From NCBI GenBank assembly GCA_030167865.1, contig JALAGF010001711.1, positions 1-55,108 of the forward strand: a stretch of DNA of 55,108 bases, written 5' to 3'. This DNA is from Craspedostauros australis. Taxonomy: Eukaryota. The position numbers and the translations under genes were made by a program. The notes beneath the pieces were generated by a model, which had not been told where the DNA came from, did not search any database, and worked only from the letters and a program-made list of their open reading frames with translations. Each line of letters begins with the position of its first letter. Position 1 is the first letter of the stretch. Below, piece after piece: positions 1 through 55,108 of the stretch.

Positions 1-221
1 GCTACGACGATGCAGAGACAAGGAAGCAAGAACAGAGCATGATGAATGAAGAGGGAAGCACCTAAGAGACAACAGGATGCCCCGCGTCGTTACCGCGACA
101 GATGCCTGTCAAGAAAACGAAATCAGAAGAGAAAGTGAGATTGTGCACACAGTTCTAAAACGGTACAGTTTCTAACAGCAGATTAGATCTTAGTACTAAC
201 TATAACCCCGGATTTCCAACA
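1..221 (+). mobile_element. Possible right end of a Ty1/copia (CoDi-type) LTR, truncated by the window start
   Basis: Purine/AT-rich stretch ending in TTCCAACA (214-221), the reverse complement of the common copia LTR start TGTTGGAA. No primer-binding site follows, so it would be a 3' or solo LTR. The other end is not visible. Confidence 0.25.
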
Positions 222-235
222 GATACAATAGAATA

Positions 236-560
236 CTAATCCTCATCGTCTCCATAGTGGGAGACAACTTATCCAGATTCTCAAAGTCTGCATTTTAAGT
301 TTTATGGACCCGTCAGAGTGCTCATTTTTGGACCACTGTTGCACGAGAAATCGTGGAAGGAAAAACGTGAAATGCTGACAGGATGAGCACATTCCTCCAT
401 TCGCCAACAACACCAAAGAACTTCTCGCGAAATACATCACGCCTGGCCACACGTATTCGACCCAGACGACTCCAAGTATTCGATGGTCCATAAAACTTAA
501 AATGTAGGCTTTGCAAATCTTCTTATTTTCTTTCCCGACTATGGAGACTATGGAGATTAG
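236..560. mobile_element. MITE-like element with ~75-bp imperfect terminal inverted repeats
   Basis: 236-310 aligns with the reverse complement of 485-560 at about 61/76 positions by eye, including a perfect CATTTTAAGTTTTATGGACC and GTCTCCATAGT. The spacer has no convincing coding capacity and no clear target-site duplication was seen. Confidence 0.6.
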
Positions 561-1984
561 CGTCATATGCTTGGTTATGCCAATAGCATGACAGTACGGT
601 CACTACAGGATCCTGAAAAAGTGGGCTGCTGTAGGGACTAAAACGTAATCAGGTATAATTTAGCACATTGGTCACAGAGCCCAAGTGTTAGAACGTGATT
701 AAAGGCCATAGTTATAAAGTTATGAGGTGATGAATATGGCCTGGCTATCTCTAATATAATAGGGCCTTTTTGAGTTCGTTAGATTGCGTTGTTCCTCGTC
801 TTGTGAGTTTTTGTCAATAGGGTCCACCTGAGTGGCGGGACCTGCGATCCGTCGCGGAGTGCCTGCAACATCCGAGGCTTTCAACCCAATCACTCACATA
901 CCCTGAAAATAAAGAAAAACATAAGATGCTTAGTGGAGCCCGATTTTGCTGTAAGGCCTTAGTTTCATTTGTACGGGGCTTTGTATATTTGCGATCCTCT
1001 TGGTCGACTATGCATGCTGCTCCGTGACGACGCTGTGGCGTTCCGAAGCCAACACCAAGATGTGCTCAGAAACCTTCGAGAAAAAGACTTTTGGACAGGT
1101 TGCGTGGTCGTGCGACCATGATGCGACTGCGCACGTGCTGCACATTCTCGTCTGTATCTAGATTGCATGAAGATAGGCTGATGAAGCGTCATCGGAGTCG
1201 TTCTCAATGTCGGACTTGGTGGCCGTGCTTCTTTGGGTGGTATGAACGACGGTGGCTACAGGCACCACTGGGTTTGGGTTGAGTCACGCACTCTAAGTCC
1301 GGGTGTCTTTTCGCCTATTTCGCGATTGTTTCGGGTCGTGTCGGTGATTGGCCGACGATAATTGTTATGCACGACTGTTTGGCAACAGAACGTGGATTTA
1401 GGCCTGGATGGAGTTTTCGCGTCTTCCGACAAAACAACAAAGCGCGAAAACTCCAACCACGACAACGATTACGAGTCCAAACCGTGAACTAACAGCAGCA
1501 GCGCGTACGAGGATTGGTGGGAAGGAAGAACATGGTCGTGTGCTGCCATCATCACTTGAGAGGAATCATCGACGGCATCAACCTCAATTCGCGGTATCGC
1601 ATTTGATCCATCACTCGGTCTTGTTGGAAGTGGAGCAGTATTGGATGTCTTCGACTCCGAGGAAGAGGGAACGAGATCGATCGTCAGAAAGGACCAGAAA
1701 CGAGTGTGTTTGTGTCTTTGTGAGGAATTGAAGAGGAGTCGACGCCACTTGGTGCGACCAACAGCAATCGAGAAAGACGGAGCCAACGAATCGCGAAGTC
1801 AAAGAGAGCGGCAACGATCTCGTCGAATGACACAGCGCGGCGCGCTTGTTGATCCTGCGAACCGACACGAGCGTGAAGGTCGTCGAGCAGAGGCGCATTG
1901 CGAAGCCTTCCCTGTCCTTGGTTAGCGGGAGTATCTGCATCAACACGACCCGGGGCTTCAGCGGAACAACGACAACGTTAGAAC

Positions 1985-4601
1985 ATGGAACAGTCGGCCC
2001 CACAGCCCGACTTGGGCCCCGCGAGATCTCTCTCTGCTCCCGTCCACATGACTAGCGACATCGTGCAAGACGGGGATACGCCAGACGCCGCCGCTCACAA
2101 CCAATCCATCGATCCCGACATGCTGCACTACGCGAGCAACCATCAGCCCTTCTCAGCGGACAGCGCAGTCGAGGGTGGGAGCAGCGGCAGCCCGAGGAGC
2201 ACCATGGTGTCTCCCCAGTCGTTGCCATCACCAAACAGTATCGACGATGATTGTGATGATGATTGTGATGATGATGATGATCCAGCAAAAGAACCCAGCT
2301 TTGACAGACATCAGACTGCGGACAACGGATGCAATGCTCATCAATGGCCTCTCCCACACATGTCATCAGGACCTCATTCGATCAGCATGGGCCTGGGATT
2401 GATGCAGCAAAAGTACGAGCTGTCAACGCAGCAAGCTGCCTACGTCGCCACCAAAGCCCCGCTCCCACCAACGACCATCAAGCCACAACTGGCTGCTTCA
2501 CCGATTCGCGCCACGGCTGCAAGCAACCGCAACTTGAGCAAGAGCGCCCATACCACTTCCACAGGCGCCACTTTCATGGGCAGCATCCATTCCCTGCAAC
2601 AGACCAGGAAGGATACCACACCGACGAACAAACTAACGATCGACACCACCAACGTCGCGCACTCCAGCCCAGACCGCTCGTTCCATTCGGAAGAGTGCCG
2701 CCGATCCGGCGAAATGAGCGAGGAATCGATTATCTTCGTCCACGACGATGACGACGACAAGACGCAGCGAACTTCCAACACGAGATCGTGCCTGGAGCAG
2801 CGGTCGTTGGAGGACATGGATCTAGGCACCGAATTCACCGACAGCAGCCATCACCGCTCACTGCAGTTCCATCAGCAGCAATACAGCACCCGCGTCAGCA
2901 GCCTCGAAGATGAGATGGATGCTCGCTGTGCACCGGACGGGCAACACGCAAATTATGGCGTGGCCATCGGTGTCGAAGTTGGCGATGGTAGCGAAGAGCA
3001 TGACCCCACCGGCAACGATCACAGCGATCGTCCCTGCAACGAGCAACACAGCAAAGAAACGATCGATGGGTTCCGCACCAGTGCGCACTACGCAAATATG
3101 GAGAAAGATTCTCAGTTTCCGCATACATCGGGCGGGATCTTTGTCGGAGCTTTCTCTTGCGTGCCCCATCCTAATAGTGAAGAGGCGATTCGATTCAAGG
3201 ATGTTGTCAAGGAGCCCTCTTTCAAGACGACTCAGCCGGACACCGAACCAAAAACAACGGCGATACCGACACCGGAACACAATTACCCGCACGACAGCGA
3301 CCTGAAACCACCCAGAAGCACGCGCAGCTCAAGGAGCCTGCTACTTGCCAACGCGCCATCATCCCGCACCTTGCATTCTACCACATCCAGCGGCACGACG
3401 CAGTCCCGCCGACGGCATCACCTGCCAGATGTGGATGACGAGCCACCGGACAGCATCAACATCCAAACGGGAACTCGCGCCGACCGTTGCATGCCCAGCT
3501 CCTCGGAATGCAAAGCCGTCGCGACAGCGAGCGTCGTGGACGAATCCAACGATCAGCTCAAGGGGGTGGAACGCCGGTTGCGAGCCGAGTTTCAGCAAGA
3601 AGCCGTGAGGATATCCGAAGAAGTGTGCAAGAGCATCTTTGCCGAAGCAGCCGTGGGCACCGTTATGGACCAGGGCGATGAGGCGATCCACGTGGATCAG
3701 CAGTGCCAAGATCACAACAACAGCAGCAAAGGCGATGACGATGACGATGATCTCGAGCAACAGTCCAACACGCAACCAAAGCACGAAGGTGAAGTGATGA
3801 CATCGCAGCCAAGTCGCAAGATGTCCATCCTCATGGTGTGCGTCTGTCTCTTTGTCGTCGCAGTACTGGTGGGCGGTATCGTGTTCTTTGTCTTCAAGAA
3901 CGATGATGGTGATGCCAGCGCTGATGACAGTCTTGAGAATACAACCATCACGTCAAATCGCAACAACAACTCAACACAAACTGTCGGAGGAGATCTCACG
4001 AACCAAGGAGGATCCGAAATGCCGAGTTACGTCATGAGGTACATGTACGGAATCATCGTGAAGGACGCGCTCGTGCAGTCCATCCCGCCGGCTGCATACG
4101 TCCCTGATCTCATCAGCATGATGGATACAGTGGCGATGCGCACCATGAACGAAACTGCTCCGGGTCCCAACCACCGCGCATTGTGGTCATCGGATGTCGA
4201 CGTGAAGCTTCCCACGATCGTGGAGTCTGTGACCAAGGTTGGTAAGTATCACGTGTCCCATCCCACAACAGCACATTTGTTCTCATCGGATCACATGCAC
4301 TCACACATTCGTGCCATTCGCACATGCGCATTACGTCTCTGTACCATAATTGTGTGTGTGATCTCAAACAACAGATTGCTCCGAGGAGATGTTCGTCAAC
4401 GCCACGTTAAGAACGGACCGTTGCGAAGAAGTCGTCGCTGCGGTGGAAATGATGACAACCAAGAACCTCGCATTCATCAACCATTACTTCGCAGAAGTCA
4501 AGCAAGTGTTGATGGAGGGACAGCCACAAGAGATCTTGCAATCCATCAACCCAACAACGCCTGTTGTGATGCTTGGATACATTGACAAGATAGTGCCATG
4601 A
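1985..4601 (+). CDS. Single-pass membrane protein, ~827 aa, long disordered N-terminus and small C-terminal Cys-containing domain; exons 1985-4241 and 4375-4601
   Basis: Long ORF with a hydrophobic segment ILMVCVCLFVVAVLVGGIVFFVF (~3827-3895). Splicing GTAAGT (4242) to CAG (4374) joins it in frame (G+AT=Asp) to the 4389..4601 ORF. Confidence 0.8.
4242..4374 (+). other. Spliceosomal intron, 133 nt
   Basis: GTAAGT donor, AACAG acceptor; removal restores frame between two ORFs. Confidence 0.8.
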
Positions 4602-5233
4602 TTGTGGCAATTTTCATTCCATCCCGATTGCGCTACTTTACGTTCAATGCATCCAATGTGCATCCTCCAACATACAAAATAGAACAGTTATACACCACCA
4701 TGCACGTACCATACTATACTCTATCAGAAGTTCTGTTCGGGCCAAGCCGCGCAAGAACGGTACGCGTACCTAAGCATGTCACGATTTGCAATCCAACGAA
4801 GGTGCATCTCTGTCTCTCTCTTTCCACATCAGGCTCTCATTCGCGATCTTTCCAAAATCGCCATGAGCGCGCATACGAGTACAAGCACACAATTGCGGGT
4901 ACGTAAGCATCGGTGCTACGCTGGGAACGAGCATTACAGACTGAAGTTGAGTAATCATTAGGAGAGTGCTTTTATATGATGTATCATGTCTTGCATAGTC
5001 GTATTGTACGATTAAAGTTACAATGCACACAAACGTGTTTGCGCATCATTATGGATGAATGGAGTGTGTGCTCGCTGAATGTGTTTCTGTTTGGTGATGA
5101 ATTCACCAAAGCACCGGTCACGAGCTCGGTGGTTGGTTGATTGGAGTGTTATCTTGTGGGTCGCGGTACTCGCATGGTGGAGTACCATGGACCAAGTTGA
5201 TACCGAGCGCACCGTCGGACTGCGTCCTTCAGA

Positions 5234-7597
5234 CTACGATTCCACCTTGCTGGTGAGATGGGAGAAGAATCCACCAAACCGGCTGCCGATGGAATGTCCG
5301 CTGCGGTCCAAGGACATTTCGTCGTTCCTGTTGTGCCGGCGCTTGCTGATCATGTCTGCGTTGACGTTGATCGCTGCATTGCCGTCGTTCTCGCCAGCAA
5401 CATCGTTGTTGCCATCGGTGGTGTTGTCGTTGTTGCCATCGTCTGGTGGTGTCGACGAAAATGGCATGCTACGACGTCTTGGACGGTACCGGCGCAGTTC
5501 GCGGTCCATGCATTCGATGCGCTCTTCCTTTTGCGCCAGTTGATGCGACAGGGAATCGCATTGGTTCACCAGCTCGGACTTGATGAGCTTGGACTCTTCT
5601 CGCATGGCCTCCATCTCCTGCTGCATTTCGGGGATGGCGCCGCCCTTTTCGATCTTTTGGATGTAGGCCTTGAGGCTTGCGATTTCGTCCTTCTGCTCTT
5701 GGATGAGGCTATCCTTTTGCACGATCTCTTGGCTGGCGCACGCCATCTCTCCCTTGAGGAAGAGGCGGGAGGCGGCGGGTCCGCCAAGGCCGCTGCTCGC
5801 GACAGCGCCGGAGGCAGCATCGTTCCGCTTGGCCTGCTGCAGCTGATCGTTGGCATCGTTGACTTGATCTTGCAATGTGAAAACTTCCTGTTCCAACTGC
5901 GTGACTTGCAGCGTGAAGGTTTCATTCTTCATCTGCTCCTTCTGCAGCAGCATATCGTACCGTTCCTTCTCCTTGACGAAATCGCCGCGCTGCTGTTGCA
6001 GATGGCGCTTCTCCTCGCACAGGACCTTTTCGATCTGCTGCACGTTCTTCTCGCGCTGATCGACGTAGGAGTCGCCGCCGTGCGTCATGGTGGATCGCGT
6101 GGCGCGCAGATCGTCAAAGTAGATGTTGAGCTCATCCAGCCGGCTTTGCCACGCATCTTCCTTCGCCTTGATCTGCGTCTCGCGCGTTGCGAGGTCCTTC
6201 TCCCACAACGAAAGGCATTGCTCACGCGCCGACGTGGCCTTGTCTTCCGCCTTGAGCTCTTCCTTGGCTTCTTGCACGGCCAGGCTGAAGTCGTCGCACG
6301 AAAGGTCGTCGAGGCAGGAATGGACGGAGCGGTTGGTCCGGTTGTCGATGACGGTCTTCGGGATGTCGTTGTGCTCGTTGTCGCTGATCTCGACGTCGTA
6401 CTCATCGTCGTCGTCGTCATCGTCCGTGGAAAGCAAGTCCACGGAGGTGCCGAGCGATGGATTGGAATGCTCGCTGGCCCCGATCTTGCTGCGACGGCGT
6501 TTGGCGCGTGCCTTGCGTCGCTTCTTGCTGTCTCGCTTTGGGGACTTGGCCGCAGAGCGATCCTTGCGGTTGCGGCGATCTTTGCGACGCTTCCGTCTGG
6601 CTTCGCTTTTGCTGGTCTTGACCGACAGGACGTCGCTGATGTCGTCGTCGTTGAAGGCGTAGAGGGTGTCATCGTCGGTGCCGCTGTCATTGTCATTGTG
6701 GTCGTTGTTGACGCCGTTGTTCAGGTCGTCATTGTGGTCGTCATTGAGGCCGGTGCTGTAGTACGGTGACGCTGATCCTGTGGTTTGAACATGAAGTGAG
6801 GAGGGAACTTCGAGCTGATCGAGCTCCTGCGTCGGCCTTCTGCCCCGCATCTTCCTGGACTTCTTCTTGCTCTTGGAGGTGGCCATGCTTCTGGAACCGC
6901 CCAAGGAGAGAGCGTCGAGAGATCGAGTGGCGGAGACGACGGAGGCATCGTCATCCACAGAACGTCCGGACGATTTCTTGCTTCTGGAGGACTTCTTCTT
7001 TGCGTCCCTGGCGGTCTTGGATGATTTCTTCTTCTTGCTCTTCTTCGCCCTTGTGTTGGTCGTGCAGATGCTCTTCGAGCCAAGCGTGCACACGGACTTG
7101 GTGCTGCCCAGCTTCTTGATCTTCGTTCCGGACTTCTTGGCAGGAGAGGAGGACGAAGCAGCAGAGTTGGTGATGAAATTCGAAAGGCTCTCCTTCACCT
7201 TGTCCCTGTTGGCAGCCTCGCCATGGTCGCCACCTTTGCCCACCTCCGTCCGCAGCGTTCGTTGCGATCTCGTTCGTGGCTTCGCGTGAGCAACTTCGGT
7301 CGAATCATTGGCGTAGGAGTTGCAGGAGTGCATCGTCGCTGTCATGAGGGTGTTGCTGCTCGTCTCCACGAAGCTCATGTGCGACTTGGGCTGTCGCTTC
7401 TGCTTCTTCGGTCGCAGCCGTCCGATGCTCCTCGACCGCACCATGTTGACGAGCGATCTGGCGCGGCTGCGGCTGCGCGATCGCCGTTCCACCTTCTTGT
7501 CATCTGGCAGCTCGTACGTGTTGTCCTTGCTCAGGTCAAAGTCGCGGTCCAGGCTGCGATGCGATCCTTCGCGGAACATCTTCGTGAGGCCTCTCAT
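5234..7597 (-). CDS. Hypothetical 787-aa protein: Lys/Arg/Ser-rich N-half, acidic tract, C-terminal coiled coil
   Basis: Long ATG-initiated ORF with coding-type codon bias. Basic clusters (KKSKKKKSSK, RRKRRKDRR), poly-Asp, then an E/Q/K/L heptad-rich region. Confidence 0.8.
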   Translation of the reverse strand: MRGLTKMFREGSHRSLDRDFDLSKDNTYELPDDKKVERRSRSRSRARSLVNMVRSRSIGRLRPKKQKRQPKSHMSFVETSSNTLMTATMHSCNSYANDSTEVAHAKPRTRSQRTLRTEVGKGGDHGEAANRDKVKESLSNFITNSAASSSSPAKKSGTKIKKLGSTKSVCTLGSKSICTTNTRAKKSKKKKSSKTARDAKKKSSRSKKSSGRSVDDDASVVSATRSLDALSLGGSRSMATSKSKKKSRKMRGRRPTQELDQLEVPSSLHVQTTGSASPYYSTGLNDDHNDDLNNGVNNDHNDNDSGTDDDTLYAFNDDDISDVLSVKTSKSEARRKRRKDRRNRKDRSAAKSPKRDSKKRRKARAKRRRSKIGASEHSNPSLGTSVDLLSTDDDDDDDEYDVEISDNEHNDIPKTVIDNRTNRSVHSCLDDLSCDDFSLAVQEAKEELKAEDKATSAREQCLSLWEKDLATRETQIKAKEDAWQSRLDELNIYFDDLRATRSTMTHGGDSYVDQREKNVQQIEKVLCEEKRHLQQQRGDFVKEKERYDMLLQKEQMKNETFTLQVTQLEQEVFTLQDQVNDANDQLQQAKRNDAASGAVASSGLGGPAASRLFLKGEMACASQEIVQKDSLIQEQKDEIASLKAYIQKIEKGGAIPEMQQEMEAMREESKLIKSELVNQCDSLSHQLAQKEERIECMDRELRRYRPRRRSMPFSSTPPDDGNNDNTTDGNNDVAGENDGNAAINVNADMISKRRHNRNDEMSLDRSGHSIGSRFGGFFSHLTSKVES

Positions 7598-8578
7598 CGT
7601 GTATGACTATGGAGCCGTCTCGTGTCGCAGAGGAGGACAGCAATGAAGATGGCGCCAATTCTCGGTTTGGCTGTTGCCTATTATAGTATACTCCTCGATC
7701 AATTATTCGAGTAGGTATGTTTATGATCACGGATGCAGCGTCTAGATCTTGGTCGATGCTTTCTCAATCCCGTACCAGTTGTCGATCGAGTATGATCTCG
7801 TGCGCAACGGCTCCAGCTTCTCTGCTTTGCGCGTGCGATTATGTGTGCCTGTCGCAATGGCTTCACACAGCAAGAAAGAAATGAAAACCATGATGTTTGT
7901 TTCGTCAAATGGATTCTCGAGGAGCCTCATCACTCCTTTACTTGAATTTCTGTTCGTGGCTCGCAACACCACGACCACGTCCGCGACGGGACGGGACGAT
8001 AATTTGCAGGCGCGTCCAACACAACAACACGCAACCTGTTGCCACGATCGTATCACGAATCGCTTCTTCCGCTTTGCCTGCTTCACCAGCATGCGCTGAG
8101 CAAGGAGTAATTTCGTCGTTTCGTGCATCAGTTCAGAAAAGCAAGGGCACATCCGAATCGTGTCGCATGGCTTAACTCGTGCTTGACGGCCAATTATGAC
8201 TGGTAGCGCCCTGTCAAAGAACTCCATAAGAGGCATTTGTTGAATTATCACGTGGAAGAATGTCCGAAAGAAAAAGACATCTTCCTGGGCCTTTCCTTGA
8301 AGCCGTTCCGAAAACAACAAACACGCCCAAGTACTTTTCTTGCTTCCGAGCTGAAGCCCAATCGCGAAACCAATCAGCTCGCTTTCGATTGGTTGGACCC
8401 AATGTCATTATCAAGAGTGTCCTTTTTATCCATTCGCATCAATTCAACAAATAGCCATTACTTACGTCTGTACATTCACCCGTTCAGAAATCCAACGGTC
8501 GAATCCCATTTTTCAGACGTGTGTTCACTCAAAAGCAATCGTACCACATGGAATTTGCCCGTCAAACCAACGCGCGCA

Positions 8579-8756
8579 GCTCACATTTTTGGCAAGCTGT
8601 CACAAGATCCACAACAACGGTCCTATCGCCAACATCCGCCACACTGACTATCAGCCATCATCAGCAACAACAAGACCGTCCACACTGACAATTCGTGCCA
8701 ACATCGACAAAATCCTCCACCGAGGTTCCCAAGTCTCAACCCCTGGCCAAACTCGA
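8579..8756 (+). promoter_or_regulatory. Conserved non-coding block upstream of silaffin-like gene copy 1
   Basis: Shares ordered motifs GCTCACATTTTTGGCA, GTCACAAGAT, ATCGCCAACA, TCGTGCnAACAnCGACAAAA, TTCCCAAGTCnCAACC and TGGCCAAACTCGA with the reverse complement of 54651-54821. Regulatory function is inferred. Confidence 0.65.
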
Positions 8757-9219
8757 AGGTCGATGACCGATTCAGCTCTTCCATCAGGCATCTGTGATGC
8801 CCAAAGACGGGACTCGTACGGATGGCGGCCGCGTGCGCAGAGGAGGCATGTACTCTGTGTGCGTATGCGTGCCTGAGGGTGATGCTATGTGCATTGGCGA
8901 CTCCGCTGTGGCGCAGGAGAGGATTGAGGTGCATGAGGATGTTGCGTTTTGTGAGGATGATGTCGCGGTGCATGCAGACGTTGCGGTACATGAGAACATG
9001 CCCTTCTCATGGCTCCAAGTTGCAACGGATAGATCAACGGCTCCTTCGATCAACCAGCTCCCTTGTCAGAAATTCAATCGCAGCAGCAGCAGTAACAGCG
9101 GTCGCAGTACCAACATCAACTCTCTCTCTCTCTCTCGCACACACTCGCATACATAACCAAGAGACCCAACGACACGCACTACACATCCCAATCACAGCTC
9201 TGCCAATCACCTGCCAACC

Positions 9220-10703
9220 ATGAGAATCTCTCCGCTCTCCCTTCTCTTCGTCGCCCTTTCCAACGTCGCCATGACGAACGGTCAGGAGCCAAGCAGTACT
9301 CCATCGGAACTACCATCAATTCTTCCATCTGCAGTGCCATCCATATCGGTAGCCCCGTCGGTAACGCCGTCGGCGACACCATCGGCTGCACCATCAACTG
9401 CACCATCGGGTACACCATCGGTTGCACCATCGACCGCACCATCTGGTGTCCCCTCCGGTGCTTCGGCGTCCGCGATGCCATCGGTTACACCGTCGGTTGC
9501 ACCATCGGCTGCACCGTCGGTTGCGCCATCAAGTGTTCCAACGGCTCTTGCGTCAGCTGCACCTTCCAGCGTCCCCTCCAGCGCTTCGGCGACCGCGTCG
9601 CCGACGACCGTACCGTCGACCGCACCATCGAGCATCCCATCGTTCACATTATCCACCGTACCATCGGCCACGCCGTCAACCCTGCCTTCGTCCGTGCCAA
9701 CGAGGACATCAGCGCCAACTGCCACCTTGTCGGACACGCCCTCTCTCAACCCAACGGTATCGACCTCCCCATCCACACAGCCATCTGTCTCCCCGACCGA
9801 CCTGCCAACCATCAGCTCGAGGCCAACAATGAACATGACCAGCGCGCCGACCATGGCCAACATGACCACATCGATGCCAACATCCATCAACATGACCGAC
9901 ACCAACACGTCAACGCCAACGCTCATGCCGGTCTTCACAGCTGCTCCAACCATGAAGAGCATCAAGTCCAGCAAGGCACCAAAGTCCAGCAAGGCGCCAG
10001 AATCCAGCAAGGTGCCAAAGTCCGAGAAGACATCTAAGTCGGAGAAGTCAGACAAGTCCACGAAGGAGCCCAGCGATTTGGACACTTCCAAGAGCACCAA
10101 GGCACCTACCAGCTCCAACGACTCCAGCTCCAGCCTCGGCAACATGACGCCCAAGACGCCAAAGTCGTGGAAATCCTCAAAGGTCACCAAGGAGCCAAGC
10201 TGGAGCAGCGACAGCACGGACGCCATCTTCGACGTGCCAAAGACCCCCAAGAACAGCAAGACCAGCAAGACGTCGAAGGATTTCACCATTGCCATCGTCA
10301 ACGCTAGCTCCACCGCCACCGCGAGCCTCAGCTCCACCAAGGTGCCAAAGGCTTCCAGCTCCTCAAAAACATCGAAGGGTTCATCGAGCGCCATGGCTCC
10401 AACCGCCGGATCAGGGAGCCTGCCGACACCGATCGTCGGCACAAACAAATCATCAAAGAATAGCTCCGTGGATAGCTCCATCCAGAGTTCGAAGGAGAGC
10501 TCCAAGGATTCCAAGAGCGCAAAGGTACGTCAAATCTGAAGCCTACGCTACAGTTAACCCTCCTTGTGTATGTGTGTGTGTGTGTGCCTCGATCGATCGA
10601 ATAGCCAACAATCAAGCACTCACCCTCACCTTCCATCCATTCATCAAACCCCATCTTTTCGTGACTTCCTCATTACCTCCTCCTACATCTGCATGTACAG
10701 TAA
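9220..10703 (+). CDS. Secreted silaffin/mucin-like protein (signal peptide, PSxxPS repeats, Ser/Lys KxxK domain); exon 9220-10524, probable intron 10525-10700, stop 10701-10703 (unspliced ORF ends 10539)
   Basis: MRISPLSLLFVALSNVAMTNG signal peptide, many PSxx tetrapeptide repeats, and KSIKSSKAPKSSK (5 Lys in 13 aa). A phase-0 AAG|GTACGT donor and TACAG|TAA acceptor are present. Confidence 0.8.
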
Positions 10704-11789
10704 ACACGCAATCTAAAGAACTTTCGATTTTGTCGTTTTGGATGCCTGTGGCGCACAGCCTCGTGGACCATCCAGTACATAGAGACCCACTGGAATGCAA
10801 GTGCCACCATTGATCGCTGCAATTCGTGTTGCGCCGTATCATCGCATTTCATCCCAACCCATCCGGCGACATCAGTCAGCAGTACGGCTTGGGCATGGCA
10901 GTCGCTGCCAAAGAACCAATGGTGGTTCTTCATCGTCTTCTTCTTCATCTTCTCGTCCCCCCTTCACCATGATCATCGTGTTTCATGTGGAATGGAAAAA
11001 GAGAGAAAGATCATAACGGAGGGAGAGAGAAGTGAGAAGGAAGAAGGGGGTTGCGGAGCAGATGCAGCAATTCATTCAACAGGAGCGCAAGATAAGCGAG
11101 CAATCCAACACATGAGTGTGTTGGACAAGAGATGTCCACGCATTGGTTCATGCAAGTGGAAATACAAACAATCGAAGCTATCCCAATGTAACAATAGTAT
11201 TATAAGACAGTGCATACACATTACGCCAACAACAGATTAGAGTGTTCTATTTGTTTTTGCCACGCGCAGATGGACGTGCGAGTACATCCCCTACGCAGCA
11301 AGCAGGAATGTCTTGCTCTCCCAGACTCCTCCTGTACTTCCCTGGATTTCCGTCCCATGGTGGAGGAGGGTACGTACGAACAAAGATTAGCGTACGAATA
11401 GAGTGCGGCACAGCACAGGTGTAGAAGACTAACAGCAGATATCTATTCTCAAGATTGTAGACTGAGATCGGTATCTATCTCGCAGGACACACTGGAACGA
11501 TCCGCCGCGTGTCATGACGACAAGTCACCAGAACCAACCAAACAGAACCGAAAGAACACATCAACCCCATCACCACAACACTTTCCATCGAATTCGGATC
11601 TTCCCAAACGCGAACACAAGCGACATTGCGAAACCAGATCTCAAATCTTCCTCTCTCTCTCTTTGTCTCGTTCCACCGCGAGTTCCGATCCTGCACATTC
11701 CAAAACTTATTAACTCATAAACTTACTAACTCATAAACACACAAATAGCCATCCTCGTCAGTACGAATCCTCGCACCAGTTCAAACAGG

Positions 11790-13568
11790 ATGAAGTTGAA
11801 CATGATGCTCTTCGCCGCTGCGATGGCTGCGCTGCGATCAGGCAGCAACGTCGGCGTGATGGGCTTCTCGCCGAGCTGTTCGCTGCGTACTCTCAACGCT
11901 TTGCGTCCGCCATCTTCTGCGACGACCAGAGCTGCAACGAGGCTGTTCCAATCGGTCGCTCCGCCCGATGCCCAGATGGACACCGCTTGCAATTCGAAGG
12001 CGAAGAGCAAGGTTCCCATCACGCTGCTCTCTGGATTCCTCGGATCCGGAAAGACAACTGCCTTGCAGCATCTGTTGGAGAACACGGACGGGGTCAAGAT
12101 TGGCATCATCGTCAACGACGTTGCCAGCGTCAACATCGATGCCAAGCTCGTCTCGTCCTCCAGCTCGGCGCAGAAGCTGGACGGTGCCGGTGGCGTTGTG
12201 GAACTGCAGAATGGCTGCGCTTGCTGCAGCTTGGCAGACGAAATGCTGGCCAGCATCGACCAGATCCTGTCGAGCCGCAGCGCGGACGATCCCCTCGATG
12301 CGATCGTCATTGAACTTTCCGGCGTTGCCGATCCGCTCGCCATCCAAGCGAACTGGCAGCAAGCCTTGGTGGCTGGAGTTCCAGTCACCAGCAAGGCGGA
12401 TGTCTCCCAGGTGGTCACCGTCATCGACTCCTCCACCTTCGGCACGGACTGGATGACTTGGGACACGGCAGGCGAGCGATCCGGTTGGACGGATGAAGGC
12501 GAGAATTGTTCCGGACAACGCAAGGTACCAGAGCTGTTGGCCGAGCAGGTGGAGTCCGCCGACCTCATCCTCATGAACAAGGTCGACATTGCTGGTGGCG
12601 ACCAAACGAAGATCGCCACGGCGCTCGCCAAGCGGCTCAATGCAAAGGCCTTCCTCGAGGAGACGACATTCGGAAAGATTTCCCCGCAAAAGATCCTGTC
12701 GAATGACTACTTGACGTCTGTCCTGGAATCCAAGGAGGAGGGCAAATGCAGCAACCCTGGATGCGGCAATCCCGATTGCTCGTCATCGCATTCTCACGAT
12801 CATGATCACGCGAGCCATGCCGATGATAAGCCAGCTGAGGAAAGCACGAGCTGTTCCGATCCCGATTACATCGACGAATCGGAGTCGCACACGCACTCGC
12901 ACACGCACTCGCATGCCACATCCACCGACAACCTCGGCATCGTGAATTTCGTTTACAAGGCGTCGCGCCCGTTCAACCAGAAGAAGCTCATGACGGTGCT
13001 GAACACCTGGCCGGTCCCCATCAAGGACAATCTTGACATCACCCTTCTGGATGACATGAACGCAGGAAAGCCGATTCCCACCGAGAACGGCAGCCTGATC
13101 GATAATCCTTTTGTCGGCGTTCTCCGCAGCAAGGGATTCTGCTGGTTCGCTCCCACGCGGTGGACCGGCGCAAGAGAGGATGTTTGGCGCCACGACACCG
13201 CCATGTTCTGGAGTCACGCTGGCAAGCACTTCGGCATTTCATCCGCCGGCAAATGGTGGGACAGCATCTCCAAGGAGCAGATGAAGAAATACTTCAAGAC
13301 CAACAAGGGTGAGTACGAGCGCATCCTCGACGAGGACTTCATGACAGAGGAGTTCGGTGATCGTCGGCAGGAGATCGTCTTCATCGGTGTCAATCTCCTT
13401 GAAGAGGAGATCCGCCAGGCCCTCGACAGCTGTCTGGTCACCGAGAGGGGAATGAAACGCTACAGACAGGCATTGCAGAACTGGGAGCTTTCTGTCATGG
13501 GCAGAGAACACGGCGGACCAAGCCTCTTCGATGTTGGCAGCGTCGATCACATGGATGTCAACAAGTAA
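11790..13568 (+). CDS. COG0523 / CobW-family (G3E) metal-chaperone GTPase, probably plastid-targeted
   Basis: Walker A GFLGSGKTT, VNDVASVNID, GCACC metal motif, IELSGVADP, NKVD, His-rich insert, RSKG and FGDRRQEIVFIG (CobW_C). N-terminal hydrophobic leader followed by VMG-FSP (ASAFAP-like) and a Ser/Arg/Ala transit-like segment. Confidence 0.93.
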   Translation: MKLNMMLFAAAMAALRSGSNVGVMGFSPSCSLRTLNALRPPSSATTRAATRLFQSVAPPDAQMDTACNSKAKSKVPITLLSGFLGSGKTTALQHLLENTDGVKIGIIVNDVASVNIDAKLVSSSSSAQKLDGAGGVVELQNGCACCSLADEMLASIDQILSSRSADDPLDAIVIELSGVADPLAIQANWQQALVAGVPVTSKADVSQVVTVIDSSTFGTDWMTWDTAGERSGWTDEGENCSGQRKVPELLAEQVESADLILMNKVDIAGGDQTKIATALAKRLNAKAFLEETTFGKISPQKILSNDYLTSVLESKEEGKCSNPGCGNPDCSSSHSHDHDHASHADDKPAEESTSCSDPDYIDESESHTHSHTHSHATSTDNLGIVNFVYKASRPFNQKKLMTVLNTWPVPIKDNLDITLLDDMNAGKPIPTENGSLIDNPFVGVLRSKGFCWFAPTRWTGAREDVWRHDTAMFWSHAGKHFGISSAGKWWDSISKEQMKKYFKTNKGEYERILDEDFMTEEFGDRRQEIVFIGVNLLEEEIRQALDSCLVTERGMKRYRQALQNWELSVMGREHGGPSLFDVGSVDHMDVNK

Positions 13569-14381
13569 GCACGGGTGTGCGGTGGTATGGTGGTGCCGAC
13601 ATTGAAGAGGCTTGCACAACGCGGAGCAGGCTCCAGAATGTCCATCACGACACACGAACAGATCAGACTTTGTTTAGCCATAGTAGGAGTTGCGTGAAAA
13701 TAATATATGACTATCATAATAGGCACATGATGACACTGTTTCCGAAACGTCAATTTAACGGCCACGTCATTTATTCGCGCCTTTCTCGTAAAACACACAG
13801 AAATTGTCCGAGTTTGTCATTCGTGGATAATCTCACGATCTGTATTTATTTGGATACGTCACGATGACGTCATCATAGTAGGCTTGTCCTTTTCACACGA
13901 TTGATCGGATCGTTGACATTCAGTGTCGGAAGGCCAAATGGAGCTGTTATGGGGGCGATTCAAATTCAAATCCAAAAAAGTGATCAAAAACGACAACGCG
14001 AGCCGATCACTGGTGGGGTCACATGACATGTGCGAAGACGCGATGGAGGCGACACTCTCCGAGAGGAAGCCGACATGTGAAGAGAACGAACGACTCTCCA
14101 CAAACTGTTCCTCCCTCTCACAAACTACGGGCACCACGTGCAAGCACAAGCGCACGCACAAGCGCACGCACAGGCAAATCATTATCCTCCCCCTCGTCTT
14201 CATCTTCATCCACATCCACATCTCTGCCCTAGAGAGCTCCAACAACAAGTACTCCACTGTGTTCAACATCGTGCTCGATACCAACATCAACAACCCCCAC
14301 AAGTCCATCTGACATAAAAACGAAACAAGCGCGCTACTCCACACACCATCGAGCATCCAAACCAACGCCACCTCTTGCAAC

Positions 14382-16221
14382 ATGATGACCATGATGAAAA
14401 CGACGTTGGTCGTGCTGCAACTCCTCAGCATCTTCGCATCCGCCGAGGCATGGGACAAGGCGAACTATGGATTGCGACGTCTCGACATATCTGACGACCT
14501 CCACATGGCCAGGAGGGTCCGTAGGTTGCATGACAACAGCAAGACATCGAAAAGCACCATCGATACCAACTCCACCAGCACCAACTCCACCAGCACCAAC
14601 ATAACCAGTTCCAAGACATCGAAGAGCATAATCGACACCAACGCCACAATCACAGAAATCACAACCTTGTCCAGCGGCAAGAGCGCCAAGCAGTACAAGT
14701 CCGCCCCCACCAAGCGAAACTGCGGCATCAGTAAGTCAACAGCAGCTCGGTGACGTTGACACACCTCATTTCTGACATCTTTGCGATGGCTGCTTTGAAA
14801 TACTCAAGATTCGCCCCCATATCAAACTTCATCCGGTTCGATGTCCCTGAGCGCATCCACCTCCCATCCTGCCCATTCATCCACTCCATCCACTCCGCGC
14901 ACTCAGTTGGTTCTCCCTTCCCTTTCCCTTTCCATGCTTCATTTCACCATGTTGATCGGTCTGCATGGCTGTTCGTCCATCACTGCCCACATGTCCTTTC
15001 CTTTCATATCGTTTCATATCGTTTGCCTTCGCACTTGACATGGTATGATTGCCCATCATTGCACTGCTCATCTGCGATCTCCATGTTGCAGAGGAGAAAA
15101 CCGATAAAGTGGAATTCAAGTGCAAGGCGGAGACGGAGACCGATGACGGTAGTGAGATCGAGGATGAGATCAAGTTCACTGTCTCGTCCAAGGATGAGGA
15201 ACCGCTGACGGTCACGATCGAGTACGAGCAAGAAATCCAAGCCGTCGTCAACGATACCGAGACCGAGACTGAGACCGCCACCAAGTTCGAAGTCGAGTTC
15301 GACCGCATCATCGAGTATCGCAAGGCCAACACCACCGCCAATATGACGAACACGACCGGCAATAAGTCCGATACTGACGAAAGCGCAAACGCATTCGATT
15401 GGGAAGAGGACATCATCGTTCAGGAGTTCGAAATATCAGACTGGACTGCCTTCGCTCCTGTCATGGGGGACGCCAACTCCTCCACATTCTCCATTTCCAC
15501 CGAGGATGGCGTCGTGACCTTCAATTTCACCATCGCCCACGCTGACACCAACAACGTGACTGCCAACGAGATGAAGATCGACTTCGACCTGAACAACTTC
15601 CCATGGAATTCCACTGATACTTACGTTGCGCTGATATGCTCCATCGAGTCAGAACGTTCCATCGAAGTGGAATTCAGCGACACCAGCAGCGGCTCCCCTC
15701 CGGGCACGACGAAGACGGCCACTGATGTCAAGATCAGCTTCGATGACGCGGTGGATACTGTCGGCTTCACCCCCTTCGGAGCATACACCTGGGTGGACTA
15801 TGCCGAGGTGAGCGATGATAACTCCACAAGCAACATGACAGCCGTCGTCGCGACATCCTCGACGGAGGATAACTCCACAGAGATTGCTTTCTCTTTCGTT
15901 GGGGCGTCGGCGATGACCGCATCCGACATCTTCTGGGATCCTCAGGCAGGTATTGGTTACGGCGATGAGCTGGTGACCGCCGATGAACCCGACGACGACG
16001 AGGGCGACAGCAGTAGCCCCCCAGCCACCGGTGACAACACCGATCCAAACCTGAACACGGACTCAGACACCGGCGGTGGCGGTGGCACAGAGGATGATGC
16101 CGCGGATGATGGCAACAATGACAGAAGCAGCAGTGTGAGCGTCACCGGACCTTTCGGTGTTGTATCATGCGTGGTGTTGCTGATCGCTGGTGCTCCTGCT
16201 GCGCTTGCAATGCTGGGATAA
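14382..16221 (+). CDS. Secreted acidic protein, ~492 aa, with RXL propeptide motifs, KxxK segment, beta-rich domain and GPI-like C-terminus; exons 14382-14730 and 15092-16221
   Basis: Signal peptide ending ASAEA; two RRL motifs; GTAAGT donor at 14731 and TTGCAG acceptor at 15091 join the two ORFs in frame (A+AG=Lys). D/E/T-rich body; hydrophobic C-terminus with no cytosolic tail. Confidence 0.82.
14731..15091 (+). other. Spliceosomal intron, 361 nt
   Basis: GTAAGT donor, pyrimidine-rich body, TTGCAG acceptor; frame-restoring. Confidence 0.8.
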
Positions 16222-18760
16222 GATGGCCACGAACAGGCAGGTGAACTTTTTCACCGCTGTGGCACTGCTGCGATGACACTGCTAGTATGACCCTCGCCAT
16301 CACTGCCGACGCGCCCAACCGCAGCCAAAGAACGACGACGCTGCGTGATGAAGATGGTGGCTGTTGCTACTTGTGCGCTGCCACATCCCTACGACGCGGA
16401 CACCATGTCATACGTGCACGGGCGCGTGGTTCATGTAGTCCGCAGTGGCATGCGGGTGGGTCGTCCTCCAGCCGATCTCCCCATCGCGGCTTCTTCACAA
16501 ATCCCCCGATCGAGGCTTCGATCTGTTTCTCACCAATCCCGCAGCTTTCCGCGTGCCATATGTAAATGATGCACATATGACATGGAGCGATCAAAGCAAT
16601 CCAGATGTGAACCAATCTGGAACGATTGGACTTATCCTATTGGCGAAAAGGCACAAGGGACCTCCAATCTGTTCTTGCCAACTCAGACCAAACCGCTTTG
16701 AGCCGCCGAACGGCGCCGTCTCCGTCCCGGCTTCACCCTCGACTTCGCACGGGATTGCACTGCAAGGGTGAGAGGTGATGCGTATCCCTTTTGCGACAAA
16801 ACTTAACTTGCTTTAGATGTCAAATGTTTAAATTGTCATCTCGCTGATTCACTGCTTCGTTGCTTTGATCTTGGTTGTGCGACTATCAATAGACGATACA
16901 TAATAGATTGGAGCAGCGCAGTTGATACCTTCATCTTTGGGGATGATGCTTGACGAAGAGCCACGTTCCTCACGTACTGCGACAACCAGCGATGTTGCAA
17001 TGGTGCATGGCACACCCACACGCGCGAGCAGCCGATGCGGTGTCGGTTTTGGTGTCGCCTTGTTTGACATTCGCCGAACAAGGTCCCAGCATGAAATCTG
17101 GCAACGGCGGCCGGAAAGTCCAAAGTCACAACAAAGAATAATGACCGCTTCTTTTGCTGTCGCCAAAGTACCATCGACCACGGCCGGTGTAATCGGTGGC
17201 AGGATGACCGCAACCAACAGACATGATCGCGAACACGCCTGGTGACTTGCGAAACTTCGCTCCCTCCTCGCTGCGAAGCGATGTCCGCATCTCCTCAGCT
17301 GTCCCTCCTACCTCTATGAGAGGAAACGAGTGCGCTATGAGTTATCGAATGACGCCTGTAACAAGGAGGCAACCAAAACTCGTGTTCGTGGGCGCGCATG
17401 GTGTACGAGCTATGGTATAGTACTACTAGCATCGCAGCGCACATCTCTCCGCATGAACTAATTGTCAAACCGTCTGAAACATCACCATGTACACGTATCA
17501 ACCTACCATTCGCAATGCATAGATCATCGTCCTCCTCTGCACACGAGAGTGCCACGGGAGTGGACATGATCATGGAAACATTTCGCGAGGTGCAGACACA
17601 CTCCAGTGGAGCACAGAGATACAATACAGACTCTATGTGCTTCCACGATACCTGCCTCTGGCAGGATGAAGAAGTCTTGGACAAGACGGTATTGGCCAAG
17701 CACAAGACCGAGAATAAACAAACAATGCATAAGTGCGATAGCATGTTTGGCACTACTCGTAGCTCGCAGCATGGAAGAAAAGACGAGCACTACTCCGCCA
17801 GTGACCGCCTTCTGGTATTGACCCACCTGCGTAATGGCAAGATGCCATCGCTGTCTTGTACGACCTACTCGACGAGCTGTTTGTATTGGTCGGTACTCAT
17901 GGCAGGTTGTCCAGAGACAATACAACTCGTAGTGTGGTATTCTGTACGCACGTACCTCGTGTATCACTCTCGTGGAGCCAGGCCTGCCTTCCCGCTGCCT
18001 CCAGCAGCTTCTTTGGTTGATGTGTCGCGCGGCGCGTTGCTGCAAAGTACTCGGACTCGGTGTGCCCAGACACTTGGAAATGGCCTCTTCTTGCCTACCT
18101 CGGTTAGTCTAATGATCGTGGCGTCAGTTGCTTCAAATCACTCCACCAATACTCTGAAGTGCTCTGCGATGAACGAGAATGCTCTCATTGGCGGTACCTT
18201 ATGGCGTATCTGGATTACGACAGCCTAAGGTGATGTTATGCGAAAGCGGTGAATTGCTGCGTAATGCATCGCTTCCGTCGAAGGTGTTATCAGGATCTTG
18301 TCTTGGCTACTCTATCCAATGACAGAGAAATCACGGCGCATCTTGGCATGCATCGCGCGAGAAGCAAGAAGAGGATCCTGGGATGTTGGTTGGTATGGGA
18401 CGAGCTACACACAAGGTTGCTTGAGAGTTCTGCCATCATATGTTGTTGCCCGTGTCCAGCCGGAGGCTCAGATATCGCGCACTATGATCTCTTGTTGGGG
18501 TGCCGTACTCCAGATCCCCCGTGAATGATAGTCGGGATGGGGGCTCGGATGCTATCTCTTGTTTGGACGCATGCGCGCGCATGTCTGAATATAATATGTG
18601 AATGACAGATGTATTGTAGATGTGCATGGCACCAATGTTAACACCATTGTGCTGTTCTCTACTGACATATAATAGTATGATAGTGTAGTGTAGAACAGCA
18701 CAATGGGTGTGCGCCCGTTCTCCATGGCCCGTGCACAAGCTACGTGCACCGCACTCCAAG

Positions 18761-20320
18761 TCACCGTCTCCCTTCCCTCTGCATGCGATGAAGGTCGCGG
18801 CCATGATCGTCATGGCTGTGGTCGGTGGTGTTGTGATCGTCGCCACCGGTAGTGTGTGCGCCATCCCTAAGAGACGACAGGAAATGGAAAGACTCTTCAT
18901 CAAGCGCCCGTGCCAAACGCCCGATGTTGGATCCGGATGTGATGTGAAAATCTCGAGGGGGTGTATTCGGCGACAGCTGAGATCTGGGACTTGCCAAGCC
19001 CATCGTCAGCATCGATGATCCCAGGCTACGCTGCGAGCTGTCGAACGTCGAACCGGATGGTACGTTGTGCGCTGGAGGTGTCTGGTGTGGCGGAACGGTG
19101 ATGGGATCAAACGGCATGTCGTTAGCCGACGACGATCCTGTCATGTCCTGGTCCGTCACGGAAGTGTGGATAGATCCCATACTTTGGTTCAGACTGGCGA
19201 ATGCCGACGAGGGTAAATGCGATGCTGCCCTGCCGAATGCGCCTCCTGCATGTTCTTGATCCGCCTTCATGTCTTCGCGTATTGGTGATGTTGCGGAGTC
19301 CATCCTATTCGTATTTACCGGGTTTTGTACTTCTGGCTGGATGGATTGCCAGGGTGCCATCCACGAGCTATTCGTGTCGAGGTTGCCGTGTAGACCTTGC
19401 TGGATCTGACCGACTTGATGATACTGTTGTTCTTGTCGCTGCTGTTGTTGCTGTCGCTGCTGCTGCTGTTGTCGAAGTTGTTGTTGCTGAAGAGATTCCG
19501 CGAATAACTCGTACTCATGCCTGTTCCTATGCTCATCGCCGTGCGTGTTGTGCACCTCCTCTGCGGCTTCATCGTCATCGCGGAAACCGTCAACGCGCGA
19601 AGATACACCACCCATAGTCACATCGCCGAGATCATATGATCCATCCTCCTGGAGGGCCTGTGCCCCCCTCAACCCTTGCATGTTGTAGATGGATGCAAAT
19701 TTTATGTCGAAGATGCGGCGGTCCTCCTGTTCTTGCTTCCATTTCTCGAGCTCGCGCTTGTACCGCTCCCGCTCGACCATTGCCTGTTGCTCGTATTTGG
19801 ATCGAGATGTGGGACCCAGCACTTTCCACTTGGATGCGATCGTTTTAGCAAGGCCTGCGAATCCGATCTTGGGTTTGCGGGCACGCCCCTTTCCATCGTG
19901 TGAAGGTTTCGGCACAGACCGCAAAGCAGGTATGGACGTAGACAACGGCGGCGGCGCTGCACTGGGCTCAACGTCGGCTGTGCTTGAGTGCAACGTTCCC
20001 TCGTTGATCATGTTCTGCCTTTCATCGGCGAAGAAGATGTTGTAAGCGGACAGAGGACGCTTGGGCATGTCCTTGGGCTTCTTCCATTTCCGCTTTCTTG
20101 TTCGCTTGGATTTGGGCGCAGTGGCACACGACGACGGTGACGCCGACTCCTGATTTCCGTCCATCGACGTTGAAAAGTCAGCGGAGGGATACGGAGCTAT
20201 TTGAGATGCTGACGCAAGTGCAGGCGCAAGTACAAGCGCGGAACCTAACACAGTGGAAGACGCGCCGTGGCTTTCTGACGTTACTTTCGATTCGATCGCA
20301 CTCTTGCCTGAATCTGCCAT
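18761..20320 (-). CDS. HMG-box DNA-binding protein (~519 aa from first in-frame ATG)
   Basis: KPKDMPKRPLSAYNIFFADERQ ... GFAGLAKTIASKWKVL ... KYEQQAMVERERYKRELEKWK is an HMG box, followed by a poly-Q region. The ORF-track start at 20662 is TTG, so ATG 20320 (or a later ATG) is more likely. Confidence 0.9.
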   Translation of the reverse strand: MADSGKSAIESKVTSESHGASSTVLGSALVLAPALASASQIAPYPSADFSTSMDGNQESASPSSCATAPKSKRTRKRKWKKPKDMPKRPLSAYNIFFADERQNMINEGTLHSSTADVEPSAAPPPLSTSIPALRSVPKPSHDGKGRARKPKIGFAGLAKTIASKWKVLGPTSRSKYEQQAMVERERYKRELEKWKQEQEDRRIFDIKFASIYNMQGLRGAQALQEDGSYDLGDVTMGGVSSRVDGFRDDDEAAEEVHNTHGDEHRNRHEYELFAESLQQQQLRQQQQQRQQQQQRQEQQYHQVGQIQQGLHGNLDTNSSWMAPWQSIQPEVQNPVNTNRMDSATSPIREDMKADQEHAGGAFGRAASHLPSSAFASLNQSMGSIHTSVTDQDMTGSSSANDMPFDPITVPPHQTPPAHNVPSGSTFDSSQRSLGSSMLTMGLASPRSQLSPNTPPRDFHITSGSNIGRLARALDEESFHFLSSLRDGAHTTGGDDHNTTDHSHDDHGRDLHRMQREGRR

Positions 20321-22695
20321 CGATCTGTGTTGTTTGTCTTCGTGTTTCTGCGTACTCGTGTGATAGTGCTGTTTGAACCGTAATCCCAGTTGTTGAGGCT
20401 GCTTTGGCGTCGAAGGTGGAAACGAGGATGGCGAAGTTATGGAAGCAGGCGGTTGTGATTGTGCCGTACGGGCATGCGGCTCGTGAGCAGCTTTTTGTGC
20501 TTGTTTTGCCAACGGCGTCGATGTTATCGATGAACTTGCTGGCTGTGCCCATACGAGCGGTGCCGAGTCCGGCTGATAATGTTGTCTTGCCGATTGGTGT
20601 CGGTCGATATCCTTGCCTGTTTCTTTGTGACTTGCAATCGATCTCTCGTCCCGTGCTGCCAAGACGGTGTTGGGTGTGTGACGCGGAGGCGTTGCTCCTA
20701 TGACCTTGGCGTCAGTCTTGATGTTCTCCGCAGGTGTGAGAGGAATGGAGAGAGCGAGATCGAGCCGCTGTTTTGCTTGACCAGCTTTATCATCCTTTGC
20801 GTCAAAAATCGATGCGCGCCACCGCGTGGTGGCAAAAAGTGGCGTACAATGAGCATCCGAGACACGAGTCGAGAGCAGGTATCACAGGGGTGATGGTGAG
20901 AATGATCCGCCGTGATGGATTGCCTGCCACGCATGAAGGTACACCTGGGATTGATGAGTGTCAATGAGACATGATCGTGTTCTCAGGAAGCGCCGAAGAA
21001 GAGTCGATTTGACCGACACAGCAAAAACACTACGCAAGTTTACAGAGCGACGACGGCAAAGACAGGGCAGCACGAGTAGTCTACACTCTGTGGCGTTTCT
21101 TATCTCCCCGCGTCTTTCGCCATGGTCCGAAGAAGCATAAATCGCATCATTAGCATCCCCCATAGAGCACCCAGACGCCGCACATCTGACGAGAGTACCC
21201 AACCGTCTCCTCCCATCCCATCTTACCAAAAAACGACAGAGTTATTGGGACCGAGCACTGGGCGATGGACCAACCATCTGACTTGTCGCCAAGTTGCCAA
21301 TCATGTGATGGATACGGGCTATTCCAGGATTGGACGAGGACGATGTATGGTATTATACATACGAATACGAGAGTGCTCCGCGAGAGTGCTCTGCGGGATG
21401 CTCCGCACAGAGAGCAGCAACTGTCACTTACGTTGTTGTCTGAATTCATTGCCTCTTCTCAACCCTGTCACGGAACGACTGCCGCTGGTTTGTTGCAGAT
21501 CGGGCAGTAGCAGGAGAATGGATGGGAGATGGAACGCTCTCTGGGTTCGGCGCGAAATCTTGCGGAATTGTGAGGAGACGGAACAGTGCCCATGCGGATA
21601 CTCGGCTGCGAAGTGGCTTGGTTGTTTGTGTGGTAGAATACAAGTTAGTGTGTCGACTGACCTTTGCGCCTTTACCTTGAATGCATCTGTCTGACCGGTA
21701 TTTGTCGACAAACCAGACAGACGACACCAAGGATGAGTTGCGCTCAGAAAGCGTCTCTTCGCTGCAGCGGAGCAACGAAACAGCCCCACAAAAACAGAGG
21801 TGCGCAGCCATGAACCCTGACGAGAGTGTGCTGTGTGTTTGCACCCTGGTACTTTTAGTCGGGTTGGAATAACAAGAGATCTACCACACGTCGCTAAGTA
21901 TATGTACTCTGCGAGCATGTATGCCACACACACAATGGCTCCACCTTCAATTGCGAGTGAGACACCGGACACGACATCGTGCGACAAGATTAATTTTAAC
22001 CGTTCGTCGAAAGGCGTGTTGTCTCTGACCTTGGGAGGTCCGCTCGTGGGCGTTCACGATGCAACGAACATGGCGAAGCGTCTTGTCGACAGACACAAAG
22101 CAGACGAAAGTGCGTCAAGACTGCTCGCAGTTTAATTAACGTGGTCGATGTTGAGACGCTGTGGTCACACTTCGGAAGCTGATGAAATCGAACCACGCTG
22201 TTCCTCTGCTAGCGGTGGGCTAAGTCAATGTCTTTGTACCTGGTGGCGACACTCCCGCGCCACTACCTGGGTTGACTGCGGAACGCGACTGGGAAAGGCG
22301 AGGCTCCCTGGCACAATTCTCTATTCGAGTTGTCTGGCAACCACGCAACGAGAAATGACGCACGCCTTTTGTCGTGGCGCTTAATAATACATGTGTTCGT
22401 ACTCGTGGGATGACTTCTCATTTCCATTGGTACGGAGAAGGTCACCTGCACAACACAGAAGCCGCTGTCGCAGTCGGAAGACTAATTGTGCCACAAAACG
22501 GCGCAGCCACCCTTCACGAACAAAAATGGGATCGACGCTTTTCCGACACCCAGAACACCTCCAAGACCAGCCAAGAGCCGAATGGCAGGAACAGGAGCGT
22601 TCCACAAATGCAGAAGAGCAGAGAATTGGCGTGGTACCGTACTCGTGGTTCGTGGCCTGTAGCTCGTACCATCCACACCGTGTATGGCACACAAA

Positions 22696-22754
22696 TACGA
22701 GTACGGGTACGAGCGTGAGCGTGAGTATGAGTGTGAACACGAGTACAAGTACGA
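22696..22754. repeat. Degenerate hexamer tandem array of TACGAG-like units
   Basis: TACGAG TACGGG TACGAG CGTGAG CGTGAG TATGAG TGTGAA CACGAG TACAAG TACGA read directly. Confidence 0.7.
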
Positions 22755-25700
22755 TTGAGCATGACGGCATCGTGCGATTTCGACGAATAGAAACAGATAC
22801 TGTGGGGAGGTAGATGGAGTACTCGCATCGACCAGTGTGAGCCATGCATGCTGGGAGTATTCTCCACAGCGGCGTATGGTGCCGCGCTCATGTGACTGCT
22901 ATGCCTTGCGCTTGTTCTAGTCGCAAGCGTGCCACGCTGGCATGACCGCACCATAAAATCGCGTTTCAAGACAGCCCAACTGCGAGTTTGTGGTATGCGT
23001 GACTTTGATGTTGAGTGTGTGTGGAGTCTGGAGCCATCATCCATGAACCAAACGAAGAGCGAACGTCCCGCCTCCAACCCTGTGGGCCCTCTTGTACGTG
23101 ATCTCGCCCTTGGTGAAGAACACGACCGACCAAACGTCGAGTACTCGCAAGATCAATCTTCGATTCATCCGTGTTCCTCCTGTTGTTGCCTTTCTTGCCC
23201 CACGCCATCTTCCGAAATACAATCGGGATGGTAGGCATTCTGTTCTTTCGTCGACGACTTCTCCGGGTGGACGGTGGTCGTCACATTTCGAGCACGAATA
23301 TGCGATGTATAACACGAACTACCTGCATACCATACGCGTGCAGCAGAGAAGGACAGAGTAGATCGCACTTGTATCATACGTACCATATATATAAGACCAT
23401 ACATGTTCGCAGAATGAAATACTCCAGAGCAGAAAAATTAGTATAAAACGCTGTGTACGCGCTATTTTGGTTGGGTTTGATTTGATTTGGGTGCTGGTGT
23501 GGGCTCGTTTCTCGTCGTTCGCCTCCACCATGGGAGGGTCAGCACAACCTGTTGGCGAAGTCGAGATCCGCCGTCTCATTCGCTCACGAACGAAGCAGAC
23601 AGAAAGTCGCCCAGTGTCACCCGCCCACGCCCCCACCTCGACCACAACCTGCAAGGGCTGAACAAGGTCTCACAAGGCCGCACATGCCCCACCAAATCCT
23701 GTGGGGCTTGTCCAGCAACTTCGCAACTTCGCCTGGAGGAATGTCTTCATGACTAGCCACATCTCGCGAACGGCGACCTCGGGCCAAACGGCGCAACAGC
23801 ACACCTGGCGACTGCGCGAAAAGGGAAACCGCGAGGACAATGTAATTTAACAGATAGCTGTGACGAGCACACAAAGGCATCCAAGCTCTCTGCGCGCCAT
23901 CAACAGAGAACCAACTGCAGCCAAACCCGTGTACATGCAACGATGAAAGCATCAAAATCTCCTGTTCCTCTTGATGTCTGACTTCCTTGGTCGACGGATC
24001 ACGTTTTGAGAATCTTGTGGCTGTATTTGCATAACACTAGGATGCTCAGACGTAGCTATTCTATGTCTGATGTTTGGTGTTTGGTGTCTGGTATAGTCGT
24101 ATGATGTTCGCGGTTGTACCAGTATGCACTCTGCTCGTACAAAGTACATATCATAGAGCAAAGTAGAGTATTTCAATCCGTTCCGTGTTCTTGTGGCGTG
24201 ACGCCATGCGATGCGCTTCGACGAAAACTGTTTTGCCACATAGAGTACAGGGCAACGAGAGGCAAGGGACAGCAAAAGTTGTCTTCCGGATGACCGCGAG
24301 TCGGAAGCCCAAAAACCGGTCTGGATGGGCCCGCCATGTCCGAACAAAGACGGCGAGGACCAAGTTTGGAAACGCCAACACTCGCATCAGTGTTTGTAGC
24401 TCTCGCCCAACCGTGGAAATGCGACACGAGAGGCCTTGCGACCGCCCTTCTGCCCCCAAATCGCAACAAGGGACACTTGCTCCTCCTCAAATGACCCATC
24501 AACGGCGAGCCAATCCAGCCCACAACGTTCAAGTGCTGTGACATGATGTAGCTCAGAAGTCTACGATTAGTCGCAGGATGCCTCACATTTCACAAGCCAA
24601 GTGCTCACGAGTGCGCATGATACCAAACGAGCTATGCGTACGAGCTATGACGCTTGCAGGCACCGCCATTGTACCGTACCATACCATACCATACGCATAC
24701 TCGTATGAGCTACTCGTAGAATCCTTTGATGAGTGGTCCTACTCGTACGACTACATCCTCGTATGTATGGCACGATCAGACCAGCGTTCTTTCTTGGCAA
24801 GTCTGCGTTCTTCTTCATGCGATACCGACAATACAGCAACAAGACGAGGATCGGCTGTGATACCGCACGAATACGAGTATCGTTCTCGGACGAGTTCTGG
24901 TACTTAGTCGTACCTACGATCAGAGCAACTTCATTTCGTTTGTACCGAATGTCGTGGACACAGCACTCGCAATCGCGCTGTCCGTCCATTGCACGACCAT
25001 GATCGTCGCCTTGGTGGTTCCGAGTGCGTCGACCCCAACCATGATCGCCATCGTCCTGCGAGCACTCCTACTCGCCTCACCGGTCGGGAGGATGACTTTG
25101 GCCGAGCTCGGATTTGGTTGCGGCAAAGCGCTCTCGAGCGATTGCTTCTTGGATGGGCACGACACGGAAGGGAATGTTTCGGAGATGCTCTGTTAGCTTG
25201 CATTATGATGGGTCCTCCAATACACCTGCATACGATGTACTCGTACAGACTCGACTCTGCCAATACAATACTTCACATCAAGCAAGAGCAAGAGCAAGAC
25301 CGCGAGATGAGATGAGAGGACTGAACTATCCGGCGGGTGGTGAGGCTCATTTGGGTCCACAGACCGAGCATCTCGCACCTTTAGTCGTATATCTTTCGGG
25401 CGAGTATCCGCGTTCCTGGCTGATCGCGGAGTTCTCGCTGCCGTATCGGGCGCTGAATCAGCGATGTCACTGTGTCTGAAGTCAACGAGACTGCTTCCCA
25501 ACGCAAGACGAAGCTTCAGATGACTGACATCGATGTGCCCTGATGCATCTTCCTGGTCTTGCTCTCTCTCTCTATCTATCTATCTTTCTATCTTTCTGCA
25601 TCTCAATCTGCGCCTACGCTTGCCTCTGGGAGACGAAAGCGCAGCGGCATTGGTGCTGGCATTGGTGGCAACATGATTGACGGAAAGAGCCATATCGCAA

Positions 25701-27291
25701 CAGGTATCCCAGTCACATGCCTCGGCATGAGCATGATATAATGGATCACAATCATCATATAATATGTCGATCAGATGTGTCGGTGCCGATCGAAATGGCG
25801 CAGATCTTACCAAAGCTGTGCACACGAGTCAGCACGGTGAGATGAAATGAAAGGAGGGTGTCACGCTACGCGAGCATGAGCATGAGCATGAGCATGTGGA
25901 TGTGTGAGCACCAACCAGAGTCTCGCTCGCTGAGTGGACTGCAGATTGATTGAGCCTCGCTTACCATACACACTCAAGCTGGCATGCAAGTACAACACAA
26001 CACAGTTCAAGTGTCGCCACGCAGCGCAACAAACCCATGACCGATCTGGTAGCAGCAAAGCACTTTTACTTGCCTTGCCCTGCATCAAAGGAATGTTCAA
26101 CACCGACTGCATAATCGTACCAGTAGTTGAAGGTGATACGAAGGGATTCGTGCGCCGATTCACCGAAGAACGTCGCAAAGAAATCCAGAAGGGTAATCGT
26201 GATGTGGCATACATTCAGAATTCATCCGCCGTCAGTAGTCGTAGACCTCCGAGAAGCTCGTATGACGCCAAAGATGTTTGTCTGAGCCATGATCTTGGCG
26301 CCATCCGGATGCAGCGGACCCGACCAAGAACGTCGACCGTCCTTCAGCAACCCAAGAGGTACTCTGAGCGCGATAGTGAATGAATGCAACATCTCAGTCC
26401 ATTGCGCACAGGTCCAACCAAGAGGCACACAAGCCCCAGTAGGTACGAGGTATTACTGAACGAGAACCAAGAATCAAGGAAGCCCCACACAAAGCACAAA
26501 CAGACGGCGGGTACTCGTGCGCCAGGCGCAGAAGAATGGCACGGAGATAGAGACAACGTTTACTCTGCGACGCAAGCGAGATCTCCAAAGCGATTGCAGA
26601 GTATTTCGGTGAAAGTCATGCGCAGATGGGAGCGCGCCAACAATGTCGTGTCTGCTTGGCTGGCTGCATGCTACGAGTATTAGACTCTGCCAACAAAGCA
26701 AGCCTCTGGAATGGAGGACTCTCTCCACTCTAATCCATCATGTTGCTTGCGCACCGGAAGGTCCACCCGCTCTCATTCATATTCGTTTACGAGCTCAAAA
26801 TGGTCATGGTAATGATGATGGTAATTATATGGTACGAGTATGGTCGATGCATGCGGGATAGTGAAGTTGGTGGAGGATGGTTGACAACAGATCCATGGAA
26901 ACATGTGGGTCACACGAGTCAAAGTACGACTAGCATGATTACAACCGTGTTGGATTGATGATGGGTGACGTCAAACAGAATCCAAAGGAGGCAAACCCAA
27001 CACAAACCAAAACTGCAACATGGATCTGCATACTTCTGGACGCGTAGTAGTACGACTACGGGAAAACAAACAAACACACACAACGACAACGGAGATTGGA
27101 TCCTTGGTCGTCTCGGTTGTGAGAGGCAGTAGCGAGCTCCTCTCACACTATTTCACAATCCCAAACAAATTGCATGCACCATACAAGTTCAGGCACCTTC
27201 GAACAGCTGAAGATCCGACTCCGATCGCATAGATCTGTTGCAAGCATTATATTCCAAGTCTTCGCATCAGCAAGACACTTCGGCGATCACG

Positions 27292-28531
27292 ATGAACCAG
27301 TTGGCATCATTCATCGCGTTCGCATTCTGCGTCATCGCAGGTGATGCATTCTGCGTTCCATCCCACGGTCATGCATGCGGGCAACCGCACATCGCATCAG
27401 CGACAATTGCGAGATCCTCCGTCGCCATGCAGATGGCCAAGAAACGACGACGTCGTCAAAAATCGTCACCGGAATCTCCAGTGACACCATCCACGCCGCC
27501 AGCTTCGGACACTTTCGACGTAGACGACAGCGCGGCCGCCAGCAGCGATCTGCCAGACTTCGAGCTCAAGGACGACGTCAAATCGTCCAAGAAGTCGCTG
27601 TCGAGCCAGATCTCCGTCGTGGGAACGGACGAGGATGGCAACGTCGTGACGGATGTCATGATGGGAAGCTCCACCCAGCCAGTGCGTTCGGTCAAGGACC
27701 TCATCAAGGACCGTTCGTTGGAGAAGAACTTTGTGTTTGATGAAGTCGCGGACGATGGCAGAAAGGACGTGACCAAGTCCATTCCAGATTTCGAGGACTT
27801 CCAAGCCATGGCGGAACCCATCGACGAGTCGGATGTGCCTGCCAAGGAATCAAAGAAGGCCCGTCAAGCCGCACGCAAGGCAAGAGCGCTCAAAGCTCTG
27901 GAGGAGGAGAATCAGACGACGATCTGGGAGAAGATCCCCTTCGTTGTTGATGAAAAGGGCGAAGTCAATCCGATCAAGGTGAGGAACCAACATAGTGCAC
28001 GGTGTGTCAAAAGGAAAAGGGCACTATTGACGGTACAATCATGTTGGGAGAGGACACAGCGATGGTTTGATACGTGAGGTCCGCTGTTGGATGAACTTCT
28101 GTGTCGTTCGTGAAGTGATGCGGCGGTGGAAACAAAGAGTGTGCACTTTGTTTCAGCCGGCGCGTGTCTTGAGATGGGCGATGATGAGGCGAACATGCAA
28201 CTACTGAGAACTCCATCGAGTGTCTGCTTCAGCTTTTCGCAATGTAGGGAAGTCGCCTGCAGTTGCGTATGGTGGGTCTCTTGCAAAATGTCTGCTTTTG
28301 CCGCACAAATGCATCGTCTCACGTTCCTTCTTGTTGCTGCGACACAACCTGTACGGGTACACGTACCTGGATGCCATACTCTTCACATATTGCCTTTGAC
28401 GCTGGCAGTTGCTGGAGGCAGGCGCGTGGGCTGGTATCTTCGCGCTGGTGCTTTGGGAGCTGTACTTGAATTCCCCTCTCTTCGCACGTTCTGCTCCGAT
28501 GGTGCCCGTGGTCTACGACCTCTGGATGTAG
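27292..28531 (+). CDS. Plastid-targeted protein of unknown function with C-terminal transmembrane helix, ~269 aa; exons 27292-27978 and 28409-28531
   Basis: Signal peptide MNQLASFIAFAFCVIAGDA followed by F (ASAFAP-type cleavage). AAG|GTGAGG donor and GGCAG acceptor give an in-frame last exon LLEAGAWAGIFALVLWELYLNSPLFARSAPMVPVVYDLWM*, absent from the ORF track. Confidence 0.8.
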
Positions 28532-29195
28532 ATACAGTACGAGTACCATGGGCAGCAGGAGCTTTCCTTTCTCATCGTGCCACAACTGGCCAAATCCTCA
28601 ATATTCGCGTGGGACAAGTTGGAGCAGCATTCTATGTTTAGTATTTTATGGCAGTATTCCATGACATCGCATCATACTCTACACATGGAGCACATGAACA
28701 TGGTACTTTTCTACATGCATATCATACTTGCACCATGGCGGCAATGAAGGGGACCGGAGTAGCGTTCCTCTCCCTGCGGCAACTCGACCACAGCCGCGGT
28801 ACGCCAGTTGCATGTCGGGCAAGTCAGTGTTCACAATCGCATGGCGTGAACGTTGAAAGTGCAGGCTGCAAGACTAAAGTAGGAAATGCATACCGACATT
28901 GCCATACGGAACCGTTTTACTCTATTGCACTCGTACTGCGAGTACGCTACTATATAATGGTACATCGTGCATATACTAGGCGACTACATGGATACATGCC
29001 AGCGAGCTGCACGCCCCTCGTCTTCGCACTGTTCCAACCCCCTTCAACTACCACACCCTGCTGCCCCGTACTCATCGTGAATGAAAGTAGAAATTAGAGT
29101 AGCGGAGCCGAGCATCCTTCCAGTGCTCTTGTAGTGGAATGCACGACGTTGTTGCCCATGCCCTCAGTAGTTCACCTCCCAAAGGCCTGGTCTTT

Positions 29196-30015
29196 TTACA
29201 ACTCCAGGAAGTCAAGATCCTCCGATGCATTCCATTTAAAGGATTTGTCGGTCTCGGGGACTGGTGAAAAGTCGAAAGATGAGAGGCTTGCATTGTTGTT
29301 GCTGTTGTTGTTGTTGTTGTTGCCCGTGCCGATGGAGTCCATTCCACCGTTCTTGGGTGAGATAACTTGCTGGAAAGAGTTGCCTGGCTCGACGGGCTTG
29401 GGCGGGACCGTTCCACTGGAAACAGAATCGACGGGCAGGACGGAACGGTCGGTCACCTGTGGCGACACGACGTGGCTGCTGCCGTTGGTCTTGGTGGGCA
29501 TGTCGAGGTTGTTCACGCTGCCCAGGGGCACATTGTTGCGCACGGCGTTTGCCATTACGTCTACCAATGCCAGCTGGTCCTGTGGAAACTGCGGTTGTTG
29601 TTGTTGTTGTTGTTGTTGCTGCTGCTGCTGCATTTGCATCGCCTGGATGTTTGGAACTGACGATGATGTGGTGTTTGGGAGCGGCGTGCCCTTTGCGACC
29701 ATTGGCAATCCTGTCAACGGGACGTGCTGCGCCGTTTGCATTGCATCGGAGACGACAGTACTTGTGTTGAGATTGCCCTGCGGCTGCGATTGCATGTTCA
29801 ACCCTGCTTGCAGTTGGGATTGGGCGCCCATTCCTGTCCCTCCTGTTGTTCCGGTTGGATACTGCATCGAGCTGCCATTCATGGAAGGGATTCCCATGGG
29901 CGGCATCAGATTGTTGCCTTGGTTGTTGAGATTGGTGTTGGCCATGTCGATGGGTATGTCACAGGCAGGGAGATCATCAGAACCCATCATCATGAGTGAA
30001 TTGATGTTGTCGCCG

Positions 30016-30058
<43 letters not shown>

Positions 30059-31406
30059 GGTTGCTGCTGTGCAGGCTGCTGTCTAGCGACAGCGCATTGT
30101 TCATCATCATGCTGGTCATGCCCGAGCTACTACCGCCGGTGGCGGCGTTGTTGCTGTGATTGGATGTGGCGCCGATGGCATTCATGCCGTGGCTGCTTCC
30201 ATTGGCCATGCCAGGTGCCATGTTCGCATTGGCGGTTGCCACGCATCGCTGCATGACCTGCCTCACGGCATTTCGCACGATCAGTTTGATCTGATGGCTG
30301 AGGCCCTGCAGGAAGGACTCCATGTTCATTGTGAAGGAAACGTGCGAGAGCTTGTTGGAGTTCCCGTTGGTGTGGAGCGCCGCGTCCATGTAGCCGAAAA
30401 GGTTCCCGTTGGTGTTGACCTGGATGGGACTTGATGGTTCACCAAGGATGCTGATGTCCATGGTCACTTGCTGCGTGATGACCACCATGAAGCCCTGTCC
30501 TGGGATGCACATGAGGGACGATTCGTTGCCGCCGTAGGCCATCTGGAACCGATTGACGATGGTGGTGGCTTGGACGAAGGGTTGCGAACCGTTGGTATCT
30601 CCAGCGGCGTTGCTGTTGCCGTTGGTCCCGCCAGCACCGTCGGCGCCGCTGCTGCCATTCTTAAGCCGCTTCATGGCCAGCAACAAATGCTGCAGTATCT
30701 GCTTCATCGCGAGCCGGTCCATGGCTTGCTGTTGATGTTGGAACCGCTGCTGCTTGGCCTGCTGAGATAGCAGCACGAAGTAGGATCGCAGCCTGGAATG
30801 CAGCAGGGATTGGAACGTGTCATAGATGTTGGAGAGGATGAACTTTGGGATCATGGGGATCTCCATCAGCGATGCGTGCAGCGGTTGCGCCAGGTTGCTG
30901 GCAGCAACCCGTTCCAACGAAGGCTTGTCGTTGTGCTGCTTGGCAGCTGCCGACTCTGGTGAAGATTGGTGTTGCTTGAGGGAGTAGCACGGGAAGGTCC
31001 AGCACTTGGTGCCGTTGCCAGTGTTGGCGCCTCCGTTCATGCCTGCGTTCATGGGGTTTGGGTTGGGCTTGTTCATCGCGGGGGCAGACATGAGGTTGGC
31101 GAGTTGGTAACCAGATCGCAAGCCTGGTGGCTCCTCCAACGCCCCCGTCTGTGGGTTGTAGGTGATGGCGCATGCCATCGACGAAAGGCAGGTCTCCACC
31201 ATGGCACGTTCCGCTGGGGAGGCTGGCATAGTCATTGGCGCCATTGGCGGTTGTTGCTGTTGTTGCACTTGCAAGTGCATCTGCTGCTGCTGCTGCTGCT
31301 GATTGTGTTGTTGTTGATACTGCTGCTGCTGCTGCTGTTGGTATGGGTTCATCTGAAAGCTCTGCTGCTGCGCTTGCGCCTGCTGTTGGTGATTCGATGG
31401 CATCAT
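29196..31406 (-). CDS. Q/N/M-rich low-complexity protein (~736 aa) with a central ordered domain of unknown function
   Basis: Long ORF; first in-frame ATG at 31406 (MMPSNHQQQ). Poly-Q and poly-N tracts flank an ordered segment LSNIYDTFQSLLHSRLRSYFVLL...VSFTMNMESFLQGL. Confidence 0.8.
30015..30056. repeat. (GTT)14 coding microsatellite (poly-Asn on the minus strand)
   Basis: Perfect trinucleotide run read directly. Confidence 0.95.
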
Positions 31407-31421
31407 CGTCACGTGCGTGAT

Positions 31422-31465
31422 GTGTGGTGATATATGGTGATATGTGGTGATGTGTGGTGATATGC
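31422..31465. repeat. 10-bp tandem repeat, ~4 copies (TGGTGATRTR), just upstream of the Q/N-rich gene ATG
   Basis: gtgtggtgatatatggtgatatgtggtgatgtgtggtgatatg read directly. Confidence 0.8.
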
Positions 31466-34400
31466 TTTGTGCGTTTCTGTCCGAGTATGGTGCAACTGGA
31501 TGTCTGTGCTCGTGTCTCCACTCGTGCAGCTGCTGGCGCGCTGTGGGTGCTTCGCTGCGCTGCACTTCAAATCCGGTCTTGGGGGTCCAACCCTCCCGTC
31601 GTGTTTGCAACTGAGGTTGGTGGCGCTGTTTTCTCCTCCAATTCGACACCCGTTTCGCTCCTGATGCCCTCGTTTTTGCTTCTCTTGGTGCGAGTCTCTT
31701 CTCTTGACAGCCTCTTCTTCTTCTCTCTGGACCGCGCTACCGTGGTTGCTTCTATCGTCGTCGCTCTCCTGCCTTTCGCTTCTTCCCTTGCTTCTTTACT
31801 TCCTTGCTCCCCTTCCTTCACCTGCAAGACAGTCACTGCAATGAACACTTGACTTCCTCTCTCTGGGTTCAGATTGTGAGGAACTCTTGTTGAGGCTTTT
31901 GTTGCGGCTGGCGTCTGGTGTTCTGCTCTGTTGCTCGCTCGCTCTCTCTTTCTCTTTCTCCCTTGTCCCAGAATGTGGACACGCAGAGGCAGAACACGAA
32001 AGGGAATCAAGTGACGGTTTCTCGATTGTGCGTGCTCTCTTCGGTTGTGGTGTTGTTTGTGTATTTCCAGCGGTGTGGTTCCTCTGTGCCTTGCATCTCT
32101 TGCGAACGCTTCCTTCTTCTGGGTGCGTTGCGATGGCGTGTGTGGAGTATGGCTTCCGCTTACCCTGCTCGCTGTTTGTCGGTGCATAGCAATGTCAGTT
32201 CTCGTCCAACATGCAATCCACCCACTGTCCGTATGTGTTCTGGGAGAAGCGGTTTGCATATATTTCATGTTGTAATATTTGTTCACGTGGTGCCTGCTGT
32301 CTTGAATCATGTGAATATGCACAACAAGACTCAATAGGGACCACAAAATCCCAATAATTGTGTCGAACATTCATTGACGTTGTCCCCATTCTGGCATTGT
32401 TCGCTCTTCCAGCACGGTAAAGAGGCAGATGACACTCGGCACAAGATGGGAAGAACAACAACAACCACAACAACAGGAGAGAAATAGAAAACAGAAATAC
32501 AAAAGCCTTTCATTCCGCCGACATTGGCACCACGTACAGACTCCGCAAAGAGGATACAGCTAACTTGATTGAGAGGCGGAAAAGCCTGTTCTCATTGAAG
32601 TACAACACTAGCCGTTATTCATATTTAGTGAAACACTGTTAGACTTTATTGTTTTGTACGTTGCAGTGGGATCAATTCCAACGTGAGAGGCAATCATGAA
32701 GAAGGAACCATGATCCGCTGTGGGGATACGAGTGTCGCAAGGGTCATGAGTCCACTCTTGACCCTTTTGTGGGTGACACGAGCGGATGAGTAGAGAATAA
32801 ACGACGAGAGCGCCGACAAGGCGATGCAAGACATAGGGGTCATGTGGTGAGAAGTTGCACGAACGGATGGAGCAAAAGTGACGATGGCGACGCTGCTGTT
32901 GGAGCACCCCAGAGCACGATTTACTCCTCACGGCAAGTGAGAGATGAAACGTCCTCCTCGTGTCGGGGATACTCTGCAGAGGCCGCTGTATTTGTCCGAG
33001 CAGAGCGTTCCTCTGCTCTCTTGGTCTCGTGTGGGTGGTGGGATCAAATGGTGTCCTCCCTCCCTCCATCGATCCATCTATCCACTCGCCCGTCTCTGCG
33101 GCAAGGCTACGAGTACGACATGTACGTTGGTCAGCATGTTGGTCAGCATGTTCGTGGCGTGTGATGGTGTGATGTTGGTCAAGGCACTGACGAGGGAAAG
33201 ATCGTGGGCAGACCGCACGGTGACAGCCACAGCGACGATCTCCGCAAAAACTGCGTCGATCGTCGGCTCTCACAAGCATGCAACCCGACGCAGCAGGTTT
33301 GGAATGGACATGGAGAAAGATGCGAGTGCTCGCTCTTTCCGCACGCCCCCTGCTCCATTTGATCTCCTCGCTAATAAACCCCGTTCATGGTGGTCGTTGT
33401 TGCATCCGCATGAAGGTGTATCGTGTGTGGGATGGCGCCAGATACTGACGATCATTGACACGTCACCGAAAAAGGATGCGTTTTTGGTTGTGGAACGATG
33501 GACGAACGCACTTGACTTACATGCTTGGCTCCTCTGCTGCGGAATGGATAATCGCGGGTACTCTGCCTGTGGAGCGAACGGCTTTCGTGGTCGAAGAGGA
33601 TCGCGAGCGAGCGATTGATGCGCATGTGCGGATCGACCTCATTCCAAGCATGATAGCGCGAAGTCGTGGATACTTGTGCGTGTGTCAATAGCACATCATC
33701 ACATCACGTAGACGGAGCACTTGCCGATACCTCGTGCAGAGGTGATTGATGGCACCAACGAACACCTCGGTTGGGCGCTCGATACGTGCAGTCGGCGCTC
33801 CGTCATGGGTCGGATCGAAGGAAATGGACGAGAAATGAGAAACATCCGGTTTGATGTCGCGTCCACATCCTAGAGGGAGATGTGGCGGCGATGATGATGC
33901 AGTGGAGAAGGCCGAGGCAGAGTGGATGTTGTCTCGGCGCGGCTTTCGTGGCATGATGCTCACCGTGTGGGGGTCGGCACATGCTGCGTGCGTGTGTGAC
34001 ACATGCCCATGATGGTCAGCAATCCCTCTTGCGCAGGTGCTTGTATCGTATCATACTGAAACTGTCAACGATCGCTGCATGGACCGGCTGCTGCTCACAT
34101 CGTGCTGACGGTCTCGATGCATCGCATCGTCTTGCGACCAAGTGCGTGTGTTGGATGCCGTGCGCACAGCGAACGTCCAAGGTTACGCCGAGAAGGCCGC
34201 CTCATCCTTTTGCGGAGGCCGTCGATGTCGCCATTGCAGCACTGCTGTCTTGTTTCTCTCTTGGCAGATGTGCCTGCCAGATTTATGACATCTTCCGCAG
34301 CACATCCCCTCTTGCTCTCTTTTCCCCATGCTGCCTCTGTCGGATGATTTTGCGCTGCCGTTGTTGGGGATTGCAAATTGGTTGGTTGGTGTTGCGGTCC

Positions 34401-35223
34401 ATCGAATCAGATTTGTTTGTTGGTACGTACTGGAACAGGCGTTAAAGCACGAACCAAAAACGGGATTGTGCACGACTCATGAACAATCAAGGTACTTTGT
34501 GAGGCCCCTTAGTGTTCGATTTGGGCGACACGAACAAGACCCCGCAATCAACAACGAACGAAACACGGAAGGGCGAGCGCCTTCATCCGTGTTGTTTTCG
34601 CGACACCGCGACTGATGTGCGACGCAACGGTGCCAAGGATGAGCAGTACCACGCAGTGAGAGGCAAGCCACAAGTATTCGCAACCAAAACTTGCAAAAAC
34701 GAAGCGCACTACTACAACAAACCGCGACGGCGGCGAAAAGCAAGCAATCCCACACACAGAGGAGAGAGAGAGAGCAAGCAAACCAACGAGGAAACAACAG
34801 AGCGAGGGACCAACTGAGCAAAGACATCAAACCAAGCTGAGGACGCAGAGAGTCCAGACGCCAACCGAACCACACAAGAGAGGAGGGGGATCCCGGGAAT
34901 TCAAGACGCACCATCCTGATACATATAACACCAGACAATAGCATACGACTATAATAACATATAATACTCTGCATACGAAGCAAGCGCACACAAGACCAGA
35001 GGCAGAACGGTTTGGGGTTTCACCAAAGCAAGACCACCTCCGCAGATCAGCGCAAGAACACTCGCGAAGGCACACCATCACACAGAGTCCTTCTTCCTGT
35101 ACCGGCTCCACAAACTCCACCAATACTACTATCAATACTACTACCAATACTAATACTGCAGCAGGCAACAACCAGCAGTCAGCACACATAACCACACAAG
35201 AAGACAGAACCGCACATCTGACA

Positions 35224-38200
35224 ATGAGCAAACACAACGGCACGGCGGACGATGGCGCGGAAGCGTCCACAAATGGGACCTCGTCCGACAGCCAGAATCC
35301 GGAAGACGCAGCAGCGTCACCGGCAGACATCAACGACAAGGATGATGCCGCCGCAAAGGACGGCAAAGACAACAGCGATGGCAAGAGGAAGATTTCCAGC
35401 GCGGATTGGCCGCTGAAGAACATCAAGGAACCCCACGAGAACGATGTCATGTACGGCCGCGGTGGCGGTACCAACCACCATCCTGGCAACAAGCGATACC
35501 GCAAGCTCGTGGAGGAACGCAAGGTCGACTACGTCATGAGCAAGCGTCTCGACAAGCCCCTCGTGGCGCTCGACATCATCCGCCAATGGAGGGCGCAGGA
35601 TCCGCCGGGCCGATTCCTCAAGCTCGACGACAGCACGGGCCTCTGGAACGACGTCGGCGACAAGAAGGCCAGGGAGAAGACGTCGCAGGCGCTGCGTGAA
35701 AAGGCCCCGTCCATCCGCAAGCAGCAGGAGGAGGAACGCAACGCCAAGATCGTCGAGGTGCCGCTCAATGGACAGGTGAGGAATGATCGTGTCATTGCAT
35801 GTCATGTCGGTTTGCTTTCGTTTGCTTTGCGGTTGTGAACGCGAGTGAGAATGGATCATGGCGTATTCGAGGAGTGAAGACGCTGGATGATGGACTGTGA
35901 TGTGCGGTACAGCGAGCATGCCTTTGATCAATCCGCCTCAAACTTTGTTTTCTCCTCTTTTCCACCTCCTGACTCGTATGCAATTACATTTGTTCACCAT
36001 CTCGGCCACACACGCATCTTGTGCACAATCACCAATCAACCAATCGCCTTCGTGTCGCGGTGTGTTTCTCCACACGGAAAACGCAACTCAAAATGGCGCC
36101 AAATGGGGAATGAATCACCACTCCGCCCACTCTTGTTCACCATCACTTCTTCATCACGCACATCACATGGACATGCCAAACGCACTCGTACACAACCGCA
36201 CTCGTACACAACCGTACCATGCACACTCGTGATGATCATTGCAAATCAACAGAACGGAAGCGCCAGCAGGTCACCTTCACGACCAGATGGGAACAACAAG
36301 ATGGAAGTAGATCAAGGAGGCCAGGTCAAGCGACCATTGCTTGCGCGCGATCACACCTTCGGCAGAGAGTTCTTCGGCGAAGGCGAGAAGCTCTCGCTTG
36401 ATCGGTTTTCGTGGCAGGAGCCGTTCCAAAGCAGCAGGAGCATATCCTTCAGCAGCATGGGGTCGTTGCCTGGGATTTCAGCCGCGGCAAGAAGCGGAGC
36501 GCAAACGAGCAGCGGCGGTGGTGGTGGTGCTCCGGTGCATCCCACGGCCCCTCCGCCGCCTCCGCCTCATGCTGTGTACACCGCACCGGCAGGCAGGACC
36601 AGCAGTCACGGCAGCATGGGCATGCACCCGACCTACCACACCAGCGTTGGCGGACCTCCTTCTCACATGCACCCGCCACCGCCGCCTGACTACTACGGCA
36701 GAGTCGCCAGCAACAGCAACGAAGACAGGAGACGTCGATTCTCCAGCGGACGCTTCGAAAGCTGGGGATCCATCGGCTCGTTGAGCAGCCTCCAGCCCTT
36801 CCCCAGCACTGGCAGCATCGGCAATCGCTCCGGTTCCTTCAGCGGGCCCCCGCCACCAGGTCAGCACGGTGCGGGAGGTCCACCGCCGCCACCGGGTGCG
36901 TTCAATCACATCCAGCGATCGGGATCGTGGACGCAGCCTCCCGTACCACCGCTGCCATCGCGCGGTTCAACGCATCAGCGATCCGGCAGCTGGTCCAACG
37001 GCAGAGAGCATTCGCTGCTCATGAATCCGCTCAGCCATGCATCCACGGCGCTTGCCGCATCGCCATTCGACGCGAACGGAGGCAGAACGGGATCGGGCTA
37101 CTGGGCGGCCAATCCTCCCCCTCCACCACCCCCAGGTGCGTACGGAACGTCGATGCCACCGCCACAGGCAGTCATGCCACCTCCCAACGGATACCCCAGC
37201 CCATCCATGTCGCAACAGCAGCAGCAACCACCGCCAATGCAGCAGCCCATGGGACCGTACCGCGAACCCAGCAACAACCTGTCACCGTACGGCGGTCGAT
37301 CGCCGGCCAACAGCAACGGCACCAACAGTCCCAGAACAGATTCCAACATCATCCCACCGGCCCGATCCCATCACAACCGAGGCGGCGACAACGCAGCGGC
37401 AAGTGCCCCGTCCACGCCGAATTACAACGTCGATCTCAGCATCGCAAAGACTTGGTCCGGTGGTGGCGGCGATGTGCGCAGAAGCTGGTCGGGAGAGGAT
37501 CCTGGGGCACCAACGGACTGGAGCAAGGAGCAGTACGAGAGACCGTTGAATGACACGGCCGGTGGACGATCGGCGCGCAATGGCACATCCAGAAGCCCCA
37601 TGCGGGCAGGCACACGCCGCCAACAACAGCAGCAACAACGACACAGGCAACAACAGCCTCCAGCTTCGATGGGATTCGGCAATGATCTTGGCGGCACCGT
37701 TCCAAAGCCAGGCATGGTGAAGCGCGACACCTCCCACCAGAACGAGAGCCGCGAAACCAAGCCGTCGATCAAGCGCGCGACTCTGAGTCGCGACCAAAGC
37801 GAAACGTCGAACAGGCTGAAGCAGCAGTACCTGCCCGAATTTTACGACGGCGTCAATAACAACGGCGGTGCCAGGTTCGACAAGGAAATCCGCATGCTCA
37901 GCGACAACCTCGAAGAGACCAAGCTGAAGGACAGAGGCAACTTCGCAGACAGCGACGGCAAGCGCGTCAAGCCCAAGCCTCTGGGCAGCGCCGACCGGCT
38001 CAGCACGGTGGACAAGATGACGTTGGCGTTCCTTGACAAACCTGAACCGCTTCTGGAAGACAATCGCACAAGCACGATCGATGCGCTTGACCTCAACCTG
38101 GAAGACGACAATGGCAGCATCTTGCCAGCCTCGGATATGATGCCGTTGCCACCGGATGTCGTGCAAGGATTGAACACCGATGCGGCATCGCCATCAACTT

Positions 38201-38382
38201 CCGCAATGGACCGGCCTTTAGCCATCAAGGAGGAAAGCCGTCTGACTACGATGGACTTTCTGGAAATGGTGAACGAACCCTTGGAGGAAGAACGTGCAGC
38301 AGCCTTGCTCGATGACGACAGCATCAAACCGCTGCCACTCACGAATGAGTCCGTCACCACCAAATGGTTGGCCAAAGTGTGA
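35224..38382 (+). CDS. DUF6824-domain protein (diatom-expanded putative regulator), ~893 aa; exons 35224-35775 and 36253-38382
   Basis: ENDVMYGRGGGTNHHPGNKRYRKLV...DPPGRFLK...WNDVGDKKAREKTSQALRE matches the DUF6824 consensus as I recall it. Phase-0 CAG|GTGAGG donor and CAACAG acceptor join it in frame to the Pro/Ser/Gly-rich ORF. Confidence 0.85.
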
Positions 38383-38962
38383 TGCCGAGGCGGGCGTGGT
38401 CGCAAGTACCTGGGGAAGAATCAGCCGGCAGCGCAATCTGCGAAGTAATGGAAGATATTATAGATAATACAACAATGTTAAGTGGTACAATGATAATACT
38501 GTCGTGATCAAGCCCTTCGTTTCCCTGGGGCAGTGTTGTAGCTGTTGCGTTTGTTGAGTTGGTCCAATTGGCGACGAAATTGTGGAGACGTTTTGTCATC
38601 ACCTGCGAGATGATCTAAACACTTCAACTCCGAGATCGAACAACGGAACGCCCAAAGTCAGAGATTGATCAAGTTCCGTCTCATGCAATACTTTGAATAC
38701 ACGGTGATTGTGAAAAGTACCTCCATGTATGATATCATATTGTTTAATATGGTGTCGTGTAGTGTGATGAATCGTGTTTCGTGTGTAATCATGAATGCAT
38801 TTATGGCGTCAGTTTGTCTCCCACCCCCAACGCTGGGGGAGAGATTGCAGCTAAATGCTAGTTGCGATCTACCAACGCCTCACATGTGGTTGTGTATCAC
38901 GGTACTTCTTCCTTGGGTGACGCATACCGGCACATGTGTACTCGTGTGTGCCCATTCCACTG

Positions 38963-41900
38963 CTACTGGATGCAGCAGTGTACCGAGTTGCGTCTCTTCT
39001 GCTTGTCCTTCTTCCCTTTCTTGTTCTTGCTCTTCTTCTTCTTCTTTTGCTTCTTTCCAATGCTGCCACCAGTACCACCATCTGGCTCCGTCGCTTTGGT
39101 CGGCTGCGTCTTGGCAGTCTCCTCGTCACCATGGAAGGGGGCACCGCATTTCTCATGATCGTTCGGAATTTCACGTGGCGTCAAATTCGTGGCAGTGGCC
39201 GGCGTTCCGTTTGGTTCCAGCTTCTTCTGATCCGTCTTGGGCAAGTCCAACGAAGGCAACGGCGGTCCGCTGGACAGCGGGATGCCTTCACCGTACTCCT
39301 CCTCTTCAATGTCATCGTGAATGTCATCATCCTCCTCGTCCTCAATATCGCTGCTGTCTTCTTCGCGGAGGCTGATGCCCGAACACGACGACATGGCGGA
39401 TGGTTGCCGATTCACATCGCGCTGCGCGTGGATGGAGACGCCCGTTGGCGAATCATTGACTACGAAGGATCGAGAGGATTCGTCGTAGGATGTGTCGTCG
39501 ATCTCGTTGCTGAAAGCGACCGAGTTGGGTTCTGCACGGCGATGATTCCCACCGTGTCCGCGGTGTTGATGGCCGACAGAACCGTCGTGAGAATGGCTGG
39601 ATCCCATCGACGGGAAGCGGAGGTTCATCCGCAGTCCGTTGGGCATGTGCTTGCAAAACCCCTTCTGATGAGAAGACGAGGATGCGGATTGCGTTGTTGT
39701 GGATGTCGCATTGCCTCCGCCAGCCCCTGATCGATGCTTGTCACCGACCAACCGACCGCGCAGACCTTCTTGAATCTTCTTCGTTCCCTGATGCAGCGTC
39801 TTGCTGGCGGATTGCAGCAGCACGCGGGGAACCTTCTTCACGATTCGGAACGCAGCCTTGATATCTTCCTCATTGAGCACGATCTTGCGTTTGTTGGATC
39901 GCGCCAGTTCGGAGGACAGCATGCGTATGCGCTGCCATCGAGCATTCTGCAAGAAGGGGTGCTTCAAGCATTCGCCGACGCCGGCGCGTTTGGTGGGGTC
40001 CTTTTCCAACGCTCGTTTCAGCAGATCCACCAAGGAATCGCTGAGACCCAACCCCGAGTAATCAATCTCGTCGTTCACGATCTGATCAAACAGCTCGGTG
40101 GGACTCTCGGAATAGAACGGCAGCCGACCGGTGACGAAGATGAAGAGACAAATGCCTGCCGCCCAAATGTCGGCGGCATAGCCCGAAAATGCCTTGGATC
40201 CAGTGCCTTCCCTGCGCTTGCAGATCTCCGGCGCCCAAAAGCACCACGTACCCTCCGTCTTGGATATGAGTCCATGGTTCGGCATGCGCGGCATGACCAG
40301 CGCGGTCTCCGTGTCCGAACGCGTGAGGAAATGTGGATGATGCGGCGGTGAGCCGATCTCGTCTTGGGCTGTTTCGGATGCGGAAACGTCGCCATCCACG
40401 GCGCTGGAAAGAGCCAAGCTGGCATTGCCGCTGCTGCTGCCGCTGGTATGCTTGGGCATCAATCTTCGTCGCAAAGAAATGCCTCTGTTGCTGCTTTCCT
40501 TTTTGCTGAGAATCGGCATCGACGGACTCATGGGGAGGAACTTGGATCTCATGGAATGCGCATCTCGGTTGGGATCATGCACGCTGGATGGAGTCTTCAC
40601 CATCCCAAGTGCAGGCGACGTCAATGCCGATGCCGAGTGCGAAAATTCATGCAACTTGTGCTGCCGATGGGGCGTCGTGATTTTGGGCGTGCTTGCCGGT
40701 GTTGTGGGTGGCGTGATGTTGGGAGACGAAGCTGGTCGATCTCCCGACAGCGAAGACATCTTCTTGTGCAGCATCGGCCGTGAATGGTTGGAGTGTTCGG
40801 ATGTGGCGGCCGCGGTCTTGCCATGACTCTTTTGGCCAAAGCTGCTGTCATCGTCACCTGAATCCACAAAGCACATATCCGATTCCTTCTCGAACAAGTG
40901 CGAAACGCCAAAGTCAGCCAGCTTCGCCACGCCGCGCGCATCGAGGAGGATATTTTCTGGTTTGAGATCGCGATGGATGACATGATGCTGATGCAAGTAG
41001 GCCAGACCGTGCAGGATATCGACGAAGTAGAATGCGGCGTGCTTCTCATCGAAGTGCCCATCGACCAGGCTCGCATCCGGAGACAAGATGTCCTTCATCT
41101 GACCGCGCCTGTGCGACGATGAGGAATGCGGCGAGAATGGATTCTGCCGGCGATGGCTGCTGCCTCGACTTCTCCAGCTGCTGAAACCGCTGGTATCGGA
41201 AGCGTTGTCGCTCTTGACTTTGCGATGGAATGTGCCAGTTTCTTCCTTGTAGCTGAGGATCTCGCCCAGCGGCATGTACTCCAGGACCATGTAGAGCATG
41301 TCGGATTCGGGTGAATCCAGCACGTCGTACATGCGGATGATGTTGGGATGGGACAGCTTCTTCATGAGCGCAACCTCCTGTTCGACTTGATCCAACGCGG
41401 TGGAAACCTGCATGCGGCGTCGCTGTCCCTTGGCAACCACCATGGTTCTCTTGCGCTTCAAGAGCGACTTGTTGAAGATCTTGACTGCGACCATTTCATC
41501 TGGCTCGGCAAGGCTGTTCTTCCTCCGCCTTCTGCCGTGGCTGCTGCTGGTGGTGGTATGATTGTTGCCAGTGTCATCAAGTTCTGTCATATCAAACGAC
41601 CGTCCCCCGCGCATGGAATAGAATTGCTGTGCCGCACTGGCGTGGTTGTCATTGTTGTGATGGTCGCCCCACTTGATGGTGGAAGTTTTCTCCGTTCTCG
41701 TTTCATCCGCTTTCGCATTTAGATTGTCGGTTGCGTCAATTTTTGGATCGGCCTCCGTCTTCGCATCGCCGCCAAAGAGATCGCTGCCCGTCGGCGCGGA
41801 CAGACTCTTCAATCGCCGCCGTCTCTCCCGCCTGCTCTTTTTGGGTGGCGTTTGGTCGTTGCTGGGTTGTTCTGCGGATTGAAGGGACGAATCGAAGGAA

Positions 41901-42601
41901 GTCGTCTTTGCCTGCTGCGGTGTGGTGTGCTTGGGGTTCTTCTTGAGACTGGAGATGCCTTGGCTGTGCTGGCTGCCGGCGCTGTCGTGCTTGCTGATGC
42001 CATGACTGCTTGAACTCAACGTCGTTGGCTGCGCGTTCGTTTGCTGATCCGAGTTGGAGTAGTCGTCGGAATAGCGTCTCGCCTGCTTACGTCGTCGTCC
42101 TGCGCGCCAGCCGTAGCCGGTGTTGTTGTTACTGCTGCTGATGCTGGTGTTATTGCTATTGCTCGTGCTGTCGAAGCTGTTTGGAGTTGCGACCAGGTTT
42201 GGGGTGGTCGCAGAAGGGGTGGCGATGGGTTGGATGCGACGTGCGAGCCGCACAGTTCCGTAGGCGCCCTTCCCGAGAACACCGTCGACGAAGATGAGAT
42301 TCCCGACACGACAGACATTGCCTTCGTCGTCGTAGTCTTCGTTGAGGGAGGAGGTGGAATGCTGCAGCGTCATGTGCGCGTTGGAATGCGACCGTGAATT
42401 AGGTGAGAGCGGTGGCGGTCTGCTGGCCGCGGTGCGGAATGGAGACTGCGGCAACTGCGCGTGCGAGGCGTTGAGGAAATCATCCTGGCTGTTGATGGAG
42501 TCATGGTTGTTGCTATTGCTGACGTTGCTGTTGTTGGTGTGGTTGATGCTGGTGCTGTTGTTCCCGGTGGCAAAGTCGCTCGTCGGGGATGAGGAAGCCA
42601 T
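38963..42601 (-). CDS. Ser/Thr protein kinase, CAMKK/SnAK(GRIK)-like, ~1212 aa, with large low-complexity inserts and polybasic-CaaX C-terminus
   Basis: LGKGAYGTV, VAVKIFNKSLLKRKR, EVALMKKLSHPNII, HRDLKPENILL, LADFGVS, GTWCFWAPE and ADIWAAGICLF motifs; ends KKQKKKKKSKNKKGKKDKQKRRNSVHCCIQ. The ORF-track start is GTG; first ATG is 42601. Confidence 0.92.
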   Translation of the reverse strand: MASSSPTSDFATGNNSTSINHTNNSNVSNSNNHDSINSQDDFLNASHAQLPQSPFRTAASRPPPLSPNSRSHSNAHMTLQHSTSSLNEDYDDEGNVCRVGNLIFVDGVLGKGAYGTVRLARRIQPIATPSATTPNLVATPNSFDSTSNSNNTSISSSNNNTGYGWRAGRRRKQARRYSDDYSNSDQQTNAQPTTLSSSSHGISKHDSAGSQHSQGISSLKKNPKHTTPQQAKTTSFDSSLQSAEQPSNDQTPPKKSRRERRRRLKSLSAPTGSDLFGGDAKTEADPKIDATDNLNAKADETRTEKTSTIKWGDHHNNDNHASAAQQFYSMRGGRSFDMTELDDTGNNHTTTSSSHGRRRRKNSLAEPDEMVAVKIFNKSLLKRKRTMVVAKGQRRRMQVSTALDQVEQEVALMKKLSHPNIIRMYDVLDSPESDMLYMVLEYMPLGEILSYKEETGTFHRKVKSDNASDTSGFSSWRSRGSSHRRQNPFSPHSSSSHRRGQMKDILSPDASLVDGHFDEKHAAFYFVDILHGLAYLHQHHVIHRDLKPENILLDARGVAKLADFGVSHLFEKESDMCFVDSGDDDSSFGQKSHGKTAAATSEHSNHSRPMLHKKMSSLSGDRPASSPNITPPTTPASTPKITTPHRQHKLHEFSHSASALTSPALGMVKTPSSVHDPNRDAHSMRSKFLPMSPSMPILSKKESSNRGISLRRRLMPKHTSGSSSGNASLALSSAVDGDVSASETAQDEIGSPPHHPHFLTRSDTETALVMPRMPNHGLISKTEGTWCFWAPEICKRREGTGSKAFSGYAADIWAAGICLFIFVTGRLPFYSESPTELFDQIVNDEIDYSGLGLSDSLVDLLKRALEKDPTKRAGVGECLKHPFLQNARWQRIRMLSSELARSNKRKIVLNEEDIKAAFRIVKKVPRVLLQSASKTLHQGTKKIQEGLRGRLVGDKHRSGAGGGNATSTTTQSASSSSHQKGFCKHMPNGLRMNLRFPSMGSSHSHDGSVGHQHRGHGGNHRRAEPNSVAFSNEIDDTSYDESSRSFVVNDSPTGVSIHAQRDVNRQPSAMSSCSGISLREEDSSDIEDEEDDDIHDDIEEEEYGEGIPLSSGPPLPSLDLPKTDQKKLEPNGTPATATNLTPREIPNDHEKCGAPFHGDEETAKTQPTKATEPDGGTGGSIGKKQKKKKKSKNKKGKKDKQKRRNSVHCCIQ

Positions 42602-42811
42602 CGGAGAGATGGTTGGTTGCTGTCTCTCTGGGTTCTTCTGGGTTGGCACTCGGACGCAGATTGGAAGCTGACAACCAATGCTACTCTCGTATTATATGCT
42701 CTATCTGCAGCCGCCTCCTGTTTGTCTGTGTGATGGGATTGTGGATTGTGGGATAAGATTCCACTCAACTCAACTCGACAATGCTGTGTGTTGTGAACGC
42801 AGTGATGATTT

Positions 42812-42847
42812 CTGTGATGGGTCTGTGATGGGTCTGTGATGGGTCTG
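42812..42847. repeat. 11-bp tandem repeat (CTGTGATGGGT)x3 upstream of the kinase
   Basis: Read directly. Confidence 0.85.
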
Positions 42848-44320
42848 CGGTTTGTCGTGAGGAACGCGATGATCAGTGAGCGTGGATACAGTATGGTTGG
42901 TATGTGTAGTAGTAGTATGGGTTTGGGTATTAGAATAGTATGGTATTCCTGAGCGCTTTGCTCGGTCTCTCTTGTTCTGTCGACTTTGGTCCGGTTCGGG
43001 ATGGCAGACAGAAAGCAGAAGGAGGCGATGCACTGGTCGACTCTGTGCAGATCAGAGAAAGCCCAATCAACCGATGGACGGTGCCAGTCCGTCCACCAGC
43101 CCACCAAAGAAGCGGAGCGCGCCAAGCGGGGCAGCGATGTTTGTGCGCGGCGGAGGCTCTCTTTGTCTGCGGATGTGCTTCTTGAGGGTCTTTCTCAAAG
43201 CGGATGTGAGTGTTGCTGTGAGTGTTGCTGTGGTGGGTGCTGTGATGGACAAAGGAAAGTAGAATAGTATACTCTTTGTATTTTAATAGGAGAATTTGGT
43301 GATGTGCAGATCGTAGAGTAGGTGTTGTCGTTGCGAAACAGAGATGTCGTGGTCGTTGTGGACTCTGTGTAGTACGAGTATCGGAATGGTCGAGAGATCG
43401 TATTCCAGAGAGTGAAGTTCAGCGTCGATGGCCAAGCAATGCTTTGCGGTTGTCCTCTGCGCAAGACGACGTCCTTTGTCCTGGCTTGTCGAAGGCAATG
43501 GAGGCGACAACAACAACGACGACGACAACGAGGCGCTGTGATGGCGATGTGTGTTGCATGTGCAGGCGGACAGCCATGCGACGTTGTCTGCGTTGTGACC
43601 AAAATCATCAACGATGTCTCGCAGAACGATGTTCTGCTTCCGATCTGCAAAACGGTGCAAATACGGTCGACGTTCGATGTAGTACATATTGTACACAGAC
43701 CATACACAAAAATAGGGCGAATTTCGATAACTGGTGTTTAGATGAAGATGTAGGTATCTTGAAACACGAACGATCCCCACGCATGAGCGACCACGATGCG
43801 AACACCAACGAAAGTCTTCGCAGAGAAGACATCAAAATTACGAAGCAGCGAAGCGGACGGCAGCGAACGAACGCGACTCAGAACATCTCTCTCTGTCTGT
43901 CTGTTCGTGGATCAGCGATCTCTCCATGCAAAGCAGGCACCGCCAACAACTGTTGCCATCGTCATCGTCATCAGCGCTCCTCATTCTCGTCACAATCCTC
44001 AAGAGACGCTGCACAACCACATCCATCTCTTCCATCCCATCCCATCTCACTCCACCACAAGAACAGGCTGCCGAAGATACGAGCGCAGCAGGAAGAGAAG
44101 CAAGTCGAATAGAGCAAGAAGGTGCGGAGCCTTCCAAGCAAGGTGACACAGGCCTCCTGTCTCTCTTTCTCTCTCTCTCTCTCTCTCTGACAAGTGGAAC
44201 TACGACTCCACAGCTTCCGTCGGAACAGAATCACAACCACCTCCGCAAAACAGCCACACGACAAACGCGAGGCAAACTATGAGGCCCCACGCCCCCAGAC
44301 TCCACCCCATACAAGCGACA

Positions 44321-45652
44321 ATGAAGAACACCAGCATGTTGATGCTGGTTGTGACTCTGCTGTCCTTCAGTCGTGCGGCACATGCAATCCCGGAGACTGC
44401 CAATGCCAATCCACTCAATCTCCCACGGAAGCTCGATGCAGAATCGCGTCACTTGAAGGGATCCTCCCACAACACCCACGCGAACGAACACACACAAGAA
44501 GACGTCGCACATGCACATGCTTCAGACGATATCGACGTGACCGGCGGCGACGCCATGTTGCAAATGCATCACCACGACTCCGAGCGACACCGCCGCGACG
44601 AGAAACAGTTCATGATCACCTTCTTCTTCTCCATGATGGCCATGTTCGTATGCGCCTGCTGCTTGGTGCGCTTCCACATGTTCTTCGATGAGGCCGAACG
44701 CGATTACTTCCGTGAGCAGGATGAGCGCGATCGCCGCGAGCTCGAACGTCAGCGCCGTCGCAGAACGCGTCGTCGCAAGTTGACGAAACAGCAGATCAAG
44801 GACAACTTCCCCGTCTTCGCCGTGTCCGAAAACAAGGAGCTGCGGCGTGTATCCGGCAGTCTCTTTCCCACGAACCGGGCGCCCAACACGCACGCCGATG
44901 CGACGGCGGCGGAGCCGCTGCTGGCGGACGAGACGGGCGGCAGCGATGTTCTGGCGCTTCCCGATCAACTCTCAGTGCCGCTCGATCAGTGCACGATCTG
45001 CCTCGACGACTACGAGACCGGCTGCAAGGTCCGCGTCCTGCCGTGCCACCACACCTTCCACTCCAAATGCATCACGAAGTGGTTGGCGGAGCGCTCCGCC
45101 ACGTGCCCGCTGTGCAAGGAGGAGTTCCTGCGTCCCACCGACGAAGAACTGCAGGCGACGCAGGAGCAGGAGGAGCGAGAGTGGTTGGAACGGCGCAGGC
45201 AGCGGCGTCGCGCCCGTCCGCGGCGGAACGATGCGACCGTCGTGTCGGGTTCCTCCTGGTTCGGTTGGTTGACGCCGTCCTCGTCGTCGCAGACAACTAC
45301 AGCACCGACCGAAGCGACGAGTCAAGACAATAACACTACTGACGCCGATGCTTCGGACGATCCGGCCACTGTCGACAATCATGCCACCACGGACGATCCC
45401 GAAACCGCCAATGAAGAACCAGAAAGCGCACGAGGTTTGGAACTGTTGCAGCGGCAGAGGCGGCGTCAAGAGAGACGGCAACGACGCGCGCAACGTCACG
45501 AGCAGTGGCAGCAGCGCATGAGGACGGCGATGGGGCGCAACAACCAGCCGTCCAACGAATTGGCCGAGCCGTTGTTGACGGAAGGTGAAAATGTTGAAGA
45601 CGTTGCTGGTGAAGAGCAACCGCAAGAAGGGCAGGAACAGGAAGCGGTGTAG
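44321..45652 (+). CDS. Membrane-anchored RING-H2 E3 ubiquitin ligase (ATL/RNF13-like architecture)
   Basis: Signal peptide MKNTSMLMLVVTLLSFSRAAHA, TM helix FMITFFFSMMAMFVCACCLV, and RING-H2 CTICLDDY...LPCHHTFHSKCITKWL...CPLCK. An upstream in-frame ATG exists at 44279. Confidence 0.9.
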   Translation: MKNTSMLMLVVTLLSFSRAAHAIPETANANPLNLPRKLDAESRHLKGSSHNTHANEHTQEDVAHAHASDDIDVTGGDAMLQMHHHDSERHRRDEKQFMITFFFSMMAMFVCACCLVRFHMFFDEAERDYFREQDERDRRELERQRRRRTRRRKLTKQQIKDNFPVFAVSENKELRRVSGSLFPTNRAPNTHADATAAEPLLADETGGSDVLALPDQLSVPLDQCTICLDDYETGCKVRVLPCHHTFHSKCITKWLAERSATCPLCKEEFLRPTDEELQATQEQEEREWLERRRQRRRARPRRNDATVVSGSSWFGWLTPSSSSQTTTAPTEATSQDNNTTDADASDDPATVDNHATTDDPETANEEPESARGLELLQRQRRRQERRQRRAQRHEQWQQRMRTAMGRNNQPSNELAEPLLTEGENVEDVAGEEQPQEGQEQEAV

Positions 45653-46311
45653 GATTATTTAGCGATTCCATGTGGACGAACGACCCGGATGATGATAATG
45701 ATGATGTGAATGTTCACGTGACGACACCACTAATCTCAATGTGTAGATTAGGCTATTTCGAAATTCAAACGAGCGGCAAATGGGAAATGTCGCAGCAATG
45801 TCACAAACGACGCGGAGTGCACACGTTCGCGCGGAACGGGCGTGTTCTCTATTGAGCACACAGTGGCACACACCCAACAAGACTGCGCAACAACGCGCAG
45901 TTCGCAATTGTATCTGGTTGCGAGAAAGGATGTCTCTGGTTTCTTCCCAAAGCTTCTCGAATCGCCACCATCGATTGTCATTGTTCTTCTTGGTCATCGC
46001 TGCGAGACACGCTGCGCTTTGCATCTTGCCGTCCATTTCGCGTTTCCTCCCTTGTTTCCCGTCTGGCCAAGAAAGGAGACACCAAACACAACATCACTGT
46101 GTATCACGTGAACGTAGATTGCATCCAAGCAATCGCCATTCATCACTTGCACATTCTCTGAAGAATACCATCCTCGTACTCGTAGACAACTGTTCATCCT
46201 CTCATAATAGCAACAACGGCAATACCAATACTCGTACGAATAGGAATACGATCTATTATAATAGTAATTATATAATAGAACAAGAAGAATAACAAGAATA
46301 ATAATTCCACG

Positions 46312-46911
46312 ATGAGCAACAACTGGGCACAAGCAGACACTCCGGATTGGCTGGAGAAGAACGAGGACAACGGCGGCGGTGAGCGCAAGTCCTGGACTCC
46401 GGCATCCACCAACACCAACGACACGGACCGCGACAACAGCAACCGCGATCTCGAAGCCAACACGCGCACTGCGACCACAGGCGACGACGACTCGCAGAAG
46501 AACGGCATCTGCCAGGGCCTCTCCGTCTCCTTCATCTCGCTCTGCTGCTTGGGATGCTTCGGATTCGCCGCCTGGACGAGCCGCAACGACGGCGTCGCCA
46601 CGTACATCCAATGGGTCGCCTTCTACGTCCTGCACGCCATCATCGCGCTGCTGGCCCTGATGCATTACTTCTGCTGCTTCCCCACGTCCGTCATTTACAG
46701 TCTGGCCTCAAGCGCCGCCATCTGGGCAGCCGTCTACATCGTCCTCGAGACGCTGCAATTCCGCAAGGTGCTGGACAAGGACGATCGCGGCAATGATGAG
46801 CTGCGTGAGGCCACGGTCGAACTGGCGGGGGCATGCGTCGCATTCGCGTCGGCGATCTTTCACATGTGCGTCGTGCGGTGCTGCAAGGGCAAGGACAAAC
46901 GCGACGACTGA
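46312..46911 (+). CDS. Small multi-pass membrane protein, TMEM220-like
   Basis: About four hydrophobic segments. FAAWTSRNDG...W..FY and ELREATVELAG resemble TMEM220 motifs from memory; the family call is tentative. Confidence 0.7.
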   Translation: MSNNWAQADTPDWLEKNEDNGGGERKSWTPASTNTNDTDRDNSNRDLEANTRTATTGDDDSQKNGICQGLSVSFISLCCLGCFGFAAWTSRNDGVATYIQWVAFYVLHAIIALLALMHYFCCFPTSVIYSLASSAAIWAAVYIVLETLQFRKVLDKDDRGNDELREATVELAGACVAFASAIFHMCVVRCCKGKDKRDD

Positions 46912-47404
46912 TCATTGTGCGCGTGAGGACGAGCAGTCGTACGAGCGGAGGACACACGAGCATCATGGAACAAACGTGAAAACTTTTTGTGCGGTGGATC
47001 AATTCAGAACAACATGTAATAGTACGTACAGCAACCACAGGTGCCCAACTCGTACAGCGCTGATAAGTATCATATGTACTATGCTATACACGGAGCAGCT
47101 ATCCGCACCTATTTGCTTGGACGAGCACATGCCTGGGGGATGATGTGGTACAGTCATGATGAGCTCAGCAGCAGCAGCAATACGTTTGGCAGCACTAAAG
47201 TAAAGTAAAAGAGATAATGCATAACATCGCGAGCAGTCACTCAGTCAATCAACCACTCCGACGATCTCTGCTCTACTCCGACAAGAACGCACCAACTGTC
47301 GCACGGGAGACTCCGACGATAACCACCAACCTCATTTTTGGTTTTGCATCACTGCAGTACGTCAATTCTCTCTCTATCAAATCATAACCATGACATTCAT
47401 TCAC

Positions 47405-50400
47405 TCATTCTCTACCGGCGTACTCTTCCTCCAGCTTATGGATCGATCGTTCCGCAAAGAACCGCACATCGCGATCCTGATCCTGCGCCAGCAACGTCAG
47501 CACCGGTTTCAGTTGACTCTCAAACACGGACACGGAACAGGCCTTCGGCGCTATCTGGCCCAGCTCCTTGGCCACGTTGAAGCGGATGTTGGGCACGGGA
47601 TCGCTGGCCATCTGCAGCAACGTGGGGATCACCACAGTGGATGCGATAGGCGGGTCCATTTCCAGTGCCATGTTGGCGTACGCTTGTACAGCCGTGAGTC
47701 GGCGCAGGTACGATCCGTTGTTCTGAATCTCGTTGATCGACGGGATGATCGTCTCGCAGGCCCACTTCGTACCGAACAGCGCCGTCAGCTGTTGCAGGTT
47801 CTTTGCCGCGGCAACGCGGATGGTTGCGATGTCGTCGCCCAGCCAATTCACGCATGTGGCTGCTAATCTGTCAGTGAAGAACGTCTCGCCAAGTTGCTTG
47901 CCCAACAGCGGGATGTGCTGAATGGTTGTCAGTCGAATTCTGAACAGCCATGTGTGAGTGCGTGCGTGCAGGATGTCGTGTTGGAATATAGGTGGTAGAG
48001 CAGAAGTGGCGGTGGTGGAAGTGGATGTGAGAAGACAGAAAGGCATTGGAGATGATTCGCAGTGTATGGTATGTATAGATGCAACTGCATGCCACCACGT
48101 GTGGATTCAGATGGGCGAGTGCAAGACCACAATACATGCACAAACTGTTTGTTCAGACACAGACGCGTGGAGCCAACGACATCCAGCGTGCGATGCTTGC
48201 TTCGGTTTTGACAAATGACCCGTAGAGTGCAGCTCACTTACCTCCATTGACCATCTTGGGCCAAGTCCAAGATCGCCGGCAGCAACGATTGGGAAAGAAG
48301 GTTGACTCCGACCACCTCATCCAATGCCTCCAATGACGATATCAGATTCAATCGGACTTCGGAGGCGGCGTCTCGCAGCAATAGCAGGATTGGAGGTACC
48401 AGATGTGTGATCGTCGCCTCTCTGCCCATGATGGGCGCCAGCTCCGTTGCCACCATCGCCAGCGCTGCTCTCACGTGCTCGCTGTCATCTTCCGTCAGTG
48501 ACGTTACTCGCGTCACCAATCGTTCGGCCACCGTGACACGAGGTCCGTCGTAATTGGTCATCGGTTCCATAGGACCGCCGTCCGGTCGTCCCTGCGTAGC
48601 CACTGGCACCATGGCTCCACAACGTGCCACCGATGCCAGATTGAACGTTGCTGCTGTTCTCACCTCCGCCTCAGGGTCCTGCAATAGCTTTTCGTACGCC
48701 GGAACCAACGAATCCATGACGTTCGGTAGCATATCGAATGCTGCAATGACGTGCGCAAACTTCGCCGCTGCCGTCCATCTCACTCTCCATGATCGGTCGT
48801 CGATGGTGGCAACTATCAGCGGTAGTAATCGTTCGATCAGGCTCGTCTCGCACGCTCGTAGTGCGTCCGCGGCGCCCCCATTCTCATTCACCACGTCGGA
48901 CATCACTCTCCCAAACATGACGCAATTCTCCGTTGTTTGCAGCCTCACAGAATCCTATTTGTTCATCACGTTGGTGTTAACGTCGACGTTGGCATTGGCA
49001 GTGTTGTTCGATCGAGGGTCCGAATGGAAGCAAGTGTACGAAGCATAAATAGCATGGAAAAAGAGTCGTTCAGTTGTAAGCGTGTAAGCGTAGGTGAGGA
49101 AGAGTTGAGTGCCATGGAAAGCAGAAAGTAGAGATAGGAGAGTGGCAACAGTTTTCGGAAGGCAGCTGAATCGTTATGAAGGGCGGCAACTTTACCATCT
49201 GCATCCGCATCAAGTGCAGTCTCTATTTTCATGAATACAAATCGTATGCACTGGAACACACATACATGCTCTCTCTCTCTCTCTCTTTGACAATGCATCA
49301 TTCGCAAGTTGCACAGGTCGAGACCATGAGAAGCAAGGCGAGACAATACAAAGCAAAGCAAGGAACGTACCGGTTGTTCGATGGAGGCCAAGTCTTCGTA
49401 GATAGGTATCAAAGTTGCTGGCACGGGCCCGCCTTCATCCAACGCTATTCTGCCGGACACCACGACCACATTCTGCAGCATCTTTCCCAAGGATTGCGTG
49501 GCGACTCTGCGCACCATGGGTGTATCATCGCGGCATAGCTTCGCAAAATGTTGCAGCGCATCCTCCTGCTGCTGTGCTGTCAGCTTCTGGTAGGCATTCG
49601 CAATGAGCGCCGCAGCTGATATCCTCGCCGTGAACCATTCCTTGGTTGCCAACCGCACCAGCATGTTCGCATATTCGTTCTGAAATGTCTCGCTCGGCAA
49701 GGCTTCGGAGATAGTCGATGTGGATGCGGATGCGGCATCACGCACTGCGCTCTCCTCCACCATCAGCAGCATCTCCAGCGGGGGAAGCAGTTTGTGGGCA
49801 TGGTCCTGACCGCCAACGTGACCCACCATCTTTCCGAGCGATGTTGCGACCGCCAGCAGCACCTCATCCTCGTCATCAATTCCATCTTTCAGGAATGGCA
49901 GAAGTTCCTGCAGCAGCCGCAATAGATTCCATGATGGTCCCAAACGAAGGTCGCGCCATACGCAAGCAAGCAATGATAACCATGATAACCATAGTGGCCA
50001 TGACCATGTTTGTGATGACAAATGAGAAAATAGGAAGAGTTGTGAGCGAAGAAGCAGATGACATAATACGTCGGTGTGAAGAAAGCATGCTCATGAGATA
50101 AAGAGCCTTGGATGGCGCATCGCGAAGGCACCTGAGGATCGTCCTCCCTCTTGCAAACAACATTGCGCAATTGATGGACAACGCTCACGCCCGCGCCGGA
50201 AGTATGGCATAACATCGCCATCTGTGACACGATGCTCATTGGGTTCTAGCCAACCTGACCAGACCTGCCGCGACAAAGCAATGAAGCAACTTGTGCAGTA
50301 CATGACCACGACACTGCAAAGAGGCCTTTCCCTTGCCGACATGAGCTTGGCACCCAACCACGACAACTGAAACACACCTCGCGAGTTCGCTTCTCGCCAA

Positions 50401-50518
50401 GCGCGACGGCGATGGCCTCCAGCTTGTTGGCTGCTGCAACTCTGGCCGACACATCCTCGCTCCGCAGCATCTCCAGGCTCTGCCGAGCCTCCTCTTCTTC
50501 CGTGATCATGGGGTCCAT
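47405..50518 (-). CDS. PP2AA: Protein phosphatase 2A scaffold subunit A (PR65, HEAT repeats), ~641 aa; exons 50518-50378, 49907-49371, 48954-48242, 47939-47405
   Basis: Conserved PR65 motifs ALGEKRTREELLPFL, DDEDEVLL, WFTARISA, DDTPMVRR, DSVRL, DRSWRVRW, LLQDPEAEVR, SEVRLNLIS, WRIRL, DPVPNIRFNVAK, DQDRDVRFFA. Three GT-AG introns give a total of 1926 nt in frame. Confidence 0.95.
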
Positions 50519-51070
50519 CGTGGACGTTCTCGCTCTTCGCCTGCTTTTGCTCTTTACGTCTCAGTCGCAACGTCGTCACGAATGTATGGTGGCGGGTTCT
50601 TCCAGAGCAGGGCTCACTGGCAAGCCAAGTCTCCGTCTCTCTGGTACTATACTGGAGGGTAACGTCTCCGTCCTCCTGGCTCTGCTCGGTTTTGAGCAAC
50701 CAGAAGCAAACAAGTGATGAAACGATGTTTGCGAACGGTGGCTGTTTTGCGTATCATCATTGCCATTCGGTTTGTGTTTGGAAGTTTGTTTGTGAATTCG
50801 GGACACACAAATGCGGAGTTTACGAAGCGCTACTTCAGTACATTAGTGTATGAGCCTAAACTTCTGGGTTCGAAGCTAGAGGTCTTCCCTCTCACATACA
50901 AACACAAGGAGTAGTCGTACCTACGCCCCGATCTGGATGCACTGCAAAGATATGATGGTTGTCGCACTCACAAAGCACAATGTTGAAACATGTGCTCATC
51001 TAGAGAGGGTGCTGGAAATATTGTATTCCTCTCTCGAACAAAGAAATATGCAGTGGGTGTTACGAATGCT

Positions 51071-52417
51071 TTAGCGGTTGTTCTCGCATGGTACGGTACA
51101 CTGGGAGCGATCTCGCTTTCTGCTGTTTTTTCTTTCAAAGGCACAATATCGCTCACCTAGCTCAGCGTAGTATTGGGGTGCATGTTGCAGCACCGCAAAC
51201 AGGAAGTCCGGTTTGCTGTATGTCTCCGGTTGATCGTCCATGATCCGGATGCATCGCTTCAGAAAGTCAGGCTCTGGCGCAATCTGTTCCACTTTGGACA
51301 CCGTCTGGTTCCATTTATTCCGCGAGAGGACCGATTCAATCCTTGTACTGCATGCCACACTTGTGTACCTCAGACTTTCAACCCTCCCCGGATTCGGACT
51401 GCACAACTTCCTATTGGGAGCGAGCTCAGCCTCAACCTGGCGGGTCACGACGTCCATTGACAGACGTGGCGCCAGCGTATTTCTTGAGACTGTGATCTGC
51501 GTGACGTTCCCAGCACGAATCCGTTTGCGCAATATCTTAAGATCATGCATGGTCCTGAGTTGCCCTCCCCAGTATTCTACGCGAGTGAGGCTCTTACTCT
51601 GGCAAACGGAATCTACCAATGCGGCGGACATCGCCGTGCCGGTATTCCAACGAAGAGTTGCTATGCTGGATTTAGCGAATATCTTGCGGAGATAATGTTC
51701 ACTGATTCCGTGACCCTCGAAGAGAGCCAAGGAGGCACCAAATGTTCCTTCCTGCAGCAAGGCATGGTACAGGCCCATGCCCCCATCCATGAAAGTACAG
51801 TGACGGAGAGAGAGGGTCCTTGACTTGCTTGCAATAGTCTTGACGTTCCGCGAACTGATACATCCCATCTCCATGAGATGGACGCGGTACACCAATGGCC
51901 AATGATCGATCATGACCCAGTGGACCCTTGGGCATGGCACAGCATAGACGTACGAAGAGAAGGGAACACGATCCGGGTCAGCTGAGAGCAGAACCATCAA
52001 GATGGCGTTCAGTTGACGTTCCGCATCCTCATCGATCCGGCCAGCTTCCGACACTATGCAGGAACGAAACTGGATGTAACAGCAAGGACTCGAGAGGAAG
52101 TTCGCCCATCCTTCCTTTTCCTTCAATTGTGACGTGATAACAATGTGGTCTCCAAAGAAGATTGTGCCCCAGCATCTGGTGAAACATTTCAATTGAGTTG
52201 AGTGATAGTTGCGAGCGATGACCACTTCCCATTGGCTTGGTGAGATGACGAGCCTTCTGGATGTGCCGAAGCCGCTTGGTGGATCAGGATGCAATGGAGG
52301 TGGTGCCTTGTAGCCCCAGCGCATCATTTTCGCCGCGCGTCCGCTATCGACGAGCATGCCTTTCTTAGTTCCCAACGTCAGCGACGCCCACGCCGCGCGC
52401 AGCTTTTCTCGATCCAT
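51071..52417 (-). CDS. Hypothetical protein, possibly degenerate RNI-like/leucine-rich repeat fold (~448 aa)
   Basis: Intronless ORF of normal-complexity protein. LxLxxC-like strands (TLSLRHCTFMDGG, SLTRVEY) and a C-terminal 'LSRN...PDFLFAVL' cap reminiscent of diatom RNI-like families. First ATG at 52417. Confidence 0.6.
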   Translation of the reverse strand: MDREKLRAAWASLTLGTKKGMLVDSGRAAKMMRWGYKAPPPLHPDPPSGFGTSRRLVISPSQWEVVIARNYHSTQLKCFTRCWGTIFFGDHIVITSQLKEKEGWANFLSSPCCYIQFRSCIVSEAGRIDEDAERQLNAILMVLLSADPDRVPFSSYVYAVPCPRVHWVMIDHWPLVYRVHLMEMGCISSRNVKTIASKSRTLSLRHCTFMDGGMGLYHALLQEGTFGASLALFEGHGISEHYLRKIFAKSSIATLRWNTGTAMSAALVDSVCQSKSLTRVEYWGGQLRTMHDLKILRKRIRAGNVTQITVSRNTLAPRLSMDVVTRQVEAELAPNRKLCSPNPGRVESLRYTSVACSTRIESVLSRNKWNQTVSKVEQIAPEPDFLKRCIRIMDDQPETYSKPDFLFAVLQHAPQYYAELGERYCAFERKNSRKRDRSQCTVPCENNR

Positions 52418-53369
52418 CTTCACAACGGGAGGTTGTATTCCGATGGACTGCCACTGCTGCGATTGCTTCTGCTTGACCCGTCTATTCAGATCGATTTGTC
52501 TGTCGTGCTCGTACTGAGTATCGAATGCTCGTCATGTGTGCCAGCCTTCACGGTGGGGGGACTTCGGTTGTGGGTATTGCGACGGGCGGAATGATTGTGG
52601 CAAAGATGTTGAAATCTGATGACAACACCTCATTTGGTGACCATGGATGCAAGCATCCGAGTTTTCTCCCAACTTTTCCCACACGAGCACAACGATGTCG
52701 GCGGCCGCACTCGACTCGTGCGAGTGGACGGTCCACGGTACGACGAGTACCAGATGCGCATGTGTTCTTGAGTCCGGACAACAGAGATGCAAGCACTCTT
52801 CTCTGCTCGCGCTCTCCTATCGTGCTGATAGTCGTAAGTGTAGACGATGGCTGGACGTATAAACATTTACTTTACAATGTGTACTATTATATGATATAAA
52901 CGAGATTGGATGTGATGGGTTTGGACTTTCATACGAGTACACGAAGGGGCAAGCCGTCGTGTTGGTACGTGTGCCATGGATGCGCTTGATACATCGAGAT
53001 GTCGACGATCCCGCGCAGTCCATTTGCCACAGCGGGAGATGCTCCACGAACTCTCACATACTCGTACATATGAATTCGAGTTGTGTGACACATCTCCATC
53101 TCGCCATGAACCCACGAAGGTCATGATGGGAGTGCGAGGGCCTCCTCAACGAGGGGCTTGTTGATCCATGCTTCTGCTGGATCTCTGTTCGAGAGCACCG
53201 TTCCATGAGAATGTCATTGTGCGCAGAGCGGCGGAGCATATTGACAAGGAACGCCGCCACTGTCTCAATGCCGAATCGCCGGATCTGTTCCGCTTGGTTG
53301 ATCATCCACCAAGCCATTCATTGGAGGATGGATGCGTTGGAGGACAGTCGGATAGTATCCAGATTGTGC

Positions 53370-54335
53370 TTACGTGGATGCCTGTGATTGTGGACGGTGT
53401 ATTGCAACGGCACGGAGAGAAACGAAAGGTGAGATGAGATCAAAGTGACGGACGCGTGTGCTGATGATTGTAGCGGTTTCGGTCCATCTCCTGGTTTGCC
53501 AATCATGTGTGCCGCTTTCTCGCTGGCAACGACGGACTGCATGAATAGACGAATGGATGCTTGGGCCATGGCAGGAGCAGCGTTTTCAACGTACCTTCTT
53601 GCTCTTGGTTTCCTTGAAACCATCCGCCGAAGCCGTCTTCGATTTTTTCGTGACCTCTGAGGTCTTTGGAGCCTTGGTGCTGCTCGCTGCAGTGGTAGTA
53701 GTCGTTGTTGTCGTAGTGCTGCCATTCTTCGGTGCCTTCGTGGACTTTGGCGCCTTGGTGCTCGCGCTTCCGCCAGTATCGCTGGTTGTCTTTGGGGACT
53801 TGGTGGCCTTCGGTGCCTTGGTGCTGCCACTTGTGGTATCGCTGGTTGTCTTTGGCGACTTGGTGGCCTTGACGCTCTTCATGGTTGGGGAGGCTGTGAT
53901 TGTTGGCATATATGTTGGTGCTGATGTCGGCAACCCTGTTGGCACTGCTGTTGGTGACAGGGTTGGGAGATCAGTTGGACGTGCGGTTGGCATGCCGGTC
54001 GGTGCTGCTGATCCTGTTGGCATATCCGTTGGTGTTGATGACGGCGACCCTGTTGGCACGCTGGTTGGGGCTGCTGTCGGCATGCTCGTTGGTACTGACG
54101 ACGGCGTCGAAGACGGTGCCTCTGATCTGGTGGGAACCGCCGATGGCAACGTCGATGGGGTTGCAGACGGCGCGATCGACCTGGTGGGAACAGCTGATGG
54201 CAAGGTCGATGGGGTCGCAGACGGCGCGATCGATCTGGTTGGAACGGACGATGGCGAACTGCTTGGTAGCTGCCCGTTCGTCGTGGCGACGTTTGAGAGG
54301 GCGACGAAGAGGAAGGAGAGAATGGAGATCTTCAT
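53370..54335 (-). CDS. Secreted silaffin/mucin-like protein, paralog of the 9220 gene; exon 54335-53595, probable intron 53594-53382, last exon 53381-53370 (unspliced ORF ends 53586)
   Basis: Near-identical signal peptide MKISILSFLFVALSNVATTNGQ, ~18-aa repeats PTRSIAPSATPSTLPSAV, PTMKSVK junction and TKAPKxTKxPK repeats. AAG|GTACGT donor; CACAG|GCA TCC ACG TAA acceptor. Confidence 0.8.
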
Positions 54336-54379
54336 GGTGGACGGCGTTGGCTGGTCTGATGAGGTTGTCGTTTGCGGTA

Positions 54380-54380
<1 letters not shown>

Positions 54381-54425
<45 letters not shown>
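54381..54425. repeat. (GCTGTT)n hexamer microsatellite in the 5' leader of the second silaffin-like gene
   Basis: About 7 units read directly. Confidence 0.9.
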
Positions 54426-54650
54426 GCGTTTGTAGCAGTGGGCAGATTGGTCAACTGATTGATTTTATGAGGACAATCTTGGCTTGTGCGTCGCGGTGAA
54501 AGTGTCGACGCACCATCAGGTCCCCAACTGTCGTCGCCGTTATGGCTGTTGTTGTTGTTGCTGTTGTTGTTGTTGTAGTCGGTACCATTTCCGTCGTGAT
54601 GGAGCAACACAGTTGTCTTGGTGGATGACATGCATCTTGGACGCTGACTC

Positions 54651-54821
54651 TCGAGTTTGGCCAAGGTTGGGACTTGGGAAACGATTGAATTTTTGTCGGT
54701 GTTTGCACGAGTTGTGAGCATGAACGGTGTCGTAGCTTTGGGCATCGTCACCAAGGGATTGTTGTTGTGGGTGTTGGCGATGCGATTGTGAATCTTGTGA
54801 CGATCTGCCAAAAATGTGAGC
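54651..54821 (-). promoter_or_regulatory. Conserved non-coding block upstream of silaffin-like gene copy 2
   Basis: Reverse complement matches 8579-8756 motif by motif and in the same order. Regulatory function is inferred. Confidence 0.65.
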
Positions 54822-55108
54822 GGATTGCGAGGACACTCGACAAACAAATCTTGTTCGACACGAGTGACGCAGCAAACGTGTTTGGAAACAATGCGATTTC
54901 TTCATGTTCGGAGAATCACGTACAGTCGGACAGACAATGGAGAACATCAGGCTCGTTATTTGTTGTCGTCGTGACCTTCGACCTCACCCAACAACTCTTA
55001 GTCGTGGTTTTCGAGTTACTCCGACATCATGTGGTGACCGTTGGTTTTGTGCCTTCTCTGTTGGTCTCTCGTTTGGTTGGATGCGCACTCCTTCGAACAA
55101 TCGCTTGC

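Follow-up and report, generated by a model that had tools for sequence, protein, structure and literature searches.

The window analysed here is the whole 55,108-nt stretch of contig JALAGF010001711.1 (assembly GCA_030167865.1) from the diatom Craspedostauros australis. It holds two genes on opposite strands, A and B, each preceded by one copy of a conserved non-coding block (Table 1). Judged from their sequences, the two genes are paralogs. Their predicted products, P0001 and P0002, begin with a near-identical, hydrophobic, signal-peptide-like N-terminus (MxISxLSxLFVALSNVAxTNGQ), continue through a PS/PT-repeat region and finish in an S/T/K-rich half full of KxxK. Searches of Pfam with the two proteins returned the PT repeat alone, under the cut-off. 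A profile search with the paralogs gave 248 matches, driven by the PT repeats, the best covering 40% of the query at 46% identity, with no true ortholog among them; a search with the signal-peptide region (residues 1–40) among proteins of 136–436 aa returned no match.

Table 1. Positions, in the window, of the two paralogous genes, the elements of their upstream regions and other genes
Feature	Position	Strand	Remark
Gene A ORF (P0001, 439 aa)	9220–10539	+	24 KxxK, 6 pentalysine clusters
Gene B ORF (P0002, 249 aa)	53586–54335	−	13 KxxK, 0 pentalysine clusters
Conserved upstream block, copy A	8579–8822	+	m1–m6 and weaker conserved tail 8757–8822
Conserved upstream block, copy B	54579–54821	−	m1–m6 and tail to 54579
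m1	copy A 8579–8594; copy B 54821–54806	+; −	exact match
m2	copy A 8599–8608; copy B 54801–54792	+; −	exact match
m3	copy A 8625–8634; copy B 54781–54772	+; −	exact match
m4	copy A 8693–8712; copy B 54710–54691	+; −	exact match
m5	copy A 8726–8741; copy B 54680–54665	+; −	exact match
m6	copy A 8744–8756; copy B 54663–54651	+; −	exact match
Non-alignable interval, copy A	8823–9194	+	372 nt; G/T-rich stretch 8823–9010, (CT)8.5 at 9120–9136
Non-alignable interval, copy B	54359–54578	−	220 nt; mostly (CAA)10 at 54576–54547 and (CAGCAA)7 at 54425–54384
Second conserved patch, copy A	9195–9306	+	last ~25 nt of leader and signal-peptide codons
Second conserved patch, copy B	54249–54358	−	last ~25 nt of leader and signal-peptide codons
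CobW/G3E GTPase gene	11790–13568		
HMG-box protein gene	18761–20320		
Protein kinase gene	38963–42601		split-looking kinase domain (3 stretches)
RING-finger protein gene	44279–45652		

The first-pass annotation had called both genes silaffin-like. As set out in PMC5501833, SFLPs are recognised by a signal peptide, repeated KXXK (X = S or G; 1–6 residues apart) and RXL; a pentalysine cluster (five non-consecutive K within 12–14 residues) is also an SFLP criterion, and 14 SFLP/KXXK proteins, TpSIL1 included, additionally carry PT repeats. P0001 and P0002 are like these proteins in their signal-peptide-like N-terminus, PT-type repeats and KxxK tracts. Unlike them, neither contains an RXL protease site (0 in each), and P0002 also has no pentalysine cluster and no strict K[SG][SG]K, of which P0001 has four (all KSSK, two of them 2 residues apart). 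On composition, the silaffin-like label appears to hold in part only: P0001 is a fair fit and P0002 a loose one.

Both open reading frames finish with the identical 9-mer AAG/GTACGT (10516–10533, +, and 53602–53585, −), with the stop 3–12 nt further on; the GT falls at 10525 and 53594, and the word resembles a good splice donor. The true C-termini of the two proteins may therefore lie in downstream exons, the endings KVRQI-stop and KVR-stop being read-through. No conserved downstream exon was found in the 3′ flanks of the two genes. Gene A has a divergent neighbour, a 787-aa ORF (5234–7597, −; ATG at 7597) that is K/R/S/D-rich, includes a long coiled-coil-looking region and has no Pfam match. 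The two share the intergenic region 7598–9219, within which a further ORF (7742–8236, −) looks spurious.

The conserved block as an island of homology

We searched both strands of the whole window for the six motifs, m1–m6, that the first-pass annotation had reported in order upstream of gene A and again, on the minus strand, upstream of gene B. Each has two exact matches and none besides, so the recurrence stands to the base. When up to two mismatches were allowed, m1, m4, m5 and m6 still had only two matches each, and the 10-mers m2 and m3 picked up chance look-alikes (5 and 16 matches, respectively, at ≤1 mismatch). Order and orientation are identical in the two copies, and start-to-start spacing from m1 to m6 agrees within 6 nt (20/26/68/33/18 nt in copy A, 20/20/71/30/17 nt in copy B). 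Because there are only two copies and these are homologous to each other, shared order and spacing are inherited and carry no independent evidence. In copy A, 463 nt separate the end of m6 from the ATG at 9220; in copy B, the distance to the ATG at 54335 is 315 nt, in agreement with the earlier estimates of ~460 and ~315 bp. The motifs occupy the extent first assigned to the block, and homology runs ~65 nt beyond m6 at lower identity, to 8822 and 54579.

The resulting block of ~245 bp is 68.8% identical over 253 columns (sensitive blastn, locus against locus, E 3e-26). It outranks every coding HSP and is thus the strongest similarity between the two loci. Its Smith-Waterman (SW) score of 75, against 10.3 ± 1.5 in shuffles, was equalled by 0 of 300. 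Beyond the window, scans of metagenome contigs with the m1+m2 and m5+m6 patterns gave 0 matches each, and a scan of viral contigs with the m1+m2 pattern likewise gave 0.

The DNA around the block behaves differently. Neither the 5′ flanks of the two loci (SW 12, equalled by 32/300 shuffles) nor their 3′ flanks (SW 14, equalled by 13/300) align, and the duplicated unit, as judged from these unalignable flanks, is one gene only. Between block and gene, the first-pass annotation had described the DNA down to the ATG as diverged. This is correct for the interval next to the block, where copies A and B reach an SW score of 20 and match solely at a CAG/CAA microsatellite. It does not extend to the last ~25 nt before the ATG, which together with the signal-peptide codons form a second conserved patch (81% over 90 nt; SW 58, equalled by 0/300 shuffles). 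The block is therefore an island of homology: beyond those ~25 nt and the microsatellite, the rest of the non-coding DNA in the duplicated gene unit fails to align.

Simple repeats are conspicuous in the intervals. In both genes a CAG/CAA tract lies about equally far from the ATG (9075–9120 and 54432–54388). In copy B, the (CAA)10 tract directly follows the block on its 3′ side and the (CAGCAA)7 tract is closer to the ATG. The G/T-rich stretch is specific to copy A, with a C+A content of 0.37 against 0.63–0.67 on each side; it holds loosely repeated GTGCATGAGGATG-like units, on which TRF makes no call, and probably represents either an inserted segment or a minisatellite in decay.

Constraint or a neutral relic

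We place about half of our confidence in the reading that the block is a retained upstream promoter module, a set of gene-control sites shared by the two paralogs. Under this proposal, a single ancestral gene would have undergone an old inverted duplication, and the block would be the surviving part of its upstream control region. The ancestral gene would have encoded a secreted PS/PT-rich, KxxK-rich cell-surface protein, possibly associated with the frustule. Purifying selection would retain six to eight short DNA words in fixed order and at near-fixed spacing, ~245–640 nt before the start codons, while the spacers and the DNA from the block to the start codon would be free to change. The conserved words would be transcription-factor binding sites placing both paralogs under the same expression programme. 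This is close to the first-pass annotation's view of the motifs as phylogenetic footprints, of which the non-coding island and the clumping of matches into motif-sized runs are borne out; mean identity does not clearly exceed that of 4-fold degenerate sites in the coding segments that align reliably.

To quantify the clumping, we counted matches in the aligned block, 168 of 248 columns with gaps and 168 of 226 without. Perfect runs measure 16, 13, 10, 10, 10 and 8 nt. Five runs of at least 10 nt were observed where 1.5 were expected; the number of columns in runs of at least 8 was attained in 180 of 20000 permutations of the match string, and the sum of squared run lengths in 540 of 20000, bearing in mind that gapped alignment may itself produce apparent clumping. 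Spacers within the block keep their length, and their identity falls to near-random.

For a neutral yardstick we used the 4-fold degenerate sites of codons that specify the same residue in both paralogs. The block is more conserved than all such sites taken together (50/99 identical; p=0.003 when gaps are counted, 4e-5 when they are not). When only sites outside the PS repeats are used (30/50 identical), the excess loses significance (p=0.33 and 0.055, respectively), and at the N-terminus 9 of 13 sites are identical. The first-pass annotation had set its own reading against identity equal to synonymous divergence; on these figures the block departs from that equality only in part.

It is somewhat unlikely, though a reading of real weight, that the block is a functionless relic of the duplicated unit, a part still spared by indels and microsatellite growth, whose identity runs are chance plus alignment artefact. 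The block's identity of 68–74% is indeed close to that of 4-fold sites in the reliably aligning coding segments (60% overall, 69% at the N-terminus; p=0.055–0.75). The unalignable interval is dominated by fast-evolving simple repeats and the insert specific to A, the sharp 5′ edge of the block may be the duplication breakpoint, and the longest run by itself is unremarkable, being attained in 2453 of 20000 permutations. Against this, five runs of at least 10 nt arose in just 75 of 20000 permutations, and the spacers inside the block are near-random yet length-preserving. Moreover, 184 nt of A (9011–9194) and 220 nt of B, both bracketed by homology, align only at the microsatellite, although DNA so bracketed should still align at 60% neutral identity. 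We consider it probable that the block is under constraint. The case derives from the contrast between the island and the unalignable bracketed DNA, together with the clumped matches; mean identity is not its basis.

Promoter module, leader exon and weaker readings

A promoter module would be expected to lie upstream of the transcription start, and here two features of the DNA give opposite, indirect hints. The first is the distribution of ATGs. Copy A has 15 ATGs within 8763–9009 (13 of them in 8823–9010) and none in the last 210 nt before the start codon; in copy B the final 180 nt are likewise free of ATGs. Under the scanning model, such a distribution agrees with transcription that begins downstream of the block. 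The ATG-free leaders alone are not significant (shuffle P 0.15 for A and 0.25 for B), and long ATG-free leaders were also seen at other large ORFs of the window. The second is base composition. The C+A richness of the sense strand that marks leader and coding sequence (0.62–0.71) begins at the 5′ edge of the block in both loci, with 0.63 in the block vs 0.54 in its flanks.

This second hint favours an alternative that we consider unlikely overall, in which the block is a non-coding first exon (5′ UTR) followed by a 5′ UTR intron, transcription starting at the TCACA words of m1 and m2. The exon would have been retained while the intron diverged freely. The putative intron would run from a conserved GTAC at the end of the block (~8813 in A, ~54585 in B) to a CAG 20–22 nt before each ATG. 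In both copies homology breaks off at GTAC.GA, a word common to the two, and picks up again precisely at that CAG (9195–9197 and 54358–54356), and the putative intron DNA, 385 nt in A vs 234 nt in B, is unalignable. In A it contains 13 of the 15 upstream ATGs of the locus, which splicing would remove. Upstream of the putative start there is no homology between the loci.

The TCACA words also fit the diatom Inr-like element TCAH+1W, described for FCP and CA1 genes (PMC4686930), and are found in m1 and m2 of both copies. Unlike the published element, which is placed 26–61 bp before the translation start in that work, the TCACA words of the block stand 465–640 nt before the ATG. TCAH+1W is also of low information content, since it is present in 67.9% of 80-nt flanks (PMC4686930).

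Several other features speak against a leader exon. The putative donors are poor (CTC/GTACGG in A; ATG/GTACCG in B, with C at +5) by the general eukaryotic consensus. Upstream ATGs that are not conserved between copies occur inside the block itself (2 in A, 4–5 in B), a UTR would be less likely to show motif-sized clumping, and RNA-structure signal is absent from both block copies. As a donor word, GTACGT is not enriched in the window, with 27 sites vs ~27 roughly expected (2 × 55108 / 4096). We also sought Pfam domains split between open stretches, as a way of defining splice signals, in 103 of the 208 open stretches of at least 110 codons, and found none.

Far less probably, a small RNA gene or a piece of a mobile element or dispersed repeat sits before both genes by chance and accounts for the block. 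The block edges are sharp, and TTTGGC(C)A occurs close to both block ends, in m1 and in reverse-complemented m6, but this end similarity spans just 6–7 nt. A dispersed repeat unlinked to such genes, a possibility raised in the first-pass annotation, does not match what the window contains: two copies across 55 kb, one before each paralog and in the same position and orientation relative to it, and a next-best blastn match to the block (E 0.036) that is low-complexity. We performed an Rfam search on the two upstream regions, resulting in 3 matches, all at E ≥ 1.9, far under gathering scores and outside the block. No tRNA was found in the block, and the fold z-scores of its two copies (+0.95 and +0.94) indicate that both fold worse than most shuffles. 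A known or stable RNA was rejected for the block on these null results.

The weakest reading, which we dismiss, is that the block is coding, either as an exon upstream of the gene or as a conserved upstream ORF. In both copies one frame stays open across it (the open stretches, 8355–8873 and 54901–54335, span 173 and 189 codons) and gives similar peptide words over m1–m5. However, between m5 and m6 this frame is shifted by a 1-nt indel; no frame is both open and in register in the two copies; substitutions by coordinate phase (position mod 3) number 20, 25 and 13 (p=0.14), which is no 3-periodicity, with the fewest at the third codon position of the shared open frame; gap lengths (1, 2, 2, 1, 1, 2 and 6, 1, 2, 1, 3) are mostly non-multiples of three; no ATG is common to both block copies; open frames over the copy A upstream region have no Pfam match at E ≤ 1e-4; and the long ATG-started upstream ORFs, which terminate at each ATGA, encode unrelated peptides (E 12). 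Long open frames are expected here by chance because C+A-rich DNA is poor in stop codons. The block is non-coding, as the first-pass annotation had held.

Candidate control words and known diatom systems

Returning to the promoter-module reading, we inspected the conserved runs for recurring words and found two TCACA and three GCCAA/TTGGC. The upstream region of A holds 7 copies of GCCAA/TTGGC (2.2 expected) and that of B holds 6 (1.7 expected, at the window rate); the count is exploratory, the word having been picked after the data were seen, and serves as a lead only. Among the counted copies are some at mutually non-homologous positions adjoining each ATG. In copy B, m6 carries the palindrome TTGGCCAA. 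Of the two copies of m4, only that of copy B contains ACCGAC, known as the core of a plant AP2/DREB site; copy A reads ATCGAC.

Tentatively, these words could be assembled into a dedicated multi-site promoter module that times the expression of a lineage-specific pair of PT-/KxxK-rich frustule proteins. A possible composition, proposed with equal caution, is the paired TCACA, three GCCAA/TTGGC (one within the TTGGCCAA palindrome) and three further unique words. Promoter pieces kept between paralogs are an ordinary result of gene duplication.

Upstream DNA of a cell-wall protein gene has been implicated in control in another diatom, Thalassiosira pseudonana, where TpAP2-1 binds the TpCinW2 and chitinase promoters; the same paper describes knowledge of such regulators as “in its infancy” (PMC13643027). 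The putative role of the block is alike in kind. Both the species and the genes differ from that case, and nothing ties the block to an AP2 factor. The first-pass annotation's remark that few cis-elements are defined for diatom silicification genes accords with that paper, in which the regulatory components of frustule genes are presented as barely defined (PMC13643027); the open-access literature searched yielded no cis-element defined for a silaffin or cingulin promoter. A second point of reference is the Pseudo-nitzschia multistriata genome paper, which reports “a small number” of diatom conserved noncoding elements and proposes that they are regulatory (PMC5485032). Like these, the block is short non-coding DNA, probably conserved above background. 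Unlike these, which are orthologous and shared across species as reported there, it is common to two paralogs within one genome.

For a cingulin of T. pseudonana, expression timing is reported to decide its final location in the wall (PMC9650480). On that basis, the block, if it is indeed a promoter module, would be one of the earliest cis-modules to be defined in sequence for genes that pattern the diatom cell wall. At ~245 bp and with six sharply delimited words, it is a testable candidate set of control sites, with evidence so far drawn from one paralog pair in one unannotated diatom genome.

The window contains a third small secreted candidate (14382–14753, +; 123 aa), with a hydrophobic N-terminus, an S/T/K-rich composition, 4 KxxK and two RRL (RXL-type). 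By the RXL criterion, it is nearer to silaffin-like proteins than either paralog. We sought the motifs in its upstream DNA, where they are absent; that DNA has nothing in common with the block.

Finally, we surveyed the remaining open frames of the window. Pfam at 1e-4 on the first 103 of the 208 open stretches returned the HMG box as sole match. For the CobW-family ORF, the nearest Atlas clusters are in Bacillariophyta, and its best named relatives are diatoms at 51–60% identity (Cylindrotheca, Nitzschia and an MMETSP “Staur...” entry), which marks the host as a diatom lacking any close sequenced relative in the collections searched. Throughout the window, trinucleotide tracts of GTT/CAA and of CAG abound (repeat family D1, 58 copies; for example 29270–30073, 19404–19502 and 37213–37658), and because of these tracts there are many long spurious open frames on both strands.
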